NCBI GenBank assembly: GCA_019420525.1
Contig: JAHZHA010000027.1
Coordinates: 38,050-102,049, forward strand
Direction of reading: 5' to 3'
Length of the DNA stretch: 64,000 nucleotides
From: Bacillota bacterium
GTDB taxonomy: Bacteria; Bacillota; Clostridia; Peptostreptococcales; Anaerovoracaceae
In this document: in pieces, positions 1 through 64,000 of the stretch
Layout of the letters: each line of letters opens with the position of its first letter
Position numbering within the stretch: position 1 is the first letter of the stretch
Notes under the pieces: model-generated
The model's database searches: none
Told to the model about the DNA's origin: nothing
What the model saw: the letters and a program-made list of their open reading frames with translations, nothing else
Program-made: the position numbers and the translations under genes

Positions 1-258
1 CACAGAGACGGCAACGAAATCGTAGCCGTCCAGATTGTCCCCAATATGGAAAATATCATGAGCGATCTGGGAAAAGAACCCGCTCCGGAAGAGCTGCAGA
101 AACTCATGAAAGACATCATCGGCGATATCAATGAAACGATGTCCAGCTATAAACGTATCCGCAGTATCGTCATCCGAAAAGAAGACTTCGTCCGCACGAC
201 GACGAAAAAAATTATCCGTAATGATAATCTGGATGATGGTGAAGGGAAAAATATCTGA
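1..258 (+). CDS. C-terminal fragment of an AMP-dependent synthetase/ligase (acyl-CoA synthetase-like); 5' end lies outside the window
   Basis: The frame is open from base 1. The tail ...YKRIRSIVIRKEDFVRTTTKKIIR resembles the C-terminal KTxSGKIxR region of AMP-binding enzymes. A hairpin follows the stop. Confidence 0.4.
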   Translation, partial: HRDGNEIVAVQIVPNMENIMSDLGKEPAPEELQKLMKDIIGDINETMSSYKRIRSIVIRKEDFVRTTTKKIIRNDNLDDGEGKNI

Positions 259-270
259 TAAAAAATGTAA

Positions 271-297
271 AGGCCGGGCGGAATTTGTCCGGCCTTT
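271..297. terminator. Bidirectional intrinsic terminator between convergent genes
   Basis: GC stem AGGCCGG...CCGGCCT with a T-rich tail; it sits between the + gene stop at 258 and the - gene stop at 428. Confidence 0.45.
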
Positions 298-427
298 GAA
301 GTATCAAGAAAAAACAATCCAAACGCTCCAAAGGCTTTCCCATATAAATCAATGATCAGAAAACATGATAAACACATCAAGCAAACCTCAGAAAAGTGGA
401 GAAAAAGAAGAATATCTGTTTTTCTTT

Positions 428-2782
428 TTAATGTATCAGATGCAATCTCTCTGCTGCATCCTTCGCCTCGCTTCTGCGGCTGACTCCCAGTTTTCGCAGG
501 ATACTGCTGACATGTGTCTTCACTGTAGACAATTTGATATCCAAAATGTCACCGATCTCAGCATTACTTCTGCTGGCACAGATCAAGCGCAACACCTGCA
601 GTTCTGCCGCGGAAAGCGGTGCCGACATCTCTCTGCGCGGATGCAGATAGTCAGGATACATAGAAGCATGTTCTCTCGTAGCCATAATCAGTTTCTTTCG
701 GAATTTTTCATCGCCTTCCCATCCACACTCTTCCAATAGTGGAAGAACCGCCGTTCCATACTGACTGATCGTCCGGACAAAGCTGAAAGAATGAGCCGTA
801 TCCAGGGCAGTATATATTTCTTCGCGCCACTGGCTGTCTCCCAGTCGTTTCCAGGCTATCGCCGAAAGGATGTGAAGGTGTATACTGTCGATATACCTGG
901 CGCAGATTCTGCAGTAATTTCTCAGCGGTGACAATGTAATCAGCGCCTGCTCCTCCTCGCCCTGAACGAGTTCCACCATGGCTTGTGTAAAATACTGATA
1001 TCGTTTCATCACTCTCAAACGCTGCGGATTTCCAGGAGCCTTCTCTCTGTACCAGCTGTCTGCTGCCGCATCCTTACCTGTGAGCAGGTCAATCCTGCAC
1101 AGCATGGCATCGATATTTCCTAAAAAACGACGATATCCTTCCTTTTCAAAACGCTGCCTGAGATCCATCAGGCTTTTTCTCGCATCAGACGCCCTGCCCA
1201 GATCCGCCTGCATCCGCACCAGCAGTCCTGTAGCGGCGAATTCGATGTCCGGAGAACCTTCTCTGCGTATACGATCCATTTTCTGCAGCAGATCCATAAT
1301 CCTGTCGCGTATGTCTTCACCTTTTTCAAATTTACTTTCTGCCACTGCACAATCAGCCAGACACACACCGTCCTTTCCCAGAACCATCTCCACCGGAAGA
1401 CGCAGTGTTTTATAAAGCAGATCGTCTTTTCGGCTCCAGGGAGAAAAATCCTTGCCTCCGTTCATGAGACTAGGCAGGGTACTGGTGACGGACATGGGGG
1501 AAACACTGATCTCTTTACGGATCAGCATTCCACACACTTTTGGAAACAGCTCCACAGCGCTCTCAACACTGCGCTGAGGCAATGCAATATCAAGCCATAC
1601 CAGACGACTTTTCGCTTCGCGCACATCACTGTCAAAAGGTGTCCTGCTCTGTATAAATTTTTTCAGCGACCGGTACCAACGTTCTGATCCTTCATAATCC
1701 ATACAGATAGCACACAGCATACTCATCCCCTGCATCAGCGCAGGAGATGCCAGAATCTCTTTTTCCGGCAGAGCACGATAATACGGCTCCATTTCATCGT
1801 AATAACCCATTCCGGGATGAATCTCGGCATTTTTCACCAGAAGTTCCGAGATTTTGGTATAAGCTCCAATTCTGGAATAACACGCCAGCGCATTTCCGTA
1901 ATCTTCCTTCAGTTCATAGTACAGTCCTCCTCTGTTGTACAGATCGCGTTTCTGCTCTTCGCTGTACTCCTGCTCCATTTTCCAAAGAAGAAAGTCACGG
2001 AACAGCGGCCGGAAAGAATAGCTGTTCATTCGTTTCCGGACAAACATTGTCGTATCCCTCTGCAGGCGGTCCAGAACTTTGCCTGCCCGGCTGTTTCCGC
2101 TTATAATCCTGACCAGTTCCGAATCAAACTGCTCGAAAGGAGCAAGATCCAGAAGCATCCTGCGGTTAGAAAGAGAAAAACGCCTGTATACCATCTCCTC
2201 GAAATACAGAAAAATCTCCCGACGCACCTGATCTTTCGTCACCTCATTATAAGGTTCTCCTTTTTTCATATGATTCGCCAGAATACTCAGCGCCAGAGGA
2301 TATCCTTTCGTGTCTTCCAAAACGGATGTCAGGACAACATCAGAAACACAGATACCGTATTCTGAAAACAGGCGACTTACGCTTTCCCGATCCAGCGCAA
2401 GATCCCTCTCTCTGAAAACAGTCATCGCACCGGTGGTTTGAAAAGGAATCAGCCAGCCCGGAACCTCTCCCCGGCTGAGAAATACGAAACGCCTCTGCGG
2501 ATTTTCGCGGATCATTTTGCAGAGTATCTGCTGATCCTCTTCATCTGTAAGATACTGGAGATTATCTACAATCAGAGTCTTCCACTTGCCTGGCGAAGCC
2601 GGGAGAAGAAATCCGGAATCATCTGCCTGAATTATATATGTATATCTTCCCGACAGCAGGAAACGGGTTACCGTCGTTTTTCCAAAACCGCAGGGAGCAC
2701 TGAACATCAGGACGCGTCCACCCTTCAGAGCATCTTCGATCCGTTCTTTCAGTCCCTGTTTCAGAACTGTTTTTTTTCCCAT
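428..2782 (-). CDS. Large ATP-binding LuxR-family (LAL/MalT-like) transcriptional regulator
   Basis: N-terminal Walker A (SAPCGFGKTT), a long helical/TPR-like middle, and a C-terminal LuxR HTH (ELQVLRLICASRSNAEIGDILDIKLSTVKTHVSSILRKLGV). The RBS AGAGGAGG sits 7 nt before the ATG. Confidence 0.8.
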   Translation of the reverse strand: MGKKTVLKQGLKERIEDALKGGRVLMFSAPCGFGKTTVTRFLLSGRYTYIIQADDSGFLLPASPGKWKTLIVDNLQYLTDEEDQQILCKMIRENPQRRFVFLSRGEVPGWLIPFQTTGAMTVFRERDLALDRESVSRLFSEYGICVSDVVLTSVLEDTKGYPLALSILANHMKKGEPYNEVTKDQVRREIFLYFEEMVYRRFSLSNRRMLLDLAPFEQFDSELVRIISGNSRAGKVLDRLQRDTTMFVRKRMNSYSFRPLFRDFLLWKMEQEYSEEQKRDLYNRGGLYYELKEDYGNALACYSRIGAYTKISELLVKNAEIHPGMGYYDEMEPYYRALPEKEILASPALMQGMSMLCAICMDYEGSERWYRSLKKFIQSRTPFDSDVREAKSRLVWLDIALPQRSVESAVELFPKVCGMLIRKEISVSPMSVTSTLPSLMNGGKDFSPWSRKDDLLYKTLRLPVEMVLGKDGVCLADCAVAESKFEKGEDIRDRIMDLLQKMDRIRREGSPDIEFAATGLLVRMQADLGRASDARKSLMDLRQRFEKEGYRRFLGNIDAMLCRIDLLTGKDAAADSWYREKAPGNPQRLRVMKRYQYFTQAMVELVQGEEEQALITLSPLRNYCRICARYIDSIHLHILSAIAWKRLGDSQWREEIYTALDTAHSFSFVRTISQYGTAVLPLLEECGWEGDEKFRKKLIMATREHASMYPDYLHPRREMSAPLSAAELQVLRLICASRSNAEIGDILDIKLSTVKTHVSSILRKLGVSRRSEAKDAAERLHLIH

Positions 2783-2861
2783 TCGTTCGCCTCCTCTGTC
2801 GATTTTAGCACAGTTTGTTTGAAAATGTGCAACGACATGCTGTACTTTCCCCGATTTTCGA

Positions 2862-4268
2862 TCACCTGATATTTATCTTTTCCCGGCGGATTTTCCCCCA
2901 GGAATACTTCTTTTTTCGGTACCCTATCAGAGAAGTGGCCCGTACCCAGGATAGAATGAAACGCAGACAGGACACTTCCAATGCGCACAGTCCCACAGCT
3001 TTCAGGATATCCCCCGGAGTCAGTTTCAGATCCACAGTCTGAATACGGGCGAAAAAGGCGGTCAGAGATAATACAGCGGAATAAATCACATAAATCGCAA
3101 AGAAAAGGACCATGAAAGGTACATTGATCAAGTCAATAGCAAAAGCCAGTATGACGGTCATAATCCCAAACAATTCAATGTAGGGTGAAAGCAGCTCGTA
3201 CAACAGAAAATAGAGATAAGAGATTAAACCGACCAATCCGTATTTTCGGTTTGCCAAAATCTGCCTGTGACGGCTCATAGATTCAAACAGGCCGATATGC
3301 CAGCGCCGACGCTGTTTGCACAGATCTTTCAGCGTTTCAGGCGCCTGCGTCCAGCAAACGGCATCCGTAGCATACCGAATCCGATAAGGAATATCGTGTT
3401 GGCGGCAAAAAACATGAAGTTTGACCACCAATTCCATATCTTCTCCTACCGTAGTGGGATCATATCCTCCTGCAGAAATCACTAAACTCTTTTTAAACAG
3501 ACCGAAAGCTCCGGAAATAATGATACTTCCGTTGAAACGGTCGAACAGAATTCTCGCTGCAAGAAAAGAACGATCATACTCCAATACTTGCATACATGGA
3601 ATAATTTTTTTTGGCATATGGTAGGAGATGACACGCCCGTTCCGTATCTCAGCGCCGTTACATGGACGCACAGCTCCACCTACTGCTACTACAGATCCGT
3701 CTTCTAGGACCGGTCTTACAATTTTTTCCATAGAATCGTGTTGCAGAACGGAATCCGCATCCATACATACAAAATATGGAAACCTTGAAATATTGATTCC
3801 CATATTCAGAGCGTCCGCCTTACCACCATTTTTCTTGCATACGAGAGTTATAGGGACCTTAAACTCCTGAGTCTCGAAAACTGCATGTTCTTGCTGGCAT
3901 GAAATCATTCTTCGAATCGGTCTTGCCAGCTGTCGCATATGAAAAGTATCCTGAATCAGCTGGGCTGTGCTGTCTGTTGAACCATCGTCCACAATGACGA
4001 TCTCATACAGATGGTAGTCTAAACTCAACAGGGAGCGAATGGTGGAAATAATTGTAACTTCTTCATTATACGCAGGAACAATTATCGTCACTGGCACATA
4101 ATACTCCTGCGGAAGTTCACTTTTCAGCATGTTCCGCTGCTTGAGGCGATACAGCGTCGAAGATCCCACCGTCACGGCCAGAAACAGAAAGGTAGCATAA
4201 CCCACCATATACAGAACGAAAAATATTCCGACATAATTGAAAAATTCTTTCAAAAAGTCCATCGTCAT
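2862..4268 (-). CDS. Processive family-2 glycosyltransferase (PgaC/IcaA/NodC-like beta-glycan synthase), polytopic membrane protein
   Basis: N-terminal TM helices, then VPAYNEE, DDGSTD, CMDAD (DxD) and QRRRW (QxxRW processivity motif), with C-terminal TM helices. The start overlaps the upstream gene's stop (ATGA). Confidence 0.8.
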   Translation of the reverse strand: MTMDFLKEFFNYVGIFFVLYMVGYATFLFLAVTVGSSTLYRLKQRNMLKSELPQEYYVPVTIIVPAYNEEVTIISTIRSLLSLDYHLYEIVIVDDGSTDSTAQLIQDTFHMRQLARPIRRMISCQQEHAVFETQEFKVPITLVCKKNGGKADALNMGINISRFPYFVCMDADSVLQHDSMEKIVRPVLEDGSVVAVGGAVRPCNGAEIRNGRVISYHMPKKIIPCMQVLEYDRSFLAARILFDRFNGSIIISGAFGLFKKSLVISAGGYDPTTVGEDMELVVKLHVFCRQHDIPYRIRYATDAVCWTQAPETLKDLCKQRRRWHIGLFESMSRHRQILANRKYGLVGLISYLYFLLYELLSPYIELFGIMTVILAFAIDLINVPFMVLFFAIYVIYSAVLSLTAFFARIQTVDLKLTPGDILKAVGLCALEVSCLRFILSWVRATSLIGYRKKKYSWGKIRREKINIR

Positions 4269-5386
4269 CTTACATTACCTTCTTTCTGCAGCTTTCCGGA
4301 TTCAATCTGATATTCCAGAATTTCCCTGGCATAGCGGTCTTCTCCTTCAATGATGTCTGTTAGGTCCTCACTACTCACATGTTGGGCCTCCAGACTGGCC
4401 GCGGCAGCGCAACGTACATACCAGTTGACACTGCAAAGGGCCGTTTTCAGCACTTCTATCGTCCTCGGATCCCGGTAAGCTGCCAGTGACGAAACACTCA
4501 CTGTAACGTATTCCCATCGAACGGGATCATCATCTTCAGCGAATTCCAAAAGGAGATCGAACGCCGGAGGATAACGATAGCGTCCGAAATAACGGATGGC
4601 AGCCAGAATAACCTCCTTATCCGCCTCATTTTCTTTCAGCAGACTCAGCATCTCCCTGGTATAGTCACCGCTCTGGAAACGGATATAATTCAGCAGAGCC
4701 AACTGAGTGCGGGGTGTAAACTTTCTGAGATTCTCCCAGATCAGAGTGATGAGCCGGCTGTGATCGCCCTGGTAATCCAAAAGCGTTTCTGTCAGGATTT
4801 TTTCGTGGAAAAAGACGGAATTCTGATCCTGAATCTTCAGTGCAAGGATGATATCTTTCTCGTTTCCGAAAGTACACAGAGCCTTCAGCACATTGACGCT
4901 GCAGTACAAATTGTCTTTTTCCATATAACCCAGCATCACTTCCTGCAGATTCCTTGCCGACAGATGTTCCGGCAGAATGTGTCTGGACAAGAAGAAAGAA
5001 AAATAGGCGGCCTGTGTATTTTCCTTATTCCGGTAGAAGCCGGCCAGCTGAAGGATGCATGGCTGCAGCTGGATTATATAATCCCGGACCGTACGACTTT
5101 TTTCTTCCCCGCTGTTTTCCGAAGAAAGTTCCTGCAGCATCCGGTCAAAGGCGATCAGATTCTTTATGTGTCGTAATTTTTTATGAAGATCGTAAAGATA
5201 TACTTCGTCGATTTTTTCTCCCCGGCATATATGCCTCAGCTGAATTTCCGCATTTTCACGGTATTTCCGCTGCCTCCTCTGCATGCGGGGTTCGCTGCCT
5301 TTCAGCAGAAGTGCGTATGCGACATTGAACAGAATCATGCTGACGCAGACAATTCCGTAGAAATATATCACTATTTCAACTCTCAT
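4265..5386 (-). CDS. Membrane-anchored HEAT/PBS-lyase-like repeat protein of unknown function
   Basis: N-terminal TM segment, then helical repeats including NWYVRCAAAASL (HEAT-like). RBS GGGGAGG. Translationally coupled to the GT2 gene. Confidence 0.55.
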   Translation of the reverse strand: MRVEIVIYFYGIVCVSMILFNVAYALLLKGSEPRMQRRQRKYRENAEIQLRHICRGEKIDEVYLYDLHKKLRHIKNLIAFDRMLQELSSENSGEEKSRTVRDYIIQLQPCILQLAGFYRNKENTQAAYFSFFLSRHILPEHLSARNLQEVMLGYMEKDNLYCSVNVLKALCTFGNEKDIILALKIQDQNSVFFHEKILTETLLDYQGDHSRLITLIWENLRKFTPRTQLALLNYIRFQSGDYTREMLSLLKENEADKEVILAAIRYFGRYRYPPAFDLLLEFAEDDDPVRWEYVTVSVSSLAAYRDPRTIEVLKTALCSVNWYVRCAAAASLEAQHVSSEDLTDIIEGEDRYAREILEYQIESGKLQKEGNVR

Positions 5387-5422
5387 GAAAAGCCTCCCCG
5401 CTTACGGCCGCCGAACTCTGCT

Positions 5423-7672
5423 TTATTTCAGACTGTTCCAGTAATCCCTGAGGATATAGTAGGACTCCTTCAGACGCTCATGATAAGTGACATTCTTTCC
5501 CCAGCCTTCCAGTCTGAAAAAAGACATCCTGACAGTCTCATCCTTTTCTGCTTCTGCAACTGCTCCCGCATATATCCTGTCGATTTCCAGATTCTCGATT
5601 CCGTAATTCTCATAGTAATCGTCATGAATCATCATCTCCGACGGATTCGAGAAATTCAACAGCTGCCACGGAATCCGGATCTCCGCGCCGTCTTCTGTAA
5701 AGCAGTAATCAGCAAGGGAATCGAATTCCGGCGATTCGGGATTGGCATTTCCGTAGCGTAGTTTCCCCGTCTCGTAACTCTCGCCGGTCACGACATTTTT
5801 GTCGGTCTTAGGGACAATCCCTCCTAGTTTTAACGCCAGATTAATATTCACGAAAACGGGGCTGTCTTTTGCCGGCGGATTGACAAAGGGATCCTCTAAA
5901 TAATATGATTGCCAGTAGATCTCTTTCAGCACCTCATAGCGCTCCTGCACCTGTACCCGGCTGTTTTCTCTGCCGCTGACGGTTATGACAAAGTCGCAGG
6001 CGCGGTCAAAGCGGATGCTGTAATTTTCACACAGCTTACTTCCCGACTCCGGTGTCGTGTCCAGCGGGATATAGAGAGTCTCCTTCTCCGGATCGAAGCC
6101 CTCCGCGTAAAAATACAGAAATTTTTCATCGTACTTCATGGAGAGCTTCAGCGTCCCCTCCTGCCAGACGAGATCGCTTTTCTTCCACTCCGACGGATCG
6201 CCGTCCACATAACATACGCTCTCTTCCTCCCCGGGATCGAAGGTCAGTAGACCAAAAAACTGCTCATTCGTCTGATAATCGCTCCAGTAAGGTGTCTTCG
6301 TCAAATCTATTGCATGAAGCGTGTTCCAGGTCCGTTTAAACCACTCGTCCTGCCAGGAAAACAGACAGCTGCCGGCGTTCATGATGTCCTGGTAACACTC
6401 GACGAGATACGTTCCCTGTTCTTCTTCCGAGACAAATCCCTGGCTGCGTCCGGTGTTTTCATCGGTCTGCGCTCTTCCCCTTCCCGTCGTAACTCCATAC
6501 TCAGAGATCACGACCGGAATATTGTGAAAATTGTTGATCGCTTTCAGATAAGCATAATACGTGTTGTATCTGCCGTTTTCGTCGTAATAATCCTCTTCTG
6601 TTAGATATTCGTGGACATTCGGTGCGTTCAGTAGGGAAACCCGATAATTTGTAGCTGCTGCCTGATTTTGACCGAAAATACGGTTCAGCTCCTCGTCGCT
6701 GTAAGCCAGGGCCTTACGCTCCGTCTGCAGATAATCCGGATAATATGCATAGATATGGTAAGATGCGAAATACCCGGACTCGAATTTTTCCGTAGGACGG
6801 ATATGCTCCACGTTGACCGCCGCATTTTTATAGCGGTGAGAAGTAGTCACCAGCGAATAGGAAAAGGGATCTGTCGTGGGCCAGTTGGAAAAGGCGATCA
6901 TCCGCTGTTCCCCGTATCGCTGACTCTCATAGGCGATCAGGGTATCTCCCAGCTGCGCCAGAACCGTCTCAAAGGGAGTGGCGTCAGCCGACGTTTCCAT
7001 ATAGTCTCCCTGCCAGGAAGTCTTGTCGTAATGATTCTGATTCGTGTAAGTCACGAGGCTCGCTTCCCACTCTACTCCCAGGATGTAGCCCAGAACCCAC
7101 CGGGATACGTCGTGACGGTAAAATCCCGATCCGTCTCCGTCGCGGCCCAGGAGAAACTTCTTTCCGTGGATAATGTCGATGATCGTCTTGCCGTCCTCGG
7201 TCATCTCCGGCAGAATTCCGTCATCATACGCGTCTTTATGAGAATTGTGGGAATAGTCGTCCACCCAGAGTCCGTGAATGAGCCACAGAGGCTCTTTTCC
7301 CTCTTCTTCCCGCTGCGTGTTGTATTCGTAAAAAGCGTTGTAAAAATCGTCGTGGTGAATCGTGTAGATCCGGATGGTATTTGCTCCCAGTTCCTGGATC
7401 ATTCCGAACCAGCGAAGGTAAGTCTCCTTGTCGATGGCAAAGTCAGTAGCCCACTCTCCCGGCATGCCGGCTCCCAGATCGACGCCTCTGATTTCGAAAG
7501 GCTCGTAGCTTCCGTCTCGTTCCATGTAGATGGTGTCGCTGTCAGTCTTCATAAAGGCAGTCACCTGACCGCCGGATAAAAAAGCCGGATAGATACCCAG
7601 AGCGTAATACGCATACCAGACTGCGGCCGCCATCAGCACCGCCAGGCTGACGCCGATGATAAATTTTTTCAT
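5423..7672 (-). CDS. Membrane-anchored extracytoplasmic TIM-barrel glycoside-hydrolase-like protein (clan GH-A-like)
   Basis: N-terminal signal anchor. RGVDLG...GANTIRIY (beta-strand/NxxR-like) and PVVISEYGVTTG (nucleophile-like hhSEYG) motifs typical of clan GH-A. RBS GGAGGAG. Confidence 0.5.
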   Translation of the reverse strand: MKKFIIGVSLAVLMAAAVWYAYYALGIYPAFLSGGQVTAFMKTDSDTIYMERDGSYEPFEIRGVDLGAGMPGEWATDFAIDKETYLRWFGMIQELGANTIRIYTIHHDDFYNAFYEYNTQREEEGKEPLWLIHGLWVDDYSHNSHKDAYDDGILPEMTEDGKTIIDIIHGKKFLLGRDGDGSGFYRHDVSRWVLGYILGVEWEASLVTYTNQNHYDKTSWQGDYMETSADATPFETVLAQLGDTLIAYESQRYGEQRMIAFSNWPTTDPFSYSLVTTSHRYKNAAVNVEHIRPTEKFESGYFASYHIYAYYPDYLQTERKALAYSDEELNRIFGQNQAAATNYRVSLLNAPNVHEYLTEEDYYDENGRYNTYYAYLKAINNFHNIPVVISEYGVTTGRGRAQTDENTGRSQGFVSEEEQGTYLVECYQDIMNAGSCLFSWQDEWFKRTWNTLHAIDLTKTPYWSDYQTNEQFFGLLTFDPGEEESVCYVDGDPSEWKKSDLVWQEGTLKLSMKYDEKFLYFYAEGFDPEKETLYIPLDTTPESGSKLCENYSIRFDRACDFVITVSGRENSRVQVQERYEVLKEIYWQSYYLEDPFVNPPAKDSPVFVNINLALKLGGIVPKTDKNVVTGESYETGKLRYGNANPESPEFDSLADYCFTEDGAEIRIPWQLLNFSNPSEMMIHDDYYENYGIENLEIDRIYAGAVAEAEKDETVRMSFFRLEGWGKNVTYHERLKESYYILRDYWNSLK

Positions 7673-7694
7673 ATCTCAGTCTCCTCCGGATGAA

Positions 7695-9173
7695 TCAGTG
7701 ATCGTAAACCTTATTACGGGACGGATGACAGTACTGGCGCAGGGAATGAATATTATCATCCAGCCAGTCTCCCCGCTCACACAGCCATTCCTTCAGCTGC
7801 CGGACAGCCTCATCCTGGCTGTAGACATTGCGTGAGACGGGTGTCATAGGTTCCCACTGGGTCATAGCTTCCTTCCATTTCTGATTATTGCGCTCCAGAG
7901 CCGGACCGAGAAATTCCAGAGTCTCGTCGATATAACTCATCAGGTATTCTTCCGACAGCACCGTGCTGCGCAGCTCTTCGTAGCGCTTCAGGATCCGCTC
8001 CACGAAATTCTCCGATTTACAGAGCATAAGATACAGATTTTGATCTACCATTACAAAGTCGTACGGAGGCAGCGGATCGTCGGGATAATTGTCGCAGGAA
8101 TTATTGAAGTCCCAGACTGCCATTTTATATTTTCCGGACATATCCTTGTAGATATAAGTGGAATACCGGCCGGCGTCCGCATTGATCGAAAATTCGTTGA
8201 TCAGAAAGTAATCGACAAAACTTTCTACGTCGATATAATTCCAGTAGCCGTACTCGTCGGTATCGTAATCGTACGAGTAGAGCGCTTTTTCGAATTCGGC
8301 GTAATCCAGTTCGATCTCCTGGCGCATCTCCTCCGTCAGATTGGCGCGCTTCGGATAGCGGATCAGAATATCGGTGCGCAGCGTCAGCATGCGTTCCAGA
8401 TAGGAGTAGATATCCCGGATGCTTCCCAGATTTTCTTCCGTGGTCCGGTCTCCCCGCAGCAGATAGCCGGAGATTTTCGTATTCTGTTCCGAATCGCTGA
8501 GATTGAGCCTGCAGTTTTCCCCGTCTGTAATCGTTTCGATCATCAGATAGAGGCCTCTGTATTCTCCGTTCAGAATCACCTCGCAGTAGCGCACATTCGG
8601 CGCCCACTCCATGATCTCTCCGGAAATGTTATACCACATATAGTTTCTTACGAGAGATTTGTCCAGATAAGGTCCATACAACACCCACTCGTTATGGGCA
8701 GACATGCCCATGACCTCGGCGGGGGCATCTTCCCCTTTTTCGTTCACGAATTTCAGCTGGTAAGGGCTTTTCTCAAAATAGCGCGACGCATGACCTCTGA
8801 TGCGGATCTCCGTCTCCGTCACTAGAGCGGCCTGGTCCGAGGGATGATTGTTCCGGTCACTGTTATCGATGACAGAAAGGCTGGCGTTGATGACGTCTCT
8901 GCCGTCCGCTGCCAGCGAATTGATCGATTCTCCGAACGCATCTCGTTGCCCTGTGACCGCCCCTGGGATCTCCTGCCCCCGGGTATCTATGATGACCAGC
9001 GGAAGATGTGTACATAGCTCGCTGCCGTCGCAGTCGCATCCGGAGTCGGGCTGCCGGGCCGTCAGATGCTGATGAACGCGGTTATGTGTTTCCTCACCGC
9101 TCAATACGATAAATACCAGAAGGAGAAAAAGCATTCCGCAGAGAGCCAGCACAGATGTAACTCGATATTTCAT
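7695..9173 (-). CDS. CotH kinase-family protein with N-terminal signal/TM segment
   Basis: The CotH signature region RYCEVILNGEYRGLYLMIE matches the conserved V.LNGEYWGLY..E motif of CotH atypical kinases. RBS AAAGAGG. Confidence 0.7.
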   Translation of the reverse strand: MKYRVTSVLALCGMLFLLLVFIVLSGEETHNRVHQHLTARQPDSGCDCDGSELCTHLPLVIIDTRGQEIPGAVTGQRDAFGESINSLAADGRDVINASLSVIDNSDRNNHPSDQAALVTETEIRIRGHASRYFEKSPYQLKFVNEKGEDAPAEVMGMSAHNEWVLYGPYLDKSLVRNYMWYNISGEIMEWAPNVRYCEVILNGEYRGLYLMIETITDGENCRLNLSDSEQNTKISGYLLRGDRTTEENLGSIRDIYSYLERMLTLRTDILIRYPKRANLTEEMRQEIELDYAEFEKALYSYDYDTDEYGYWNYIDVESFVDYFLINEFSINADAGRYSTYIYKDMSGKYKMAVWDFNNSCDNYPDDPLPPYDFVMVDQNLYLMLCKSENFVERILKRYEELRSTVLSEEYLMSYIDETLEFLGPALERNNQKWKEAMTQWEPMTPVSRNVYSQDEAVRQLKEWLCERGDWLDDNIHSLRQYCHPSRNKVYDH

Positions 9174-9202
9174 GAAGTACCTCTTTTTCTGGGATAAACA
9201 AA

Positions 9203-9895
9203 TCAGCTGCTGATCTCGTCATTCTGCATCACAAGATTACAGTATTCGATATTTCCTATATCATAAATAGCATCCGTAATACTTTTTTCTCCAGAGTTCC
9301 GCCTGTTTCTGTCCATCTTATTTTTTGCACGCCGGCTCAGCTCGTAGATAAATTCCACGCTGTCTTCCGTCGTATTTTTTACTCTCAGGGCAGCTTTTCT
9401 GTCATAGTACCGGAAGATCAACGCTTCCACTGTTTCCTCATTCATCCTGACGGTGCGTATGATCAGTAAGAGACGGTCATCGTTTTTAATCCTTCCGAAA
9501 ATCAGGAAAATCAGAAAAGTAAAAGCGCTCCCTGTACCCGCCGCCAGAAAATCACCGGCGCCGCAGCATATACCGGCCACAATGGCCCAGAAAATATAGA
9601 TCGTATCCCGTGAATCCTTAATCGCCGTCCGGAAGCGAACGATGGACAGAGCACCCACCATTCCCAGCGACAATGCGATATTATTTCCGATAACGATCAT
9701 GACTGCTGTGGTTATCGTCGTGAGTGCAATCAGAGAAACGTTGAATTTCTTACTATAAATACTCCCCTCATGAGAAAGCATATAGGACAGATAGATAAAA
9801 AACGCGATCACTGTACCTGCCAACATTCTCAGAATGATAATCCTGGGTTCCAGCTGCCCGCTGTTTTCCAGTAAATCCAACAACATACTTCTCAT
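9203..9895 (-). CDS. Polytopic membrane protein, probable DUF4956-family (partner of VTC/CotH)
   Basis: Multiple TM helices then a charged C-terminal domain. The ORF-track start (GTG at 9937) overlaps the VTC gene. ATG at 9895 (MRSMLLDLLENSG) has RBS AAAGAGAAGGTG and is preferred. Confidence 0.5.
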   Translation of the reverse strand: MRSMLLDLLENSGQLEPRIIILRMLAGTVIAFFIYLSYMLSHEGSIYSKKFNVSLIALTTITTAVMIVIGNNIALSLGMVGALSIVRFRTAIKDSRDTIYIFWAIVAGICCGAGDFLAAGTGSAFTFLIFLIFGRIKNDDRLLLIIRTVRMNEETVEALIFRYYDRKAALRVKNTTEDSVEFIYELSRRAKNKMDRNRRNSGEKSITDAIYDIGNIEYCNLVMQNDEISS

Positions 9896-9911
9896 AATTG
9901 ACACCTTCTCT

Positions 9912-10607
9912 TTACAAACTAAATTTAAGACTGGCACTTCTTCCCAGGCAATATTTGCTCACCGACAGCGCTGAACGGTCGGCATCGTTAATCAGAGCTT
10001 TTATGTAACTGAGAAGAAAACCGTTGTATTTCACTTCCAGAACCCCGTTGAAAGGATCCATCACAGGATACAGATTGAGCTGCGGAGAAAAAAGTTCAAA
10101 ACAGCACTCGGTAGCCCGGATATCCCTGTCAAAAGTGATGCGTATCTTATTTTCTCTGGCGACGAAAGCTGTACGCCTGTACTCGATGACTGTCTTGGGC
10201 CGGTAGCATTTCCGGTGCATGAGGCCATAGCACTCCGCCGCAAAAGGATTGCTGTATCTCAGTAGATTATCGTAACGTCCCGCAGCCATCTCCTCAGCGT
10301 CTTTCCGGCTTATGCGCAGAGAACGTTTTTTCTGATATGCTCCCTCTTTCTGCTTCATTTCCAGCATGGCGAATTCCGAAGCGGGATCATAAATCCGAAG
10401 ACGGATTTTCCGGCGGAGTTCGATACCGTCTAATTTTTCATGATAATCACTGTCGTATAGAGTGTCAAAGTAAAGTGAGCGAATAGAATATCCCTGTGAT
10501 CCATTGTGTGCATCCTGAATCATTACCTTGCTCAGCTTTGCCGACAGCCTGTCCATGTCCGCCACTGTCATGAAATATTTTTTCTCCTGCCGATATACCT
10601 CGTTCAA
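9912..10607 (-). CDS. VTC-domain (polyphosphate-polymerase-like / triphosphate-tunnel) protein
   Basis: N-terminus ...YRQEKKYF... and overall composition match bacterial VTC/CYTH-like domain proteins. TTG start with RBS GGAGGTG at 7 nt. First gene after a 5'UTR hairpin. Confidence 0.6.
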   Translation of the reverse strand: MNEVYRQEKKYFMTVADMDRLSAKLSKVMIQDAHNGSQGYSIRSLYFDTLYDSDYHEKLDGIELRRKIRLRIYDPASEFAMLEMKQKEGAYQKKRSLRISRKDAEEMAAGRYDNLLRYSNPFAAECYGLMHRKCYRPKTVIEYRRTAFVARENKIRITFDRDIRATECCFELFSPQLNLYPVMDPFNGVLEVKYNGFLLSYIKALINDADRSALSVSKYCLGRSASLKFSL

Positions 10608-10711
10608 CCGATCACACCTCCAAAAGAAGAAATGACCTACCTGAATGATAGAATCATTTCTTCTTCCTCATCTTTCAATCCATCCCAAATACAGATATTG
10701 TACATTTCCCG

Positions 10712-11074
10712 TCAATCCAACGCCAGTAAGTTCTCTGTCGCATGGTGAAACAGGTTCTCCAACTCCGGCATCGCCGCTGCTGCTGCTGTCAGATCTCCTC
10801 TGCGAAGATCTTCTGTCATGATGCTAATCTTCTGGTAAAGCTCTTTCAGGGATAGATTTCCCGTAAGCCCTTTGAGAGCATGAGCTGCTTCAAATGCCTG
10901 AGAGATGTTCTGTTCCTCCATCGCCTGTTTTAGACGGAAAAAATTATTATCTTCTGTAAAACGCAGAAGCATTTTAAGCATCAGTGTTTCGTTATTCATA
11001 AATCGGGCCAGCGCATCTTCGATATCGACTCCTGCTTCCTCTAAAAGTTTTTTTTCATCTCTTCCATCACTCAA
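10712..11074 (-). CDS. Histidine phosphotransfer (Hpt) protein
   Basis: AHALKGLTGNLSL contains the HxxKG phospho-His motif. The start is ambiguous: TTG at 11074 (overlapping the upstream gene by 8 nt) or ATG at 10999. The ORF-track start at 11161 is an over-extension into the upstream gene. Confidence 0.6.
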   Translation of the reverse strand: MSDGRDEKKLLEEAGVDIEDALARFMNNETLMLKMLLRFTEDNNFFRLKQAMEEQNISQAFEAAHALKGLTGNLSLKELYQKISIMTEDLRRGDLTAAAAAMPELENLFHHATENLLALD

Positions 11075-12176
11075 ACACTCCTTCTGTTTTTCGGTAAAAC
11101 CGGCGCAGCATTGGCTCTTCCTTTCTGAAATATTCCAACAGCTCAGGATTAAAAACCCCACACTGCCCTTCCAAAATCATTTGCATAGCGGTGTCAGCCG
11201 GCATAGCATCCTTATAGCACCTTTTGCTCACCAGAGCATCGTACACATCCGTCAATGAAACGATCTGCGTCCAGATAGGAATTTCATCACCTGCCAGCTG
11301 ATCAGGATAACCACCTCCGTCCCAGCGTTCATGATGATGAAGAGCGATATCATAGGCATAGTGATAAGCAGAATGCTCTCTCATTTGAGGTATCTGTGAC
11401 AGAAGTTCTGCGCCCCTTACAGTATGAGACTTCATGAGCTCATACTCTTCCGGGGTCAATCTTCCCTTTTTATTAAGAATGGCATCCGGAATCGAAATTT
11501 TCCCCACATCATGAGTGATAGCCCCCATTCCGATCAGCATGATCTCATTTTCCGTAAGACCTTCTCCCAGAGGTGTTTCTCTCAGAAGGTGGCAGGTGAT
11601 ATCGTGAATCCGCCGAACATGCTCACCGGATTCATCACTTCGGAATTCAATAGCTGCAGACAGCGCTTCAACCATTCCCATGCTCATATCCGCCATCTGC
11701 TGGGTCTGAATCAGCAACTGATCTCTCTGCCGTTCCACTTCAGCTCCGAGCCTTTGCCTTGCACGAAAAAGTTCGACCACGGAATTAACCCGCCGCCGGA
11801 CCACATAAGGTACCACCGGCTTTAATATGAAATCCATAACACCCAGATCATAAGCCTCTCTCATGGTAGAATCAGCCGCATCAGCGGTAATCAGAAAAAC
11901 GGGAATACTGCCGGTCATCCCCCGTTTCTGAAGTTCGCGGAGCATCTCTATCCCGTCGATCTTCGGCATCATCACGTCAAGCAAAATAGCACAAATATTA
12001 TTTTGGTGTTCCAGCGCCGCAGCGAGACCTGCTTCACCGTCCGCTGCCTCTAAAATTCCGTATTCCGAATCAAATATATTCGCAAGAATCATCCGATTGA
12101 TTTCCTCATCATCTACGATGAGAATATTTTCTTTTCTGGAATCTTCCAATTTCAAAGCCTCCTGTCTGTCACTCAC
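11067..12176 (-). CDS. Response regulator with HD-GYP domain (c-di-GMP phosphodiesterase, RpfG-like)
   Basis: Receiver ILIVDDEE...DVMMPKIDG plus the HD-GYP signature HHERWDGGGYP. GTG start overlapping the kinase stop (GTGA). An alternative TTG at 12149 has GGAGG 8 nt upstream. Confidence 0.8.
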   Translation of the reverse strand: MSDRQEALKLEDSRKENILIVDDEEINRMILANIFDSEYGILEAADGEAGLAAALEHQNNICAILLDVMMPKIDGIEMLRELQKRGMTGSIPVFLITADAADSTMREAYDLGVMDFILKPVVPYVVRRRVNSVVELFRARQRLGAEVERQRDQLLIQTQQMADMSMGMVEALSAAIEFRSDESGEHVRRIHDITCHLLRETPLGEGLTENEIMLIGMGAITHDVGKISIPDAILNKKGRLTPEEYELMKSHTVRGAELLSQIPQMREHSAYHYAYDIALHHHERWDGGGYPDQLAGDEIPIWTQIVSLTDVYDALVSKRCYKDAMPADTAMQMILEGQCGVFNPELLEYFRKEEPMLRRFYRKTEGVFE

Positions 12177-14737
12177 ATTTCATCCTGCCCGGATGGTTTC
12201 CGAGCACTTCTGCGTTCCTCCATCAATCTTATGAGAGTCTGCTTCAATATCTCACTGTTTATCGGTTTGGATACATGATCGTCTATCCCGGCCTGAGCAG
12301 TCCGGGCAATGTCTTCAGGAGACACATTGGCAGTCACCGCGACAATCGGTACACTGCCGGCATCCGCTCTGTCCAAATGCCGGATAATCGCTGAAGCCTG
12401 ACAGCCATCCATCACAGGCATCTGCATATCCATCAGAATTGCATCTACAGAATAGGACTGCGCGGATTTAAATACCTGGACAGCTTCTTTTCCATTTTCA
12501 GCCGTTATCACATCTGCCCCAAACTGCCGTAGAATCTCAGTGATAATCTCTCTGTTGAGATCATTATCTTCTGCCACCAAGACAGTACGGCCGGTCAGAT
12601 CTGCACTATATTCTTCTGTCCGTATACTGACTTTATCCTCTTCTATATCGTAACGTTCACATACCTCCAGAGGAAGTGTCACCGTAAAGCGCGAACCTTT
12701 CCCCAATGTACTTTCTACCGTAACCTCTCCGTTCATCTGCTGGACCAAACTCTTGACGATAGGCATTCCCAGACCGGTACCGGACACCGGATGTGAACGG
12801 AAAACTGTCTCTCGCACATAAGGATCAAAAAGGTGCTCCAAAAAACTCTCGGACATGCCGATACCCGTGTCTTCTACCACAATCTGATATTTACTATGCT
12901 GTTGAAAATCAAACTGTCTTGCCTTAAGACGGATAGAATCTCCGGAATTGCTGTATTTTACAGCATTTGAAAGAAGGTTATTAAGGATCTGAATAATCTT
13001 ATTTTCATCGCCGATTACAACCTCATTCTGAAAATCTATGCTGGTTTCCAGATGTTTTCCCTGCTCGTCTATTCGATCATGAAAAAGATCTGCCACCTCA
13101 TTCAACAGCTTTTTTAAATTAAATTCCTTCTGATCCAGGCTATCTTTTACGGCTTCTGAACGTGAAAGTTCCAGAATATCATTGATCAGTTCCAAAAGCT
13201 GTTTGCCTGCAAACTCAATTTTTCCCAGATATTCTCCGACTTTGCCTATATTACCTTCTTTTTGACTTTTTTCAGCCAATTCACAGCATCCGATGATAGC
13301 GTTGAGAGGTGTTCGCATATCGTGGGACATCCTGCTGAAAAATGCCAGTTTTTCTTCCGTGCCTTTACGGGCTGCATCCAGTGCATCCTGCAGAAGAATT
13401 GTCGCCTTCAGTTCACGCCTTTTTTCTTCGTCCACATCTCTGAAACACAATATTACTTCATCGGGAGCTAGTTTTTTGTTATAAAGAGTACGAATATTAA
13501 CCCATCGGTATGTATCTCCAAATTTTCTCTGATAATCGCCACCGTAATCTGTCACGCCATCTTCGATCCGCTGCCGGATATTCTGCAGTGAAAAATTTTC
13601 TTTAAAAGCCTGATATACTTCTGGCTTCACCAAAAGCTGCATAGTATCTACAAAAAAAGAATAATCTCCGTTTTCCGGAATTCTTTTTCCAAGATCCTGA
13701 TACGTTTTAATTCCTTCATAGGTACCTGACTCTACATTAATTCTGAAAACAGCATGAAATGATTCTCCCAATATGTGAACTGTATCATCTGCCTTTTTCA
13801 ACACACGGCTTTTAACCGCATCATGTATTGTCATAAAGGCCAGCAGAAGAAACAATATGAGGGCCAGACCTGACATCAGATAAATAGTGGCATTCGGTTC
13901 TCCCATCAAAATAGACCTGGAAGGGATCATCATAATCGCAGTCCATCCATTATCCATTACTCTGTGATAGATCCCGCAGGAAGACCCGTTCAAATCTTCC
14001 ACAAAAGCATCATAATCCAGTAAAGAACCGTCAGAAATACCTTCCATTATATTATCAACATACCCCTGCAGCTGATCTGCATCAACTACTCCTGCAGCAT
14101 TTGCATAGATAAGAAGCCCTCCCTCATCGCACAAAAAATATGAACAACCATCCGGCATCGTCTGTGCAGACTGGTGCAGATCAGGATTCTGAACAAAGAT
14201 GTCCATAGCCACCACATTGCCGTCATGCTTTAAAGCTTGGGAAACAGTCAGAACTCGCTGACCGGTCACAGCATCTTTATATACGTCTCCCGACACAATT
14301 TGTCCCTGCGCTTCCACAGCTTGTAAATACCATGCAGTCTCACTGTAGAGATAATCTTCGTCGCCTTCCCAGGGATTTGCTGCTACAATTTTTCCATCAA
14401 TTACCGCATAAATATCCACCAAGTCCTCGCCGACAACCCCCGTAAACTTGTGATAGTAACCTTCCAGCCACTGCTGAATTTCCTCAAAGTCACTTCCATT
14501 TTCCAACATTTCATCGATGTATTGACCGATAACTATGAGGTTTCCTTCGAGATCAGAAAGATTCGTTTCTTCTTCTTTCGCATAACTGTAAGTCAAAGCC
14601 ATTCCCAGATTCTGAGCATTTTCCAGCAATTTATTGCGTACCAGAAAAATGGAGAAGATCAGAACAAATGATACGATCAAAAGAAGAGATATATTCAAAA
14701 CAACATTATGCCTGTAAAAAAAATTTCGTTTTCTCAT
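12173..14737 (-). CDS. Hybrid sensor histidine kinase (TM - extracytoplasmic Cache-like sensor - TM - PAS-like - HisKA - HATPase - receiver)
   Basis: H-box SHDMRTPLNAI, ATPase G-boxes (DTGIGM, GTGLGM) and a C-terminal receiver LVAEDNDLNREI...DMQMPVMDG. ATG at 14737 is preferred over TTG at 14743. Confidence 0.8.
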   Translation of the reverse strand: MRKRNFFYRHNVVLNISLLLIVSFVLIFSIFLVRNKLLENAQNLGMALTYSYAKEEETNLSDLEGNLIVIGQYIDEMLENGSDFEEIQQWLEGYYHKFTGVVGEDLVDIYAVIDGKIVAANPWEGDEDYLYSETAWYLQAVEAQGQIVSGDVYKDAVTGQRVLTVSQALKHDGNVVAMDIFVQNPDLHQSAQTMPDGCSYFLCDEGGLLIYANAAGVVDADQLQGYVDNIMEGISDGSLLDYDAFVEDLNGSSCGIYHRVMDNGWTAIMMIPSRSILMGEPNATIYLMSGLALILFLLLAFMTIHDAVKSRVLKKADDTVHILGESFHAVFRINVESGTYEGIKTYQDLGKRIPENGDYSFFVDTMQLLVKPEVYQAFKENFSLQNIRQRIEDGVTDYGGDYQRKFGDTYRWVNIRTLYNKKLAPDEVILCFRDVDEEKRRELKATILLQDALDAARKGTEEKLAFFSRMSHDMRTPLNAIIGCCELAEKSQKEGNIGKVGEYLGKIEFAGKQLLELINDILELSRSEAVKDSLDQKEFNLKKLLNEVADLFHDRIDEQGKHLETSIDFQNEVVIGDENKIIQILNNLLSNAVKYSNSGDSIRLKARQFDFQQHSKYQIVVEDTGIGMSESFLEHLFDPYVRETVFRSHPVSGTGLGMPIVKSLVQQMNGEVTVESTLGKGSRFTVTLPLEVCERYDIEEDKVSIRTEEYSADLTGRTVLVAEDNDLNREIITEILRQFGADVITAENGKEAVQVFKSAQSYSVDAILMDMQMPVMDGCQASAIIRHLDRADAGSVPIVAVTANVSPEDIARTAQAGIDDHVSKPINSEILKQTLIRLMEERRSARKPSGQDEM

Positions 14738-14778
14738 GTACAAACACCTATCCAGGAATTTTCATCGTTTCTGCGGAT

Positions 14779-15521
14779 TTATTTTTTAATTTCAGATTCA
14801 TACTCTGGATCCATTCTGTGAGGCTTTCCACAACAGTCATTCTTCTCATAAAAAGACTTTTTCTCCTTATACATTTTCATTTCCGCCTCCCAAATAAGTT
14901 TTTCTATATCCACACTGCCGCCTTTTTGTCCAGCTAATCCCATCGATATATGATAACCTTCCGTTTCCACGAAATGACATACCTCATTTAGACGATCTGT
15001 AATCGAATCTTTTCCTGCACCGGTTTTTCCAAAATATAATAACAATATACAGCAGAGTGATGACAGTGGCCACAGTGCCCATAATGAGGATGACCACGTT
15101 GATATCTTTTACGCTGGCGAAAGCCACACTCTCTGGTACAGTAAGCTGTATAGATCAGTTATTGATATCTGCCGGCTGATAACGAGTATAATAATATTCA
15201 TCTGCCTTGCTGGAAAAAAGACATAATAACCTGATCTGCCGCTGATGAATTTAGTTTTTTTCTATTTCATCACGATTCGTAATTTTTTCTGAAACCAGCG
15301 TTCCTGAGATAAGTTCCAAATTTTCCCGATTTGATTCTATAAAACGCTGCAGAGCATCTGAGGCATCTTCTGCAACGCTTTCCATTTCAGAATAACAATC
15401 TTCCATCGTCATTTTCTAAAAAACATGCGTGGTGAACACATAACAGCTGCCCAACAGAAAAATCAATAACAATGACAAGAGAATATTGCTATGAAATTCT
15501 TTCTTTATTTTACGCTTTATA
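14779..15521 (-). pseudogene. Decayed GGDEF-domain (diguanylate cyclase) sensor gene: remnant pieces in three frames
   Basis: RBS GGAGGTGA then TTG opens a TM-like N-terminus (...FHSNILLSLLLIFLLGSCYVF) that stops after about 35 codons. A 54-aa piece follows (MTMEDCYSEMESVAEDASDALQRFIESNRENLELISG...). A second TM-like piece (MGTVATVITLLYIVIIFWKNRCRKRF) frameshifts into an 88-aa ORF that matches only the last third of a GGDEF domain (YHISMGLAG...DIEKLIWEAEMKMYKEKK). Confidence 0.45.
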
Positions 15522-15960
15522 TACAGCAACTAGTCACCTCCTACCTCACTTTACGGCAGTTTTCTGATGTAAGCTGTCGTTTATCACATGATGATCTTCA
15601 TATGAAATAAGAGTGGAGGAAATATCCTTCCGAGAATGAAAAGCGATTGTTGTCTGCTATATCCCGCATCCCTTAAACTGTGCCGGCTAAAACAGAAAAC
15701 ATTTCCCTCTCGCCTGACTCTTTCTGAATATTAATTATATATAAGTTATATTCTCCTTTCAAGGTAGGAAAAAACGCTCACTCACTAAGAATTTCAGTTG
15801 TTTTGCCGTATTCATTTATAAATTAAGTCCATCTAAATATAATACAAAATAGATTTTATGTATGTATATAATAGAATCAAGATCGTAAAAAATATTTATT
15901 TGGCATAAATGTCGGAATTCATAAAATTCAATTGAATCTGCAGATCTCACTTCCAGTAAT

Positions 15961-15996
15961 CACAAAAACTGCCGCAGGATTAAACTCCTGCGGCAG
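15961..15996 (-). terminator. Intrinsic terminator downstream of the SLH surface-protein gene
   Basis: Perfect stem CTGCCGCAGGA/TCCTGCGGCAG with a 5-nt loop, followed on the minus strand by TTTTTGTG. Confidence 0.55.
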
Positions 15997-16013
15997 TCTG
16001 AGATCAGAATAAA

Positions 16014-18947
16014 TTATCTTTTCTCCGCCGTTCCGGCGATATTAAATAATCTGTACAAGAATGTCACCATCTGTTCTCTGGTGCACGCTTTGTCCGGACT
16101 GAAAAGGTTCTCAGCGGTGCCTCTCGTAATGCAGAAGAAATCAGCCCATTTCACGGAGTTTTCGTAATATGCGCCCTTTTCTACATCATCGAACTGATTT
16201 TCTATCAGAACTTTCGGTGTGCCTTCATATCTCCAGAGGAAACTTACGATTTCCGCACGGGTACACATCTTATCCGGGCTGAACGTGGTGTCGGATGTTC
16301 CGGAGGTTATGCCGTTCTCCACCGCCCACAGTACAGCATCGCGATAATAAACGTCATCCGCCACGTCTTCAAAGATCATATCCGATCCTTCCGGAGCCGG
16401 AGAACCCGCAGCGCGCCAGATGAACGTCATGGCCTGGGCACGGCTGCAGACATCTGTTCCGTTGAATTCTTCGGCGGTTCCGCTGGTGGTGATACCGTGT
16501 TCAAAGACCCACTTCATGGCTTTCACAGTATCATCCATGACGGTCACTGTCATGCTGTTGGAAGTGATTCCCCCGGCAGATGCTTTCAGTACATATGTGC
16601 CGCCAGAAGGAACTGTCAGGATATTCTCTTTGTTGATGGTTCCTGCTCCGCTTTCGCAAGTCCAAGTAATCTTAGAATCCGAATCAAAGGCATCGCCGTA
16701 CTGGTCAAGGGTCTGAACCTGAATGTTATTCAGATCCAGCGCATTGCCGGCGCTCACATACATTTCATAGGAGTCCGGAATCAGGATGCTGTCCAGGGCA
16801 CGTGCCGGCAGAGCCGTCACTTCTACCCATTCGGACATCACGTCTCCGCAGAGAGCGCGGACGTGGTACGTTCCCGGTTTGGAGAAAGAGACCATACCGG
16901 CTTCCACAGTGATGCCGTTCAGTTCTTTCGCTTCCCATTCCACCGGATAGCTCACTTCTTTTCCTGTCAGATCTTCCATGCGGACACTGAGCCCGTCGCT
17001 TCCCTGGATAGATTTCGGTTCATCACCCACGATACCGCTCAGTTCTCCGTCCACATAGATATAACCGGCTTTGAGCGTATCCTGGGTATCTGTGACATTT
17101 ACTTCCACTATGGCCGTGCGGCTCAGTTCACTGTTCGTGGTGTAGTGTTCCTGGGCTTCCGCGGAATTGTAACAGTCCTCATCGATGATATATTTGAGAT
17201 AAACCGTTCCGTCTTCCGTACCGGCTTCCAGGCGGGTATAACCGCTCACCGGATCTGTAACCAGCTTCGCTATATTGCTGCTGGTCGTCTCATTTCCGTT
17301 TTCATCCAGGAGAATCCATTCGCCGTTCAGCTTGTTGAAACCGTAGTACTCGCCGTTTTCCCGGTTATAGCCGGTCAGTTCAATGTTATTTACATAGTAA
17401 GGAGTTCCCGGCATCAGGTTCAGCGTCAGCATCGGGTATACAAGAGCCACACGGTCCAGCGGAAGGCATGCGATCAGACCATCGACTTTGTTAATCATGG
17501 AATCTTCTTTTATCTCGAACGTCGCTCCTGTCTCCGACATCGGCGCCGTCGTCGCGAGACTCTTCACCTTATCTTCGAGGCCGCTGTTATTTTTGAACAG
17601 CGTCTGCCAGTTTATATAATTTTCATCGATCAGAGTCTTTTCCACGACACCACGCTGGTACAGGTCTTCCCGGGCAGTGCCTTCAAATGTCGCCAGTTTT
17701 TTTGTGGCACATCTGGCATTATTTGAGCTTGGATCCAGCGTATATTCCACAAATGTCACGTTGAAATTCAGAGCCACCGCACAATCGTATTTCGTCGTCG
17801 TCGTCGTCTCGCTTTCAGTCTGCTCCAGCATGACATTCGTATACGGCGGAAGGGTTACCGCCACATCGCTGTGTTCCGACATCTGTTCCGTCGTCGATTC
17901 GGATTCCGACCAGCCCTCTTCTATGGAATTTGAAAAACACGCGGATATGGAACCCTCGATATGCCAGTTTACTTTGTTCTCCCCGACCCCAAATTCATAT
18001 CCTCCACCTCCGCTCAGGCCGACAGATCCTCCGTATGTATACGAATTGCTGCCGTTGATCTCACTGGTAAACGTGGTGGTGTACGTGGTATCCAGTCCCT
18101 GAGTGGCGGTAACCGTAGCCGTCGTCTCGTTTCTCACGTCCGAGAGTTTGTTCATGCCGCCGGCAACCGGCTCACTCACCGTGGTCTGAAAATAATCTTC
18201 GTTGTATTCCGGTACGATGGGCGTCACGGAAAAATCGCTGAAGATCACACCTAAAACCTGATAATGACCTTTTTTATTCGTTCCGCTGGTTTTATAGGCT
18301 CCTGTCATCATCCAGAAAGTGTCGCTTTCCGAATCTCTGGCTGCAAGATCTTCATTATGCTTGATTGCGGCATCTTCATCCGTCTGATTGGATTTCGGAT
18401 ACTTCTCCTCACGTCCGCCGCCGGCATTTCGGTAATCTATGAAGATCTGATCTTCCATGGACTGCGCCGCAGCTGCCACAGAGGATGCATACCTCAGGCC
18501 ACTGGAGCGTACATCGTATTTGTTGTCCTCGTCATCATCCTTCACGTCGTCTTTCGAATATTGTGATACATCGCCCGTGCTGATAGCCAGCCCATCATAA
18601 AGCACCTGCCCGAACTGTGTTTTGAATTTACTGTCACTCGTACCTGCACCGTTTGCCTTCTGAATGGTATAACCCAGATACTGCCACAGAGATGCCGTGG
18701 ACTCATCGTCCAGATTACTGTTTTTAGCGGACAGCAGATCCTGCGTAAACAGACGGGTGCTGTCTTCAAAATGTTGGCTCTGCCCGTCGAAATACGTCAC
18801 GCCGTTATACTTCAGCTCTGACGCAGGATCCGCAGAGTCCCCCGTATCGCTGTCTTCCGCGTAAACGACTGCCGGAAATGTTCCCAGGCAAACGGCAAGA
18901 GACAGCAATATGCTCAGCAGACGATTCTTCCTTTTCATAAGAGTCTT
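16014..18947 (-). CDS. Large secreted cell-wall-anchored protein: signal peptide, Ser/Thr-rich beta-rich N-domain, Big_2-like Ig domains, three C-terminal SLH domains
   Basis: True start MKRKNRLLSILLSLAVCLGTFPAVVYA (signal peptide) at 18947, with RBS AGGGGGAGGAAG. The ORF-track start at 19220 is an over-extension. Three C-terminal repeats carry SLH consensus (FSPDK.CTRAE...FL.R). Big_2-like segments lie in the middle. Confidence 0.75.
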   Translation of the reverse strand, partial: KTLMKRKNRLLSILLSLAVCLGTFPAVVYAEDSDTGDSADPASELKYNGVTYFDGQSQHFEDSTRLFTQDLLSAKNSNLDDESTASLWQYLGYTIQKANGAGTSDSKFKTQFGQVLYDGLAISTGDVSQYSKDDVKDDDEDNKYDVRSSGLRYASSVAAAAQSMEDQIFIDYRNAGGGREEKYPKSNQTDEDAAIKHNEDLAARDSESDTFWMMTGAYKTSGTNKKGHYQVLGVIFSDFSVTPIVPEYNEDYFQTTVSEPVAGGMNKLSDVRNETTATVTATQGLDTTYTTTFTSEINGSNSYTYGGSVGLSGGGGYEFGVGENKVNWHIEGSISACFSNSIEEGWSESESTTEQMSEHSDVAVTLPPYTNVMLEQTESETTTTTKYDCAVALNFNVTFVEYTLDPSSNNARCATKKLATFEGTAREDLYQRGVVEKTLIDENYINWQTLFKNNSGLEDKVKSLATTAPMSETGATFEIKEDSMINKVDGLIACLPLDRVALVYPMLTLNLMPGTPYYVNNIELTGYNRENGEYYGFNKLNGEWILLDENGNETTSSNIAKLVTDPVSGYTRLEAGTEDGTVYLKYIIDEDCYNSAEAQEHYTTNSELSRTAIVEVNVTDTQDTLKAGYIYVDGELSGIVGDEPKSIQGSDGLSVRMEDLTGKEVSYPVEWEAKELNGITVEAGMVSFSKPGTYHVRALCGDVMSEWVEVTALPARALDSILIPDSYEMYVSAGNALDLNNIQVQTLDQYGDAFDSDSKITWTCESGAGTINKENILTVPSGGTYVLKASAGGITSNSMTVTVMDDTVKAMKWVFEHGITTSGTAEEFNGTDVCSRAQAMTFIWRAAGSPAPEGSDMIFEDVADDVYYRDAVLWAVENGITSGTSDTTFSPDKMCTRAEIVSFLWRYEGTPKVLIENQFDDVEKGAYYENSVKWADFFCITRGTAENLFSPDKACTREQMVTFLYRLFNIAGTAEKR

Positions 18948-19119
18948 CCTCCCCCTTCCTTTTTTCTCAGCATTATCTTCTGCGACCGGATTTCTCTTCT
19001 CTCCGAAAGGAAAATTCCGGTTCCGCATCAATTTTACTACACATCTTTTTACACTGTAAATCCGTCCAAAGTATGATTCCTGCCGTTTTCCGGCCCGAAA
19101 AAAGAAAAATTTCTTTTTT

Positions 19120-19368
19120 TCACCTTTGATCGCTGACGGACGCGCTGCTGTTGCCGGCCTCCAGAGCGGAAACGGGGTCATACGTCGCCTCCTGACTGCC
19201 GTCTCCACCGGGAAGCGCACCTTCCTTCACATACAGATTATATGTGTCCGGACCGGCGCTTCCGGCAGGACCCGTGACTCCTGTCGCTCCTGTCGGGCCC
19301 GGAATTTGACACATCTGTATGCATGGTATACAGTAGTTTATATAAAATCCGTTTTGATCATAATGCAT
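19120..19368 (-). CDS. Small Cys-containing protein with a short collagen-like G-X-Y tract
   Basis: RBS GGAGG 7 nt before ATG (MHYDQNGFYINYCIPCIQMCQIP...). Six consecutive GXY triplets (GPTGATGVTGPAGSAGP). Lies directly upstream of, and co-directional with, the SLH protein gene. Confidence 0.4.
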   Translation of the reverse strand: MHYDQNGFYINYCIPCIQMCQIPGPTGATGVTGPAGSAGPDTYNLYVKEGALPGGDGSQEATYDPVSALEAGNSSASVSDQR

Positions 19369-19513
19369 GGTAAAACCTCCAGATTTCTGTTTTCCCATAT
19401 TTTATGATTCAAAAAACACATTCGCTCCGTGCTTATTTGCCGATAACAACCTCCTGTGGAAGTCACAAAGTGATGTGTCATGGACAGCTAGGAAGCGTCA
19501 GAAGAACCTTCGC

Positions 19514-19542
19514 TTGACAATATGCATAGGATATAGTATTAT
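19514..19542 (+). promoter_or_regulatory. Sigma-A-type promoter for the CDF transporter leader
   Basis: TTGACA, 17-nt spacer, TATTAT. Confidence 0.35.
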
Positions 19543-19709
19543 TTTATAAATTTTTTGCACTGCATTGCGTCCTGCTTCAGGATGCGAGATCAACAGTACA
19601 AACTGAGCAGGCGATAGACCGATAGGTTTATGGGGCCGGGCCGCTGATGCGGCAGCAGATTGTCATTAACATCTGTGGGACAGTTGTATGTTCCGCAGAT
19701 GTTTTTTTA
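19543..19709 (+). promoter_or_regulatory. Structured 5' leader with intrinsic terminator (attenuator) upstream of the CDF exporter; candidate metal (NiCo/czcD-type) riboswitch
   Basis: An 8-bp hairpin GCGUCCUG-CUU-CAGGAUGC. Further GC stems, then the terminator ACATCTG...CAGATGT + TTTTTTT at 19669-19709, about 90 nt before the start codon at 19796. Confidence 0.35.
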
Positions 19710-19795
19710 TTCATTCGAAGAACAGATTATCTCGAAAAGTGCTCATGAGAGAATTATCACTGCCATCATATGTGACAAAACAGGAGGATACCTTT

Positions 19796-20839
19796 ATGGC
19801 AACCAGACATGAAAAAACAAATCCGTCCGCTTCCCGGCCAGTCGACGAAACAGCGGTTATCAGGAATCTGTCGCTAGTCAGCGTGATTGGAAATGCGATA
19901 CTCTCGGGATTCAAAATGTTTGCCGGAATTGTCGGCAATTCCGGTGCAATGATTTCAGATGCAATCCACTCTTTCTCCGATGTACTTACCACACTGATCG
20001 CCTGGATTGGTGTGAAGGCATCAAAAAGGGACGCTGACAGTTCCCATCCGTATGGTCATGAACGTTTGGAATGTGTGGCATCTCTGCTCCTGGGCCTGGT
20101 ACTGATGGTGACAGGTATCGGTGTCGGTAAAGTAGGTGTGGAAAATATCCTGTCAGGAAATTACGAAACCCTTACCATTCCCGGTTCCATCGCTCTTGCA
20201 GCGGCTATTATCTCCATCATAGGCAAAGAAGCGATGTACTGGTACACGCGTTACTATGCAAAACTGATCAATTCAGCCGCCTTCATGGCGGATGCCTGGC
20301 ATCATCGTTCCGACGCCTTTTCTTCCATCGGATCTCTGATCGGTATCGGCGGGGCGATGCTGGGATTTCCGGTGATGGATTCCGCAGCAAGCGTCGTGAT
20401 CTGCATCTTTATCATGAAAGTTGCCTATGATATTACAAAAGATGCACTTGTCAAAATGCTGGATACTTCCTGCGGTGCAGATTACGAGAAAAAACTGACG
20501 GAAGATATACTGGCGCAAGAGGATGTACTTCGTGTCGATATGCTCCGGTCCAGAATGTTCGGCAACAAAGTCTATATCGATCTGGAAATATCTGTGGACG
20601 GCGATAAATCCCTCTGGGAGGCTCATGAAGTGGCTGAACGCGTCCATAGAAATGTTGAGCAGTGTTTTTCCGACGTCAAGCACATTATGATTCATGTGAA
20701 TCCGATTCATTGTGCATCAAATGAACAGCGACTGCCTGCTGACAATGATCCCGGTCGGCAAATTGACAATTTACACAGAAGTACAGCGCAAACGAAGATG
20801 ACGGATAAAAACAGCAGCAAGCGCAATGCTTTTGTGTAA
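19796..20839 (+). CDS. Cation diffusion facilitator (CDF) family divalent-metal efflux transporter
   Basis: Six TM helices and a cytoplasmic C-terminal domain. The HPYGHERLE motif is typical of CzcD/FieF-like CDFs. RBS AGGAGG 8 nt before ATG (MATRHEK...). The ORF-track start at 19688 is an over-extension through the leader terminator. Confidence 0.75.
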   Translation: MATRHEKTNPSASRPVDETAVIRNLSLVSVIGNAILSGFKMFAGIVGNSGAMISDAIHSFSDVLTTLIAWIGVKASKRDADSSHPYGHERLECVASLLLGLVLMVTGIGVGKVGVENILSGNYETLTIPGSIALAAAIISIIGKEAMYWYTRYYAKLINSAAFMADAWHHRSDAFSSIGSLIGIGGAMLGFPVMDSAASVVICIFIMKVAYDITKDALVKMLDTSCGADYEKKLTEDILAQEDVLRVDMLRSRMFGNKVYIDLEISVDGDKSLWEAHEVAERVHRNVEQCFSDVKHIMIHVNPIHCASNEQRLPADNDPGRQIDNLHRSTAQTKMTDKNSSKRNAFV

Positions 20840-20867
20840 AATTGAATAACTGTCTTAAGATATAGAT

Positions 20868-20915
20868 AAAAAAGTCCGAATTGCCTGGAATTATAAGGCA
20901 TTCGGACTTTTTAAA
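20868..20915. terminator. Bidirectional intrinsic terminator (CDF gene / tRNA-Ser)
   Basis: AAAAAGTCCGAA...TTCGGACTTTTT symmetric hairpin with A/T runs on both sides. Confidence 0.5.
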
Positions 20916-20918
20916 TTC

Positions 20919-21007
20919 TGGCGGAGAAGGTGGGATTCGAACCCACGTGCCCCGGAGGGCAACCGCATTTCGAGTGCGGCTCGTTATGACCACTTCGATA
21001 CTTCTCC
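20919..21007 (-). tRNA. tRNA-Ser (anticodon CGA), 89 nt with long variable arm, CCA encoded
   Basis: Cloverleaf built by hand: acceptor GGAGAAG/CTTCTCC, anticodon loop CUCGAAA, long variable arm, T-loop GGTTCGAATCC. Confidence 0.85.
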
Positions 21008-21112
21008 AAATATAAAATGAATTTTTACAAAACGGCGGACAGCTCAGGCCGCCGCCGAACAAAATTTACCTATATAATATATCACCATCCAGCATTCGGG
21101 TCAACCGGAATT

Positions 21113-21925
21113 TCAGATCACGATCTCCATTCCTGTAAAAATCTGGTGTATGGAATCTCCCAGCACACTCTCCAGCACGTCAAAAGCTTTTTCTCCGGTA
21201 CAATGTCCGGTATAAATTTCCCGGACGCCGGTTTCCCTGATGCTTTCCGCCAACCGGCGCACTTCTTCTTCAGATGATTCGTAGAGATGGAAACCTCCGA
21301 TCAGTGCGAAGATCTTTTTCCCCGGAAATGCTTCCTGTATTTCCCGTATGATGCAATCCGCTCCGCCGTGGGAACAGCTGTTGAAAATGACGATTCCTTT
21401 TTCCGTATCGAGCACCAGGCTCTGTTCGTGATCGAAACAGTCGGGACACCAGCGTCCTTCGCGTCGCACATACATCCCGGCTTTTTTTCCTTTTTCTCCC
21501 AGATCCGGAGCCGTATGCGGAAGCAGAAAAACTCCGGGGAGAATCTCCTCTTTCCCTTCGACGTAGCGTATTCTTTCCCGGAATCTGCTCAGAAATCCCC
21601 GGTGAATTCCGATATATCTGTGGAAGATCCATTTTCTGGTATAACAGTCCTCTCCCGCACCTTTTCTGAGATAAAAAGGTGCTTTCGCGTTCCGGGCGAA
21701 GAATTCCGCCATTCCGTCGGCATGATCGTAATGCGCGTGAGACAACACACCCGCGTCGACCTTTTCCAGGGAAATGCCCAGGGCCTCCGCATTTTCGGCA
21801 AAAGCTCCCGATGCCCCTGTGTCCAGCAGAATCTTCCATCCGTCGTGTTCGATGTATACAGACAGCCCCCACTCCTTTTTCAGCATACCTTTTGTCAGAT
21901 TGTCGATCAGAATTACTGCTTTCAT
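21113..21925 (-). CDS. MBL-fold metallo-hydrolase
   Basis: HxHxDH metal-binding motif (SHAHYDHADG). Confidence 0.7.
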   Translation of the reverse strand: MKAVILIDNLTKGMLKKEWGLSVYIEHDGWKILLDTGASGAFAENAEALGISLEKVDAGVLSHAHYDHADGMAEFFARNAKAPFYLRKGAGEDCYTRKWIFHRYIGIHRGFLSRFRERIRYVEGKEEILPGVFLLPHTAPDLGEKGKKAGMYVRREGRWCPDCFDHEQSLVLDTEKGIVIFNSCSHGGADCIIREIQEAFPGKKIFALIGGFHLYESSEEEVRRLAESIRETGVREIYTGHCTGEKAFDVLESVLGDSIHQIFTGMEIVI

Positions 21926-22671
21926 CTTTCTCTCTCCCTGGGAATTTTTACTTTCAGTGTCTTTAGATATGCCTTTGTTTCATCACTGATCCTCCGGCTT
22001 TCCACCGCCTTCTGCAGCGCTTTGTTGTGTATCCACGGATCAAGAACCGGGGAGTCCGAAGTAAAATACGGGATTGTGGCCTCGTACTGTTTCACTAATG
22101 CGATGCTGAAATACCATGCCACTGCCATCTTGACATAATATTCTTCTGAAAGGACGCCTGCAGCCAGATCCAGCATCTCCGGTTCAAAGACGCCGTCATC
22201 CAGAAAAAATTCCAGCAGTGTCACCAATCCGAACCGCACGGTATATGTATGGTCACTTTTCAGCCACTCCCTGATTTTCCCATGAACTCTGGGAAGATCT
22301 CTCCGGAAAATTTTCGGAGAGATCATATCACAGGTAGCCCAGTTATCGATATACGGCAGAAAGATCTCCAGATTTTTCAGAAATTCTTCCAGATCTCTGT
22401 AAAGAAACGTCAGCAGCGCTCCATGAAGGTTATTCTCCTCATAATAGTGATGAGGCAACTCTGCGAGAAAGTTTCTGATAGTTTCATCCTCCGGCTTTCC
22501 GTCCTTCCGGATGCCGCCCCGGCCGGCCAGCTCTTTCGCGTATTGCCGCAAAGCCGGCATTCTGACTCCGATGATACATTCCGGATCCGTTTCCGGCATC
22601 AGTTTCGAATGAAACTGCCGGTATTTTTCATCCTGCAGGGCAAACAGTCCCTGTCTGATTTCCTCCATCAA
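21922..22671 (-). CDS. DNA alkylation repair protein (AlkD/AlkC-like HEAT-repeat glycosylase family)
   Basis: All-helical repeat protein with N-terminal ...RMPALRQYAKEL... pattern typical of the DNA_alkylation family. Overlaps the next gene by 4 nt. Confidence 0.55.
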   Translation of the reverse strand: MMEEIRQGLFALQDEKYRQFHSKLMPETDPECIIGVRMPALRQYAKELAGRGGIRKDGKPEDETIRNFLAELPHHYYEENNLHGALLTFLYRDLEEFLKNLEIFLPYIDNWATCDMISPKIFRRDLPRVHGKIREWLKSDHTYTVRFGLVTLLEFFLDDGVFEPEMLDLAAGVLSEEYYVKMAVAWYFSIALVKQYEATIPYFTSDSPVLDPWIHNKALQKAVESRRISDETKAYLKTLKVKIPRERER

Positions 22672-23537
22672 AACTTCTCCCGGTGAATTTTCTGTGTCAG
22701 CAGGCTGTCTTCCGGATACGCCTCGCCGTGCTCCTGCGGCATTCCAAGGGAAAGAATGGCTTCGAGACGGTGGGTTTCCGGGAACTGCAGAAGATCTCTC
22801 AGATATTCTTCAGTAGTCTGTCCGTTTTCCGCTTCTCTCAGTCTTCCCTGAATCCAGCAGCTGCCCAGTCCCAGAGCGTCTGCCGCCAGATGCATGTATG
22901 CCATGGCGATAGAACAGTCCTCCGTCCAGACGTCCTGCTTTTCGCCGTCGGCGATGACCACGATGGCCGTATCAGCGAAAGCCAGCATCTTCGCCGCACC
23001 TACTCTGCACTCCGCCATCTTTTCCAGAGTCTCTTTCTCTCTCACTACGATGAATTCCCACGGACGGATAGCCCGGCCGGAAGGAGACAGCAGACCGGCT
23101 TTCAGAACTTTTTCCAGAGCTTCCTGAGGCACGGCTTCTCCTGTATATCTTCTGACGCTGCGTCTGCTGCGCATATTTTCCAGAAGTTCCGCCCCTTTTT
23201 CCGTGCCCCGGATAATCAGTGCCATAAAAGAAAGAGGCTCGTCTCCAATGCAGCGGATATCATGCCCGCATCCATTCTCACAGAAAAAAATATCCCCCGG
23301 GGATGCCGGCACTTTCGTGCCGTAGTCGTCGTATTCACCTTTTCCGGATAGAATGTAATACGTCTCCGTCTCTCCGTGATGTTCGTGATATCCGAGAACG
23401 GCCCCCGGCTCCATCGTAACTCTCGCGAAAAGACCGCACTTTCCGTCCATCTGTTCTTCTGTAAGGAATTCCTCCACCGTAATCTGTGCTCCTGTACTGC
23501 TCTTTCTCGTTCTGACATTTATCTCATCAATCTTCAT
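22668..23537 (-). CDS. Cupin-domain / nitroreductase-domain fusion protein
   Basis: Cupin motif G.HEHHGETETYYILSG in the N-terminal half. The C-terminal half resembles NADH-flavin nitroreductases (RRSVRRY...). ATG at 23537 with an RBS is preferred over GTG at 23579. Confidence 0.6.
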   Translation of the reverse strand: MKIDEINVRTRKSSTGAQITVEEFLTEEQMDGKCGLFARVTMEPGAVLGYHEHHGETETYYILSGKGEYDDYGTKVPASPGDIFFCENGCGHDIRCIGDEPLSFMALIIRGTEKGAELLENMRSRRSVRRYTGEAVPQEALEKVLKAGLLSPSGRAIRPWEFIVVREKETLEKMAECRVGAAKMLAFADTAIVVIADGEKQDVWTEDCSIAMAYMHLAADALGLGSCWIQGRLREAENGQTTEEYLRDLLQFPETHRLEAILSLGMPQEHGEAYPEDSLLTQKIHREKF

Positions 23538-23747
23538 ATTTTCCGCCTTTCTGCTTCTGTTTTCAACATTTTTTCCCACTGTACTTAACTGTACTGCGAC
23601 CTTTTTTTGTAATTTTTTTCATTATATCACATATATCATACACCCTACATCCTGCAATTCTTCCGTTGAATTATGGAGATTCTGTTGTTACAATCAATAG
23701 CGTACGGTCTTACGGCCGCATGAATTTAACAGAAAGGTCTCAGATAA

Positions 23748-24464
23748 ATGACAAGAGAAAAAGGAATAAAGCGAAAGGCTTTCAAAGCCGCCTTTCCATA
23801 TACCATACCCATTTTCGCCGGGTTCTGGTTTCTCGGCCTGACCTACGGCATCTACATGAATGTCTCCGGTTTCAGCTTCTGGTACCCCATGTTGATGAGC
23901 ATCACTATTTTCGCCGGCTCCGTGGAATTCATAACGGTCAATATGCTGCTGGGATCCTTCAGTCCTCTTCAGGCACTGACCATGACTCTGATGGTCAATG
24001 CCCGCCATCTCTTTTACGGTATTTCGATGCTGGACCGTTTTAAGGGCACCGGTCTCAAAAAAATCTATCTGATCTACGGAATGTGCGACGAATCTTTTTC
24101 TATCAATTACACTGCCGACATCCCCAAAGATGTAGATCGGGGCTGGTTTATGTTTTTCGTGACAATGCTGAATCAGTTTTACTGGGTTTCGGGATCAACT
24201 CTGGGAGGTATCTTTGGTTCTTTCATTCACTTCAATACGGAAGGCCTTGAGTTTGTTATGACAGCTATGTTTGTTGTGATCTTTATGGAACAGTGGATGA
24301 AAGATAAAAATCACACCAGCGCAGTAATCGGTATTATTCTCTCGCTGCTCTGTCTAATGGTCTTCGGATCAGAAGACTTCATTATCCCGTCTATGATAGC
24401 TATTCTGGGCGTTTTAACACTGATACGCGGAAACCTGGAAGGGAAAGGAGATCGCCTCTCATGA
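23748..24464 (+). CDS. azlC: AzlC-family branched-chain amino-acid transporter subunit
   Basis: Polytopic membrane protein; its N-terminus and overall length match the AzlC family. Translationally coupled (ATGA) to azlD. Confidence 0.75.
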
Positions 24465-24787
24465 CACTCACACAGCAGATTATCACCGTGGCCATGGTGG
24501 TCCTCGGTACACTCATCACACGCTTTCTGCCGTTTATCGCCTTCCCTTCGGGAAAACCCACGCCGAAATACATCCGATACCTGGGCGGAGTCCTGCCCGC
24601 TGCTGTATTCGGTCTCCTGGTGGTATACAGTCTCAAAGACGTCAGTCTTCTTTCCGGAAGTCACGGTATTCCGGAAGCGGTCTCTCTGACGGCTGTAGTT
24701 GTGCTCCACATCTGGAAACGCCAGATGCTCCTCTCTATCGCCGGCGGCACGCTGCTTTACATGCTGCTGGTTCAGCTGGTGTTCTGA
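24461..24787 (+). CDS. azlD: AzlD-family branched-chain amino-acid transport protein
   Basis: About 108 aa, three TM helices, downstream of and overlapping azlC. Confidence 0.7.
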
Positions 24788-24830
24788 GCCGTTCCCGGCG
24801 GAAATGTATCCCTTGACAACGTTTCTCCGT

Positions 24831-24859
24831 TTGACAGAAAAAAGACCAGCGAATATAAT
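24831..24859 (+). promoter_or_regulatory. Consensus sigma-A promoter for the DUF3842 gene
   Basis: TTGACA - 17 nt - TATAAT (perfect hexamers). Confidence 0.55.
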
Positions 24860-24946
24860 TATTTCTGTTACCGGAGGGTGTCGCTGCCGGCGGAAATCCC
24901 TGCGGAAATACGAAAAGAAATGACATTCAAATCAGAGGAAATAAAT

Positions 24947-25348
24947 ATGAACATCTTGATTATCGACGCTCAGGGAGGAGGCATAGGAAAAGCGCTGGTG
25001 ACGGCCGTCAGAAAAAATCTGCCGGACGCCTCTGTGACAGCGGTAGGCACAAACAGCGCCGCCACATCGGCCATGCTCCGGGCCGGCGCTCACAACGCCG
25101 CCACCGGTGAAAACGCAGTCGTCGTAAACTGCCGCAGAGCCAACGTCATCATGGGGCCTGTAGGCATCGTCATCGCCGATTCGCTTCTGGGAGAGATCAC
25201 TCCTGCCATGGCGAAAGCCGTAGGTCAGAGTCCTGCAAAGAGGATTCTCATCCCTGTAAATCACTGCGACAACATCGTAGTAGGTGTCCCCGACCTGAAT
25301 ATCACCGCCCTGATTCAGGAAGCCGTTCGGGAGGCGGCACAGCTTTAA
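24947..25348 (+). CDS. DUF3842-family protein
   Basis: MNILIIDAQGGGIGK... N-terminus characteristic of DUF3842. RBS GAGGAAATAAAT. The ORF-track start at 24878 is over-extended. The overlapping minus ORF 24932-25396 is rejected. Confidence 0.5.
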   Translation: MNILIIDAQGGGIGKALVTAVRKNLPDASVTAVGTNSAATSAMLRAGAHNAATGENAVVVNCRRANVIMGPVGIVIADSLLGEITPAMAKAVGQSPAKRILIPVNHCDNIVVGVPDLNITALIQEAVREAAQL

Positions 25349-25639
25349 ATCCAGCGGCAGCCGGAAAATTCTACATAGCCTGCAGGAAGCAGGCATCCGG
25401 ATTCAGAAGAATTCGACATCCGGCATCTGCACCACACGGCTTCAGTTTTCCCCGGCGCATTGCGCCGCCCCGTCCGTCTGCGGGAACGGCCTTTTTTGCG
25501 TTCTCTCGTTATTTGAAATTTATGCTGAGAAGGCATATGGTTTTCAGAAGAAAATCGTATGCTTTCTTTTTTTGCGGTTGACTGGAAATACGTTCCGAAG
25601 GTCTGCCGCTGTAAAATGAAAGGAGTTATTTTTTACGGG

Positions 25640-27247
25640 ATGAGACAGAAAAAAGAAAAATTGAAATCAGACAGATCAGAACGGAAATATATCTGCTGCG
25701 CCCTGTGGGCGCTTCTGCTGCTGACAGTCCTTCTTCTCTTCGCCGGATGCGGTTCCAGCTCCGGAAGCGGTGATTCCGCCTCCCTGCGGGATGCGTCGAC
25801 TCTTGTCTACGGCAGCGGAGATTATACCCGTATCAATCCGGCCATGGACGAACACTGTGAGATAAATCTTCTGCTGTTCAACGGCCTCACCGCCCACGGA
25901 GAAGACAATGAAGTGATTCCTTGCCTGGCCAAAAGCTGGGAATTCGACCGCAGCACCTGTACATACACATTCCATCTGGAAGAAGATGTGACCTGGCACG
26001 ACGGAGAGCCTTTCACCGCCGATGACGTGAAATTCACTATTGAAGCCATTATGGATCCTGCCAATGGATCGGAAAACGCTCCTAATTACGAAGATGTGGA
26101 AGAGATCTCCGTCATCGACGACCATACTGTCTCTTTCCGACTTTCCGCCCCCAATGCGGCCTTTCTGGACTACATGACCATGGCCATTCTGCCGGAACAT
26201 CTCCTGAAAGACGAAGACATGCAGACTTCTGATTTTTTCCGCCATCCGGTGGGCACCGGACCATACGTGCTGACCGACTGGGAAGAAGGGCAGGCCATCA
26301 CCCTGACCCGCAATGAAGACTATTTCAAAGGAACGCCCGGCATCGAAAATATCATATTTAAGATCGTCACGGATGACAGTGTCAAAGCCCTCCAGCTGCG
26401 ATCCGGGGAATTGGATCTGGCTCAGCTGACGCCGAAAGACGCATCTTCCTTTGAAGACAGAGACGGTTTCACTTGTTATCGGATGGAGACTGCCGATTAT
26501 CGGGGTATTCTCTTCAATTTTCAGAACGAATACTGGCAGAAGAACCGCGATCTGATTCCCGCAGTCTGCTACGCCATAGACCGCCAGTCCATCGTGGATA
26601 CTGTTCTCCTGGGAGAAGGTATTCCGGCTTACGGACCTCTTCAGAGGAATATATATAATAACGAATATGTAAATCATTATGACTATAATCCGGAAAAGTC
26701 CATGGAAATACTCACCGAAGCGGGCTGTATCCGGAAAGATGACGGTTTCTTTTACCGGAACGGGGAAAAAGTGGCCTTCACCATCAGCGTCAGCGCCGGT
26801 GATCAGGTACGCATCGATATGGCGCAGATCGCAGCTCAGCAGCTGAAGGCCGCAGGCATAGATGTCACTGTGGATATCCCTGCCCGGGTAGACTGGGAAA
26901 ATCAGATGTCATATCTCATCGGTTGGGGAAGTCCCTTCGACGCTGACGATCACACTTACAAAGTCTTCGGGACCGGCAAGGGCGCCAATTATTCCGGCTA
27001 TTCCAACGATCTGGTGGACAGTGCGCTGATCCGGGCCCGCCGCACAGATGATCCGGCAGCCAGGGCCGAAGCCTATGACGAATTTCAGCAGGCTCTGTCC
27101 GAAGATCCCGCCTTTGCATTCATCTGCTACATTGATGCCAGTTACGTAGCCGTATCCGGTCTCAGCGGCATCGACGCAGATACCGTTCTGGGACATCACG
27201 GAACGGGCATCTTCCGCAATGTGGCGGAATGGATCATTGAGAGATGA
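25640..27247 (+). CDS. ABC transporter substrate-binding lipoprotein, family 5 (peptide/nickel type)
   Basis: Lipoprotein signal ...LLLFAGCGSS. SBP_bac_5-like length and composition. The start could also be ATG at 25616. Confidence 0.75.
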   Translation: MRQKKEKLKSDRSERKYICCALWALLLLTVLLLFAGCGSSSGSGDSASLRDASTLVYGSGDYTRINPAMDEHCEINLLLFNGLTAHGEDNEVIPCLAKSWEFDRSTCTYTFHLEEDVTWHDGEPFTADDVKFTIEAIMDPANGSENAPNYEDVEEISVIDDHTVSFRLSAPNAAFLDYMTMAILPEHLLKDEDMQTSDFFRHPVGTGPYVLTDWEEGQAITLTRNEDYFKGTPGIENIIFKIVTDDSVKALQLRSGELDLAQLTPKDASSFEDRDGFTCYRMETADYRGILFNFQNEYWQKNRDLIPAVCYAIDRQSIVDTVLLGEGIPAYGPLQRNIYNNEYVNHYDYNPEKSMEILTEAGCIRKDDGFFYRNGEKVAFTISVSAGDQVRIDMAQIAAQQLKAAGIDVTVDIPARVDWENQMSYLIGWGSPFDADDHTYKVFGTGKGANYSGYSNDLVDSALIRARRTDDPAARAEAYDEFQQALSEDPAFAFICYIDASYVAVSGLSGIDADTVLGHHGTGIFRNVAEWIIER

Positions 27248-27287
27248 TCCCCTGAGCCGGAAAAAAGGAAAGGAGAGAAACTGATAC

Positions 27288-28394
27288 ATGAGAAAAAAAG
27301 ATAAAGATGCGGAACCGGAAAGAGCAGCCAGCGCAGATCAGCGCGGGTCCGCATCTGAAGAAAAACGCGGAAAAACAGCAGAACGCCGGAAAGAGTCCGG
27401 TATCCTACTGTTTATCTTAAAAAAATCGTTCTTCTTTGTAATCAGTATGCTGCTGCTGTCTGCAGCCGTCTTCTGTATCTCCCGTCTCGCTCCCGGCGAC
27501 CCTCTCGTTTCGTACTACGGCGAACAGGCGGAGCGCATGAGTCCACAGCAGAGAGAACTGGCGGAAGAACGTCTGGGGCTGAACGCCCCTGTCTTCGTCC
27601 AGTATTTCCGCTGGCTCAGCGCCGCCCTTCACGGCGACTTCGGAATATCCTACAAATACAAAACCGATGTTCTGGAAGTGATCGCCGGCCGTCTGGACAA
27701 CACGCTTCTGCTGGCAGGCACCGGATTTGTCCTGATTTTTGTCCTTGCACTGCTTCTGGGTGCATTCTGCGCCCGTTTTGAGGATTCGTGGCCCGACAGG
27801 ATCCTGTGCAGAGCCGGGACGATTATCAGCTGTATTCCGGAGTTCTGGCTTTCGCTGATTCTCATTCTCATATTCAGCGTCTGGCTCCGCCTTCTTCCGG
27901 GAAGCGGAGCCTTCACTCCCGGCGAAGAGGGAAATATCTCAGACCGCCTGCTCCATCTCATTCTCCCTCTCACGGTGGTGACAGCCAGCCATCTCTGGTA
28001 TTACGCCTACATGATGCGTAACCGGCTTCTGCAGGAGATAAAGGCGGACTACGTTCTCATGGCAAAAGCCAAAGGGCTCACCAGCCGCAGAATTCTCTTT
28101 TCCCACTGTCTGCGCTGTGCCTTTCCTTCCTATCTCAGCATGATGGCCGTCTCTGTTCCCCATATCATGGGCGGAACCTATGTGGTGGAAACCGTTTTCT
28201 CCTATCCCGGTATCGGCACTCTGGCTTACGAAAGCGCCCGGTATCAGGATTACAATCTGCTCATGGTCATCTGCCTTCTGTCCGGTGCTGCGGTCATCTT
28301 CTGCAACGGCCTCAGCCACATCGTCATCCGGTACATCGACCCTAGAATCCACTTCCCGCAGACTTCAGAAAAATATCAGGCGGTGACAGAATGA
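27288..28394 (+). CDS. ABC transporter permease (DppB/OppB/NikB-like) with unusual basic N-terminal extension
   Basis: BPD_transp_1-like permease with 6 TM helices. RBS GGAAAGGAGAG 9 nt before the ATG. Confidence 0.75.
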   Translation: MRKKDKDAEPERAASADQRGSASEEKRGKTAERRKESGILLFILKKSFFFVISMLLLSAAVFCISRLAPGDPLVSYYGEQAERMSPQQRELAEERLGLNAPVFVQYFRWLSAALHGDFGISYKYKTDVLEVIAGRLDNTLLLAGTGFVLIFVLALLLGAFCARFEDSWPDRILCRAGTIISCIPEFWLSLILILIFSVWLRLLPGSGAFTPGEEGNISDRLLHLILPLTVVTASHLWYYAYMMRNRLLQEIKADYVLMAKAKGLTSRRILFSHCLRCAFPSYLSMMAVSVPHIMGGTYVVETVFSYPGIGTLAYESARYQDYNLLMVICLLSGAAVIFCNGLSHIVIRYIDPRIHFPQTSEKYQAVTE

Positions 28395-29350
28395 AAAACT
28401 ATAAAAGACATACCAATAATACCCAAAATACCACAGCCGCGCCGTCCCGCCGCTTCTCATACACCAGCTATCACTCCGAGCCGGGACAGGAATCTCGTTC
28501 TCCAAAAGAAAAAAGCGCAAAAAAAATACGGAGACAGAGAAAATCATTTCCTCTGCCTTCCGTCATCATTCTCGCTGTCATTCTCACGGGATGTCTCGTC
28601 TTTCCATTGATCACATCAAAAGATCCGGCCTGCATGAATCTGGACCACACGTCCGTTCCTCCAAATTCCCGGTTTTTCTTCGGCACCGATACTCTGGGAC
28701 GCGACATTTTTTCCATGATATGGAGTGGCGGCCGCGTTTCTCTGACTATCGGCCTCCTGTCAGCCGCAATTTCAGCTCTGTTAGCCGTAATTCTCGGTTC
28801 GGTAAGCGGCCTTGCATCCCGCAGGACAGATGCCCTTCTGATGCGCTTCACCGATCTGTTTCTCAGCGTGCCCGGTCTCCTGCTCATCGTCTTTCTTCAG
28901 GCTATTCTGGGCGAAGCAACCGTTCTCAGTCTTTCCCTCGTCATTGGCCTCACCGGCTGGCCGGTCATGGCTAAAGTTGTGCGGGCGGAAACGCTCCATC
29001 TGAGAACTGCCGGTTATGTCATCGCTTCCCGCGCGGCGGGTGCCGGCTTCTTTTATATCCTGCGCCGTCATCTGATCCCCGGATTTCTGCCTTCCATCCT
29101 GTTCATGGCCATCATGAATATCCGCAGCGCCGTGGTGTCTGAAGCCACCCTCAGCTTCATGGGTCTCGGTCTTCCTCTGGAAACCGTCTCCTGGGGCAGC
29201 ATGCTGTCTCTCGCCCAGCAGGCTCTGGCCGCTTCCTGCTGGTGGATCATCCTGATTCCCGGTCTATTTCTGATCGTCACGCTCCTGTGCGTCACCGATA
29301 TCGGAAATTATCTGAGGAAAAACACGGATAGACGTTACAGCAATCTTTAG
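28391..29350 (+). CDS. ABC transporter permease (DppC/OppC/NikC-like)
   Basis: Overlapping start (ATGA). N-terminal extension then 6 TM helices. No ATPase genes follow. Confidence 0.75.
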   Translation: MKNYKRHTNNTQNTTAAPSRRFSYTSYHSEPGQESRSPKEKSAKKIRRQRKSFPLPSVIILAVILTGCLVFPLITSKDPACMNLDHTSVPPNSRFFFGTDTLGRDIFSMIWSGGRVSLTIGLLSAAISALLAVILGSVSGLASRRTDALLMRFTDLFLSVPGLLLIVFLQAILGEATVLSLSLVIGLTGWPVMAKVVRAETLHLRTAGYVIASRAAGAGFFYILRRHLIPGFLPSILFMAIMNIRSAVVSEATLSFMGLGLPLETVSWGSMLSLAQQALAASCWWIILIPGLFLIVTLLCVTDIGNYLRKNTDRRYSNL

Positions 29351-29390
29351 CTCTGGATACAGACAGCCGGTGCAGCATCAGGAATTCCCG

Positions 29391-30191
29391 TCAGAACTTT
29401 CCCCCACCTCCGCCGTGCGAAGCACCGGAGGAAGAAGTATGAACACTGGAGCCTCCTGAATGTGTATTCTTTGGTATCGGCACACGGCTGATATGAGAAT
29501 ACAGATAAAGATCACTGTGTTCTGTGATCTCAAGACTTCCTTCTTTCACGTAATTTCCCGCATTTCTGCTGCTTTTTACCGACTTCAGCTGACTTTTCAT
29601 CACACCTGTAACGATGACAGCAGACACCAGCCCTACAGCAAGGGAAATTCCAATGCACAGCAGCCACGGAAAAGGTTCCTTGGGTACATTATCGACATCA
29701 TAAGGTGTCCCCAGCTTTGCCTGAGCGATAAACTGGTCACACTGCTCCGCATATGTCAAAAATGCGTCCAGATAATTTCCGGCGCTGAGATCTTCCAGGA
29801 ACTGATTTGACATATATTCAAGACCGGCATCGGTAACTGCTGTGCTGCCGAATCCGCGAGTGCTGATATACCAGTCTCTGTCTTCCATACTGACGAGAAG
29901 CAGAATTCCGTCACGGTCAGTTCCCATACCATAGCCATTGTGATCGAAAAAGTCATCCGCGTATTCCTGCGGTGATTTTCCTTCCAGGGTATCGGCAGTT
30001 ACCACAACCACATCCATTTGCTGCCGTTCGCTGATAGCATCCAGTTTCTCCAGAAGAACTCCTTCCTCTTCTGCAGTCAGAAGAGATGCACTGTCAACCA
30101 GTCTGGCCGGATGTGCTTCGCCGAAGACAGGTACAGCAACGATAACGCACAGCATCATTGTCATAAAGATCACTGCAAATTTTCTTTTCAT
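29391..30191 (-). CDS. TPM-domain (TLP18.3/Psb32/MOLO-1-like phosphatase-fold) membrane protein with Gly-rich C-terminal tail
   Basis: Signal peptide, TPM-like domain (..DVVVVTADTLEGKSPQEYADDFF..GILLLVSMEDRDWYISTRG), TM helix, and the tail ...SGASHGGGGGKF. RBS AAGGAGGG. The ORF-track start is over-extended. Confidence 0.6.
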   Translation of the reverse strand: MKRKFAVIFMTMMLCVIVAVPVFGEAHPARLVDSASLLTAEEEGVLLEKLDAISERQQMDVVVVTADTLEGKSPQEYADDFFDHNGYGMGTDRDGILLLVSMEDRDWYISTRGFGSTAVTDAGLEYMSNQFLEDLSAGNYLDAFLTYAEQCDQFIAQAKLGTPYDVDNVPKEPFPWLLCIGISLAVGLVSAVIVTGVMKSQLKSVKSSRNAGNYVKEGSLEITEHSDLYLYSHISRVPIPKNTHSGGSSVHTSSSGASHGGGGGKF

Positions 30192-30202
30192 ACAATCCCT
30201 CC

Positions 30203-31291
30203 TTATAACAACCACACGAGATAAGATACTGCAGCAGCAACCGCAGTAACGCCTGCTGCAACACCACAAAACCATTTCCAGAACAGGCCTCTGTCAACCG
30301 GCAGATTTACTGCGATCTTTCCCGTCTGCCCGTTCATGGCAAAAGTATACTTGCTGCCGTTCCAGTCTGTATTCAGAATCCATACGGGATAAAGAGCATA
30401 CTTCGCTTTTCCGTTTTTCAGCCGGACACTTACCGATTCGGGAATCAGTGAAACATAACCGTGCACGGTAGATGCGAAGGTCCCCTCCGTACTCGTACGT
30501 ATTCTCTGATTCGCACGGTCCACGCTGTTCTCCGCATCTACGTCATACTTGTCCGCAAAATATCCGGCCAGATATGCGGTTTGAAAGTCCACTGCGTCCT
30601 CAAAACCGAAAGGTTCGATAGATTCCATCAGATCATCTGCCATCTTCGAGGAACCGTCCACGGGAACACGCTCAAATGCCAGACGCCCTCCGCGCCGGAC
30701 AGAAAAATAACTGGTTCTGGTATAATTGTATTCGCTGTCGCTCCAAGTCTGGAGCTTTGTCCCCCGATACCTGATATCTGCGTCAGCATCGGCATCGAAC
30801 AGCCAGAAAGGTACATAAATGCCTTTTATCTCTTCGATATGATTTTGATCTTTAAACACTTTCGGCAGAAGACGTTTCCCTTTATAATGCCGCATCAGAG
30901 CTTCTTTCGCCGCTTCGCTGTCAAGCTTAAAAGGAATGACAAAATCAGGTCTCAGAAATCCTTTAAACTGTTCTGTCATCACTACGGGATTATCACAATA
31001 AGGACATGTCGTGGCAGCTGTGGTTTCATCCGTCACGATCTCACCTCCACAGGAATTGCAGACATAATAACGAAGACCGTCTGTCTCACCTTCCTGCCAT
31101 TCTCCTCCGGCCTGTGTCTCCCAGGTCATATCCTCCGGCTTTTCATTTTTCAGTTCGCTGTCATAAGAAGCCAAGGTCTCTACATCGAATTCCGTATCGC
31201 AGTACGGACATTTCATCTTCTGAATCGTGCTGTCAAAGCGAATGGATCCGCCGCAGCACGGGCACTTGAATTCCTGCAGTGTTGCTGTCAT
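30203..31291 (-). CDS. Double zinc-ribbon protein with C-terminal TM anchor, unknown function
   Basis: Two CxxC...CxxC ribbons (CPCCGG..CPYC; CNSCGG..CPYC), a large soluble domain, and a C-terminal hydrophobic helix. RBS GGAGGAAG. Confidence 0.5.
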   Translation of the reverse strand: MTATLQEFKCPCCGGSIRFDSTIQKMKCPYCDTEFDVETLASYDSELKNEKPEDMTWETQAGGEWQEGETDGLRYYVCNSCGGEIVTDETTAATTCPYCDNPVVMTEQFKGFLRPDFVIPFKLDSEAAKEALMRHYKGKRLLPKVFKDQNHIEEIKGIYVPFWLFDADADADIRYRGTKLQTWSDSEYNYTRTSYFSVRRGGRLAFERVPVDGSSKMADDLMESIEPFGFEDAVDFQTAYLAGYFADKYDVDAENSVDRANQRIRTSTEGTFASTVHGYVSLIPESVSVRLKNGKAKYALYPVWILNTDWNGSKYTFAMNGQTGKIAVNLPVDRGLFWKWFCGVAAGVTAVAAAVSYLVWLL

Positions 31292-31322
31292 ATATCTTCC
31301 TCCGTCTCTGCTCCGACTGAAT

Positions 31323-32678
31323 TCATCTCATATCTTCTTCACCGAAAGGATCTCCGCATTCCGGACAGAATTTCGGCGGATGCGCCGGATCTTCAGGTTC
31401 CCAGCCGCACTTGTCACAGCGGTACGTCGGAACTCCCTGCGGCTTCTTTGCCCCGCACTCAGTACAGAATTTCCCCTTATTTACCGCTCCACAGCTGCAT
31501 TTCCAACCTGTCTTATCAACGCTGTCCGGCCTTTTTGCCCCGCATTCCTGACAGAACTTTCCTTTATTCATCGCTCCGCAGCTGCATTTCCATATTGAAT
31601 CCGCTCCGACCGGTTCAGATTCTTCAGCCGGTATAGTCCCGTTTTTTCCGCTCTGCTTTATTGTCTGCTCCTTCTGTCTGCCCATGGCATATAATTCTTC
31701 GGCATGTATTCCTCCAGTACCCGCAGCCATTCCCATACCCATAAAACCTGCCATCGCTCCGTTCTCATTAGCCGCAGCTGTTCTCATGGCATCTGCCTGC
31801 GCACCTGCCAGCGTCGCCGCCGCCATAGTAGGATCTCTGAGAATCGCAGCCCGCTGTGCCTGTTTTATCATCTCGGCATCTTCTTCCGGCAGTGTCACCG
31901 AGCCCAGGGCAATGCTCACCACTTCCAGTCCTCTGAGCTTTCCCCATTTCTCAGAGAGAGCGCTGTTCATCGCCTGTTCCAGTTCCCCGCTGTGGCTGAC
32001 GATCTGATTCGGCCTCAGACCCAGTTCCGAAAGTCTTCCGAAGGCCGGCTGGAGAGCGCTTATAAATTCCGCCTTCAGCTGACCGTCCAGCTGATCTCTC
32101 GTATACTCCCTTTCCACATTTCCGCAGACTTTTTCATAAAACAAAAGCGGATCGGCAATCCGATACGAATATACGCCGGAACACCGTACCGAAACGTCGA
32201 TATCCAGCCCGATGCCGGGATCGGCGACACGGAACGGAATGGGATTTGGAGTACCGAATTTATTTCCCACCAGTTCTTTCATATTGAAATAATAGATTCT
32301 CTGATCTTTTCCGGTATCCCCGCCGTAAGTAAACCTTTTTCCGATGGTTTCAAAAGTCTCCATAATCGAATTATTTCCGTCAGCAAAAATGCTGGGCTCT
32401 GTGGAAGCGTCATACGTAAATTCGCCCGGTTCCGCACATACTTCCACGATCCTGCCCTGCTCCACGATAATCATACACTGTCCATCCGCCACAGCGATTC
32501 CGCTGCCGGCAGAAATAATATTATCGTCTCCTTTTGTATTGGAAGATCTGGACGAAGTGCGCTTCTTTCCCTTAGCCACGAGAACATCGCTGTTAAGGGC
32601 ATCACAGTAAAAGAATTCTTTCCATTGATCTGCCAGAGTCCCCCCTGCCGCTCCGAAAGCTGCTCTGATAAGCCCCAT
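31323..32678 (-). CDS. SPFH/Band-7-like domain protein (virion-core-protein-like family) with three tandem C-terminal zinc ribbons
   Basis: Family-typical N-terminus MGLIRAAFGAAGGTLADQWKEFFYCD. Start ATG 32678 with RBS GGAAAGGAGA. C-terminus has three repeated ribbons (WKCSCGAMNKGKFCQECGAK / WKCSCGAVNKGKFCTECGAK / YRCDKCG...FCPECG). Confidence 0.6.
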   Translation of the reverse strand: MGLIRAAFGAAGGTLADQWKEFFYCDALNSDVLVAKGKKRTSSRSSNTKGDDNIISAGSGIAVADGQCMIIVEQGRIVEVCAEPGEFTYDASTEPSIFADGNNSIMETFETIGKRFTYGGDTGKDQRIYYFNMKELVGNKFGTPNPIPFRVADPGIGLDIDVSVRCSGVYSYRIADPLLFYEKVCGNVEREYTRDQLDGQLKAEFISALQPAFGRLSELGLRPNQIVSHSGELEQAMNSALSEKWGKLRGLEVVSIALGSVTLPEEDAEMIKQAQRAAILRDPTMAAATLAGAQADAMRTAAANENGAMAGFMGMGMAAGTGGIHAEELYAMGRQKEQTIKQSGKNGTIPAEESEPVGADSIWKCSCGAMNKGKFCQECGAKRPDSVDKTGWKCSCGAVNKGKFCTECGAKKPQGVPTYRCDKCGWEPEDPAHPPKFCPECGDPFGEEDMR

Positions 32679-32846
32679 AATCAATCTCCTTTCCATTTAA
32701 AACTGTAAAAACTGTTAAATCATTATACCACAATCTCCGTTTCCCATCTTCTTAAGTCTTCGACGATTCCGGCGTTCCCTCCTGTGAAGTTTTTCATTTT
32801 ATTTTCTCGGTGATGAAACATTTCTCCTGTCTCAGGGATATAGTTA

Positions 32847-33398
32847 GTGAAATGCATTTCAGACGCCCGGAAGAAATCTCCGTCACCGGGCGGTCAAAAG
32901 GGGGTGAAGGATTCTTTGAGAGGCAATGACTTTGAAGAAGCCGCGGAAAAATACCGCGATCATATCTATGCTGTCGCATTTAATTTTTTCAGAAACAGTT
33001 CGGATGCAGACGACGTCGTTCAGGATGTACTTCTGAAACTATACCGATCTCAGCGTGAATTTGAAAGCGACGAACACGTCAGAAACTGGCTTCTGCGGGT
33101 AGCCGTCAATCATTGCAGAAAAATATCAGTTTCTTCCTGGTTTAAGAAAAATATTCCTCTGGAAGAATATGCTGCATCACTGGAATATGAAACACCGGAG
33201 GAAAGCGATCTGTTTTTCGCCGTCATGGCGCTGCCCAAAAAATACCGTATCATCGTCCACCTCTTTTATTATGAAGACTACAGCACGCGGGAAATCGCAG
33301 AAATGCTGAGACTCAAAGAACCCACAGTCCGTACCCGCCTCCTGCGGGCGCGGAAGTTATTAAAGGAGAGATTATCAGATGTCTGGAACGAAGAATAA
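32847..33398 (+). CDS. ECF-family RNA polymerase sigma factor
   Basis: Region 2 (DVVQDVLLKLYRS...RNWLLRVAVNHC) and region 4 HTH (YSTREIAEMLRLKEPTVRTRLLRARKLLKE). The likely true start is TTG at 32919, preceded by GGGGGTGAAGGA. Confidence 0.7.
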   Translation: MKCISDARKKSPSPGGQKGVKDSLRGNDFEEAAEKYRDHIYAVAFNFFRNSSDADDVVQDVLLKLYRSQREFESDEHVRNWLLRVAVNHCRKISVSSWFKKNIPLEEYAASLEYETPEESDLFFAVMALPKKYRIIVHLFYYEDYSTREIAEMLRLKEPTVRTRLLRARKLLKERLSDVWNEE

Positions 33399-33762
33399 CA
33401 GAGAATTGTACAAGGCCGCATTTTCGAAGCTCCATGCCTCGGACGCGGTAATCAGGAAGGAAGATAAAATGAGAAACGCCAAGAAAACAATCCGGCTGAA
33501 CAAACTGGCCGCCGCCTGCATATGCATCGCCCTTCTTACAGGCGCTACCTCCGGTATTACTTATGCTGCCACCGATGGCGATACTGCAAATCCGGTGAAA
33601 GCGGTAAAGATTTTTATTAACGGACAGGAACTCAGCGCGGATATGCAGAAAAACGATGACAGCTCCTATACCATCCATATGAAAAAAGGCGATAAAATCG
33701 ACGCTGAACTGGAAGACGGAACTTCTATATCTGCTTCTATATCAGATCAGACAGATGACTAA
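33379..33762 (+). CDS. Putative anti-sigma factor (single-pass membrane protein)
   Basis: Overlaps the sigma gene's end by 20 nt. A cytoplasmic N-terminal segment, one TM helix (LAAACICIALLTGA) and a short extracytoplasmic tail. Confidence 0.45.
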   Translation: MSGTKNNRELYKAAFSKLHASDAVIRKEDKMRNAKKTIRLNKLAAACICIALLTGATSGITYAATDGDTANPVKAVKIFINGQELSADMQKNDDSSYTIHMKKGDKIDAELEDGTSISASISDQTDD

Positions 33763-33777
33763 TAACCCGTATCGCAC

Positions 33778-33813
33778 AAAACCGGGCCTGCAAATCGCAG
33801 GTCCGGTTTTCAT
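33778..33813 (+). terminator. Intrinsic terminator after the sigma/anti-sigma pair
   Basis: AAAACCGGGCCTGC-AAATC-GCAGGTCCGGTTTT. Confidence 0.6.
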
Positions 33814-33906
33814 TTTCCTTTTCTTACCGCTGAACTTCCGTGATTCTGAAAAGAATTGCACATCGACAGAAAAAAATATATCATAGACAGAAAGAAAGGA
33901 GTAATT

Positions 33907-34419
33907 ATGAGACTTTTTATTTCTGTCGATTTTTCGGAAGAAATCCTGGAAGTTCTGAAGGATTCTATAGATCAGCTGAAACGCCAGTGTCGTTCAGCCA
34001 ATTTTACGAGAGAAGAAAATCTTCATCTGACGCTGGCTTTTATCGGAGAAACCCGGCGGGCAGAAGCTGCAGTCCGTGCCATGAAGAGGATCAACATGGA
34101 TTCCTTCCCCCTCACACTTAATGGATTCGGTCACTTCGGAGACCTGTTCTGGATCGGCACCGAAAAGAACGCCGCTCTGCACAGGCTAGCCAGCAACGTG
34201 AAAGAAGAACTCCTCGATGAAGACTTTGATATCGATCGCAAAAAATTCAGTCCTCATATCACTGTGGCACGCCGTGTGCGCCCGCAGTCCGCTCTCGGGA
34301 AAATCCACCTTTCTGTACCCCATACATCTATGACAGTTAAAGGGTTTTCACTTATGGAATCCCGCCGACATGACGGTAAGCTGATTTACCGTGAGATTTT
34401 CTGGAAATCATTAGACTAG
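33907..34419 (+). CDS. thpR: RNA 2',3'-cyclic phosphodiesterase (2H phosphoesterase, ThpR/LigT-like)
   Basis: Two H-x-T/S-x motifs (HLTLAF and HITVAR). RBS GAAAGGAG. The ORF-track start at 33856 is over-extended. Confidence 0.7.
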   Translation: MRLFISVDFSEEILEVLKDSIDQLKRQCRSANFTREENLHLTLAFIGETRRAEAAVRAMKRINMDSFPLTLNGFGHFGDLFWIGTEKNAALHRLASNVKEELLDEDFDIDRKKFSPHITVARRVRPQSALGKIHLSVPHTSMTVKGFSLMESRRHDGKLIYREIFWKSLD

Positions 34420-36006
34420 AATTTCTTTATCACTCTTCACTGCTTTTCCAGGATCATCCTTTTTCTCCAGTTCCATCAGACGGATAATCTCGTCAGCGAC
34501 ACGGTTTGAACCCATACCGTCGGTATGTATCACCACATCAGCTGCAGAATGATATGCATCACTGCGCTTTTTCATAAGATAAGAAACAAATCCTCTGGCC
34601 ATGTGTTTATTCAACAGAGGCCGTTTGTCTCCTCCCCGCTTTACTCTCTCAAAAACGGTGTCCGGTGATGCCTCAAGCAGGATAATCGTTCCATTCTTTT
34701 TTAGATAATCCACATTCTGCTTTCTCATCACCGTCCCTCCTCCACAGGAAACAATAACTCCGGACGATTCTGAAATAATTTTTGTCTGATAGGTCTCCGC
34801 ATCCCGGAAGTACGCCTCTCCGTAACGCTCAAAAATATCTTTGATAGACATACCTTCCTGGCGTTCGATCAATTCATCCATTTCTTTTACTTTCATCCCC
34901 GTCTTCTTGGCGATTTTTCTCGCTACCGTGGACTTTCCAGTTCCCATGAAGCCGATGAGAATTACATTTTTCGTATTCCGACGCGGTCTGCCCTGAATTT
35001 TTTCCGAATCTGATCCCTGATGAATCGTAAGTAAAAAACGGTCTGCCTCATCAGCACCAATCTGTCCCGGAGCGGAGATCTGCCCCGCAGAAGCAAATGT
35101 TACCGCAGAACCGAAAATCTCTCCGGAAATCCGGCTGATCAATCCCATGGCTGACATGGAAACAGTAATCACTGGAATGGGATCATCCTGCCACTGCATC
35201 CGTTCCGTGGCAGAAAGAAGTGTCAATACATCCCGGGCATTTCGCGGCATTACAGCGATCTTCGCGATATCGGCGCCCATATCCTTCATAGCAGTGAGTC
35301 TCCGGACAATTTCATCCTCTGCAGGTGTCCTGCTGAAATCATGATACGACAGAACAGTAGCCACTCCTTTTCTGCGTGCCAGAGCAATCAGACGATCGGT
35401 CACATCCGCCCCTATGCGATATTCGATATCTATCAGATCCGCATATCCCGACTCGATAACGGCTTCATACAGAGCGACATAATCTTTTTTCCCGATGCTG
35501 CGTTCACCACCTTCTTTTGCCGTACGGAAGGTAAAAAGAACAGGCCTCCCTTCCAGACGCCCCGATAATTTACGCAGCGCTGCCAGAACTGCTTTGATAT
35601 CCATACAGCGTCGGAAGTAATCTACTCTCCACTCTACCAGATCCGCCGGAGAATACAGAACTTTATCGGCCTGGTTCAGAATATCATCCACCGTTTTGCC
35701 CACTACAGGCACGCAGATCTTCGGCATACCTTCGCCAATCCGTACGCCCTTCACTTCTATGACACTGCCGGCAATTTTCCGGTTCCTGTGTTCACTTCCG
35801 TTTCTTTCCTTTTCTCTTCCATCTTTCTTTTTCCGGATTGTCATCTCATGCTTCCGTCTGCTGTTTTTTTCGTACGGTTCCGGCGAAAGTGATTTTCTTA
35901 CTTTCTTTGATTTCTTTTTTCCGGCACTGGCACCGGAAGTTTTTTCCTTCTGTTCTTTCTGTTCTTTTTTATTCTTCATTTCCGTCCTCATCTGTATTTC
36001 CGCCAT
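34411..36006 (-). CDS. Bifunctional 3-dehydroquinate dehydratase (type I) / shikimate kinase fusion with Lys-rich N-terminal extension
   Basis: The AroD region (VIEVKGVRIGEGMPKICVPVVGKT...VEWRVD) aligns with the type I DHQase N-terminus. The AroK P-loop is ILIGFMGTGKSTVARKIAKKTG. The true start is uncertain: the first 80-90 codons are Lys/Glu-rich low complexity. Confidence 0.7.
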   Translation of the reverse strand: MAEIQMRTEMKNKKEQKEQKEKTSGASAGKKKSKKVRKSLSPEPYEKNSRRKHEMTIRKKKDGREKERNGSEHRNRKIAGSVIEVKGVRIGEGMPKICVPVVGKTVDDILNQADKVLYSPADLVEWRVDYFRRCMDIKAVLAALRKLSGRLEGRPVLFTFRTAKEGGERSIGKKDYVALYEAVIESGYADLIDIEYRIGADVTDRLIALARRKGVATVLSYHDFSRTPAEDEIVRRLTAMKDMGADIAKIAVMPRNARDVLTLLSATERMQWQDDPIPVITVSMSAMGLISRISGEIFGSAVTFASAGQISAPGQIGADEADRFLLTIHQGSDSEKIQGRPRRNTKNVILIGFMGTGKSTVARKIAKKTGMKVKEMDELIERQEGMSIKDIFERYGEAYFRDAETYQTKIISESSGVIVSCGGGTVMRKQNVDYLKKNGTIILLEASPDTVFERVKRGGDKRPLLNKHMARGFVSYLMKKRSDAYHSAADVVIHTDGMGSNRVADEIIRLMELEKKDDPGKAVKSDKEILV

Positions 36007-36316
36007 CCTGTGCCTCTATATAATCGTCTTCGATAGGTACTGGCCGAATCGCCTCTCTGGCCCTCTCCAGCATCTCACCGGGAACATACATCCCGATAGG
36101 ATAGACGCTGTTGAATCCCAGAGCGATTTCCAGATAATTCGATGCTCCCTCATACCTTCTGACCACGGGGATATTCTCCGCTCTCAGCTTTGATTCCAGC
36201 AGATCCGCTTCAAAACTGGAACCTGCCGTCGTGAGATAGACACCTCCGCGCCACTCTTCGTCGTTTTCATTTTTCTGGTCTTTCTCACCGAACAGTCTGC
36301 GAAATCCTTTCATCAT
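35969..36316 (-). CDS. DUF2007-like small protein (putative signal-transducing protein family)
   Basis: ATGATG start with RBS AAAAGGAGACG. About 115 aa with an acidic C-terminus. The ORF-track start at 36385 is over-extended. Confidence 0.45.
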   Translation of the reverse strand: MMKGFRRLFGEKDQKNENDEEWRGGVYLTTAGSSFEADLLESKLRAENIPVVRRYEGASNYLEIALGFNSVYPIGMYVPGEMLERAREAIRPVPIEDDYIEAQDGGNTDEDGNEE

Positions 36317-36529
36317 AATACGTCTCCTTTTCTTCCACCTGCACTGCAGAAATGCTGTTCCGCAGGCGTCTGCCTCCGGGATCATTTCTTTCTATAAAAA
36401 AATACCCAGTCCGAAAGCGAACCGGGTATGATTTTTGTACAGAAAGCCGCATAGCCTGCCGCTCCTCTGTGCGTCATCTCTTCAGCCTGAGGCTGCGGGA
36501 AGAACAGCGGAATCCATCCGTCGGACCGC

Positions 36530-38437
36530 TCAGCATTTCTTCGTTCTGATTTCTTCTTTAAGCATTTCCAGCAATTGATCCGTAGGGATCTGTCCGAGAT
36601 CGCCCTCTTTGCTTGAACGCACAGAAAGAAGGCCTGATTCCTGTTCTTTTTCACCGATGGTGACGATGTACGGAGTCCTCTCGTTTCTCGCCTCTCTGAT
36701 TTTATAACCGATCTTTTCATTTCGTACATCAGTTTCGACTCTCAAGCCGGCTTCTCTGCATTTTTCTGCCAGTTCCTCTGCAAACGGAGCAAATTTCTCT
36801 GTAACCGTCAGGAGTTTGATCTGTACAGGTGCCAGCCATAACGGGAATTTTCCTGCAAAGTGCTCTGTCAGAATACCTATGAATCTTTCGATAGATCCGA
36901 AAATAACCCTGTGAATCATGACAGGTCTGTGCTTTTCACCGTCTTTTCCCACATAAGTGAGGTCGAATCTCTGTGGCATCTGGAAATCCAGCTGAATCGT
37001 CCCGCACTGCCACGTTCTCTTCAGGCAGTCTTCCAGATGGAAGTCCAGTTTAGGTCCATAAAAAGCGCCATCCCCTTCATTGATCACATAATCGATACCT
37101 TTTTCCTCCAGACACTCTCTGAGAGCTGCAGTAGCCATTTCCCACTCTTCATCTGTGCCCATGGAATCCTCAGGACGGGTTGAGAGCTCGATATGGTAAG
37201 TGAAACCGAAAAGATTATATACATAGTCGATAAAATCGATAACACCTGCCACTTCTTCTTTGATCTGATCCGGCAGCATGAAGATATGGGCATCGTCCTG
37301 GGTGAACGTCCGCACTCTCATCAGACCGTGAAGAGCGCCGGAAAGCTCATGTCTGTGAACCTGACCAAGTTCCCCCATGCGAATCGGAAAATCACGGTAA
37401 GAATACATCTTTCTCTTGTAGACCAGCATAGAACCCGGACAATTCATCGGCTTGATGGCATAATCCGCTCCGTCGATCTTTGTAAAATACATGTTTTCTT
37501 TATAATGATCCCAGTGGCCTGATCTGTGCCACAGATCTTCGTTCAGTATCAGAGGTGTTTTAATTTCCTGATATCCTCTTTTGGTATGCTCCTGACGCCA
37601 GAAGTTTTCCAGCTCGTTGCGGATGACCATTCCTTTCGGCATGAAGAACGGGAATCCCGGACCTTCCTCGTAAATCGCAAACAAGTCCATTTCTTTTCCG
37701 ATCTTTCTGTGATCGCGCTTCTTCGCCTCTTCCAGCATCGCCAGATATTCGTCGAGCTCTTTCTGCTTCGGGAATGCCGTGGCATAAATCCTCTGAAGCA
37801 TCTTATTCTTTTCGTCTCCTCTCCAGTAAGCGCCTGCTACACTCTGGATCTTTATAGCTTTTACAGGTGACGTCGAAGAAAGATGCGGGCCTGCGCAGAG
37901 ATCCGTAAAATCTCCCTGTTTATAGAAAGAAATGACGGCATCTTCAGGAAGATCATTAATAAGTTCAACTTTATAATCTTCGTTTTTCTCCTTCATCAGT
38001 GCCAGAGCTTCCTCTCGCGGCAGTTCAAATCTTTCCAGCTTGAGACCGGATTCCACGATTTTTCTCATTTCTTTTTCGATAGCAGGAAAATCTTCCTCTG
38101 TAAAGCGGTGCTCCAGATCGAAGTCATAATAGAACCCATTGTCGATGGCCGGTCCGATGGCCAGCTTCGCTTCCGGATAAAGTTTTTTCACCGCCTGAGC
38201 GAGAATATGCGAAGCTGTGTGACGGAATGTATGAGCACCTTCTTCATCGGAAAACTTCAGAATTTCCAGCGTACAGTCACCGGGAAGAATATAGTCCGTC
38301 CCCTGAATTTCACCATTTACTTTTGCAGCCACCGCTTCCTTTGCCAGTCCGCGGCTGATGCTCTTGGCCGCATCCAGCACGCTGCTTCCTTCTTCTAATT
38401 CCCTGACACTTCCGTCTGCCAGTGTTACCTTAATCAT
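36530..38437 (-). CDS. thrS: Threonine--tRNA ligase
   Basis: TGS-like N-terminus, class II core motifs and an anticodon-binding domain. Full-length similarity to ThrS is evident (...HRDLFAIYEEGPGFPFFMPKG...). Confidence 0.9.
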   Translation of the reverse strand: MIKVTLADGSVRELEEGSSVLDAAKSISRGLAKEAVAAKVNGEIQGTDYILPGDCTLEILKFSDEEGAHTFRHTASHILAQAVKKLYPEAKLAIGPAIDNGFYYDFDLEHRFTEEDFPAIEKEMRKIVESGLKLERFELPREEALALMKEKNEDYKVELINDLPEDAVISFYKQGDFTDLCAGPHLSSTSPVKAIKIQSVAGAYWRGDEKNKMLQRIYATAFPKQKELDEYLAMLEEAKKRDHRKIGKEMDLFAIYEEGPGFPFFMPKGMVIRNELENFWRQEHTKRGYQEIKTPLILNEDLWHRSGHWDHYKENMYFTKIDGADYAIKPMNCPGSMLVYKRKMYSYRDFPIRMGELGQVHRHELSGALHGLMRVRTFTQDDAHIFMLPDQIKEEVAGVIDFIDYVYNLFGFTYHIELSTRPEDSMGTDEEWEMATAALRECLEEKGIDYVINEGDGAFYGPKLDFHLEDCLKRTWQCGTIQLDFQMPQRFDLTYVGKDGEKHRPVMIHRVIFGSIERFIGILTEHFAGKFPLWLAPVQIKLLTVTEKFAPFAEELAEKCREAGLRVETDVRNEKIGYKIREARNERTPYIVTIGEKEQESGLLSVRSSKEGDLGQIPTDQLLEMLKEEIRTKKC

Positions 38438-38555
38438 CGTAAAATCCTCCTTTGCCGGATGCAGAAAAAACTCCGGCCCGTCTTATCTCATATCCTGCTG
38501 CGCGAAATGTCTTTTGGAGCAATAGCGCGCACAGAGCTGAATGTCTATCTTTTTC

Positions 38556-38583
38556 ATTATATTCTATTTCCATGGTTTGTCAA
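38556..38583 (-). promoter_or_regulatory. Sigma-A promoter for thrS
   Basis: On the minus strand: TTGACA - 16 nt - TATAAT. The leader is only about 115 nt. Confidence 0.4.
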
Positions 38584-38592
38584 TGAAACCCG

Positions 38593-39246
38593 TCAGCCCA
38601 TGAGAGCAATGAGTTCATGTACTCTCGTTTCCACATCCTCCGCTCCGTACACAGCACTGCCTGCCACAGCAATATCAACCCCTGCAGCCGAAACTTCAGC
38701 CATATTTCCAATGCCTACGCCGCCGTCGATTTCAATCTCGAAAGTATATCCGTGCTCTTCCCGGATCTGTGCCAGACGGCGTACTTTTTCGAGTGCCGAA
38801 GGAATAAAAGACTGACCTCCGAATCCGGGGTTAACCGACATCACCAGAATAAGATCCGCCATATCTGCGATATATTCCACCGCTGACAGAGGTGTCGCAG
38901 GATTGAGAGCCACTCCTGCCTTGACACCCAGATCCCGAATAGACTGAAGTGTCTTGTGAAGATGTGTACACGCCTCCGCATGGACAGTGATAAACTCTGT
39001 CTGCGAAGTCACAAAAAGCGGCGCATACCGGTCCGGATCGGAAATCATCAGATGAACGTCAAAAGGCATAGATGTCCAGCGCTGCAGGCTTTTCATCACC
39101 GCCGGTCCGATGGTAATATTGGGAACAAAATGACCGTCCATGACATCCACATGGACCAGATGTGCTCCTGCATCCTCGATTTTTTTTACATCTTCTCCCA
39201 GTTTTGAAAAATCTGCCGATAAAATAGACGGTGCAAGTCTTTTCAT
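38593..39246 (-). CDS. rpe: Ribulose-phosphate 3-epimerase
   Basis: MKRLAPSILSADFSKLGEDV...HVDVMDGHFVPN motifs. Confidence 0.85.
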   Translation of the reverse strand: MKRLAPSILSADFSKLGEDVKKIEDAGAHLVHVDVMDGHFVPNITIGPAVMKSLQRWTSMPFDVHLMISDPDRYAPLFVTSQTEFITVHAEACTHLHKTLQSIRDLGVKAGVALNPATPLSAVEYIADMADLILVMSVNPGFGGQSFIPSALEKVRRLAQIREEHGYTFEIEIDGGVGIGNMAEVSAAGVDIAVAGSAVYGAEDVETRVHELIALMG

Positions 39247-39309
39247 AATTTTTCTCCTGATCTCCTCTGAATCTATGTTGATATTCTGTAAAAACTGCCA
39301 GTTACGCTT

Positions 39310-40191
39310 TTAAGTATATTTGCGTTTCTGCCTTTCTCTGATTTCCTCCAGCTGACTCAGATATGACTGATATCTGCTCTCAGACACTTCTCCCCGGATT
39401 ACAGCCTCTTTCACGGCACATCCCGGTTCATTCTGATGACGACAGCCATTGAATTTACATTCTGACGATAACCCGTCAAATTCCGGAAAGAGATGTGTAA
39501 GCATTTCTTCTTCCGTCGGCGGTGCATCAAACGACGTAAATCCCGGTGTATCGAAAATCATTCCGCCGAATTCCAGACGGAAAAGCTCCACATGGCGGGT
39601 AGTATGACGTCCGCGCTTTGTCTTTTCGCTTATTTCACCGGTCTCTGCATTGAGTCCATGGATGAGATTATTCATAATCGTCGATTTCCCTACTCCAGAA
39701 GGACCTGCCAGCGCACTTCTCTTATCTTTCAGATACGGAATCAGCTGATCTATCCCCTCTTCTCTCCGGGCATCAGAAAAAATCACGGGATAAACTCCAC
39801 TATATATCTCTCGCAATCTCTGAATTTCATCCTTGTCCACCAGATCTGCCTTATTAAAGCACATGACAACTTCCACATCCTTCAGTTCCGCCATGGTCAG
39901 AAACTTATCTATCACGATAAAATTAGGAGCCGGGTTTTTCATGGCGCTGACGACGACAAACTGTTCCACATTTGCCACGGGAGGACGTTCAAACACATTT
40001 CTTCGCTCTTTAATTTCCGCGATCACCGGAGATCCTCCGGAAAAATCCAGAAGGACCTCGTCCCCCACATAAGGCTTCTGACTTTTATTCTTGAAAACGC
40101 CTCTCGCTTTGCACTCATATACAGCATTGCCGGTATCCACATAGTAGAAACCGGCAATTCCTTTCACAATCGTTCCGTATTTTGAGTTCAC
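39310..40191 (-). CDS. rsgA: Ribosome small-subunit-dependent GTPase A
   Basis: Circularly permuted GTPase: G4 NKADL, then G1 GPSGVGKST, and a C-terminal zinc finger CKFNGCRHQNEPGC. Confidence 0.85.
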   Translation of the reverse strand: MNSKYGTIVKGIAGFYYVDTGNAVYECKARGVFKNKSQKPYVGDEVLLDFSGGSPVIAEIKERRNVFERPPVANVEQFVVVSAMKNPAPNFIVIDKFLTMAELKDVEVVMCFNKADLVDKDEIQRLREIYSGVYPVIFSDARREEGIDQLIPYLKDKRSALAGPSGVGKSTIMNNLIHGLNAETGEISEKTKRGRHTTRHVELFRLEFGGMIFDTPGFTSFDAPPTEEEMLTHLFPEFDGLSSECKFNGCRHQNEPGCAVKEAVIRGEVSESRYQSYLSQLEEIRERQKRKYT

Positions 40192-40219
40192 TGATCTTTT
40201 TTCATCTTTTTCTGAAATA

Positions 40220-42238
40220 TTAATTTAAATCACCCGTCTCAAAATTCGCAGTATACTGATTTACAACCGTATTATCCATGAGAACTCTGACAGTAGCATT
40301 CGTTCCCACACCTGTCAGAACCACTCGTTCAGAACCGTCTGCTTTATTGCGCTGCTGATTATTTACGATATACCGCAGACCGTTGGAATCTGTCACCGTA
40401 ACCGTAAGAACGAAGACCTCATTGTCTGCATTACTGTAATCGATAGTCAGCGGAATCGATACATATTCAGGCTCCGTTTCTTCCGGTCCCTTACTGATCA
40501 CCAGGTCTACAGACGTTCCCTCTGCTTCCTCTGATCCGGCTTTCGGACTCTGGGAAATGACCAGACCTTCTTCCACATCATCACTGTACTCAGTGCTGAC
40601 ATTGCCCAGTTCAAATCCGTTTTCTTCCAGCTTTTCTTTTGCAGCGCTCTGGGAAAGGCCACGTACATCAGGGACTTCCGTATTCTCTGCTGCGCGGCTT
40701 ACTACGAGATTAACCGACGTTCCGGTCTCGACTTCTTCTCCCGCTTCCGGATCCTGACTGATTACCGTGCCATCCGGCAGATCGCTGTCTTCGTCATATT
40801 TTACGGAACCGCACTTCAGATCGAATTTTTCCAGCAGTTCCTTTGCTTCATCGAGTTTCTTTCCAACGGTATTCGGCGTCTTGACGCTCTCTGAATCGCT
40901 TCCCTTGCTGAGAATCAGACGGACCTTATAGCCTTTCTTGACTTCGCGTCCCACATCCGGATCCGTGGAGACAACCTCGCCCGCCTCATATTCATCGCTG
41001 ATGACAGGCGTACCCAGAGTATATCCAAGACCGGCTTTCTCCAGCTCAGCTGCAGCTTCTTCTTCTGTCATTCCGAGAACGTCAGGGATCTTCACAGTTT
41101 TGTCTGAGCCTCCGAAAACATTGAGAAGTAAAATACTCAGTGGGATCGCACAGATCAGAGCCAGAACCACAGGAAGGATCTTTCTCTTCTTCGAAGATTT
41201 TTTCCTTTCTTTTCCAGCAGCATCTTTATTCTTCGTCTTATCTTTCTTTTTTCTGCGCAGTTTTCCCGCCAGAAGACTTTTCTCTTCTTCCTCCTCGTCG
41301 TCGTCAAATCCGCCGTAGCCGCCGTAATTATCGTAACTTCCATCCTGACGTCCGCTGCCGCCGTCTCTCGGAATCGCATAGAACTCTCTGAGCCCCATGC
41401 CGCTCCGTTCCGAAACGATGCTGTTCTCCGCCTGTACGAGAGCCTCGTACATCTCGTCTGCGCTCTTATAGCGGTCCGGCTGATGCTTCGCCGTAGCTTT
41501 GAGCACTACTTTATCGAGAGCCGGAGAAACAGCCGGATTAATTCTGGAAGGTGGCTGAACCGCCTCGTTCATGTGCATCATAGCCACGCTCACCGGATTA
41601 TCGCCGTCGAACGGTACGCTGCCCGTCAGCATCTCATAAAGTACGATACCCAGAGAATAGATATCCGATCTGGCATCGACATAGCCGCCCCGTGCCTGTT
41701 CCGGCGACAGATAATGTACCGACCCCATCACCGTACTCGTATTATTTACGATCGTTCCGCTGTTGACTGCTTTAGCGATGCCGAAATCGGCGATCTTGGC
41801 TGTACCATCTTCCGACATCAGGATATTGTGCGGTTTCACGTCTCTGTGAATAATATTTTTCTTGTGTGCGGAACTCAGCGCCTGTGCGATCTGCTTCGCG
41901 ATATCGATGGCACGCATCTCGTCCAGCGGTCCGTCTCTGCGTATGATATCACTGAGTGTGTCGCCCTCCAGCACTTCCATGACGATATAGTAAATATTGC
42001 CCTCTTTGCCCACATCGAACACCGAAACGATATTCGGATGGGAAAGACCCGCAGCAGCCTGAGATTCTCTGCGGAAACTATCGATAAACTTCGGATCCTT
42101 GATGAATTCAGGCTTCAGGATTTTTATGGCAACGAAACGGTTCAACAGGCGATCCTTAGCTTTATATACGACCGCCATGCCTCCGTCCCCGATTTTTTCG
42201 ATTAATTCGTATCTTCCTGCCAGTATTTTACTGCCCAT
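40220..42238 (-). CDS. prkC: Ser/Thr protein kinase with extracellular PASTA repeats (PrkC/StkP-like)
   Basis: Hanks kinase motifs (GDGGMAVVYKA, HRDVKPHNIL, DFGIA), a TM helix, and PASTA-like repeats in the C-terminal third. Confidence 0.85.
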   Translation of the reverse strand: MGSKILAGRYELIEKIGDGGMAVVYKAKDRLLNRFVAIKILKPEFIKDPKFIDSFRRESQAAAGLSHPNIVSVFDVGKEGNIYYIVMEVLEGDTLSDIIRRDGPLDEMRAIDIAKQIAQALSSAHKKNIIHRDVKPHNILMSEDGTAKIADFGIAKAVNSGTIVNNTSTVMGSVHYLSPEQARGGYVDARSDIYSLGIVLYEMLTGSVPFDGDNPVSVAMMHMNEAVQPPSRINPAVSPALDKVVLKATAKHQPDRYKSADEMYEALVQAENSIVSERSGMGLREFYAIPRDGGSGRQDGSYDNYGGYGGFDDDEEEEEKSLLAGKLRRKKKDKTKNKDAAGKERKKSSKKRKILPVVLALICAIPLSILLLNVFGGSDKTVKIPDVLGMTEEEAAAELEKAGLGYTLGTPVISDEYEAGEVVSTDPDVGREVKKGYKVRLILSKGSDSESVKTPNTVGKKLDEAKELLEKFDLKCGSVKYDEDSDLPDGTVISQDPEAGEEVETGTSVNLVVSRAAENTEVPDVRGLSQSAAKEKLEENGFELGNVSTEYSDDVEEGLVISQSPKAGSEEAEGTSVDLVISKGPEETEPEYVSIPLTIDYSNADNEVFVLTVTVTDSNGLRYIVNNQQRNKADGSERVVLTGVGTNATVRVLMDNTVVNQYTANFETGDLN

Positions 42239-42258
42239 AACAGGTATTCCCCCTCTAA

Positions 42259-42984
42259 TTAAAATCTGACGCTGACAACGGTGATATTGTCGTTGCCCGC
42301 ATTGTCATTCGCTGCATCCACGAGCCTCGAACATGCTTCCCGCATATTCCTCGCTTCGAGAACTGTCCTGCAGATTTCTTCCTTACTCACTTCATTATAC
42401 AACCCATCGGTGCACATTAAAATAATATCCTGCGGATAAATTTTAAACATATAGAAGTCAGGTCTGACCGACTCCTCTGCTCCCACCGCTCTGGTGATCA
42501 TATTGCGGTCCGGATGCGTCTGGGCCTGGACCTCTGTGATAATGCCCTTTTTGACAAGATCGTGGACAAACGTGTGATCCTCTGTAATCTGGGACATCTC
42601 GCCGTCCCGGATCAGATAGGCTCTGCTGTCCCCGATATTGACCACATAGGCGGTATCGTTTCTGATATATAACATCAGCAGTGTCGTGGCCATTCCCCTG
42701 GGAGCCGTATCCTGCGCCAGTCTGCGGACGTGGGAATTCACTTCCGTAATCAGAGAGAGAAAATAATCGATGAGAATATCGTCTCCCCCGTCGGCAGGAA
42801 TCGGGTTTTCTCTGATAAATCCCGCGATATCCGTCAAGGTCATCCGGCTGGCAACTTCGCCGGAATTATGGCCTCCGACCCCGTCGGCCACCAGAAAAAT
42901 ACCGGCCTCGGGCATTACAAAAAAAGCGTCCTGATTATTTTCTCGCTTTTTTCCCGTATCGCTTCTGAATCCAAATTCAAGCAT
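42259..42984 (-). CDS. stp: PP2C-family Ser/Thr phosphatase (Stp/PrpC)
   Basis: PP2C motifs (RENNQDAFFV..., VADGVGGHNSGEVAS, DNITVV). Start MLEFGFRSDTGKKREN at 42984. The ORF-track start at 43116 is over-extended. Confidence 0.8.
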   Translation of the reverse strand: MLEFGFRSDTGKKRENNQDAFFVMPEAGIFLVADGVGGHNSGEVASRMTLTDIAGFIRENPIPADGGDDILIDYFLSLITEVNSHVRRLAQDTAPRGMATTLLMLYIRNDTAYVVNIGDSRAYLIRDGEMSQITEDHTFVHDLVKKGIITEVQAQTHPDRNMITRAVGAEESVRPDFYMFKIYPQDIILMCTDGLYNEVSKEEICRTVLEARNMREACSRLVDAANDNAGNDNITVVSVRF

Positions 42985-43159
42985 TTTTCCTCTCCGTATC
43001 CCGCACAGGAAAATGAAACTTTCCCGTGCTGACTCTGTTTTTTCAGGCAGTTCACCGGAAGCATGCCTCCGACTGCTTACAAAACAGAACTTCCCTAAAC
43101 AAAGGGTGACCGCCACATGGCGGTCACCCGGTAAAATCAGATTTTGTACTTTTGTAAAT

Positions 43160-44266
43160 CTACATCATCGCTGTAGGCCGAGCTATGCAAGCATAATGGC
43201 TCGCCCAGTAGCCCGATGAAAAGCTGCTGATCGAAATGCCGCTGCTGGAAGCGGAATGAATCATCTGGTTATTGCCGAGATATATGCCTACATGAGTATA
43301 TGTCTTTGAGGTGTTGTATGTATTTTTGAAAAATACCAGATCTCCCGGCTTTGCCTCCGCTTTGGAAACCGTCTTGCACTGTGCGATTACACCGTCACAG
43401 CTTCCGTAGAACTGATTCCATACACCGCTTTTGATCATGACGTAACCGACATATCCGGAACAGTCAAACCCCGTGGACGGCGATTTGCCGCCGCTGCGGT
43501 AACGGATTCCGAGATACTGCTTCGCGTTGGAAATGATCGTATCCGTAAGCACCTCTTCTGCCGAAGGTTCTGCGACTTCCGGTTCCGCCGGCGCGCTTCC
43601 GTATCTCACTTCGTCAGACGGTGCAGCCAGCGATTCGATCCCGCCCATGCTGTCAAGGAACTGGAAGAGCGTGCAATCCGCTCCGCTGAGCTTCGTATCA
43701 AGCGCATCATCAGCGATGAGAACGAGCGTTCCTCTCGTGAAGCTGTCGGACTTCATGCTCTGTGCTTCCGCTTCTGTCAAAAGACCGCAGCTGACTGCAG
43801 TGGCGAATAACTGATCCTCTGTGAGATCCTGTCCGCTTTCCACATATCCGAGAGCGTTGAGAACCATTGCGAGGAATTCCGCCGTGTCAGCATTTTCACC
43901 GGGATGATAAGCTCCGTCTGCCGTATCTCCGATGACGCCATTTTCGTAAAGATAGCCGATATAATCGGAAGACCAGTCGTTCACATCTTTGTATGGATGG
44001 TGATATGCGCCGGATAAAGCGTCGTCTTCTGCTCCCAGAAGGCGCACCACCATCGCAGCTGCTTCGGCTTTCGTTGTGGTTCCGTTCAGATCAAACCCAT
44101 AAGCGCCGCCTTTGAAAAGTCCGTAGGTATACAACTTTTCCGCTGCAGCCTGACTTTCGCCTGCATTTGCACTGCTGACAGACGTATCCGCATAAGATAC
44201 CGCGCAGGAAGAAAATGACACAGCAAAAACCAAGGCTAAACTTATTATCGTCTTTCGCGAAATCAT
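43160..44266 (-). CDS. Secreted NlpC/P60-family peptidoglycan hydrolase with SLH-like N-terminal repeats
   Basis: Signal peptide, SLH-like helices (KAEAAAMVVRLLG; TAEFLAMVLNALG) and a C-terminal NlpC/P60 core (FDCSGYVGYV...THVGIYLG...H). Confidence 0.65.
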   Translation of the reverse strand: MISRKTIISLALVFAVSFSSCAVSYADTSVSSANAGESQAAAEKLYTYGLFKGGAYGFDLNGTTTKAEAAAMVVRLLGAEDDALSGAYHHPYKDVNDWSSDYIGYLYENGVIGDTADGAYHPGENADTAEFLAMVLNALGYVESGQDLTEDQLFATAVSCGLLTEAEAQSMKSDSFTRGTLVLIADDALDTKLSGADCTLFQFLDSMGGIESLAAPSDEVRYGSAPAEPEVAEPSAEEVLTDTIISNAKQYLGIRYRSGGKSPSTGFDCSGYVGYVMIKSGVWNQFYGSCDGVIAQCKTVSKAEAKPGDLVFFKNTYNTSKTYTHVGIYLGNNQMIHSASSSGISISSFSSGYWASHYACIARPTAMM

Positions 44267-44400
44267 AAAGTGTCTCCTTCAATTTCAACTCAATATTCAA
44301 TTCTGTTTCAACTTTTCGTGCTTCCGAATTTAAAATGCGCTGACTTAAATTTGCCGATTCCGCCGGCGCACCTTGCCGATAAATTCATAACACATTGACT

Positions 44401-44429
44401 ATTATACATAATGAATCCCATTTTTGCAA
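44401..44429 (-). promoter_or_regulatory. Sigma-A promoter for the NlpC/P60 gene
   Basis: On the minus strand: TTGCAA - 17 nt - TATAAT. Confidence 0.45.
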
Positions 44430-44505
44430 TGAAAAATCCATCTAAGGGGAGAATAGGAGACAAAAATCCCCCCATTTTGGGCTCTTTTTTGCCTCGTTAT
44501 TTTTT

Positions 44506-45786
44506 TCACTGAAATCGCTGTAAAGCGCAGAAATAAAAGCCGTCAGAGCTGTCAATATATGGAAGAAGCTGTTTTTCAAGCGCTATCGAAAAATTTTTAT
44601 TTTTTTTGAGAAACCGGTCGATCACACCCCTGTTTTCGATGTCCGACACGGTACATGTGCTATAGATCAGCGTTCCGTTTTCCCTGAGATACCCTGCAGA
44701 ATTTTCCAGGATTTTCAACTGAACTTCTGCCAGTTTTTCCATATCTTTCCTCTTGATTCTGAGTTTGATTTCCGGTTTTCTTCGTACGACTCCCAGACCG
44801 GAACAGGGAGCATCTACGATGACTTTATCCGCGATTTCCACAAAATTCTCGTTCCGTACGGTTCCGTCATTTTTCTGTGTTTCCAGTATCGTGACGCCCA
44901 GACGTTCCGCCGCTTTTTCGATGAGCTTCAGCTTGTGATCGTAAACATCGCAGGAAATGACGCGCCCGCGGTTCTCCATCCACTCTGCCGCCGCCAGAGA
45001 CTTCCCTCCGGGGGCGGCACAGACGTCCAGCACCGTCTCGCCGGGCTGCGGATTCAGAGCGCGGATCATTTCCATGGAGCTCACATCCTGAACAGAAAAG
45101 AGTCCGCTCTCCTGCGTCACGTCGCGGAGCACTCCTGTGCCTTTCAGTTCCAGCGCCATGCCGTCCAGAATAATTTCCGCCCCGAAACCTCTCGACCTCA
45201 GATCTTCCGCCAGAGTTTCCGCATCTGTCTTCAGCCGGTTCACCCGCACCGTCAGCGGAGGAGCTTCATTTCCGGCAGCCATCAGACGTTCCGCCTCATC
45301 CCTTCCGAACATGCGCATCCACAGTTCCGCGATATCTTCCGTATACGAATAACGCACCGCCAGCGCACTGGCCGGATCTTTCCCTTCATCGGGCATCGGG
45401 ACACCCTCTGAGCCGCGCTGATATGCCCTGAGAACGCCGTTTATGAATCCCTCCAGGCCACGGCATACCTTCTTTGCGATCTTCACCGTTTCGCTGATGG
45501 AGGCATAATCCGGAACTCCTCCGAGGAACTCCAGCTGATAAGCGCCCATACGCATCAGAATCAGCGCCTGAGGTCTGACTTTTTTCAGTCCGGAACGGAC
45601 GAAATGCGACAGTTTGTAATCCAGATAAATCTGATTCTCGATGACGCCGTAAACCAGCGTTCTGACGAATGCCTCATCATCGGGCGATCTCCTTTTCACC
45701 GCATCGTTGAGGGCGATATTCGAATAAGCGCCTTCTGTCTCCACCGCCATCAGCACTTCATAGGCCGTTCTTCTGTTATTGTCCAT
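44506..45786 (-). CDS. rsmB: 16S rRNA (cytosine967-C5)-methyltransferase
   Basis: NusB-like N-terminal domain plus SAM methyltransferase motifs (VLDVCAAPGGKS, DAPCSGLGV, TLIYSTCT). Confidence 0.8.
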   Translation of the reverse strand: MDNNRRTAYEVLMAVETEGAYSNIALNDAVKRRSPDDEAFVRTLVYGVIENQIYLDYKLSHFVRSGLKKVRPQALILMRMGAYQLEFLGGVPDYASISETVKIAKKVCRGLEGFINGVLRAYQRGSEGVPMPDEGKDPASALAVRYSYTEDIAELWMRMFGRDEAERLMAAGNEAPPLTVRVNRLKTDAETLAEDLRSRGFGAEIILDGMALELKGTGVLRDVTQESGLFSVQDVSSMEMIRALNPQPGETVLDVCAAPGGKSLAAAEWMENRGRVISCDVYDHKLKLIEKAAERLGVTILETQKNDGTVRNENFVEIADKVIVDAPCSGLGVVRRKPEIKLRIKRKDMEKLAEVQLKILENSAGYLRENGTLIYSTCTVSDIENRGVIDRFLKKNKNFSIALEKQLLPYIDSSDGFYFCALQRFQ

Positions 45787-46336
45787 ACAGTTCCTCCCTC
45801 AGCACAGCATAATACAGCAAATCGTCGTACGCGCCGTCCCGGTACCGGACAGCCTGGCGGAAGCGTCCTTCCAGCCGCATTCCGAGATTTTCCAGCAGCA
45901 TCCGGGCAGCCGCATTTTCCGAGCTGCACGAAGCGGAAATCCTGCGGAATCCCACTTCCTCGAACAGAAAAAAAAGCACTGCGCTCAGGGCTTCTTCCGC
46001 AAAGCCATGGCCCCAGAACCGGCTTCCTATGGTACATCCTATCTCGCAGCTTTCTGTCTCCTCACGGATGTGAAATGCATCTGCAGCGCCGATAAGCTCC
46101 CCGTCCAGCTGTACAGCCCATTCATAATAGGTGCGGGGATTCCTCTGATAATTCAGAAGATGAAGCTTCAGGAGTTCTTCCGCCATTGCCGCACTGCGGT
46201 ACGTGTCCCAGGATACATATTCCGTCACTCTGGGATCTCCCAGAAAATTATAATACATCGGTTTCCCGTCTCCCGGGCGGAACGGGCGCAGCAGAAGGCG
46301 CTCTGTCCGAATATATTGTGTTCCGAGATGATTCAT
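45776..46336 (-). CDS. GNAT-family N-acetyltransferase (RimL/RimJ-like)
   Basis: RLLLRPFRPGD... and the acetyl-CoA-binding region (..GFRRISASCSSENAAARMLLENLGM). Overlaps the rsmB start by 11 nt. Confidence 0.65.
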   Translation of the reverse strand: MNHLGTQYIRTERLLLRPFRPGDGKPMYYNFLGDPRVTEYVSWDTYRSAAMAEELLKLHLLNYQRNPRTYYEWAVQLDGELIGAADAFHIREETESCEIGCTIGSRFWGHGFAEEALSAVLFFLFEEVGFRRISASCSSENAAARMLLENLGMRLEGRFRQAVRYRDGAYDDLLYYAVLREELYGQ

Positions 46337-46420
46337 TTTTCGTCTGCCTTTTCCTCCTGTCCGCTCTGCCCGTCCCGGTCGCTTTCCGTTTTCTCTCTTT
46401 CCCGTCCGCGCTGCAGGCTC

Positions 46421-47455
46421 TTACAGCTCTGCGATATCGCGGATCAGAGTTTCCACATCTTCCTCCGGCGTACTCCAGCTGGTACAGAAGCGGATGCAGG
46501 AATGATTTTCGTCTATCTTTCCTTCGTATTCAAAAATGTATTTTTCCGCAAGTTTTTCGGCGACACTGTTTTCCGCCGCGATAAACTGCTGATTCGTAGG
46601 ACTCTCGATGTAAAACGGGATGCCCTTTTCCCTGAAGGCTCTCCGGATCTTCATGGCAGCTTCGTCCGCCTTCTTCGTGATCCTGAAATAGAGTCCGTCA
46701 TGAAACAGCGCATAAAACTGAAGTCCCAGCAGCCATCCCTTGGCCAGCATGCCGCCGTTCTGCTTGATATAGCTCCGGAAATCGGTCTTCAGTGCGGGAT
46801 TCGTGATCACCACGGCCTCTCCGAAAAGCGCTCCGCACTTCGTGCCGCCGCAGTAAAAAACGTCCGTCAGCCGGGCGATATCTTCCATCGTTACATCGGC
46901 TTCCTCCGAGCCGAGACCATATCCCAGCCGCGCACCGTCCAGGAACAGGAACAGTCCGTACTCCCTGCACACGCCGCTGAGAGCCTCCAGCTCCGCCTTC
47001 GAGTAAATCGTACCGTATTCCGTAGGAAAAGAGATGTAGACCATTTTCGGCTGGGTGATGTGTTCCCGGATGCCGCTCTCCAGATAGAGCTGCGCCTGCT
47101 CTCTCACCTGATCTGCCGTAATCTTTCCTTCATAGGAAGGCAGCGCGATGATTTTATGCCCCGTATTTTCCACGGCGCCTGTCTCGTGTCCCTGAATATG
47201 TCCGGTATCCGCGCTGATGACACACTGATACGGCCGGAGAGCCGCGGCGATCACCGTGAAGTTTGCCTGGGTGCCTCCTGTGAGAAAATGGATATCCGCG
47301 TCAGCCTGTCCCAGATATTTCCCGATCTCGTCCGCCGCTCTTTCGCACCAGATATCGAGTCCGTAACCGCCGTAACTCTCTTCGTTTGTCTTTATCAGTG
47401 CATCCAGAACTTCCGGATGCGCACCTCTGTTGTAGTCATTGTTGAATCTGATCAT
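46421..47455 (-). CDS. ltaE: Threonine aldolase-family PLP enzyme (low-specificity L-threonine aldolase-like)
   Basis: MIRFNNDYNRGAHPEVLDAL... N-terminus and a fold-type I PLP Lys region (YCGGTKCG) typical of the beta-eliminating lyase / threonine aldolase family. Confidence 0.65.
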   Translation of the reverse strand: MIRFNNDYNRGAHPEVLDALIKTNEESYGGYGLDIWCERAADEIGKYLGQADADIHFLTGGTQANFTVIAAALRPYQCVISADTGHIQGHETGAVENTGHKIIALPSYEGKITADQVREQAQLYLESGIREHITQPKMVYISFPTEYGTIYSKAELEALSGVCREYGLFLFLDGARLGYGLGSEEADVTMEDIARLTDVFYCGGTKCGALFGEAVVITNPALKTDFRSYIKQNGGMLAKGWLLGLQFYALFHDGLYFRITKKADEAAMKIRRAFREKGIPFYIESPTNQQFIAAENSVAEKLAEKYIFEYEGKIDENHSCIRFCTSWSTPEEDVETLIRDIAEL

Positions 47456-47616
47456 GTTTCTATCCTTGCATATTCCGTTTTTTCCGATTTTCGGCTGCGG
47501 ACGGACGGTCTTTCCGCGCTTTCCGCTTCCTTTGACGATAATATCATTTTATTGACAACAGTATTATTCTATCTCCGGCACGCCGTTTTGAAAAGGAAAT
47601 TTCCGGTTTTCCCCAT

Positions 47617-47648
47617 GAAAAAAGTACGGCGTTATATTCCGCCGTACT
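47617..47648 (-). terminator. Intrinsic terminator after the zinc metallopeptidase gene
   Basis: AGTACGGCG-TTATATT-CGCCGTACT, followed on the minus strand by TTTTTT. Confidence 0.5.
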
Positions 47649-47692
47649 GTTCTGTTCTGCAGGTTTACTTTTCCGCTCCCGATTTGAAGCCG

Positions 47693-48385
47693 CTATTCAT
47701 TGTTGTTTCTCAGCAGGAAGAGTCTCAGCAAGTTTGCCACCGCCACCGCTGCCGCCGCGATGTACGTCAGGGCTGCGGCTCCCAGCATTCTTTTCGCCTG
47801 TCTCTGTTCTTCCCCGGCAGATATGATTCCCAGACTATTCAGCTGCTGAATGGCCCGACTGCTGGCATTGAGTTCCACTGGCAGAGTGATCAGCTGAAAC
47901 AGCACCGCTACCGCGTACAGAATAATGGCAATATCGAAAATCATCGTACCGGTGGCCGAACCGATCAGTAGACCGATAATGGCCAGAGGCCAGGCCATAT
48001 TTGACGCGATGTTCACAACAGGAACGAGGCTATTGCGGATCGCCAGCGCTTTATAGCCTTCCGCATGCTGGATGGCATGGCCGATTTCGTGAGCCGCCAC
48101 ACTGACAGACGCGATAGAAGTTCCGCCGTAAATGCCGTCCGACAGTCTGACCACACCCGTGCGGGGATCGTAATGGTCGGTGAGTTCGCCTCCCGTTCTC
48201 TCGATCACGATGTGCCGCAGACCGTTGGCGTCGAGAATCCTCCGGGCTGTTTCATAGCCCGTTATGCCGCGGCTGTTTGCACACTGCGAAAATCTCCGGT
48301 AAGCGTTTTTCACTCTGAACTGGGCGTAAAAAGCCAGGATAATTGCAGGGATCAGCAGCAGCATCGTCCAATCAAAGTATATCAT
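47693..48385 (-). CDS. Membrane zinc metallopeptidase (Zn_peptidase_2 / YpmA-like family)
   Basis: HEIGHAIQH (HExxH) plus TM helices at both ends. Confidence 0.6.
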   Translation of the reverse strand: MIYFDWTMLLLIPAIILAFYAQFRVKNAYRRFSQCANSRGITGYETARRILDANGLRHIVIERTGGELTDHYDPRTGVVRLSDGIYGGTSIASVSVAAHEIGHAIQHAEGYKALAIRNSLVPVVNIASNMAWPLAIIGLLIGSATGTMIFDIAIILYAVAVLFQLITLPVELNASSRAIQQLNSLGIISAGEEQRQAKRMLGAAALTYIAAAAVAVANLLRLFLLRNNNE

Positions 48386-48559
48386 CTCTAATTAACTCCT
48401 TTAACATACAGGCAGATACCGTCCGGCTCTGTCTTTGAGCGATTTGTCTCTGTGCGTCCTTCCGGGCAGAAAGGACCGTCGGCCGCCGGACCGTTATCCG
48501 CGAAATAAAAAATATAAAATATAATGTATTTTCCCCGGAACCGGTCATTCAAAACAACA

Positions 48560-49502
48560 TTATCTCAAAATAATTCCTTTTTCGATTTTATTTCCCCGCA
48601 GATAATCCTCCGCCGACATCGCTCTCTTTCCCGGCATCTGAAGTTTTGTGATCAGAAGGATTCCCTCGCCACAGGCTACCCGAAGGCCTTCCCTGTCTGC
48701 GGAAAGAATCGTCCCCGGCTCCGCATCCGACGTCTCCGGGATAATCTCCGCCGCTTTGATCTTCATTGGGCTGCCCTCAAAATCCGCCGTCACGCCCGGC
48801 CAGGAACCCATTCCCCTCACAAGGCGCTCGATCCGGTCCGCACTCTGGGAAAAATCGACTCTTCCCTCTTCCTTTGTCAGCATCGGCGCATAACAGGACA
48901 GAGAATCATCCTGTTTTTCCGGCGCGATATCGCCCGACGCGATTTTCGGCAGATATTCCATCAGAAGATCTGCTCCCATCTGAGAGAGTTCGTCGTGAAG
49001 CTGATCGGCATCTTTTCTTCCGATCTCCGTGGCTGACTTTGCGATCATGTCTCCGGTGTCCAGCCCTTCCTCCATATACATCAGCGTAACGCCGGTTTCC
49101 CGGTCGCCTTCGATGATACTCCGCTGAATCGGAGCTGCGCCCCGGAAGCGCGGCAGAAGCGATGCGTGAATATTGATGCAACGCAGACGCGGAATTTCCA
49201 GCAATTCTTTCGGCAGGATCTTTCCATAAGCGGCCACGATGATGAGATCCGGAGCCAGCTGTCTGATGCGGTCCAGAAATTCATCGTTGTTTTTCACCCG
49301 TTCCGGCTGTGCCACTTCGATGCCGTACTCAAGCGCTGCCGCTTTCACCGGCGTAAATTGTACTTTTTTTCCCCGGTCACGTGCCTTGTCCGGCTGTGTC
49401 ACCGCGAGAATCACGTCATATCCGCCTTCCGCCATGGCTCTCAGTGGAGGCACGGCGAATTCCGGCGTTCCCATAAAAATAATACGCAGTTTTTCTTTCA
49501 TT
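48560..49502 (-). CDS. fmt: Methionyl-tRNA formyltransferase
   Basis: Start [18 protein letters not shown] at 49502; the ATG overlaps the def stop (TAATG). Motifs NIHASLLPRFRGAAPI. The ORF-track start at 49699 is over-extended into def. Confidence 0.85.
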
Positions 49503-49959
49503 ATTCTTCGTTCTCCCATACCTGCTGTGCTCTGTCTATGTAAAGAATTCCGTCCAGGTGATCGATTTCGTGACAGAAAGCCCGTGCCAGCAGTTCGGTT
49601 CCTTCGTAGGTCACCTCTTCGCCCCTGCGGTCGAGAGCCTTTACTTTCACACGGGCAGGTCTCACGACTTCTCCGTATTTTCCCGGAATGCTGAGACATC
49701 CTTCGCTGTCGCTGATTTCGCCTTCCGTCTCAGTGATTTCCGGATTGATCAGCTCGATCAGTCCCTCTCCTATGTCGATGACGACGATTCTCCGAAGGAT
49801 TCCCACCTGAGGTGCAGCCAGACCCACGCCGCCAGAATCGTACAGTGTCTCCGCCATATCGTCAAGAATCGTCAGAATCCTGTCATCAATCTTGTCTACC
49901 GGTCTGCACTTCTTTCTGAGTACCTCGTCGCCTTCTTTTACGATATTTCTCAATGCCAT
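49501..49959 (-). CDS. def: Peptide deformylase
   Basis: Motifs [13 protein letters not shown] and HEIDHL. Confidence 0.9.
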
Positions 49960-50148
49960 ATCTCTCTCCTCGTTTTCCTTTCCTGACTCCGTTTTTTCCG
50001 GTTTTATCCGGTTACAGCCATATCAGATATCCGCGCCTGCCGTATGTTTTTCGTCTCCAGAACCCCGGTACCTCGGCGTTTCCCGTTAAAGACGCTCCAT
50101 TATTCTGCCGGCGATACACCGCTGGACAAAAAATAGCATACGCGCAGT

Positions 50149-52170
50149 CTACGTCATACTATACGGATCGACCTCCACCAGCATGACGGATTTCGTCCTG
50201 CTGTTTTCCGTTCTCTCCTGTTTGATTTCTGAGATTATTTTAAGATATTTTTCCGTTTTTTCCAACGGACTTTTTATCATAAACTGGTATCTGTAATTTT
50301 CGTTCATTTTATTCAGATAAGCCGGCTGAGGTGCGAACAACTCCCTCTGCTGCACCCCGGGGCTCTCCTTGACCCTGAAAAAAGCTTCCTGTGCTTCCCT
50401 GCGGGCCACGGCTTCATCCTTATCGTAGAATATCAGACGGATGATATTCGTAAAAGGAGGATAGCCCGCCAGATTCCGGATCATCAGTTCCCGCCGGTAA
50501 AAGCCCTCATAATCGCCTGCTGCCGCGCAGCGTATGGCATTTTCCTCCGGAGAATACGTCTGAATCACCACATCTCCGGGTTCGTCTCCCCGGCCGCAGC
50601 GTCCCGCTGCCTGGGTGATCAGCTGAAACGTCCGCTCCGACGAACGGAAATCGGGAATATTCAGCGTCACATCGGCGGCTATGATCCCCACGACTCCCAC
50701 ATTCTGAAAGTCGAGTCCTTTGGCTACCAGCTGCGTTCCCACTAGAATATCCGTCTTGCCCCGGTGAAAAGTGTTGAGAATCCGCTGCGCGTCTCCCTTT
50801 TTTTTCGCCGTATCCAGATCGAGACGGGCGATTCTCCGGCCGGGAAAGGCTTCCGCGGCGAGTTCTTCCACCTGCTCAGTACCGATCCCGAAATGCCGGA
50901 TGTGCCGGCTGCCGCAGGAAGGACAGATCTCCGGCACCTTCGTTCTCCGGCCGCAGTAGTGGCATTCCGCCATGCTGCTGGATTTGTGGTACGTCATGGA
51001 AATCCCGCACGTTTCACACCTGAGGACGAAGCCGCAGTTCCGGCACGATATAAAGGAAGAATAACCTCTCCGGTTGAGGAAAAATATCACCTGTCTTCCC
51101 TCATCCAGAGCTCTCACCGATTTTTCGTACAGTGCCCTGCTGAAGATGCTCCTGTTTCCCTCCCGGAGTTCTCTCCGCATATCGGCGATCTCCACCCGGG
51201 GCAGCGGTGTCTTATTGTACCGCACCGTCAGGCGCAGTTCCTGATACCGGCCGGCGGAAGCCCGGAATTCCGATACCACCGACGGCGTCGCCGTGCCGAG
51301 AATTACCACCGCCGAGTCGAGTTCCCCCCGTTTCACGGCGGCATCCACCGCATCGTATTTCGGCGTCATATCCGATTTATAGGAGGCTTCGTGCTCTTCG
51401 TCCACGATGATCGCCCCGAGATCGGAAAAAGGCGCAAATACGCCCAGACGGGCTCCGATGAGGATTTTTGCCTGGCCTCTCCGGACCTTCAGCCACTGCT
51501 CCCAGCGCTGCGCTTTCGTCAGTTTGCTGTGCAGCACTGCTACATTTTCGGAACCGAACCGGCTGATGAAGCGTTCGATAGTCTGAGGCGTCAGAGAGAT
51601 CTCCGGCACCAGAACAATAGATGACTTTCCTTTTTCCATCACGGCCTGAACCGTCCTCAGATAGATCTCCGTCTTCCCACTGCTGGTGACGCCATTTAAG
51701 AGAAAAGTCCTGTGAACACCGACGTTCACACGGGGCAGGATCTGTTCCATCACCGCTTTCTGCTCCTCTGTCAGTTCAGGAGGCTCTGACGGCTGGACCA
51801 CAAGGCTTTCATAGGGGTCCTTTCGCGTTCCTCTGCTGCCTTTTTCTCCCGGCGGAATCATGCATTTTACCGCGTCGATGTAGCGGCAGAGATAAGTGTC
51901 TCTCATCCACCGACAGAGATGCACCAGATCTTCCGGCAGGGAAACGTCTTCGTCTGCGCTCGCCACCTCCTTGATTTTCGATCTCTCGATTTCAAGAGCT
52001 GCCTCTTCCTCCAGCACCTCAAAGACATATGCGTTCTTCAGCCGGTTGCCTTTCCCGAAAGGTACGAGAACCCGGCAACCCGGAGCCACATGTTCAAAGC
52101 TGCAGGCATAAGTATATAGAGTATCCGTATGATTGCTGGTATTATCGATGACGACTTTCACATATTTCAT
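50149..52170 (-). CDS. priA: Primosomal protein N' (replication restart helicase)
   Basis: Walker A GVTSSGKTE, a DEEH box and the Cys-rich zinc-binding region (CRNCGFVLRCETCG...CHYCG...CPSCG). Confidence 0.85.
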   Translation of the reverse strand: MKYVKVVIDNTSNHTDTLYTYACSFEHVAPGCRVLVPFGKGNRLKNAYVFEVLEEEAALEIERSKIKEVASADEDVSLPEDLVHLCRWMRDTYLCRYIDAVKCMIPPGEKGSRGTRKDPYESLVVQPSEPPELTEEQKAVMEQILPRVNVGVHRTFLLNGVTSSGKTEIYLRTVQAVMEKGKSSIVLVPEISLTPQTIERFISRFGSENVAVLHSKLTKAQRWEQWLKVRRGQAKILIGARLGVFAPFSDLGAIIVDEEHEASYKSDMTPKYDAVDAAVKRGELDSAVVILGTATPSVVSEFRASAGRYQELRLTVRYNKTPLPRVEIADMRRELREGNRSIFSRALYEKSVRALDEGRQVIFFLNRRGYSSFISCRNCGFVLRCETCGISMTYHKSSSMAECHYCGRRTKVPEICPSCGSRHIRHFGIGTEQVEELAAEAFPGRRIARLDLDTAKKKGDAQRILNTFHRGKTDILVGTQLVAKGLDFQNVGVVGIIAADVTLNIPDFRSSERTFQLITQAAGRCGRGDEPGDVVIQTYSPEENAIRCAAAGDYEGFYRRELMIRNLAGYPPFTNIIRLIFYDKDEAVARREAQEAFFRVKESPGVQQRELFAPQPAYLNKMNENYRYQFMIKSPLEKTEKYLKIISEIKQERTENSRTKSVMLVEVDPYSMT

Positions 52171-52215
52171 CTGCCCGTTCCCCGTATCCGTTTTCTTTCC
52201 GCCGGCAGAAAAAGC

Positions 52216-52890
52216 TCAGCTCCGCTGTGAAAAGACGCAGCCGCAGTAATTCTGCCGGTAAATACCGTATTCTTTCGACAGTTCCACCGATCTGCGGAAC
52301 CCGTCCTTTTTCTTGAAACTCTCATCGAGAAATGCAGGTACCGTATGTTTTTCCAGTTCATAACCCACTGCGTTGATCCGTTCTGTCTTTTTATGAGGAC
52401 TGACAGACAGCGTCGTGGCAAATTCATCAAACTGTCCGTTTTCCGCCGCTTCTGCCGTCTTTTCCAGCCGCAGCCGGAAACATACGTCACACCGCGCCCC
52501 GTTTTCCGGCTCGGATTCCAGTCCTTTCACAGCGTCAAAAAAACGTTCCGGGTCGTACGGCCCCTCGACAAACCGGACAGCATCCTCCGGATCTCTTCCC
52601 CGGTTGAATTTTTCGATCACCTGAAGCTGCGCCTCAAGACGCCGGCCGTATTCCTCCGGATCGGTAATGTTCGGATTATAAAAATAGACCGTCACCCGGT
52701 ACCTCTCCGCCAGCCGTTCGATCACCGCCGTGCTGCACGGTCCGCAGCAGCTGTGAAGCAGCATATCCGTTCTTCTCTCTTTCTCTCTTTCCGCTTTCAT
52801 TTCTTTTTTCTCTGTATCTCTCATCTCCATATGATATCTCATCCTGTCTTCTGTCATACTTTTCTTTTCACTTCCGGATGCGTTCTGCAT
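52216..52890 (-). CDS. queH: Epoxyqueuosine reductase QueH (DUF208)
   Basis: LLHSCCGPCS signature and C-terminal CGC. The true start is probably internal (around 52764-52800): a basic low-complexity N-terminal 30-40 aa precedes the conserved core. Confidence 0.65.
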   Translation of the reverse strand: MQNASGSEKKSMTEDRMRYHMEMRDTEKKEMKAEREKERRTDMLLHSCCGPCSTAVIERLAERYRVTVYFYNPNITDPEEYGRRLEAQLQVIEKFNRGRDPEDAVRFVEGPYDPERFFDAVKGLESEPENGARCDVCFRLRLEKTAEAAENGQFDEFATTLSVSPHKKTERINAVGYELEKHTVPAFLDESFKKKDGFRRSVELSKEYGIYRQNYCGCVFSQRS

Positions 52891-53057
52891 CTTCCGCCTT
52901 CCCCGCGAAAGTCCGTCGGCATCCCGTTTTTCCTGTTTTCAATCCGGTTCGTTTTTATGTATAATCAGAATGGAAAGCTCCCGGAAAAGGAGCCATATCA
53001 GTATAACACGAAAGCACTTTTTGTGAAATAGAGGGGAAGCAGCAGGAGTACATCGTA

Positions 53058-54050
53058 ATGTTCAAAAATGGCGCATATTACAACGGAATCGGCCCTTATC
53101 TGAAAGAAAAATTCGGCATGCGGATCGCAAAGGTCTCTGTAGACGGAGGATTTACCTGCCCCAACCGGGACGGCACCACAGGCTTCGGCGGATGCATTTT
53201 CTGCTCGGAATCGGGCTCCGGTGATTTTGCCGGTACCCGGATTCTCGGACCGGAAACAGCGGCAGACGGCCGGTCCCGTTTTACCGGCTCCGCGGAAAAT
53301 CTCCGGCCGGTCCCTCCTGTCGCAGCTCAGATGGAGGCGCAGATCGGCGCGCTCCGGAAAAAATGGGGTGATTTCCGCTGTATCGCATATTTCCAGAATT
53401 TTACAAATACGTATGCTCCGGTTCCGGCGCTGAAAGAACGCTTTGAAGCAGCGCTAGAGCACCCGCTCTGCGCGGGACTTGCGGTAGCCACCCGCCCGGA
53501 CTGCCTCGGAGACGACGTCCTGGATTATCTTTCAGAGCTGAATGAGAGGACGTTTCTCTGGGTGGAACTGGGCCTCCAGACTGCCGACGAAGATTCCGCC
53601 CGGTACATCCGCCGCGGCTATCCCTTCTCTGTCTATGAAGAGGCCGTAAAAAAGCTTTCGCACAGAGGAATCCCCGCCGTGACCCATCTGATCGCCGGAC
53701 TGCCGGGCGAAGACAGAGACACATTTCTCCGCAGCGTGAGCCGCACCGTCTCCGGCGGCATCTTCGGCATCAAGCTTCAGCTGCTTCACATCATGAAATC
53801 CACGGATCTCGGCGGCCTCTGGCAGAAGAATCCGGCCGCTGTTCCGGTTCTGGAAAAGGAAGAATACATCTCCCTGATCGCCGATGCACTGGAAATCATC
53901 CCGCCGCAGATCACAATTCACAGACTGACGGGAGACGCGCCGAAAGACCTGCTTCTGGCCCCCCTGTGGAGCCGTGACAAAAAATCAGTCCTCAACGGAA
54001 TCAATATGGAACTCAAAAAACGCGGCTCCTGTCAGGGCAGCCGCGTCTGA
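53058..54050 (+). CDS. TIGR01212-family radical SAM protein (YhcC-like)
   Basis: CPNRDGTTGFGGCIFCS cysteine motif characteristic of this family; elp3-like TIM barrel. Confidence 0.65.
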   Translation: MFKNGAYYNGIGPYLKEKFGMRIAKVSVDGGFTCPNRDGTTGFGGCIFCSESGSGDFAGTRILGPETAADGRSRFTGSAENLRPVPPVAAQMEAQIGALRKKWGDFRCIAYFQNFTNTYAPVPALKERFEAALEHPLCAGLAVATRPDCLGDDVLDYLSELNERTFLWVELGLQTADEDSARYIRRGYPFSVYEEAVKKLSHRGIPAVTHLIAGLPGEDRDTFLRSVSRTVSGGIFGIKLQLLHIMKSTDLGGLWQKNPAAVPVLEKEEYISLIADALEIIPPQITIHRLTGDAPKDLLLAPLWSRDKKSVLNGINMELKKRGSCQGSRV

Positions 54051-54062
54051 TTCCTTCCCTTT

Positions 54063-54647
54063 TTACTTGTCTCCGTTGATCCTTCCGTCGTTGTAATGTT
54101 TCCGGCACAGAGAGACATACATTTCGTTTCCGCCGATCTCGATCTGCTCGCCCGTGCGCACGAACCTGCCGTCCACGATGCGTGCCACCATATTTGCCTT
54201 TCTTCCGCACCAGCAGATCGTCTTGATTTCCTCGATCTTGTCGGCATAGACCAGCAGATAATAAGATCCTTCAAACAGCTCGTTGCGAAAATCATTTTTC
54301 AGCCCGTAGCACATTACAGGACATTCACAGCTGTCGACGATTTCCACCAGTTCCTCCACATGATGCTTTTTCAGAAACTGCGCCTCATCGATGAGTACGC
54401 AGGAGATCTCCTTCTCCCGGCTGACTTCCATGAAAATTTCCAGAATATTCGTGTCGTCATAAACGGGAATCGCCGGCCGTGACAGTCCGATGCGCGAACG
54501 CACCACCCCCGTGCCGTACCTGTCATCGAGACCGGAAGTCAGCACCAGGACTTCCTTCCCCCGCTCCTCATAATTGTACGCCACTTTGATCAGCTCGATG
54601 CTCTTTCCCGCATTCATCGTGCTGTACCGAAAAAATAACTGGGCCAT
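54063..54647 (-). CDS. tdk: Thymidine kinase
   Basis: P-loop [12 protein letters not shown] and a zinc ribbon (CWCG...C..H). Confidence 0.85.
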
Positions 54648-54681
54648 CTGTCCTCACCTCCGCACGGAACATCGTCCGTTA

Positions 54682-56259
54682 TTAAAAAAACATGTGAAAA
54701 AGCATGGATTCCACTTCGCCTGTCACCACGCGGATCAGGGGTTTTCCGTCTTCTCCCTTCACGATTCCGTGAATGTGACTTTCCTTCCGGCATTCTTCCA
54801 GAAGATAACTGCATATCTCCTCCGTGATCTCCTCTCCCGGGCAGAGTACCGGAATCCCCGGCGGATACACGGCCACATCCGAAGCGGATGCCTTTCCACA
54901 GGCATCGGCAAGAGGAACCGTCTCATGAGAAGAGTAAAACGCTTTCCGCGGCGTCATCACCGAGCGGCGCTTCAGCCTGCAGAATGCTTCCGTACTGCTG
55001 CAGAGAGCATCACCGGACGTTTCATCCGTTTTCAAAATAGCCGGCGCTTTTTTCTGCACTCCCCGTGTCCGTGCGATGTCGGCGAGAGCCTCTTTCAGAC
55101 GGAGAAAATGCTCCGCTGTCGTTCCGCTGCCCGATACAGCGATGACATACCGGTGATCTGCAAACTCCATATCTATATGATATCTCCGCGCCAGGATATC
55201 TGCAAGTTCTCTCCCGCCGATCCCTGCCTCTCCGGCGGTTATCAGAAGGCGCGCTCCTTCTATCTCATGCGTCCTGCCGTCGGAGCCGGAAAAACGGGTG
55301 ACACAGTGCATCCCCGGGATGGCAGAAATCTCCTCTGCCGCCTGCCGTGTGAGAGAAAAAACATTCTCCCAGACAGCTCTGCCGCACTGCGCCATATCCC
55401 GCCGTACGGCATCCAGGGAAGACATCAGAAGGTAAGACGGACTCGTGGTGTTCATCATGCTGACGAGAGCGCGCAGACGACTCCGGTCCACGAGATCACC
55501 CTGCACGTGAAGCATAGAACTCTGTGTCAGACTTCCCAGCATTTTGTGGGTGCTCTGGACGGAAACGTCACAGCCTGCCTCCAAAGCGCCGCAGATCTCC
55601 TGAGACGGCGCAAAATATAACTGTGCACCGTGGGCTTCGTCCGCGATGACCTGAACGCCTTCCCTGTGACACAGCTCCACGATCTCTCTCAGCTGACTGT
55701 ACGTACCGTAATACGACGGATTGCTGAGAATCAGCGCGCGGACTCCCGGGTTTTTTTCAAGGGCGTCCCGCACTGTTTCTGTACGGATACCGCAGGGAAT
55801 CTCCAGAGAGATATCGAAATCATTCTGAATATATACCGGCATGGCCCCACTGAAAATCAGGCCCCGAATCACCGATTTGTGGCAATCCCGAGCGATCAGA
55901 ACGGGAGCCTCCTCCCATGCCGCCGCGGCAACGGCCGCCATAATTCCGGAAGTCGTACCGTTTACGAGAAAAAACGTCTCCTCCGCACCGAAGAGCTCCG
56001 CCGCCAGCTGCTGTGCCTCCGCGATGACGCCTTCCGGACAGTGAAGATCGTCGAAGCCATCGATTTCCGTGATATCAGCTTTCAGCACGTTCTGCGGGAA
56101 GAGACCCGCAAGTCTTTTTCCTCCCTGCATCTCCGTTTCGCCTTTATGCCCGGGCACATGAAAAGAAATACGGTCCGAACCGACATAGCTTTTCAAAAGA
56201 TCCGCGAGAGGCCTTTTATTCTGACGGCTCATCCTGATTGTACACTCCCTTTCCGACAT
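54682..56259 (-). CDS. Orn/Lys/Arg decarboxylase-family PLP enzyme (fold type I)
   Basis: N-terminus ...ISFHVPGHKGE... and S.HK PLP-lysine region (VQSTHKMLGSL) typical of the OKR_DC_1 family. RBS AAAGGGAG. Confidence 0.7.
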   Translation of the reverse strand: MSERECTIRMSRQNKRPLADLLKSYVGSDRISFHVPGHKGETEMQGGKRLAGLFPQNVLKADITEIDGFDDLHCPEGVIAEAQQLAAELFGAEETFFLVNGTTSGIMAAVAAAAWEEAPVLIARDCHKSVIRGLIFSGAMPVYIQNDFDISLEIPCGIRTETVRDALEKNPGVRALILSNPSYYGTYSQLREIVELCHREGVQVIADEAHGAQLYFAPSQEICGALEAGCDVSVQSTHKMLGSLTQSSMLHVQGDLVDRSRLRALVSMMNTTSPSYLLMSSLDAVRRDMAQCGRAVWENVFSLTRQAAEEISAIPGMHCVTRFSGSDGRTHEIEGARLLITAGEAGIGGRELADILARRYHIDMEFADHRYVIAVSGSGTTAEHFLRLKEALADIARTRGVQKKAPAILKTDETSGDALCSSTEAFCRLKRRSVMTPRKAFYSSHETVPLADACGKASASDVAVYPPGIPVLCPGEEITEEICSYLLEECRKESHIHGIVKGEDGKPLIRVVTGEVESMLFHMFF

Positions 56260-56346
56260 TACGCGCCGCAGTCATCCGGAATTGCGGCGCTATGCTGCGC
56301 CTCCGCCCCATTCAGGAGAGCGGACCGCGTTAAAAGTTGAAATACG

Positions 56347-56386
56347 AAAAAAGATGTCTAAAAACATAGTTTATAGACATCTTTCT
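56347..56386 (-). terminator. Intrinsic terminator at the end of the tRNA operon
   Basis: On the minus strand: AAAGATGTCTA...TAGACATCTTTTTT. Confidence 0.6.
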
Positions 56387-56387
56387 G

Positions 56388-56463
56388 TGGTGCCCAGACT
56401 CGGAATCGAACCAAGGACACGGGGATTTTCAGTCCCCTGCTCTACCTACTGAGCTATCTGGGC
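56388..56463 (-). tRNA. tRNA-Phe (GAA), copy 1
   Basis: GCCCAGATAGCTCAGTAGGTAGAGCAGGGGACTGAAAATCCCC...TTCGATTCC...GGGCACCA; anticodon loop CUGAAAA. Confidence 0.85.
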
Positions 56464-56466
56464 ATG

Positions 56467-56541
56467 TGGAGCGGAAGACGAGATTCGAACTCGCGACCCT
56501 CGCCTTGGCAAGGCGATGCTCTACCACTGAGCCACTTCCGC
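56467..56541 (-). tRNA. tRNA-Gly (GCC)
   Basis: GCGGAAGTGGCTCAGTGGTAGAGC...; anticodon loop UUGCCAA; CCA encoded. Confidence 0.85.
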
Positions 56542-56560
56542 ATATATGAAATTTTAAAAA

Positions 56561-56637
56561 TGGCGATCCGGAACGGGCTCGAACCGTCGACCTCCAGCGT
56601 GACAGGCTGGCATTCTAACCAACTGAACTACCGGACC
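56561..56637 (-). tRNA. tRNA-Asp (GUC)
   Basis: GGTCCGGTAGTTCAGTTGGTTAGAATGCCAGCCTGTCACGCTGG...; anticodon loop CUGUCAC; CCA encoded. Confidence 0.85.
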
Positions 56638-56778
56638 GCATACTCCGAAACTCCATCTGAAGAAAGAGATCGCCTGTCCGCCTCCGTTATGGCAATAAAA
56701 AAATTCTTCAGGAACCATCCTTTAGAATTTGCCGAAGAAGCCCGCTATCCGATTGTTCAGACTGTCTCAGATAAATTA

Positions 56779-56854
56779 TGGTGGGCGTTATAGGGCTCGA
56801 ACCTATGACATCCTGCTTGTAAGGCAGACGCTCTCCCAGCTGAGCTAAACGCCC
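56779..56854 (-). tRNA. tRNA-Val (UAC)
   Basis: GGGCGTTTAGCTCAGCTGGGAGAGC...; anticodon loop CUUACAA. Confidence 0.85.
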
Positions 56855-56879
56855 ATAACATATCAAATTAGGAAAATTT

Positions 56880-56955
56880 TGGTGCCCAGACTCGGAATCG
56901 AACCAAGGACACGGGGATTTTCAGTCCCCTGCTCTACCTACTGAGCTATCTGGGC
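56880..56955 (-). tRNA. tRNA-Phe (GAA), copy 2 (identical to copy 1)
   Basis: The 76-nt sequence is identical to 56388-56463. Confidence 0.85.
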
Positions 56956-56961
56956 ACACTA

Positions 56962-57038
56962 TGGTGGGCCATCAGGGACTTGAACCCGGGACCTGCCGGT
57001 TATGAGCCGGATGCTCTGACCAACTGAGCTAATGGCCC
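56962..57038 (-). tRNA. tRNA with CAU anticodon (elongator Met or lysidine-modified Ile2)
   Basis: GGGCCATTAGCTCAGTTGGTCAGAGC...CTCATAACC... The anticodon loop CUCAUAA resembles Firmicutes tRNA-Ile2 more than elongator Met. It is not initiator-like. Confidence 0.75.
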
Positions 57039-57044
57039 TTAAAA

Positions 57045-57121
57045 TGGTCGGGGTGGCAGGATTTGAACCCGCGACCCACTGGTCCCAAACCAGTTGCGCT
57101 ACCAAACTGCGCTACACCCCG
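57045..57121 (-). tRNA. tRNA-Pro (UGG)
   Basis: CGGGGTGTAGCGCAGTTTGGTAGCGC...; anticodon loop UUUGGGA. Confidence 0.85.
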
Positions 57122-57149
57122 AAGCATCTTTTTCCGCGTCAGTAATAAT

Positions 57150-57178
57150 ATCTTAACACCATTTTGCTCTCGTGTCAA
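57150..57178 (-). promoter_or_regulatory. Sigma-A promoter of the tRNA operon
   Basis: On the minus strand: TTGACA - 17 nt - TAAGAT, about 28 nt upstream of tRNA-Pro. Confidence 0.45.
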
Positions 57179-57528
57179 GAACTTTTTTTCATTCCCGACA
57201 CCGGCGCTCTTCAGAAGAAGTATCTCTTCCCTCGCGCTCCTTAAGCATTATAGGACAAAACATCCCTCATTTCAATGCCTTTTTTCAACTTTTTTCACAT
57301 AGATAATTTATTCGTCAATACATTGTTTTTATCAAAATTTTTACCGTTTTTTACCTGTTTTTTCCCATTTCGCTGTTTGATTTCCGGCTCATTCCACGAG
57401 AAATTCCATCATCTGCAGACGGCTGCACCGGCAGTTTTGCTCTCAATAGAGATCTGATTTACCGGACTTTTTTCTCTCAACGCATCTCTCAGGATTGTTT
57501 TCATTCGTACAGACTCTATCTTTTCCGC

Positions 57529-57568
57529 AAAAACAGCAAAGAACCCGGCAGATAATTCTGCCGGGTTC
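57529..57568 (-). terminator. Intrinsic terminator after the small codon-atypical ORF
   Basis: Perfect 12-bp stem GAACCCGGCAGA-TAAT-TCTGCCGGGTTC, followed on the minus strand by TTTGCTGTTTTT. Confidence 0.65.
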
Positions 57569-57606
57569 CCGATTTTCGATAAGTAAATGATCCGATAAGC
57601 CTCTGC

Positions 57607-57912
57607 TTAGTTTCTTGCAGGAGTCGGAGCTGGATCTACTGCTGCTACTACAGTCTTCATGAAGGATACTCTAACGTCGAAGTCAGGATCTTCCATGATA
57701 ACGTCTAAACCTGCAGGAACCTTTTCGCCGATTCTTTCAGCGAGAGCTGCGATCTGATATTCGAAGTGACCTCTGTCGCATAATTCTGCAGCGTTTCTTA
57801 ATTCCTGCATTTCGAAGTAAGATAACTTACCAGCCTTCTTGATGAGAGCGATTACTTCTTCTGCCAGCTTTTCTTCATCTGGAGCTGCTACGTTGTTCCA
57901 ATAATCACGCAT
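57607..57912 (-). CDS. Small (101 aa) acidic protein of unknown function, codon usage atypical for the region
   Basis: RBS AAAGGA then ATG, with its own strong terminator. Uses cgt/aga, ggt, gct, gta and tta codons and has lower GC than its neighbours. Confidence 0.5.
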   Translation of the reverse strand: MRDYWNNVAAPDEEKLAEEVIALIKKAGKLSYFEMQELRNAAELCDRGHFEYQIAALAERIGEKVPAGLDVIMEDPDFDVRVSFMKTVVAAVDPAPTPARN

Positions 57913-58083
57913 AATAATAATCCTTTCTTTTAATTATAAAAATTAAAATAACTAATGACATTCCTCAGCGCGCGCCGTCTGCGCACAACCGGGAATTCTA
58001 CCAACAATAGATTATCATACAGGCTGTTCTTTGTCAACAACAGCAGCGCGATCCTGCTAGAAATGTTTCCGTTGCGACACGGA

Positions 58084-60615
58084 TCAGAAATGCAACTCGG
58101 TACGCTGGATCAGATCTTTCTGGAGCGGTTTGCCCAGTTCCACGAAATAAGCGCTGTAGCCCGCCACTCTCACTAACATATCTCTGTAGTCTTCCGGCTT
58201 TTTCTGCGCCGCCTTCATGGTCTCTGCGCTCATGATATTGAACTGAACGTGCATCGGACCTTCCGACAGGTATGCGTCGATAAAGCTGACCAGATTGTCT
58301 CTTCCCTCCGTTCCCGCCACGGCATCCTGCGGGAATCTCATGTTCATCAGCGTGCCGTTGCTGGCAAGGCTGTGATCCACCTTCGCCAGAGAATTTGCCA
58401 GGGCTGTCGGTCCCTCCGTATCGTGGGAACCCGCATCGGTATGAACGGGGCCCATGTTGTCGGAAATCGCTTCTCCGGCTTTTCTTCCGTCCAGAGATGC
58501 GTTTGTATTGAGTCCCATGGCCACGTTGGCGTTTACGGAATATATGCCGGGACTGAACTCGCCTTCGCCTCTGACGATCTTTCTGCCTCTGACGTGTCTG
58601 CAATAACATTCAAACATGAAGCGGAAGAGTTCATCCGCATAGTCGTCGTCGTTTCCGTAATGGTGAACTTTGGAGCTGTTGACCAGAGCATAGAGACGGT
58701 CGTGTCCTTTCCAGTTATCTTTTATCGCCTGGAGCAGTTCTGCGCCAGTCCAGCGTTTTTCGTCGAACACCAGCTGTCTGACAGCTGACAGGGAATCCGC
58801 GCAGGTGGCCATACCGCTGGCCTGAGGTCCGATTCCGTTGTATTTTGCTCCGCCTTCGGTCAAATCTTTTCCCGTCTCGATGCAGTGCGGGAAGAATGCG
58901 GAGATATAAGGCGTCGGCTTTCTCACCCTGTGCGCCTCGCTGATGATATTGAGACTGCTGCACATCTGGTCACACCAGTATTCGAACTGTTTTTCCACGC
59001 TTTCCAGAACTTCTTCAAAACTCTGATACGTATCGAGGCTTCCGGTATCCGGTCCCAGCTGATCTCCCAGAGCGCCGCACTTTTCCCATCTCGCGCAGTG
59101 CGGTCCGCAGTCCAGGCAACGTCCGCCGTTGAAGACCATTTCCATCATCTTCGGTGTGTTGACGTAAGCCGAATCGTGCCATCCGAATTCTCTTCCCGGA
59201 AGGTCGGGTTCCACACAGCCTACCACCGCGTAATCTCTGGCTTCTTCCAGCGTCATTCCCTTTCTCATCATGGCTTTGATGGTCGGCGCATCGTTGAAAA
59301 CTTTCGGGTGTCCGTATCCCGCCCGGATACATTCCACGGTCTTCACTTTCAGCTCATACGGTGTGTTTTCGTGCATGCGGACGCATACCCACGGATTCAT
59401 CATTCTCGTGTGGGCGGAAGCTTCCAGCATCAGCATCGTCAGATCATTGGTGGCATCGTTGCCTTCGCTGTCGACTCCTCCGATGGTGAGGCTTTCCCCG
59501 CCGAATCCCCGGCCGTTCCTCACCGCCATACTTCCTTTGTCCTTCAGCTTGGTGGGATTATTCATCTTAACGTATTCCACTTCCAGGATTTCCAGGGCGA
59601 ATTCTTTCGTCAGAGTGCCTCTCTTGAGATCGGCCTCGTAATACGGATAGAGCCACTGGTCCATGCGGCCGTAGGAAATGGAATGACCGTTGCTCTCTAT
59701 CTGGATCAGCGTAGTGGCGAAATTAAACAGCTGAACCGCCTGCCAGAATGTCTGCGGAGCGCCTCCTGCGATCCGGAAGCAGTTTTCCGCCATCTGTTCC
59801 AGTTCCTTTTTTCTGTCCGCGTCTTTTTCCGCTGCAGCGCATTCCTGCGCCAGTTTTCCGTAACGTTCGATATATTTCTTCGCGGCTTCCAGCATGATGA
59901 TGGTCGCCTGGTAATATTCCTTTTTGTCGGCGTATTCCGGATCTCTCTTGCTGAGTTTTCCGAGAGCTTCTTTCACCTCTTCGATGACGCCGTCGTATCC
60001 GCCCTTCATCAGTCTGCCGTAATCCATCACCAGATGGCCTACGCCTGCGTAGTGATAGAGGTTCGTCTGGAAGATCTTCTTTCCCACCTCGGAGCCTTTC
60101 ATCTGCTCCTCGTCCAGTCTGGAATTGATGAGATCGTCTACCGTCCTGCCCTGCCACCAGGCACAGAGATCGAGAATTTCCTGTCTTTCTTCATCATTTC
60201 TGATGTAGAACTGGTCGTGTTCTCTCTCTTCAAAAGGAGAGTGGAGAATTTCGTCGATGATCCAGTTTACGGAGAATTCCGGATAGATCGGAGAAGCTTT
60301 TGCAGGAGCCGCAATTTCACCCAGAATCAGATCTTCATCATATATATGAAGCGTCGCGTTCAGCAGAATATTTTCAAAAGCGTAAGCACACTGCAGCTTG
60401 CGCGGTGCATTTTCGTGTTTCTGATAGGCTTCTGTCACAAGTCTCAGTCTCTCCACGTCGATCTCGTACGGTCTGTCCAGGAAAGTCTGTCTCAGACGGT
60501 TGACTCTCGGAAACGGAGACCAGTCTTCGTGATTGACCACATAGCCGAGACTGTAAGTATGGTCAAAGGATTCTGTTCCGCAGGCTTTTGTATGGCTGAT
60601 ATTCTTTGCGCTCAT
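58084..60615 (-). CDS. Glycyl-radical enzyme of the dehydratase/lyase (Cys-x-Glu loop) clade, substrate unknown
   Basis: C-terminal glycyl-radical motif RVAGYSAYF. Cys loop VVGCVEP (thiyl Cys with Glu, as in glycerol dehydratase / CutC / HypD, not the CC of PFL). Start MSAKNISHTK at 60615 with RBS AGGAGGAATTTTAC. Confidence 0.8.
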   Translation of the reverse strand: MSAKNISHTKACGTESFDHTYSLGYVVNHEDWSPFPRVNRLRQTFLDRPYEIDVERLRLVTEAYQKHENAPRKLQCAYAFENILLNATLHIYDEDLILGEIAAPAKASPIYPEFSVNWIIDEILHSPFEEREHDQFYIRNDEERQEILDLCAWWQGRTVDDLINSRLDEEQMKGSEVGKKIFQTNLYHYAGVGHLVMDYGRLMKGGYDGVIEEVKEALGKLSKRDPEYADKKEYYQATIIMLEAAKKYIERYGKLAQECAAAEKDADRKKELEQMAENCFRIAGGAPQTFWQAVQLFNFATTLIQIESNGHSISYGRMDQWLYPYYEADLKRGTLTKEFALEILEVEYVKMNNPTKLKDKGSMAVRNGRGFGGESLTIGGVDSEGNDATNDLTMLMLEASAHTRMMNPWVCVRMHENTPYELKVKTVECIRAGYGHPKVFNDAPTIKAMMRKGMTLEEARDYAVVGCVEPDLPGREFGWHDSAYVNTPKMMEMVFNGGRCLDCGPHCARWEKCGALGDQLGPDTGSLDTYQSFEEVLESVEKQFEYWCDQMCSSLNIISEAHRVRKPTPYISAFFPHCIETGKDLTEGGAKYNGIGPQASGMATCADSLSAVRQLVFDEKRWTGAELLQAIKDNWKGHDRLYALVNSSKVHHYGNDDDYADELFRFMFECYCRHVRGRKIVRGEGEFSPGIYSVNANVAMGLNTNASLDGRKAGEAISDNMGPVHTDAGSHDTEGPTALANSLAKVDHSLASNGTLMNMRFPQDAVAGTEGRDNLVSFIDAYLSEGPMHVQFNIMSAETMKAAQKKPEDYRDMLVRVAGYSAYFVELGKPLQKDLIQRTELHF

Positions 60616-60635
60616 GTAAAATTCCTCCTGTCGTG

Positions 60636-61586
60636 TCACTCTTTTTCTTTTGTTCCCACCGTGCAGCGGATACCGCGGCTTCTGAAATATTCCGCAGTCT
60701 TCTCCACTTTCTTCTGGAAAGCTTTCCGGTTGATTCTGACGCCTTTCATGGGATACGGAATTCCCAGGGAGGCGTATTTTTCCTCTCCCAGACGCATGAA
60801 GCTCAGCAGCTGCAGCGTCCTCACCCGGCCTTTCAGGTCCTGAAGAATGAAATCCGCCGAAGCTTCCATATTTTCCATGCTGTCATTGAAGCCCGGGATC
60901 ACGGGAATGCGCAGAATCATCTCTCTGCGTTCCTCCGCCAGACGCCTGAGATTTTCCAGAATTTTTTCGTTTCCGACACCCGTATGGATGCGATGGGTTT
61001 CGCTGTCCATGTGCTTGATGTCAGAGATGATCAGATCCGTCCAGGGAAGAACCTTTTCGATGTGTTCCCATTCCGCGAAGCACGTGGTCTCGCAGTAAGT
61101 GTGAACCAATTCCTGCCGGCATGCCCGGAAAAGTTCCGCCACGAAGTCCGCTTGCAGAAGAGGTTCTCCTCCGGATACGGTGATGCCTCCTCCGGATTTT
61201 TCGTAATAGCTGCGGTCCCGCAGGACTGTTTTCATGCATTCCTCTACGGTCATGATCCTTCCCCACTGCTTTAGAGCATCGGAAGGGCATTCGCTGTAAC
61301 AGGCCAGGCAGTCTGTGCAGACAGTCCGGTCGATGGACGACAGCTTTCCCTTGACGAATTTGAGTGCATTTTCCTCAGGGCAGATTTCAAGGCATCCCCC
61401 GCATTTTTTCCCGGAAATGCATTTGCTCCGGTATACGCCCATCTGTATCTGTCGTTTCCAGCTCTCCGGATTGCTGCACCACCGGCACCGCAGAGGGCAT
61501 CCCTTCAGAAAAAGTTCCGTCCTCACTCCCGGCCCGTCGTGGATCGTAAAACGCTGAATATTGAATACGGTTCCTCTCTGTGACAT
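60636..61586 (-). CDS. Glycyl-radical enzyme activating protein (radical SAM, with ferredoxin-like auxiliary clusters)
   Basis: HDGPGVRTELFLKGCPLRCRWCSNPES (CxxxCxxC radical SAM) plus additional CxxCxxC motifs. RBS GAAGGAAGGAGAAGG. The ORF-track start is over-extended. Confidence 0.8.
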   Translation of the reverse strand: MSQRGTVFNIQRFTIHDGPGVRTELFLKGCPLRCRWCSNPESWKRQIQMGVYRSKCISGKKCGGCLEICPEENALKFVKGKLSSIDRTVCTDCLACYSECPSDALKQWGRIMTVEECMKTVLRDRSYYEKSGGGITVSGGEPLLQADFVAELFRACRQELVHTYCETTCFAEWEHIEKVLPWTDLIISDIKHMDSETHRIHTGVGNEKILENLRRLAEERREMILRIPVIPGFNDSMENMEASADFILQDLKGRVRTLQLLSFMRLGEEKYASLGIPYPMKGVRINRKAFQKKVEKTAEYFRSRGIRCTVGTKEKE

Positions 61587-61696
61587 CTCCGCCTTCTCCT
61601 TCCTTCTGCACGTTCTCTTACATCTTATATCAGTGTAACAGCGCCGGAAGTGAGAAAAAAGTGACACATATGCCTATTTTATATAGGGAACATTCC

Positions 61697-62830
61697 CTAT
61701 TTTTCACCCCCTTCTTCCTCCTGAACCTCTCTGCTCTCCAGCCATTTATACAGCTGGAAGCGGCTCTTCACTCCGCATTTTGCGTAGATATTCTGTACGT
61801 GTTTTTTCACCGTGTGGTAGCTGACCACCATCTCGTCGGCGATCTCCCGGTAAGTCAGTCCCTGATGCATCAGTTCCGCCACCCGGCGCTCCGTCTGCGT
61901 CAGCGGAGAAGGCGCGGAAATCCGGAACGCTCCGTTTTCCTTCTCTTTCGACGAAATGGTGATCCAGTGGTATCGGTCCACAATGCCGTTGGAGTAACAC
62001 TGGTCGTAGGTATAGATTCGGAAGAGATAACCCTGTATGACTCTCGTTTTTACCTTTTTCTCTCCGCTCTCCTCCTCCTCACTGCCCAGCAGGAAGGGAA
62101 GCCAGCTGCAGGGAGCCGTGCTGCTGAGCTGTTCATCTGCCGCGGCACCTAGAATTTCCCGGAGACAGTTTCTCGCCGTCCGGTTGCAGCTCATCACATG
62201 CATAAAATCGTCTGTCACCAGATAGGCGTTTTCGCCGGAGGATATGATCTGGCTCTGGATATCCGAGATGATCCGTGCCTGCTCGTATTTCTTGAAATTC
62301 TTATAGGAATTGGCGATGTATACATATATTTTTTCCAGGATTCCGATTTCCTCTTCTGAGAAGTCACCTTTGTCTTTCCCCTTGAAAAAAGTCACCTGGA
62401 TGTAGGCGTTGATGCCGAAGGCCATGGTGACGCTGTAATGAGCCGAAAAGACATCTTCCAGAAAACGGACGTGACCGGAGGATTCATAATCCGCTCCGCT
62501 GATGACATCGGTGGAACGGTACAGTCTGGGTTCCACGTCGAAATAAGTGAGATGATCCCTCACCGCATCCCGGTAGATCCGCTGCCGAACCTCGTCATTT
62601 TCCTGGTATTGCCGGTAAGGATGCTGGCGGCTGTCGATGAGCATCCCTTTTTCCCCGATCCACGACAGAAACTTTCCCTGAGGATCAAAATACGAGATGA
62701 GAACCTCCTTCAGGCCGAAATTCCGGTCCAGGGAATCCAGCATCACGCTGTTGAAAAATTCCGTCGCGGAAATCTGCCGTTCCGCCATCTCAGAGAAAAA
62801 ATTCATCTGACCGCTGTTTTCATATTTCAC
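61697..62830 (-). CDS. LuxR-family transcriptional regulator with uncharacterised ~300-aa N-terminal sensing domain
   Basis: C-terminal HTH LTQTERRVAELMHQGLTYREIADEMVVSYHTVKKHVQNIYAKCGV. GTG start with RBS GGGGAGGAG. Confidence 0.7.
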   Translation of the reverse strand: MKYENSGQMNFFSEMAERQISATEFFNSVMLDSLDRNFGLKEVLISYFDPQGKFLSWIGEKGMLIDSRQHPYRQYQENDEVRQRIYRDAVRDHLTYFDVEPRLYRSTDVISGADYESSGHVRFLEDVFSAHYSVTMAFGINAYIQVTFFKGKDKGDFSEEEIGILEKIYVYIANSYKNFKKYEQARIISDIQSQIISSGENAYLVTDDFMHVMSCNRTARNCLREILGAAADEQLSSTAPCSWLPFLLGSEEEESGEKKVKTRVIQGYLFRIYTYDQCYSNGIVDRYHWITISSKEKENGAFRISAPSPLTQTERRVAELMHQGLTYREIADEMVVSYHTVKKHVQNIYAKCGVKSRFQLYKWLESREVQEEEGGEK

Positions 62831-63102
62831 GACACTCCTCCCCTCATCATTCCGCCGGACACCATTCCCGGCCTGTCTGTGCAGAATATATATTCACATA
62901 CATTTATTTACAGATTTTATTTAAAATGTAAAATAATCATCACATTTTCAGTCTATTCCATGCCGGAAAAAAATTCAACCGTTTTTACCGCCGGGATCTG
63001 CGCCGTACCGAAAGGACAAATTTTCGTCCGCAGATCTCTTTCACAAAAACAGGAAAGCGGTTCTATTCCGCAAAAACAGGAGGATGATTCTTCGCAGAGA
63101 TA

Positions 63103-63567
63103 TTGAAGACTTCCGCGCCGTCTGATAAAATTCTCTTCAATCCTGCCGTTTTTCCGGATCCGGAAGAACAGTTCACCACTGTAAATAATTACATCGACAC
63201 GGAAAACATGATTCTGCGGAAAGGCTCTGTTTCCGCGCAGCAGGGCGAAAAACTGCTGATTCCCATCAACATGCGGGACGGCAGTCTGATCTGCACGGGA
63301 AAAGGAAACGCAGACTGGAATTATTCCGCGCCCCACGGTGCCGGCTGCCTGATGAGCAGGACAGAGGCGAAGCGGACGTTTACCCTTCCGGAATACGAAA
63401 AAGAGATGGAAAACGTGTACACCACCTCGGTGAGCCGCTCCACCCTGGACGAATGCCCCATGGCCTACAAAGACATGCGGGACATCCTGGACAACATCGG
63501 TCCTACGGCCCGGGTGAACAAAATCATCCGTCCCGTCTACAACTTCAAAGCCGGCGGCGAGGGATGA
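63103..63567 (+). pseudogene. rtcB: RtcB-family RNA ligase, C-terminal fragment only (truncated remnant)
   Basis: ...NYSAPHGAGCLMSRTEAKRTFTLPEYEKEME... matches the RtcB C-terminus (HGAGR motif, here HGAGC). It is only 154 codons, and the N-terminal two-thirds of the domain is absent from the upstream AT-rich DNA. Confidence 0.45.
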
Positions 63568-63621
63568 CACAAAAGACGTAGAAACGCAGAGAATCATAAA
63601 ATAGAAAAAGAAAAATATAAT

Positions 63622-63665
63622 ACAAAAAACAGCTGAGAGATCCGGGAGAAACTCCCGGATCTCTC
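63622..63665 (-). terminator. Intrinsic terminator after the edge gene
   Basis: Perfect 14-bp stem GAGAGATCCGGGAG-AAA-CTCCCGGATCTCTC, followed on the minus strand by TTTTTTGTATTATATTTTT. Confidence 0.65.
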
Positions 63666-63678
63666 AGCATCTGGGGAA

Positions 63679-64000
63679 TCAGTACCCCAGTTCTTGCATC
63701 ACTTTCTTTATCTCTTCCCGGCCCGCCTCCGGCGACGATCCGGTCACCACGGTATTCCCGATGCGGGACACCGCCCGGTATTCTCCGTCGGAGGTCCGGG
63801 CATACGTTTCGCCGTGCAGGCCGGAAGATGCCGTACTGCTGCCCGGCGTTCCGCTCTCCTGCTCCCAGGCGCTGCGGATTCCGGAAAAGAATTCTTCCGC
63901 GTCTTCTTCCGACGCAGCGCTGATATATTCCACCCGGCACGAGTCCCTGACCGCCTCATACGTCTCAGCGGCTCCGTCCGTTCCGTACTGCCCCGAAGTC
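63679..64000 (-). CDS. 3' end of a gene of unknown function (N-terminus beyond the window edge)
   Basis: The minus frame is open to the window edge with no stop. It ends ...GSSPEAGREEIKKVMQELGY. The GTG at 63933 reported by the ORF track is an internal codon. Confidence 0.4.
   Translation of the reverse strand, partial: TSGQYGTDGAAETYEAVRDSCRVEYISAASEEDAEEFFSGIRSAWEQESGTPGSSTASSGLHGETYARTSDGEYRAVSRIGNTVVTGSSPEAGREEIKKVMQELGY

Follow-up and report, generated by a model that had tools for sequence, protein, structure and literature searches.

A conserved six-gene cassette of gut Clostridia combines a predicted processive glycan synthase with a VTC/DUF4956/CotH triad

The window analysed here, a 64,000-nucleotide stretch of DNA from a Bacillota bacterium, carries a six-gene operon at positions 2862-10607, with all genes running in the same direction on the minus strand (Table 1). 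Our check of the open reading frames recovered exactly the six co-directional frames that an earlier sequence-only reading had placed there, and Pfam and NCBIfam profile searches upheld its assignment of VTC, DUF4956, CotH, HEAT and GT2 proteins; the motifs that it had quoted are all present. Its account of the spacing held in part: the HEAT and GT2 genes do overlap by ATGA, while the three gaps given as 30, 23 and 37 nt measure 29, 22 and 36 nt, and the supposed 9912/9937 overlap between the VTC and DUF4956 genes is an artefact that arose because the longest ORF was taken. A GAAGGTG ribosome-binding site lies 16 nt past the VTC stop, ahead of ATG 9895, and this ATG is preferred as the likely DUF4956 start, giving a predicted length that matches the homologues.

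Table 1. Genes of the cassette and of its flanks, in window coordinates
Feature	Position	Strand	Product and start	Profile match
MalT-like LuxR-family regulator	428-2782	minus		TPR_MalT + GerE; MalT NCBIfam E 8.5e-34
Processive GT2	2862-4268	minus	468 aa	Pfam GT2 families
HEAT-repeat membrane protein	4265-5386	minus	373 aa	HEAT_2
GH-A-like TIM-barrel protein	5423-7672	minus	749 aa	
CotH	7695-9173	minus	492 aa	Pfam PF08757
DUF4956	9203-9895	minus	230 aa from ATG 9895; maximal ORF to 9937	Pfam PF16316
VTC	9912-10607	minus	231 aa; TTG start preceded by GGAGG site	Pfam PF09359
Hpt	10712-11161	minus		Pfam
Response regulator with HD-GYP	11067-12176	minus		Pfam
Hybrid histidine kinase with dCache sensor	12173-14743	minus		Pfam

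The GT2 protein matches Pfam GT2 families (E 1e-26), and its best NCBIfam match is PgaC_IcaA (E 3e-44; 151.6 bits, under the cutoff of 422.3). It can be aligned to BcsA across residues 54-408 and, in a profile search, to chitin synthase. Its motifs DDGSTD, DAD, GEDME and QRRRW are invariant, and its layout, in which TM1 precedes a cytoplasmic GT-A domain and three to four TM helices close the protein at the C-terminus, resembles, like the motifs, that of BcsA and PgaC, suggesting a processive polymerase and exporter. The HEAT protein (HEAT_2, E 4e-15) starts with a single TM helix, after which comes a basic stretch. It has designed alphaRep/PBS-HEAT proteins as its only PDB relatives and invariant residues at only 12 of 373 positions; we predict that it scaffolds or regulates the synthase in the cytoplasm. 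The third protein is membrane-anchored and extracellular and belongs to an unannotated family. It bears out the earlier call of a clan GH-A-like TIM barrel, having a (beta/alpha)8 domain in which strands 4 and 7 are each followed by an invariant Glu, a C-terminal beta-sandwich and an export anchor. Its top GH-A fold matches include no family known to hydrolyse PNAG or chitin, and we predict a retaining glycanase or transglycosylase that acts on the polymer. In the relatives P0269 and P0322 a HEAT part is fused behind the GH-like domain, indicating a physical link between the two proteins.

The VTC protein matches PF09359 (E 2.8e-44), and its profile reaches the Vtc4 structure 3g3q at E 1e-4 (1.3e-11 once the profile is broadened). 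Of the nine Vtc4 residues required for polyphosphate synthesis, seven could be aligned directly, with K10, R69, R71, K85, Y143, R145 and E191 corresponding to Vtc4 K200, R264, R266, K281, Y359, R361 and E426, while S217-K218 were placed at S457-K458 by spacing only. K458 is the residue that distinguishes active Vtc4 from inactive Vtc2/3. All nine residues, whether aligned or placed by spacing, are invariant among 71 sequences, none of which has a hydrophobic N-terminus, and the protein is soluble and lacks a signal sequence; a cytoplasmic polyphosphate polymerase is thus predicted, although our literature search found no paper with biochemical proof of polyphosphate synthesis by a bacterial VTC-domain protein. 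The catalytic residues of Vtc4, CotH (see below), GT2 and the GH-A fold are all kept and invariant in this operon.

DUF4956 (PF16316, E 5e-11; 43 bits, the cutoff being 30.6) is polytopic, with about five TM helices followed by a C-terminal alpha/beta domain, and contains an invariant basic loop, GALSIVRFRTAIKDSRDTxYxFW. Its AlphaFold model (pLDDT 45) was unusable, and MgtC (E 0.011) is its only weak relative; it is not homologous to VTC channel subunits of the Vtc1 type. Its gene lies directly 3' of VTC in nearly all of the approximately 160 cassette and distant loci with room for it, the exceptions being L112, where a CotH gene intervenes, and the CE4-bearing L019 and L064. We propose that DUF4956 is a partner or conduit of VTC.

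The CotH enzymes characterised so far use ATP to phosphorylate Ser in proteins, and we know of no precedent in this family for a polyphosphate donor or a glycan acceptor. The CotH protein of the cassette (PF08757, E 6e-54) is alignable to the B. cereus CotH structure 5jd9, and its D333 and D355, invariant among 76 sequences, correspond to the catalytic D228 and D251 of B. subtilis CotH (PMC7821199). It shares this Pfam family and Asp pair with the spore-coat CotH of Bacillus, which works on CotB and CotG inside the mother cell, but differs in being exported and set in glycan loci. The window's protein has a signal anchor at its N-terminus and an ectodomain that is acidic, and export signals, as signal anchors or lipoprotein signals, mark 75 of the 76 CotHs from cassettes and 34 of the 37 from distant triads. 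Together, these features suggest an atypical kinase active outside the cell. Moreover, CotH is the immediate neighbour of VTC/DUF4956 in each of the 65 complete cassettes, and the same holds for 14 of the 18 distant loci with good flanks, suggesting a shared task.

Relatives of the GH-like protein are held by at least 596 species genomes, and synteny was surveyed in the best 80 species-level loci among them. The 65 complete loci all have the same six genes in identical order and strand, their hosts spanning many Clostridia families; contig ends account for 13 of the 15 incomplete loci. Median intergenic gaps range from -4 to 22 nt. A Planococcus (Bacilli) plasmid holds a further copy at 26-50% identity. 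The operon is therefore one inherited unit, widespread in gut Clostridia and mobile, and the triad does travel with a GT2 synthase; a complete lack of such synteny, which the sequence-only reading had named as a ground for rejecting its call, is decisively contradicted.

A gap of 104 nt, in which no terminator-like site was found, separates VTC from upstream genes for an Hpt protein, a response regulator with HD-GYP and a hybrid histidine kinase (Table 1). The HK-RR-Hpt-VTC order is repeated in L003 and L016, 14 of 80 loci have an RR-HD-GYP homologue, and the cassette of Pseudoflavonifractor is flanked by GGDEF and GGDEF-EAL genes. This relay is probably a lineage-specific c-di-GMP control of the cassette. 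A gene for an SLH-domain protein also lies just upstream in the window. The LuxR-family gene noticed earlier begins 79 nt downstream on the same strand, but none of 82 related loci has a MalT/LuxR homologue next to its cassette; the gene is a mere neighbour outside the conserved unit.

The sequence-only reading knew of no characterised system with this combination of parts, but the same set, judged by annotation and protein sizes, is already listed in NELoc-2 of C. perfringens (CP4_0460-0468; Lepp et al. 2010, PMC2879425; PMC11677781). There, VTC, a membrane protein at the time annotated tubulin/FtsZ, a CotH of 497 aa, a hypothetical protein of 685 aa, a HEAT protein of 377 aa and a 466-aa glycosyltransferase entered as chitin synthase follow in the same order (PMC2879425), with sizes that agree with those in the window. 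NELoc-2 differs in a duplicated VTC/membrane pair with a resolvase between, and in a sigma/anti-sigma pair where the window has the HK/RR-HD-GYP/Hpt relay. Most isolates also have a polysaccharide deacetylase (PMC2879425; PMC11677781).

The triad with a GH-like gene has also been described among the accessory genes of Pel loci in Gram-positive bacteria (Whitfield et al. 2020, PMC7112168; PMC12345266), which are likewise synthase-dependent EPS loci with a secreted CotH and an anchored TIM-barrel glycoside hydrolase after the triad (SIR_1591-1594 in S. intermedius). Pel is made as alpha-1,4-GalNAc/GalN by PelF (GT4), PelG, PelD and PelE, whereas the window has a QRRRW GT2 and a HEAT protein; the order CotH-VTC-DUF4956 is replaced by VTC-DUF4956-CotH, and the DUF4832 enzyme of Pel is unrelated by HMM to the GH-A enzyme. 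In our metagenome sample both described Pel arrangements were found (CotH-VTC-DUF4956-DUF4832, and the triad followed by EAL/GGDEF), with PelG beside the triad in 6 of 31 non-redundant loci; the triad also occurs in the pNP95 heteropolysaccharide locus and beside a Nonomuraea GT2. A 2025 paper did not find triad synteny beyond Pel loci (PMC12345266), a claim that the present cassette with its GT2 contradicts.

Like PgaABCD/IcaADBC, the cassette has a membrane-embedded processive GT2, an extracellular hydrolase-like TIM barrel and, in the window, adjacent c-di-GMP signalling genes. PgaD/IcaD, the PgaA porin and the deacetylase of PNAG systems are absent from the window, the PNAG hydrolase is GH153 rather than GH-A-like, and the phosphate triad has no PNAG counterpart. 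CE4 lipoprotein genes, comparable to PgaB/IcaB, are inserted in 8 of 80 loci at four different positions, one of the inserted CE4 proteins bearing SLH repeats, and one relative is a GH-like/CE4 fusion reminiscent of PgaB or PelA; the other 72 loci, including the window's own, lack a deacetylase. The insertions and the fusion point to a GlcNAc-type polymer; in the model given below it would be beta-linked and most likely N-acetylhexosamine-based (PNAG- or chitin-like). The deacetylase of NELoc-2 and PgaC_IcaA as best curated GT2 match also count for an N-acetylated polymer. The earlier reading of the operon as building an extracellular polymer is supported, fitting the topology, GH-A and CE4 evidence.

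The analysis shows which genes the operon contains, how far they are conserved, that their catalytic residues are kept and what topology they are predicted to have; the identity of the polymer, the synthesis and export of polyphosphate, and the donor and acceptor of CotH are inferred. We tentatively propose a synthase-dependent beta-glycan operon in which polyphosphate made within the cell would serve to phospho-modify the product or matrix on the outside. In a first module, the QRRRW GT2 would polymerise and extrude a beta-linked polymer, scaffolded or regulated from the cytoplasmic side by the HEAT protein, and the anchored GH-A enzyme would trim, release or transglycosylate it outside. In a second, membrane-spanning module, the VTC tunnel enzyme would turn ATP into polyphosphate at the inner membrane face, DUF4956 would dock VTC and pass the chain or phosphoryl groups across the membrane, and the exported CotH may phosphorylate the polymer or matrix/wall proteins from this supply. 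The yeast VTC complex (Vtc4/Vtc3/Vtc1), which links cytoplasmic synthesis with membrane transit (bioRxiv 10.1101/2023.01.27.525886), shares the tunnel domain with its polymerase residues, seven of them aligned directly and two placed by spacing, and a polytopic membrane partner, a topology that suits synthesis on one side and delivery on the other; the window's VTC differs in lacking an SPX or fused TM domain and in the added exported kinase, and export here is hypothetical. Weighing against the model are the unrelatedness of DUF4956 to the VTC channel subunits, the absence of a deacetylase from the window's own cassette and the make-up of the top GH-A fold matches described above.

Somewhat less likely in our view, GT2, HEAT and GH-like proteins make the polymer and the triad only tunes output. 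CotH would then draw on external ATP to phosphorylate wall proteins, the GH-like enzyme or exposed parts of the synthase complex, and polyphosphate would stay cytoplasmic as a phosphate/energy signal sensed via an ACT-like domain of DUF4956. Regulation and cytoplasmic polyphosphate were preferred by the authors of PMC7112168 and of a 2024 preprint, and MgtC, which DUF4956 resembles, is a regulator and no channel. Furthermore, triad mutants of S. intermedius altered Pel level and aggregation modestly and in non-parallel ways, none abolishing Pel: deletion of DUF4956 raised it, deletion of CotH lowered it and deletion of VTC had no phenotype (PMC12345266), a pattern that speaks against the favoured model, as a simple linear pathway would not predict it. 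However, that every polymerase residue is strictly conserved favours a catalytic over a sensing role of VTC, the extracellular kinase is still left without a phosphoryl donor, and the recurrence of this polymerase/membrane protein/exported kinase block beside three unrelated glycan systems goes unexplained.

The same export topology would also suit secretion of free polyphosphate by VTC and DUF4956 as a separate matrix component. Being polyanionic, it would cross-link a polymer made cationic by partial deacetylation, or act as its cation trap, and CotH would be an unrelated surface protein kinase. For Pel, the cross-linking part is played by eDNA. The triad does accompany actual or potential cationic polymers (Pel; CE4-bearing cassettes), but the absence of a deacetylase from 72 of 80 loci means that the polymer need not be cationic, and the adjacency of CotH (65/65 complete and 14/18 distant loci) suggests a shared task, making this reading unlikely. 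Still more doubtful is a spore/exosporium layer or secondary wall polymer, built and phosphorylated in place of a biofilm matrix: spore coats are the best-known setting of CotH (PMC7821199), many hosts are spore-forming Clostridia and SLH domains occur just upstream and on one inserted CE4, yet cassette or triad are found in genera not known to sporulate (Planococcus plasmid, streptococci, bifidobacteria; PMC7112168), CotH and GH-like proteins have Sec-type export signals and no mother-cell targeting features, and c-di-GMP signalling genes adjoin the cassette. Mere adjacency of six independent units is refuted by the synteny survey (65/65 complete loci, the Bacilli plasmid, gaps of -4 to 22 nt) and has next to no chance of being right. 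Under the phospho-modification model that we tentatively favour, the operon would give its hosts an anionic matrix bearing phosphate.

The six-gene cassette is predicted to be a synthase-dependent exopolysaccharide locus carrying a CotH/VTC/DUF4956 accessory module that had earlier been tied only to Pel. The sequence-only reading had placed six ORFs on the minus strand between 2862 and 10607, and they were found there, encoding in transcription order a VTC-domain protein, a DUF4956 protein and a CotH kinase (together, the triad), followed by a GH-like protein of 749 aa, a HEAT-repeat protein and a GT2 synthase. Intergenic gaps are 29, 22 and 36 nt, and the ATGA overlap of the HEAT and GT2 genes was confirmed. 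The overlap of the VTC and DUF4956 genes read at 9912/9937 is an artefact, since the ATG at 9895, which follows a GAAGGTG site and lies 16 nt past the VTC stop, gives 230 aa, as in homologues, and is preferred as the DUF4956 start.

On the same strand, 5' of the cassette, lie genes for a dCache hybrid kinase, a response regulator with an HD-GYP domain and an Hpt protein. A homologue of the response regulator occurs at 14 of the best 80 of at least 596 loci, directly 5' in the closest relatives. As listed, the Hpt ORF shares 95 nt with the response-regulator gene; because its homologues are of ~118 aa, an internal TTG near 11074 is more likely its true start. The MalT-like LuxR regulator gene, the 3' neighbour, was rejected as a member of the system, a homologue lying beside none of 82 related loci. 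Rfam searches detected neither a riboswitch nor any other RNA element close to the operon, and promoter and terminator scans gave no clear unit boundaries and no intrinsic terminator within the cassette. A strong terminator 5' of the kinase gene (table) probably marks the 5' boundary of a transcription unit from the kinase to the GT2 gene.

Cassette proteins and flanking features, with window coordinates, profile matches and predicted topology
Feature	Coordinates	Strand	Match	Topology or remark
VTC protein		minus	PF09359, E 2.8e-44, 151.9 bits (gathering cutoff 23), profile positions 2-232 of 235	soluble; signal sequence in 0/71
DUF4956 protein		minus	PF16316, 43 bits (gathering cutoff 30.6)	about five helices, then soluble C-terminal domain
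CotH protein		minus	PF08757, E 6e-54, 184 bits	N-terminal anchor or lipoprotein signal in 75/76 cassette copies and 34/37 distant triad copies; ectodomain acidic
GH-like protein	5423-7672	minus		N-terminal anchor in 78/79; ectodomain acidic
HEAT protein		minus	HEAT_2, E 4e-15	one TM helix, basic stretch next
GT2 protein		minus	Pfam GT2 families, E 1e-26; best curated relative PgaC_IcaA, E 3e-44	
Hpt ORF as listed	10712-11161	minus		149 aa, GTG start
Terminator	15999-15966	minus		14-bp stem
S-layer-homology-domain protein	16014-19220	minus		1068 aa; just 5' of kinase gene, terminator after it
NiCo (nickel/cobalt) riboswitch	19593-19685	plus	86 bits	immediately 5' of CDF gene
Cation-efflux (CDF) transporter gene	19688-20839	plus		after NiCo riboswitch
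Isolated long tRNA	20922-21007	minus		
tRNA cluster	56391-57121	minus		seven genes within ~730 nt

When one genome per species was scanned, a relative of the GH-like protein was found in at least 596 species-level genomes, among the matches listed mostly of gut Clostridia (Oscillospiraceae, Lachnospiraceae and Erysipelotrichaceae, with Hungatella, Blautia and Roseburia), in addition to Holdemania. At the best 80 of these loci (50-72% identity), all six genes are present in 65, with order and strand kept in every one, and contig ends cut 13 of the 15 incomplete loci; median intergenic gaps range from -4 to 22 nt. The whole cassette is also carried, at 26-50% identity, by a 67-kb Planococcus maritimus plasmid (NZ_CP059541). 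The neighbourhood comparison thus bore out the expectation that the triad travels with a GT2 synthase, in the same order at all complete loci and on the plasmid. The plasmid (region 15019-18105) also has an annotated Qat anti-phage gene (qatC), with the cassette ~4 kb (three genes) upstream of it. Two loci appear decayed: L051 has no GT2 although 10 kb of sequence follows downstream, and L054 has no VTC and only part of a DUF4956 gene. NELoc-2 of C. perfringens (CP4_0460-0468; Lepp et al. 2010, PMC2879425; PMC11677781) is listed with this gene set and order and with matching protein sizes, a correspondence known from annotation and protein sizes rather than from sequence comparison; in a survey from 2024, 23 of 41 isolates carried NELoc-2.

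The reading of the GT2 protein as a processive QxxRW enzyme was confirmed by its D, DxD, ED and QxxRW motifs (DDGSTD, DAD, GEDME and QRRRW, all invariant) and flanking TM helices. With TM1 and C-terminal TM helices predicted and an alignment to BcsA spanning residues 54-408, it is a predicted processive, membrane-embedded synthase of the BcsA/PgaC/Chs/HAS type. We take QRRRW to be the chitin-synthase form of the QxxRW motif. Against the PgaC/IcaA equivalog TIGR03937, the protein scored 151.6 bits, below the curated cutoff of 422.3, and, different from PNAG systems, which have PgaD/IcaD and a CE4 deacetylase, the window cassette is without either.

Searches of PDB, Pfam and NCBIfam with the GH-like protein gave no usable match and no family above threshold, so a structure model was needed. 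The AlphaFold model (pLDDT 72.5) comprises a (beta/alpha)8 barrel (~40-480) and a beta-sandwich (~490-720), with E201 after strand 4 and E391 ending strand 7, both invariant in 79 sequences. A barrel with Glu after strands 4 and 7 is the clan GH-A arrangement, and the modelled protein thus agrees with the earlier description of a clan-GH-A-like TIM barrel. GH72 (PF03198) matched residues 56-108 only, below the gathering cutoff (19.9 versus 25.9 bits), and a fused relative, P0245, scored 27.7 bits against the same profile. We also considered a divergent DUF4832/DUF4874 protein, the Pel-associated hydrolase; this was rejected, as no such Pfam match appeared at E<=10 and the GH-like HMM matched nothing in distant triad loci. 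The family is large and unannotated, a search of 1.84 billion representatives giving 575 clusters at E<=1e-30; relatives of ~1,000-1,100 aa bear N-terminal extensions of 320-670 aa without Pfam match. Two representatives (P0269, P0322) combine the GH-like domain with HEAT repeats, a fusion that ties the GH-like and HEAT proteins together. The HEAT assignment itself held through its HEAT_2 match, and the only relatives found were designed alphaRep proteins. Its poor conservation (12 of 373 positions invariant) is as expected for a putative scaffold, and because the TM helix is followed by a basic stretch, the repeats are predicted to be cytoplasmic.

Several features point to an N-acetylhexosamine polymer as the probable cassette product: inserted CE4 genes, a GH-like/CE4 fusion, the deacetylase that NELoc-2 also has, and PgaC_IcaA as the best curated match of GT2, together with its QRRRW motif. 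Same-strand genes for CE4 polysaccharide-deacetylase lipoproteins are inserted at 8 of the best 80 of at least 596 loci (L019, L064, L030, L072, L080, L054, L044 and L023), in four positions: between VTC and DUF4956, between DUF4956 and CotH, after GT2 and before VTC. The fusion, P0245, joins a GH-like domain and CE4 in a single protein, a two-function layout recalling PgaB and PelA. No CE4 gene was found anywhere within the 64-kb window. The CE4 protein of L064 also bears three SLH repeats.

The VTC assignment was upheld, PF09359 matching far above the gathering cutoff and covering the full domain. VTC profiles align with yeast Vtc4 (E 1e-4; 1.3e-11 with a broader profile), in which K200, R264, R266, K281, Y359, R361, E426, S457 and K458 are required for polyP, mutants making less of it, and K458 separates active Vtc4 from inactive Vtc2/3 (bioRxiv 10.1101/2023.01.27.525886). 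The first seven pair directly with K10, R69, R71, K85, Y143, R145 and E191 of the window protein, and S457-K458 with S217-K218, placed by spacing only; all these counterparts are invariant, even in VTC proteins 27-31% identical. Different from the eukaryotic VTC complex, which has SPX and a Vtc1-type three-helix TM domain, the window VTC protein (231 aa) is without a TM segment or any other Pfam domain.

DUF4956 was likewise assigned correctly, with PF16316 above cutoff here and present in homologues. Its helices 3 and 4 are separated by the invariant basic loop VRFRTAIKDSRD, and its AlphaFold model, from a shallow alignment, reached a pLDDT of only 45. MgtC/SapB/YhiD (PF02308) stayed below cutoff in the window protein (16.6 versus 31.4 bits, E 0.011), one homologue has a precomputed PF02308 match, and no DUF202/VTC1 match appeared even at E<=10; DUF4956 and the yeast VTC channel are unrelated.

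For CotH, the PF08757 assignment stands with the catalytic Asp pair kept: D333 and D355, both invariant, fall on the NFD and WDYD motifs when aligned to 5jd9 and are the counterparts of B. subtilis D228 and D251, the catalytic and metal-binding Asp, respectively (PMC7821199). The export signal argues that cassette CotH works at another site than the CotH acting with ATP on spore-coat substrates. To our knowledge, CotH enzymes are known solely as ATP-dependent protein kinases. Four metagenome loci (L088, L089, L092 and L094) have two tandem CotH paralogues 5' of VTC-DUF4956, each with its own signal sequence. Since VTC has no signal, DUF4956 is polytopic and CotH carries an export signal, the triad is predicted to span the membrane, with the polymerase inside, a membrane protein in the bilayer and the kinase outside.

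The triad is also found in other glycan loci. In metagenomes scanned with a distant VTC profile, DUF4956 lies directly 3' of VTC wherever the locus has room, the one exception being L112, in which a CotH gene separates the two. Of 18 non-redundant loci flanked by at least 2.5 kb on each side, 14 have CotH as an immediate neighbour. Genes near distant triads encode PelG (6 loci), PelF-type DUF3492/GT4, DUF4832/DUF4874, GT2, Bac_transf, GtrA, NAGPA phosphodiester glycosidase and EAL/GGDEF proteins; furthermore, the triad sits within a heteropolysaccharide locus on the Pseudobutyrivibrio plasmid pNP95 and after GT2 in Nonomuraea. Such varied company marks the triad as a portable module joined to several kinds of glycan machinery. 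HMMs of GH-like, HEAT and synthase-type GT2 found no match in distant triad loci, and this set is confined to the present cassette. NAGPA-type neighbours were seen on pNP95 and at one metagenome locus; the family cleaves sugar-phosphodiester bonds, which hints at sugar-phosphate chemistry in triad loci.

Pel genes occur beside distant triads and not beside the window cassette, where PelF (GT4/DUF3492), PelG, PelD and PelE of pelDEADAFG were unmatched among the ten genes in or beside it. Whitfield et al. (2020) reported that Gram-positive Pel loci carry accessory genes, namely cotH, one for a polyphosphate polymerase, DUF4956 and DUF4832 (PMC7112168). In a 2025 study of S. intermedius, the DUF4832 protein showed hydrolase activity, deletion of the DUF4956 gene gave more Pel and of cotH less, each deletion reduced aggregation in sputum medium, and the VTC mutant was silent (PMC12345266). 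The same study states that the three-gene synteny is absent outside Pel loci, which the window and its relatives contradict. Our literature search on bacterial VTC-domain or DUF4956 function returned the Pel and NELoc-2 papers only, and none on the activity of either. The sequence-only reading had known of no characterised system combining these parts; this does not hold, the gene set being NELoc-2 by annotation and the triad a known Pel accessory module. Overall, the gene set it observed was confirmed, and its interpretation is supported in part.

We propose, with somewhat less than even confidence, a GT2/HEAT/GH-A polymer system combined with a trans-membrane phosphate triad. GT2 would polymerise and extrude a beta-linked, probably GlcNAc-based polymer, HEAT would scaffold or regulate the synthase from inside, and the GH-A enzyme would trim or transglycosylate the polymer outside. 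The triad would provide phosphate chemistry across the membrane: VTC would make polyP, DUF4956 would hand it across, and exported CotH would apply it to either the polymer or matrix proteins. The main arguments are that the inside/membrane/outside layout is conserved and that the polymerase and kinase sites are intact; the weak points are that DUF4956 is unlike the yeast channel, that CotH is known solely with ATP and protein, and that the streptococcal phenotypes are not parallel. With these phenotypes in view, a purely regulatory triad is a serious contender, if an unlikely one. Free exopolyphosphate as a co-matrix, with CotH acting independently, seems quite improbable, and a role in a spore or wall polymer very improbable. 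Chance adjacency is practically negligible.

Returning to the trans-membrane phosphate model, VTC and DUF4956 could conceivably form a bacterial polyphosphate synthase-translocase that exports polyP as donor or grafted group for extracellular CotH and is portable across exopolysaccharide machines, a speculative and rather doubtful idea. In function it would parallel the eukaryotic VTC complex, though its membrane subunit is unrelated. If true, exported polyP would power phosphorylation of polysaccharide or matrix where external ATP is absent. PPK1 and PPK2 are the two established bacterial routes of polyP synthesis; if export is real, this would be a third, and it would matter for how microbial polyP in the gut acts on the host. 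The proposal also offers a concrete hypothesis for the orphan bacterial VTC-domain and DUF4956 families and for exported CotH kinases. The cassette is widespread: its GH-like relatives span at least 596 species-level genomes, for the most part from gut Clostridia, and a plasmid, and by annotation it is the chromosomal NELoc-2 linked to necrotic-enteritis C. perfringens strains. It would stand for a kind of synthase-dependent exopolysaccharide system that has been overlooked in Gram-positive anaerobes.

What the first reader, a model, noticed from the sequence alone, without database searches (positions are those of the whole stretch)
10712..14737. c-di-GMP-degrading phosphorelay (hybrid kinase -> Hpt -> REC-HD-GYP) placed directly upstream of and co-oriented with the polymer locus
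Seen in the sequence:
- A hybrid histidine kinase with an extracytoplasmic Cache-like sensor (HisKA SHDMRTPLNAI, C-terminal receiver).
- A receiver/HD-GYP protein (HHERWDGGGYP), coupled to the kinase by a GTGA overlap.
- A stand-alone Hpt protein (AHALKGLTGNLSL).
- Only about 105 nt, containing a 13-bp inverted repeat, separates the Hpt gene from the first gene of the VTC/CotH/GT2 operon.

Established knowledge: HD-GYP domains hydrolyse c-di-GMP, and c-di-GMP commonly gates exopolysaccharide synthases.

Inference: an environmental signal sensed by the Cache domain lowers c-di-GMP through a three-step phosphorelay. This may be read through into, or co-regulate, the downstream polymer genes. The layout kinase -> HD-GYP RR -> separate Hpt is unusual.
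Basis: partly seen in the sequence, partly recalled or inferred. Interest (0 to 1): 0.6.

Follow-up and report, generated by a model that had tools for sequence, protein, structure and literature searches.

The report
Phosphorelay driving a c-di-GMP phosphodiesterase
A membrane sensor kinase, a small phosphate-carrier protein and a regulator that destroys the bacterial signal c-di-GMP sit in front of a surface-polymer operon; the trio is real and common in gut Clostridia, but this genome has lost both the enzyme that makes the signal and the RNA switch that reads it in related species.

Summary
The three genes are real. They are a dCache hybrid histidine kinase (12173-14737), a REC-HD-GYP response regulator (11067-12149 or 12176) and a stand-alone Hpt (10712-11074), all on the minus strand with every catalytic residue present.

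The layout is not unusual. A stand-alone Hpt gene lies next to the REC-HD-GYP gene in 47 of 64 gut-Firmicutes-type loci. Other phyla fuse the Hpt into the neighbouring kinase, as in RpfC/RpfG.

Relatives show the ancestral unit: diguanylate cyclase, kinase, regulator, Hpt, then a c-di-GMP-I riboswitch with a terminator, then VTC-DUF4956-CotH-750aa-HEAT-GT2. The riboswitch (70-77 bits in five species) lies exactly in the Hpt-VTC spacer.

This window is a decayed or rewired version:
- The cyclase is a pseudogene (14803-15529).
- The riboswitch is absent; a 104-nt spacer holds an AU-rich hairpin and no strong terminator.
- An A8 tract, where sister strains have A9, puts the normal Hpt start codon out of frame.

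Kinase, regulator and Hpt remain under purifying selection. Verdict: a new member of a known kind, of moderate interest.

The parts
15734..15762 (-). Promoter-like site (TTGAAA, 17 nt, TATAAT; 11 of 12 matches). It lies upstream of the cyclase remnant and is the likely promoter of the whole cassette.
   Evidence: A consensus match only; function not shown.
14803..15529 (-). Pseudogene of a TM-Cache-TM-GGDEF diguanylate cyclase. Four fragments sit in different frames, and the sensor core and the whole GGDEF catalytic core are deleted.
   Evidence: tblastn with the intact neighbour genes of L087 gives three groups of matches. Sensor residues 1-91 match 15529-15257 (E 1.7e-18). Sensor residues 243-298 match 15243-15077 (E 3e-13). 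GGDEF residues 5-25 match 15076-15014 and residues 292-358 match 15003-14803 (E 1.6e-18). A GGDEF profile hits the remnant at E 7.7e-11. Pfam alone did not recognise the fragments.
12173..14737 (-). Hybrid sensor histidine kinase, 854 aa: TM, dCache/PDC sensor, TM, an unassigned linker of about 150 aa, HisKA, HATPase, REC.
   Evidence: The best NCBIfam matches to the core are TorS, BarA, LuxQ and ArcB, all below their cut-offs.
11067..12176 (-). REC-HD-GYP response regulator of the RpfG family. The probable start is the TTG at 12149 (360 aa); the alternative is the GTG at 12176 (369 aa, GTGA overlap).
10712..11074 (-). Stand-alone Hpt phosphotransfer protein, with the phospho-accepting histidine in AAHALKG. 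The canonical ATG at 11065-11067 is out of frame here because of the A8 tract at 11048-11055.
10608..10711 (-). Hpt-VTC spacer of 104 nt with an AU-rich hairpin (arms 10624-10635 and 10654-10665) directly 5' of the VTC Shine-Dalgarno GGAGG. It occupies the position where relatives carry a c-di-GMP-I riboswitch and terminator.
   Evidence: No Rfam match. Not called as a terminator.
428..10607 (-). Co-oriented downstream genes: VTC (9912-10607), DUF4956 (9203-9895), CotH (7695-9173), a 749-aa protein (5423-7672), a HEAT-repeat protein (4265-5386), a PgaC-like GT2 synthase (2862-4268) and a MalT/LuxR-type regulator (428-2782).
   Evidence: The gene order matches C. perfringens NELoc-2 as tabulated in PMC2879425.

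Best explanation
This is a four-step phosphorelay of the RpfC/RpfG type with the Hpt module on its own gene.

**Inferred mechanism.** An unknown extracellular ligand acts on the dCache sensor of the hybrid kinase. Phosphate then passes from H472 to the kinase's own receiver D770, to His63 of the Hpt protein (numbered on the 118-aa form that starts at the canonical ATG), and finally to D58 of the regulator (360-aa numbering). Phosphorylation switches on the regulator's HD-GYP domain, which hydrolyses c-di-GMP. The domains and residues are shown; the phosphate flow and the enzyme activity are inferred.

**Ancestral unit.** The relay is one half of a conserved operon: diguanylate cyclase, kinase, regulator, Hpt, c-di-GMP-I riboswitch with terminator, then the polymer genes VTC-DUF4956-CotH-750aa-HEAT-GT2. 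In that form c-di-GMP made by the cyclase probably lets transcription read through the riboswitch terminator into the polymer genes, and the relay shuts this off by removing c-di-GMP. The riboswitch is shown in relatives; its polarity is inferred.

**This genome.** The cyclase has decayed to a pseudogene and the riboswitch has been replaced by a 104-nt spacer with a weak hairpin. The polymer genes are therefore most likely simply co-transcribed with the relay. Any remaining c-di-GMP effect on the polymer must run through the global pool or an unidentified protein receptor. In this strain the Hpt start is also frameshifted (A8 where sister strains have A9), so the relay may be weakened or off.
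For: **Domains and residues**
- Domains and catalytic residues of all three proteins are intact.
- The HD-GYP domain aligns with active enzymes: PmGH 4MCW (8.4e-34), PA4781 4R8Z (1e-30) and V-cGAP3 5Z7C (2.4e-26). The equivalents of E185, H189, H221, D222, H250, H276, H277, D305 and K225 are all present.
- The Hpt profile hits solved Hpt domains and has an invariant histidine.

**Gene neighbourhood**
- A stand-alone Hpt lies next to the REC-HD-GYP gene in 47 of 64 Firmicutes-type loci and in 0 of 25 loci from other phyla. In 9 of those 25 the Hpt is fused to the adjacent hybrid kinase.
- A kinase lies within 3 kb in 38 of the 64 loci.
- A GGDEF gene lies directly upstream of the kinase or regulator in all close relatives with enough flank.
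- A c-di-GMP-I riboswitch (RF01051, 70-77 bits against a gathering score of 35) starts 0-25 nt after the Hpt stop in L007, L014, L088, L091 and L097. In L008 it lies after the regulator.

**Riboswitch logic in relatives**
- The 5' arm of the terminator overlaps the 3' strand of aptamer stem P2 in all of them.
- Enforcing the aptamer removes the bottom 4 bp of the terminator, at a cost of 5.6 kcal/mol.
- No promoter-like site lies between the Hpt gene and the aptamer in three relatives.

**State of this window**
- Cyclase pseudogene.
- No riboswitch.
- No strong terminator and no promoter-like site in the spacer.
- A8 tract.
- The relay genes are under purifying selection against the riboswitch-less relative L096: dN/dS is 0.06 for the regulator, 0.10 for Hpt and 0.13 for the kinase.
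Against: - No biochemistry was done. Phosphotransfer order, activation by phosphorylation and substrate are all inferred from family knowledge (Galperin and Chou, bioRxiv 10.1101/2021.11.05.467447).
- The ON polarity of the relatives' riboswitch rests on a 3-4-nt overlap and a thermodynamic model. A 15-bp stem 3 nt from the U tract might still terminate.
- The polymer locus contains no recognisable c-di-GMP receptor domain; Pfam finds no PilZ, GGDEF or EAL in it. In this genome the link to the polymer is only adjacency and co-orientation.
- The A8 tract could be an assembly error. L001, which shares it, is 99.995% identical to the window and is not independent.
- The hairpin with its four trailing U could act as a partial terminator.
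Confidence: 0.6

Rival explanations
1. The relay is as described and c-di-GMP still gates the polymer machinery in this species, but at the protein level. The receptor would be the PgaC-like GT2, the HEAT-repeat membrane protein or the 749-aa protein.
For: - The relay genes stay under purifying selection in the clade that lost the riboswitch.
- The GT2 is closest to PgaC/IcaA (TIGR03937, 3e-44, below cut-off). From general knowledge, PgaC-PgaD of E. coli is allosterically activated by c-di-GMP.
- Cassette and operon stay adjacent in three riboswitch-less lineages: the window, L096 and L087.
Against: - No PilZ, I-site-bearing GGDEF, EAL or other known receptor domain occurs in any of the seven downstream proteins.
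- The local cyclase is dead, and no other GGDEF or EAL gene lies in the 64 kb.
Confidence: 0.25
2. In this strain the module is a decaying remnant. With the cyclase deleted, the riboswitch gone and the Hpt start out of frame, the relay no longer signals and its position next to the polymer genes is only an evolutionary leftover.
For: - Pseudogene, missing riboswitch and A8 frameshift.
- Sister strain L004 has a split kinase and a broken CotH.
- L089 has most of the polymer locus deleted next to an IS110.
Against: - Kinase and regulator are full-length with all catalytic residues.
- The regulator is 100% identical across six strains.
- dN/dS is 0.06-0.13.
- Four of six strain records carry A9 and one carries A8G, so the frame is intact in most of the population.
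- Hpt can still be read from the TTG at 11074.
Confidence: 0.2
3. The kinase phosphorylates the regulator directly from its histidine. In that case the kinase's own receiver and the Hpt form a side branch or phosphate sink, or feed another regulator, and are not the main path.
For: - The kinase and regulator genes are adjacent or overlapping.
- Pseudoflavonifractor (L091-L093) keeps the regulator and Hpt but has no adjacent kinase.
- Angelakisella (L094) keeps the kinase and regulator but has no called Hpt.
Against: - The regulator-Hpt pair is the most conserved adjacency: 47 of 64 loci, against 38 of 64 for a kinase within 3 kb.
- Where no separate Hpt exists, in other phyla, the neighbouring kinase carries the Hpt itself.
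- From general knowledge, hybrid kinases of the TorS, BarA, LuxQ and ArcB class use Hpt relays.
Confidence: 0.12
4. The HD-GYP domain does not act on c-di-GMP. It would instead act on 3'3'-cGAMP or pGpG, or work as a non-catalytic partner of GGDEF proteins, as reported for Xanthomonas RpfG.
For: - V-cGAP3, a cGAMP-specific HD-GYP, is the third-best solved relative.
- Some RpfG-family members signal through protein contacts.
Against: - The full metal-ligand set and the E-S-G version of the E/D-T-G trinuclear signature are present.
- In relatives a GGDEF gene lies immediately upstream and a c-di-GMP-I riboswitch immediately downstream.
Confidence: 0.08

Closest known systems
RpfC/RpfG of Xanthomonas (DSF signalling) and the RpfG family of REC-HD-GYP response regulators
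   Same: A hybrid sensor kinase feeds, through an Hpt step, a REC-HD-GYP regulator that lowers c-di-GMP and controls extracellular polymer or biofilm traits. The regulator has the defining REC plus HD-GYP architecture. In Proteobacterial loci recovered with this regulator, the adjacent kinase carries HisKA, REC and Hpt together.
   Different: Here the Hpt is a separate 118-120-aa gene downstream of the regulator. The sensor is an extracytoplasmic dCache and not the RpfC membrane sensor. No rpfF-like gene is present. Unlike X. campestris RpfG, which lacks two metal ligands (PMC4159591), this protein has all eight.
LuxQ-LuxU-LuxO and similar relays with a stand-alone Hpt (for example Pseudomonas HptB)
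   Same: A hybrid kinase without its own Hpt uses a small separate Hpt protein. The kinase core scores against the LuxQ, TorS, BarA and ArcB models. The Hpt profile hits the solved Hpt 7C1I and the Hpt domains of BarA, ArcB and YojN.
   Different: The output here is an enzyme (an HD-GYP phosphodiesterase) and not a transcription factor or anti-sigma pathway. The three genes are contiguous.
Characterised HD-GYP phosphodiesterases: PmGH (4MCW), PA4781 (4R8Z), TM0186
   Same: The HD-GYP fold is recognisable by sequence and all metal ligands are present. PA4781 and TM0186 are also REC-HD-GYP proteins.
   Different: Sequence identity is modest and confined to the HD-GYP domain. The metal content and activity of this protein are unknown.
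Operons gated by c-di-GMP-I (GEMM-I) riboswitches in Clostridia and Bacilli
   Same: In six related species an RF01051 aptamer with an overlapping terminator precedes the output genes: VTC...GT2, or an adhesin operon in Faecalibacterium gallinarum.
   Different: The aptamer lies inside the operon, 0-25 nt after the Hpt stop and directly behind the genes that make and break its ligand. The window itself has no aptamer.
C. perfringens NELoc-2, and the cotH/PPP/DUF4956 accessory genes of Gram-positive pel loci
   Same: The downstream genes have the same order and sizes as CP4_0463-0468: VTC 230, membrane protein 222, CotH 497, hypothetical 685, HEAT 377, GT2 466 (PMC2879425). CotH, VTC and DUF4956 also accompany pel operons (PMC7112168). 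In Angelakisella the cassette sits next to PelF/PelG-CotH-VTC-DUF4956.
   Different: NELoc-2 is preceded by a sigma factor gene and not by this relay. Sequence identity to the C. perfringens proteins was not measured here.

Membership tests
RpfG family (REC-HD-GYP response regulator) | N-terminal receiver with acidic pocket, phospho-acceptor Asp, conserved Thr and Lys | tested here: met
   Pfam Response_reg 3.2e-22. D13/D14, D58, T88 and K110 in 360-aa numbering.
RpfG family (REC-HD-GYP response regulator) | HD-GYP domain with the HD motif and HHExxDGxGYP | tested here: met
   HD_5 1.2e-28 and HD 1.9e-14. ITHDVGK and HHHERWDGGGYP are present.
RpfG family (REC-HD-GYP response regulator) | Complete metal-ligand set of active HD-GYPs (PmGH E185, H189, H221, D222, H250, H276, H277, D305) plus K225 | tested here: met
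   The alignment to 4MCW mapped onto PMC4159591 gives E173, H177, H213, D214, H242, H272, H273, D301 and K217.
RpfG family (REC-HD-GYP response regulator) | Phosphorylation-dependent hydrolysis of c-di-GMP | not testable with these tools
   Needs an enzyme assay.
Hybrid histidine kinase (phosphorelay class) | HisKA with H-box His, HATPase with N, G1 and G2 boxes, C-terminal receiver with Asp | tested here: met
   H472, N591, D623 (G1), G653 (G2) and D770.
Hybrid histidine kinase (phosphorelay class) | Extracytoplasmic double-Cache sensor between two transmembrane segments | tested here: inconclusive
   MCP-like_PDC_1 scores 29.1 bits (cut-off 27). dCache_1 scores 33.7 bits, below its cut-off of 45. 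Two hydrophobic segments flank residues 39-280. No structure was predicted.
Hpt phosphotransfer protein | Hpt domain with the phospho-accepting His in an HxxKG motif | tested here: met
   Pfam Hpt 27.5-27.9 bits against a cut-off of 24.6. H63 and K66 are invariant in 25 homologues. The profile hits solved Hpt domains: 7C1I (4e-8), CheA P1, YojN, BarA and ArcB.
Hpt phosphotransfer protein | Intact open reading frame from the family's usual start codon | tested here: not met
   The A8 tract at 11048-11055 puts the ATG at 11065-11067 out of frame. Sister strains have A9 or A8G. Only the TTG at 11074, with poor SD spacing, keeps the frame.
RpfC/RpfG DSF system in the strict sense | Hpt fused to the kinase, with an rpfF-type signal synthase nearby | tested here: not met
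   The kinase has no Hpt domain. No enoyl-CoA-hydratase-type gene is among the annotated neighbours.
Operon gated by a c-di-GMP-I riboswitch | RF01051 aptamer in the leader of the regulated genes | tested here: not met
   The window has no match at gathering score and none at E<=1 in 10400-16200. The feature is met in relatives L007, L014, L088, L089, L091, L097 and L008.
NELoc-2-type polymer locus | Gene order VTC, DUF4956, CotH, ~700-aa protein, HEAT protein, GT2 synthase | tested here: met
   Domain order and sizes match the table in PMC2879425. Sequence identity to the C. perfringens proteins was not tested.

The most novel reading that the evidence does not exclude
The cassette would be a self-contained c-di-GMP circuit embedded in one operon. 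It would have its own cyclase, its own phosphorelay-controlled phosphodiesterase and its own intra-operonic riboswitch, and it would be dedicated to one NELoc-2-type polymer. That would be local c-di-GMP signalling written into a single transcript.

On this reading the window shows the circuit being rewired: the cyclase and riboswitch are lost, a MalT-type regulator sits at the 3' end, and the A8/A9 tract at the Hpt start works as a slipped-strand on/off switch for the relay.
Probability: 0.15. Interest if true: 0.6.

Novelty: new member of a known kind. Interest (0 to 1): 0.38.

Why it matters
HD-GYP enzymes are the main c-di-GMP hydrolases of Clostridia, yet almost nothing is known about how they are controlled there.

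This work shows that a REC-HD-GYP regulator paired with a stand-alone Hpt gene is a recurrent module in gut Firmicutes. In Oscillospiraceae it is wired, through a c-di-GMP-I riboswitch, to a VTC-DUF4956-CotH-GT2 locus of the NELoc-2 type. The product and role of that locus are unknown, and it is associated with necrotic-enteritis strains of C. perfringens.

That gives a concrete handle for switching the locus on and identifying its polymer: raise c-di-GMP, or delete the regulator.

The window itself is a natural comparison case in which the RNA switch and the cyclase have been lost.

Tried and rejected
- **Exact look-ups.** Looking up the 369-aa regulator found nothing. The public gene call is the 360-aa form.
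- **Cyclase remnant.** Pfam on the upstream ORF fragments gave no GGDEF hit. blastx against the first set of loci found matches only in the same species. The pseudogene was recognised only with the intact neighbour genes of L087 and a GGDEF profile.
- **Hidden riboswitch in the window spacer or upstream region.** Rejected.
- **Strong intrinsic terminator in the spacer.** None found by the scanner. The hairpin is AU-rich and its U run is part of the stem.
- **Organism name from cluster members.** None given. The nearest named relatives are Oscillospiraceae MAGs and isolates: Anaeromassilibacillus, Flavonifractor, Pseudoflavonifractor and Angelakisella.
- **Literature.** Searches for a Clostridial kinase-Hpt-HD-GYP relay, and for a c-di-GMP riboswitch in front of CotH/VTC genes, found nothing specific.
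- **Amino-acid-sensing dCache.** Judged unlikely from reading the sequence: TAWY stands where, as recalled from general knowledge, the amino-acid-binding motif has RxWY. This was not tested further.

Full report
**What is in the window.** Coordinates 428-15762 hold a run of co-oriented minus-strand genes. The finding covers three of them.

The kinase (12173-14737, 854 aa from ATG) has these Pfam matches:
- HisKA, 2.5e-16
- HATPase_c, 1.6e-27
- a C-terminal receiver, 2.6e-23
- MCP-like_PDC_1 in the N-terminal region, 29.1 bits (cut-off 27)
- dCache_1 in the N-terminal region, 33.7 bits (below its cut-off of 45)

The sensor region lies between two hydrophobic segments. H472, the N, G1 and G2 boxes and receiver D770 are present. 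The kinase core resembles the phosphorelay kinases TorS, BarA, LuxQ and ArcB.

The next gene encodes a receiver plus HD-GYP protein. The third encodes an Hpt protein. Its Pfam score is 27.5-27.9 bits against a cut-off of 24.6. The histidine of AAHALKG is invariant in 25 homologues. A profile of those homologues finds solved Hpt domains: 7C1I, CheA P1, YojN, BarA and ArcB.

**Corrections of detail.**
- *Regulator start.* The GTGA overlap between kinase and regulator exists. However, the public gene call (P0001, 360 aa) starts at the TTG at 12149, 8 nt after an AGGAGG. The 88%-identical orthologue P0002 has its ATG at the same codon. The start is ambiguous, but the two genes are at most 24 nt apart.
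- *Hpt start.* Four sister-strain records (96-99% DNA identity) start at an ATG that overlaps the regulator stop (TGATG) and read ATG GAA GAG ATG AAA AAA AAA CTT. A fifth has AAG as the last lysine codon. The window has one A fewer (A8 at 11048-11055), so that ATG ends in a stop after eight codons. Only a TTG at 11074, placed 3 nt after the GGAG, keeps the frame. L001 also has A8, but it is 99.995% identical to the window and so is not independent. This may be an assembly error, a null allele or slipped-strand variation.
- *Spacer.* It is 104 nt long with a perfect 12-nt inverted repeat. The hairpin folds at about -20 kcal/mol, z = -2.9.

**Is the enzyme competent?** The HD-GYP domain aligns with PmGH (4MCW, 8.4e-34), PA4781 (4R8Z, 1e-30) and V-cGAP3 (5Z7C, 2.4e-26). 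I mapped the alignment onto the mutational study of PmGH (PMC4159591). All eight metal ligands, K225 and D308 have equivalents: E173, H177, H213/D214, H242, H272/H273, D301, K217 and D304. An E-S-G triplet stands where the trinuclear subgroup has E/D-T-G. The receiver has D13/D14, D58, T88 and K110. By sequence the protein is an active member of the RpfG family as defined by Galperin and Chou. That paper also reports that phosphodiesterase activity in this family depends on receiver phosphorylation.

**Is the layout unusual?** No. I fetched 80 loci from reference genomes with the regulator as query and further metagenome contigs for close homologues. I marked genes with iterated profiles.
- A stand-alone Hpt ORF lies directly beside the REC-HD-GYP gene in 47 of 64 Firmicutes-type loci: 32 downstream and 15 upstream.
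- In 25 loci from other phyla it never does. In 9 of those the adjacent hybrid kinase carries the Hpt itself, which is the RpfC arrangement.
- The order kinase, regulator, Hpt seen in the window is the rule among relatives whose regulator is at least 68% identical.

The conserved pairing is good comparative evidence that Hpt serves this regulator. The module is a split-gene version of the RpfC/RpfG relay. I found no paper describing it in Clostridia, and the HD-GYP survey does not mention Hpt.

**The wider unit seen in relatives.** Two further elements recur.

*A diguanylate cyclase gene.* It lies immediately upstream of the kinase, or of the regulator where the kinase is missing. This holds in L007, L008, L009, L010, L011, L012, L014, L087, L088-L090, L091-L093, L094 and L097.

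*A c-di-GMP-I riboswitch.* In L007, L014, L088/L089, L091 and L097 the spacer between Hpt and VTC contains an RF01051 aptamer scoring 70-77 bits against a gathering score of 35. In Faecalibacterium gallinarum (L008) the aptamer follows the regulator and precedes a MotA-EAL protein and a SpaA-fold surface protein.

The aptamer starts 0-25 nt after the Hpt stop. No promoter-like site lies in the preceding 500 nt in three relatives. The riboswitch is therefore probably inside the operon; this is an inference.

A long terminator follows the aptamer. Its 5' arm (GGCUGCAAA...) overlaps the 3' strand of aptamer stem P2 in every case. With the aptamer enforced, the terminator loses its four bottom pairs and ends 3 nt before the U tract, at a cost of 5.6 kcal/mol. 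That fits an ON switch in which c-di-GMP allows read-through into the polymer genes. It is a model and not a measurement.

**The downstream operon.** VTC-DUF4956-CotH-750aa-HEAT-GT2 follows the cassette in:
- the window species (L001-L006)
- L096
- L087
- L088/L090
- L091-L093
- L007
- L014

In Angelakisella a PelF/PelG-CotH-VTC-DUF4956 set lies just upstream of the cassette. In gene order and sizes the locus matches NELoc-2 of necrotic-enteritis C. perfringens (PMC2879425). The CotH/VTC/DUF4956 trio is a known accessory set of Gram-positive pel loci (PMC7112168). The GT2 is closest to PgaC/IcaA, below cut-off.

**What has happened in this genome.**
- *Cyclase.* The 1.27 kb between the kinase and the terminator of the upstream SLH-protein gene has no long ORF. 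The intact neighbour genes of L087 (a Cache sensor plus a GGDEF gene, regulator 82% identical) match it in four pieces in different frames. These cover sensor residues 1-91 and 243-298 and GGDEF residues 5-25 and 292-358. The sensor core and the whole catalytic GGDEF core are deleted. A GGDEF profile still detects the C-terminal remnant at E 7.7e-11. The same decayed region is present in the sister strains.
- *Riboswitch.* No Rfam family matches anywhere in 10400-16200, even at E<=1, and the window holds no c-di-GMP riboswitch at all. The two closest relatives also lack it: L096 has a 74-nt spacer and L087 has about 27 nt. The loss is therefore clade-wide. The window's hairpin sits where the relatives' terminator sits, directly 5' of the UUGGAGGUG ribosome-binding site. 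It is AU-rich, its U run is part of the stem, and the scanner does not call it a terminator.
- *End of the locus.* A MalT/LuxR-type regulator (428-2782) closes the locus. Relatives have a coiled-coil protein and a protein with a degenerate GGDEF and an EAL domain there.
- *Other c-di-GMP genes.* No other GGDEF, EAL, HD-GYP or kinase gene lies in the 64 kb.
- *Selection.* The relay is not simply rotting. Against L096, dN/dS is 0.06 for the regulator, 0.10 for Hpt and 0.13 for the kinase. The regulator is identical in six strain records.

**Most likely mechanism.** An unknown ligand is sensed by the dCache domain. Phosphate then passes from H472 to D770, to the Hpt histidine, to D58 of the regulator, which activates the HD-GYP and lowers c-di-GMP. 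Ancestrally this opposed the neighbouring cyclase and set the state of the intra-operonic riboswitch, and so set expression of the polymer genes.

In this genome the polymer genes are probably co-transcribed with the relay from the promoter-like site at 15734-15762 (11 of 12 matches), through a weak hairpin. c-di-GMP can then act on the polymer only through the global pool or an unidentified protein receptor. The domains, residues, synteny and the riboswitch in relatives are shown. The direction of phosphate flow, activation by phosphorylation, substrate, riboswitch polarity and co-transcription are inferred.

**Rivals.**
No receptor domain was found.
- The module is a decaying remnant in this strain.
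- Phosphotransfer runs directly from kinase to regulator, with Hpt as a side branch.
- The domain has a substrate other than c-di-GMP or a non-catalytic role.

The report sections give the evidence and the refuting result for each.

**Verdict.** The relay and its tie to the polymer locus are real at the level of the gene family. But the arrangement is ordinary for gut Clostridia, it belongs to a known kind (RpfG-family phosphorelay plus c-di-GMP riboswitch control), and in this window the c-di-GMP link is eroded.

The useful new points are comparative:
- a recurrent REC-HD-GYP plus stand-alone Hpt module in Firmicutes
- an intra-operonic c-di-GMP-I riboswitch in front of NELoc-2-type loci
- a natural lineage that has lost both the cyclase and the switch

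Noticed in passing
window 14803-15529 (-): Pseudogene of a TM-Cache-TM-GGDEF diguanylate cyclase. It survives as four fragments, the catalytic core is deleted, and the same state is seen in all sister strains. Relatives carry an intact cyclase at this position, of two unrelated sensor types.
   Followed up: yes
window 11048-11055 (-): A8 homopolymer where sister strains have A9 or A8G. It puts the usual Hpt start codon out of frame. It could be an assembly error, a null allele or slipped-strand phase variation.
   Followed up: partly
L088 11457-11543; L091 11455-11540; L007 11906-11993; L014 11881-11967; L097 7593-7679; L008 11083-11169: c-di-GMP-I riboswitches with overlapping terminators lie directly behind the Hpt gene (behind the regulator gene in L008) in related species. 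They appear to be intra-operonic. L008 has a second aptamer at 8381-8472 on the other strand.
   Followed up: yes
window 19593-19685 (+): NiCo riboswitch (RF02683, 86 bits) immediately before the ORF at 19688-20839. The identical public contig annotates that ORF as a cation-efflux (CDF) transporter.
   Followed up: no
window 56391-57121 (-) and 20922-21007 (-): A cluster of seven tRNA genes, and one further long-arm tRNA gene.
   Followed up: no
window 16014-19220 (-), terminator 15966-15999: Large surface protein of about 970-1068 aa with SLH domains, followed by a strong 14-bp GC-rich terminator. This marks the upstream boundary of the cassette.
   Followed up: no
window 428-2782 (-): A MalT-like TPR plus LuxR (GerE) regulator closes the polymer locus. 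Relatives instead have a 170-176-aa coiled-coil protein and an SBP-TM-degenerate-GGDEF-EAL protein. This may be regulatory replacement.
   Followed up: partly
L096 1-4026 versus window 10728-13671: Mosaic relatedness. The C-terminal 498 aa of the kinase are 98% identical to the window (dS 0.07), but the regulator, Hpt and VTC are 88, 76 and 87% identical (dS above 1). This implies a recombination breakpoint at the kinase-regulator junction. Sister strain L004 likewise has a divergent Hpt 3' half and spacer, a split kinase and a broken CotH.
   Followed up: partly
L089 11596-16350: A strain variant in which a deletion joins a truncated VTC gene to a GT2 remnant. A coiled-coil protein, a GGDEF-EAL protein and an IS110 transposase follow. 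Most of the polymer locus is lost while the cassette and riboswitch stay.
   Followed up: no
window 12173-14737 (-), kinase residues ~310-455: A cytoplasmic stretch of about 150 aa between the second transmembrane segment and HisKA has no Pfam match and may be a divergent PAS-like domain. The dCache has TAWY where, as recalled from general knowledge, amino-acid-binding dCache domains have RxWY.
   Followed up: no

Follow-up and report, generated by a model that had tools for sequence, protein, structure and literature searches.

(S)-2,3-Dihydroxypropane-1-sulfonate (DHPS) is a plant-derived sulfonate and a breakdown product of sulfoquinovose. The HpfG/HpfH system of gut bacteria, comprising a glycyl-radical enzyme (GRE) and its activase, is reported to dehydrate DHPS to 3-sulfopropionaldehyde, with HpfG identified in K. 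oxytoca and HpfD in H. hathewayi and E. gilvus (PMC11489063, PMC12890257, PMC13450708), and homology models of HpfG are described in which the substrate is bound like glycerol in glycerol dehydratase (GD) (PMC13450708). The 64-kb stretch of DNA analysed here (the window), whose host is probably an Anaerovoracaceae bacterium, contains all of the cassette features listed in the original prediction, all on the minus strand (Table 1); its remaining genes are housekeeping or unrelated to the cassette. Taken as a whole, the region is best explained, with good confidence, as a minimal hpfR–hpfH–hpfG module of the DHPS dehydratase type together with its putative regulation. The enzyme itself is of an already known kind; what is new is a conserved, previously undescribed regulator and its predicted DNA operator.

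Table 1. Coordinates of the cassette features and of the adjoining small gene, numbered from the first nucleotide of the window.
Feature	Position	Strand	Basis
hpfR (proposed name), 377-aa LuxR-type one-component regulator	61697..62830	-	ORF and GerE HTH
Predicted HpfR operator, perfect 18-bp palindrome	61683..61700	.	Sequence match
Predicted extended -10 of the hpfHG promoter, TGTTACACT	61632..61640	-	Motif and spacing
hpfH, glycyl-radical activating enzyme, 316 aa	60636..61586	-	HpfH equivalog, Pfam, gene call
hpfG, (2S)-2,3-dihydroxypropane-1-sulfonate (DHPS) dehydratase, 843-aa GRE	58084..60615	-	NF048009 equivalog, orthology
orf101, small acidic hypothetical protein, 101 aa, outside the cassette	57607..57912	-	ORF; synteny in relatives

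Judged by its sequence, the GRE is clearly a known enzyme type, an ortholog of the HpfG/HpfH system in a three-gene form. Its reading frame opens at an ATG that follows an AGGAGG ribosome-binding site, and the expected hallmarks of a Cys-x-Glu 1,2-eliminase of 843 residues are in place, namely GCVEP at residues 466-470 and RVAGYSAYF at 816-824, within PFL-like and Gly_radical Pfam domains. Against the NCBIfam equivalog for HpfG (NF048009, cutoff 1000 bits), the protein scores 1697.7 bits with model positions 1-824 covered, which is 700 bits over the cutoff and within 30 bits or so of the Klebsiella ortholog (1729); the Hungatella hathewayi ortholog reaches 1720, and the C. butyricum glycerol dehydratase falls under the cutoff at 745. 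Identity is 79.5% to the Klebsiella, 81.9% to the H. hathewayi and 81.0% to the Enterococcus orthologs (overall range 79.5-83.3%), a level similar to the 84% that these three share among themselves. At near-invariant family columns (at least 97% conserved across 71 HpfG orthologs) the window protein is identical in 354 of 358, the four differences all being conservative. The original prediction had held that the substrate could not be read from the sequence; the NF048009 score and the ortholog identity of 79-83% make the HpfG assignment readable, and by orthology the substrate would be (S)-DHPS.

The active site points the same way. The key HpfG residues are Cys467, Glu469 and Gly819, together with the HpfG-specific loop V-R366-N-G-R369-GFGG. 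The catalytic set of GD (His164, His281/Ser282, Cys433, Glu435, Asp447, Tyr640 and Gly763) is kept, aligning with H194, H311/S312, G466-C-V-E-P470, D481, Y692 and RVAG819 of HpfG. The VRNGRGFGG insertion and a deletion of GD Y336-Y339 are identical in the window protein and in 71/71 orthologs, and the position of GD Asn156 is Leu here and in 64/71; these three features may bind the sulfonate. Two residues depart from the ortholog consensus toward the GD state or a near equivalent, as read from the alignment: S482, adjoining catalytic Asp481, is Ala in 66/71 orthologs and Ser448 in GD, and I691, adjoining catalytic Tyr692, is Val in 71/71 and Leu639 in GD.

The longest activase reading frame spans 61667..60636 (-); the true start is likely the ATG at 61586, where a ribosome-binding site and ATG can be read and with which the 316-aa gene call agrees. 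The CX3CX2C motif CPLRCRWC and ferredoxin-like clusters are present; Pfam finds Radical_SAM, Fer4_12 and Fer4 (Fer4 cluster matches at residues 80-133), and the protein scores 544.5 bits on the HpfH equivalog NF048008 (cutoff 500 bits). The gap between hpfH and hpfG is 20 nt and includes the AGGAGG site. By orthology, HpfH would install a glycyl radical on Gly819 of HpfG, and a thiyl radical at Cys467 would, with Glu469 of the C-x-E loop, dehydrate (S)-DHPS to 3-sulfopropionaldehyde.

The regulator encoded upstream yields a single Pfam match, a GerE HTH (PF00196, E 4e-14) at residues 309-363, and its N-terminal ~300 residues have no match in Pfam or NCBIfam. An AF2 model (pLDDT 80 overall, exceeding 90 across the greater part of residues 40-170) displays two alpha/beta sensor-like domains, with a predicted layout of a GAF/PAS-like domain (~22-150), a long helix (159-198), a PAS-like domain (~203-294) and the LuxR/GerE HTH (309-363). 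Foldseek matches to the model include VqmA, EL222, 3clo, and phytochrome and PDE2A tandem GAF structures; VqmA, EL222 and phytochrome GAF-PHY are matched with a probability of 0.99-1.0 and with TM-scores of 0.16-0.35, a low range that reflects the multi-domain nature of the match. The sensor region is predicted from the model to consist of tandem GAF/PAS-like domains. The N-terminal region looks like a ligand sensor, as originally proposed, and is probably not a novel fold. Some database names label the protein a response regulator; Pfam and NCBIfam give no Response_reg match, and the model points to a GAF/PAS-like fold instead of the flavodoxin fold of a REC domain. In 45 of 80 related loci, ranging from Firmicutes to Enterobacteria, an HpfR homolog (43-70% identity) directly precedes hpfH–hpfG in the same orientation. 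The family is small: clustering at 50% identity gives about 100 clusters in a set of 1.84 billion representatives, and the near-full-length members measure about 355-390 aa. No mention of this regulator or its operator was found in the literature searched.

The end of hpfR overlaps a perfect 18-bp palindrome, ATAGGGAA-TG-TTCCCTAT (general form ATAGGGAA-NN-TTCCCTAT), which covers the stop codon (TAG, 61699..61697) and is unique in the 64 kb even when up to three mismatches are tolerated. Across the 80 related loci (1.37 Mb, up to two substitutions) it matches 45 times, 31 of these within 450 nt upstream of hpfH, five upstream of a DASS transporter gene and two upstream of hpfD (38/45 together). 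Of 44 hpfH-upstream sites, 27 have a TGnTAnnnT element 41-43 nt past the palindrome. The window is among these 27, its predicted extended -10 (TGTTACACT) lying 42 nt downstream; this element may act as the hpfHG promoter, and its position places the operator centre near -66.5. Both the box and its spacing to the -10 recur across phyla, and the palindrome co-occurs with the hpfR gene and covaries weakly with the HpfR recognition helix. On these grounds we predict that the palindrome is the HpfR operator. In Enterobacteria loci, a second, everted repeat is found nearer the promoter.

An HpfR dimer would bind this palindrome, whose centre lies some 66 bp ahead of the predicted hpfHG start site, and would switch on the extended -10 promoter on sensing a pathway ligand, most likely DHPS. 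PAS and GAF domains are sensors of many signal kinds, and the sequence would allow other ligands and either sign of regulation; HpfR could instead be a repressor, or could sense 3-sulfopropionaldehyde or a redox signal, a reading to which the additional enterobacterial repeat also lends itself. We regard this as the less likely reading, though worth keeping in view: an operator centred near -66, ahead of an extended -10 promoter whose -35 is weak or missing, would suit activation, and regulators of close structural similarity, VqmA among them, are activators switched on by a ligand.

Downstream of hpfG, the 101-aa reading frame exists as described, but its proposed membership of the cassette does not hold. 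No homolog occurs in any of the 80 hpfG loci; the 46 homologs found elsewhere are all hypothetical, the named ones belonging to Anaerovoracaceae and Eubacteriales MAGs, and relatives that have no GRE keep the backbone synteny orf101, tRNA gap, decarboxylase, TK, rSAM, QueH, PriA. A scan for promoters and terminators assigns orf101 a separate promoter-like site (57961..57933) and a terminator of its own (57570..57539). It is an unrelated, lineage-specific backbone gene outside the cassette. The region upstream of orf101 varies among related genomes, and a truncated RtcB pseudogene fragment, which differs between strains, adjoins hpfR.

In line with the lack of partner genes in the original prediction, the GRE has neither microcompartment nor HpfD-like nor transporter genes as neighbours. 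A tblastn search of the 64 kb with representatives of HpfD, HpfE (TauE), the DASS transporter, HpfX, HpfY, HpfZ, IclR, ROK and YihQ gave no match. The caveat that partners might sit just outside the window was followed up in sister strains, where no HpfD, HpfE, transporter or microcompartment gene occurs within 10 kb past the window end and the sole Fe-ADH in that stretch shares 24-29% identity with canonical HpfD-family members. Such linkage is frequent without being universal: among 39 fully flanked loci, hpfD lies within 8 kb in 30, and the minimal R-H-G arrangement is found in five. Since the DASS importer, the aldehyde reductase gene hpfD and the TauE exporter gene hpfE are not linked here, DHPS uptake and aldehyde disposal would rely on unlinked genes, or on generic dehydrogenases and transporters.

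The absence of canonical partners from the window and the 10 kb beyond could be read as the sign of a different pathway and of a GRE with a new specificity, as originally proposed, more so given a probable Anaerovoracaceae host that is not a known sulfoquinovose degrader and the lineage-specific S482 and I691 beside catalytic residues. We consider this very improbable. The protein, at ~80% identity and with the equivalog score and near-invariant columns given above, sits tightly within the characterised HpfG family with the family-specific active-site features conserved; its regulator and predicted operator are those of canonical hpf clusters, and the identical minimal module occurs in five other genomes. 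With the substrate readable from the sequence by orthology, the new-specificity claim fails; tight clustering inside a characterised GRE subfamily was the first outcome that the original prediction itself named as refuting it. The missing partners, the strain-variable RtcB fragment and the variable flank could also mark the cassette as a decaying, non-functional remnant of a horizontally acquired hpf fragment that lost hpfD and hpfE. This, too, we hold to be most unlikely, since the window and at least four sister contigs carry all three ORFs unbroken, and the operator sequence, the -10 element and the ribosome-binding sites are preserved, as are the catalytic residues; the same minimal arrangement, moreover, recurs independently. 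Relative to a sister strain, hpfG carries 54 synonymous and five nonsynonymous differences (pN/pS 0.025) and hpfR has a pN/pS of 0.045, values that argue for strong purifying selection on the hpfRHG module.

A minimal DHPS dehydratase module remains our preferred reading. The enzyme adds little, being an ortholog of a kind already named by NCBI as NF048009; the regulator, operator and minimal module are of modest value, chiefly to research on gut sulfonate cross-feeding. The operator offers a way to locate unlinked members of the regulon, the regulator could serve in DHPS biosensors, and its family flags uncharacterised GRE loci. Pathway-calling rules requiring hpfGHD co-location are in use (PMC12330013); they will miss genomes that carry the recurrent hpfRHG-only module, in which hpfD and hpfE are lacking. 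More tentatively, and with somewhat less than even confidence in the whole, we suggest that HpfR is the founder of a small undescribed sensor-LuxR family dedicated to GRE eliminase operons, that it senses DHPS and activates hpfHG via ATAGGGAA-NN-TTCCCTAT, that distant paralogs control uncharacterised GREs linked to BKACE and MFS genes, and that R-H-G is a portable, self-contained module through which non-sulfoglycolytic gut anaerobes exploit cross-fed DHPS by means of generic dehydrogenases.

Among known systems, the window is closest to HpfG/HpfH of K. oxytoca, H. hathewayi and E. gilvus, sharing an orthologous GRE (79-82% identity) and activase, the C-x-E loop, glycyl radical motif, arginine-rich loop, upstream regulator gene and predicted operator; it differs in lacking linked hpfD (Fe-ADH reductase), hpfE (TauE exporter), DASS importer and hpfXYZ, in its probable Anaerovoracaceae host, and in the conservative S482 and I691 near the active site. 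The B12-independent glycerol dehydratase of C. butyricum (PDB 1r8w) is the closest solved structure to HpfG (E 4e-184) and shares its fold and catalytic Cys/Glu/His/Asp/Tyr set, but is only 40.6% identical, scores below the NF048009 cutoff of 1000 (745), and has Y336-P-M-Y339 and Asn156, in whose place HpfG shows a deletion with an Arg-rich insertion and a Leu, respectively. The DHPS sulfolyase HpsG of Bilophila wadsworthia (PDB 6LON), also a GRE 1,2-eliminase, acts on the same substrate and cleaves C-S, whereas the HpfG type cleaves C-O; the window protein scores 483.7 on the HpsG equivalog (cutoff 1000), with E 6e-102 to 6lon. Finally, the PAS-LuxR regulators VqmA (6ide/7dwm), EL222 (3p7n) and Bacteroides 3clo, among the top Foldseek matches, combine a PAS-type sensor with a C-terminal LuxR/GerE HTH, as HpfR is predicted to do, and by analogy HpfR would be expected to bind its palindromic box as a dimer; HpfR differs from them in an extra N-terminal GAF/PAS-like domain and long connecting helix, and in a sensor region that bears no detectable sequence similarity to theirs by Pfam.

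The cassette motifs and open reading frames quoted in the original prediction were all located. The 843-aa glycyl radical enzyme (GRE) HpfG carries GCVEP (residues 466–470) and RVAGYSAYF (residues 816–824), with CPLRCRWC found in its activase HpfH. Pfam assigned PFL-like and Gly_radical domains to the GRE, and Radical_SAM plus Fer4 clusters to the activase; in the regulator HpfR it recognized only the GerE helix–turn–helix (residues 309–363), and neither the N-terminal ~300 residues nor the 101-aa ORF, orf101, had any match. As all motifs were found and the Pfam domains agree with them, the initial observation is confirmed.

Features of the hpf cassette, its surroundings and related loci (window coordinates unless a locus handle, L, is given)
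Feature	Position	Strand	Length	Remark
hpfR, LuxR-type ORF	62830..61697	-	377 aa	
hpfH, radical-SAM activase	ATG 61586 to 60636	-	316 aa	start from gene call and RBS; longest ORF starts 61667
hpfG, GRE	60615..58084	-	843 aa	
orf101	57912..57607	-	101 aa	171-nt gap after hpfG
Seven-tRNA array (Pro, Met, Phe, Val, Asp, Gly, Phe)	57121..56388	-		directly downstream of orf101
Predicted HpfR box, palindrome form ATAGGGAANNTTCCCTAT	61683-61700			overlaps hpfR stop codon
Predicted extended -10 of hpfHG, TGTTACACT	61640-61632			41-43 nt after HpfR box
RtcB RNA ligase fragment	63103-63567	+	154 aa	C-terminal part only
MalT-type LuxR regulator	428-2782	-	784 aa	WHD_MalT, TPR_MalT, GerE
Sister-strain DNA past window coordinate 64000	L082:1-9446			409-aa membrane protein, CLC channel, alkyl sulfatase, SLH protein, BdhA-like Fe-ADH and TetR gene
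HpfR paralog loci	L095:1-7119 (P0340); L097:1-5266 (P0348)			regulator with GRE, activase, BKACE beta-keto-acid cleavage enzyme, MFS transporter
Enterobacterial hpfH promoters	L026:8858-8960; L028:8833-8935; L031:8854-8956			everted repeat
ZIP / Rce1-like CAAX protease genes	L016:6588-7763; L024:7006-7740; L065:7083-8975; L095:7409-9795			

The GRE scored 1697.7 bits over its full length on the NCBIfam equivalog NF048009, '(2S)-3-sulfopropanediol dehydratase' (HpfG, Klebsiella type; curated cutoff 1000 bits). Control orthologs from Klebsiella and Hungatella hathewayi reached 1729 and 1720, and the Clostridium butyricum glycerol dehydratase (GD), the closest other characterized GRE, fell below the cutoff at 745. 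The activase scored 544.5 on NF048008 (HpfH; cutoff 500). In a scan that took one genome per species, 80 loci were found to encode proteins 71–83% identical to the window GRE, among them H. hathewayi DSM 13479, several Enterococcus species, K. spallanzanii and another member of Klebsiella, the genus in which HpfG was identified (PMC11489063, PMC12890257, PMC13450708); the equivalog name is already attached to many database homologs of ~80% identity. When aligned with 71 orthologs and GD, the window GRE shared 79.5% identity with the Klebsiella sequences, 81.9% with that of H. hathewayi (these two being 83.9% identical to each other) and 40.6% with GD. It departs from the orthologs at 4 of the 358 columns that are at least 97% conserved (I343, V612, an extra E684 and I691), in each case conservatively. 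Mapping of the active site against the GD sequence (PDB 1r8w) revealed that every GD catalytic position compared (H164, H281/S282, C433, E435, D447, Y640 and G763) is conserved. A novel substrate might be read from two residues that adjoin catalytic ones and differ from the ortholog consensus, namely S482, where 66 of 71 orthologs have Ala and GD has Ser, and I691, where every ortholog has Val and GD has Leu; however, the margin by which the equivalog cutoff is exceeded and the ~80% identity to HpfG orthologs render this very unlikely. The protein clusters tightly within the characterized HpfG subfamily with its presumed substrate-binding residues conserved, and the new GRE specificity originally proposed is not borne out.

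At 45 of the 80 loci, among them those from Klebsiella, Escherichia sp., Hungatella, Enterococcus, Fusobacteriaceae and a Collinsella, a full-length homolog of the LuxR-type gene (43–70% identity) directly precedes hpfH–hpfG in the same orientation; we regard this gene, which we name hpfR, as the conserved cognate regulator of hpfH–hpfG. An AlphaFold2 model of HpfR (pLDDT 80, from a 74-sequence alignment) predicts an alpha/beta sensor-like domain (~22–150), a 40-residue helix, a PAS-like domain (~203–294) and the helix–turn–helix. The best Foldseek matches in the PDB were PAS–LuxR sensors of the ligand or light type (VqmA, EL222 and Bacteroides 3clo), acyl-HSL LuxR receptors, and tandem GAF/PAS arrays (phytochromes, PDE2A); probabilities were high, and the low TM-scores are what a multi-domain match should give. 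The N-terminal domain, originally described as novel, is unrecognized by Pfam but is probably not a new fold. In the searchable literature we found no paper that mentions HpfG or HpfD (3-sulfopropionaldehyde reductase) alongside a LuxR regulator. Among plasmids, the regulator homolog occurred only on two Enterococcus raffinosus megaplasmids, so that nothing points to plasmid mobility. When complete E. coli genomes were searched for an annotated hpf cluster, the sole match was a flanking rluC fragment. A second LuxR-type gene in the window, of the MalT type, is unrelated to the hpf cassette and adjoins a glycosyltransferase/CotH/VTC cluster.

Alignment of the hpfR–hpfH intergenic regions yielded a predicted HpfR operator, a perfect 18-bp palindrome of the form ATAGGGAA-NN-TTCCCTAT. 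The box beside hpfR is the sole match in the 64 kb even when three mismatches are allowed. Across the 80 loci (1.37 Mb), 45 matches with at most two substitutions were obtained, of which 31 fall in the 450 nt preceding hpfH, 5 before a DASS importer gene and 2 before hpfD. At 27 of 44 hpfH-upstream sites the box is followed after 41–43 nt by an extended -10 (TGnTAnnnT), a spacing that would place the operator centre near –66.5. A recognition-helix change from Q to E (HVQNIY to HVENIY) tends to accompany a changed half-site (5 of 6 E-variants versus 7 of ~33 Q-variants, in counts that ignore kinship). We infer that HpfR binds this predicted site; the most economical reading, as to both ligand and sign of regulation, is that HpfR would act as an activator in response to (2S)-2,3-dihydroxypropane-1-sulfonate (DHPS). 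The enterobacterial hpfH promoters in three loci carry a second, everted repeat resembling TACCCTAT-N4-ATAGGGTA, ~60 nt downstream of the HpfR box, that replaces the Firmicute extended -10 at +42 and may be a second regulator site.

An exhaustive phmmer search of 1.84 billion representatives with the HpfR sensor region (residues 1–300) recovered only 100 clusters at E ≤0.001, whose near-full-length members span ~355–390 aa apart from a single 448-aa protein; the others are fragments. Four distant paralogs (26–28% identity) were inspected; two lie beside GREs, and the contigs of the other two are too short to tell. The two linked GREs pass no equivalog model, their best NCBIfam scores all falling below cutoff (TIGR01774, 588 versus 678; CutC, 574 versus 1050; the DHPS sulfolyase HpsG, 569 versus 1000), and these loci may represent an uncharacterized GRE pathway. 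Small as the sample is, it suggests that the HpfR family is tied to GRE operons. An operator scan near the distant paralogs gave nothing convincing. ZIP metal transporter and/or Rce1-like CAAX protease genes were seen beside hpfR/hpfHG or a paralog regulator in four unrelated loci. The remaining interest of the cassette lies in the undescribed regulator–operator pair and its possible tie to unknown GREs.

The original assignment of orf101 to the cassette did not hold: a homolog is present at none of the 80 hpfG loci. All of its 46 known homologs are hypothetical proteins, the few organism-named ones coming from Anaerovoracaceae or Eubacteriales MAGs; such names on clustered proteins point to Anaerovoracaceae as the probable host family. 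Three relatives without any GRE retain the downstream synteny of the window (tRNA gap, Orn/Lys/Arg decarboxylase, thymidine kinase, radical SAM, QueH and PriA), and the upstream neighbour varies among all three, which places the hpfRHG trio in a variable spot beside a conserved backbone. orf101 is also served by a promoter-like site of its own, which matches the consensus at 10 of 12 positions, and by a strong terminator. One metagenome assembly breaks at the seven-tRNA array, so that the cassette ends up on a 7.9-kb scaffold of its own. The RtcB ORF, a truncated pseudogene fragment, lies between hpfR and the membrane-protein gene upstream of it, in a region ~280 bp shorter in sister strains (window 62994–63494 versus 218 bp in the sister strain L082).

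Representatives of HpfD, the TauE exporter HpfE (its identity as TauE confirmed), two DASS transporters, HpfX/Y/Z, IclR, ROK and YihQ gave no tblastn match in the window, where the remaining genes are housekeeping or unrelated. Sister-strain contigs (98% DNA identity) reach 10 kb beyond the window end and held no partner genes there. Their BdhA-like Fe-ADH, which lies beyond the window at ~7.5 kb upstream of hpfR, was rejected as the missing HpfD, being 24–29% identical to canonical family members and accompanied by a TetR gene on the opposite strand; a 67%-identical relative near hpfG in another locus (L065) is separated from it by unrelated genes. The same sister-strain stretch encodes an SdsA1-like alkyl sulfatase (Lactamase_B, Alkyl_sulf_dimr and Alkyl_sulf_C), which hints at other organosulfur metabolism nearby. 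The description of the GRE as an orphan thus holds in part, and the arrangement is not unique: of the 39 loci flanked by at least 7 kb on each side, 30 include hpfD at a distance of no more than 8 kb and 5 carry only the hpfR–hpfH–hpfG module, with housekeeping neighbours (e.g. spoIIIAA, xseA) where flanks were checked. Comparison with a sister strain gave a pN/pS of 0.025 for hpfG, from 54 synonymous and 5 nonsynonymous differences, and of 0.045 for hpfR; the module is under purifying selection, and these low ratios argue against a decaying remnant. Synonymous divergence between window 58084–62830 and L082:10001–14747 is mosaic (hpfG 0.10, hpfR 0.075, hpfH 0.005, orf101 0), which suggests recombination inside the cassette.

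In the known pathway, HpfG and HpfH dehydrate DHPS to 3-sulfopropionaldehyde, which is either converted by HpfD to 3-hydroxypropanesulfonate for export by HpfE, or oxidized by HpfXYZ with a gain of ATP (PMC11489063, PMC12890257, PMC13450708, PMC12330013). Relative to GD, the window GRE and all 71 orthologs share an inserted V-R-N-G-R-G-F-G-G loop and a four-residue deletion that removes GD Tyr339; the substitution of Asn156 by Leu is common to the window GRE and 64 of the 71. Judged from its sequence, the window enzyme is a further member of the known HpfGH DHPS-dehydratase system, ordinary as an enzyme and found here in a minimal, regulator-linked form.
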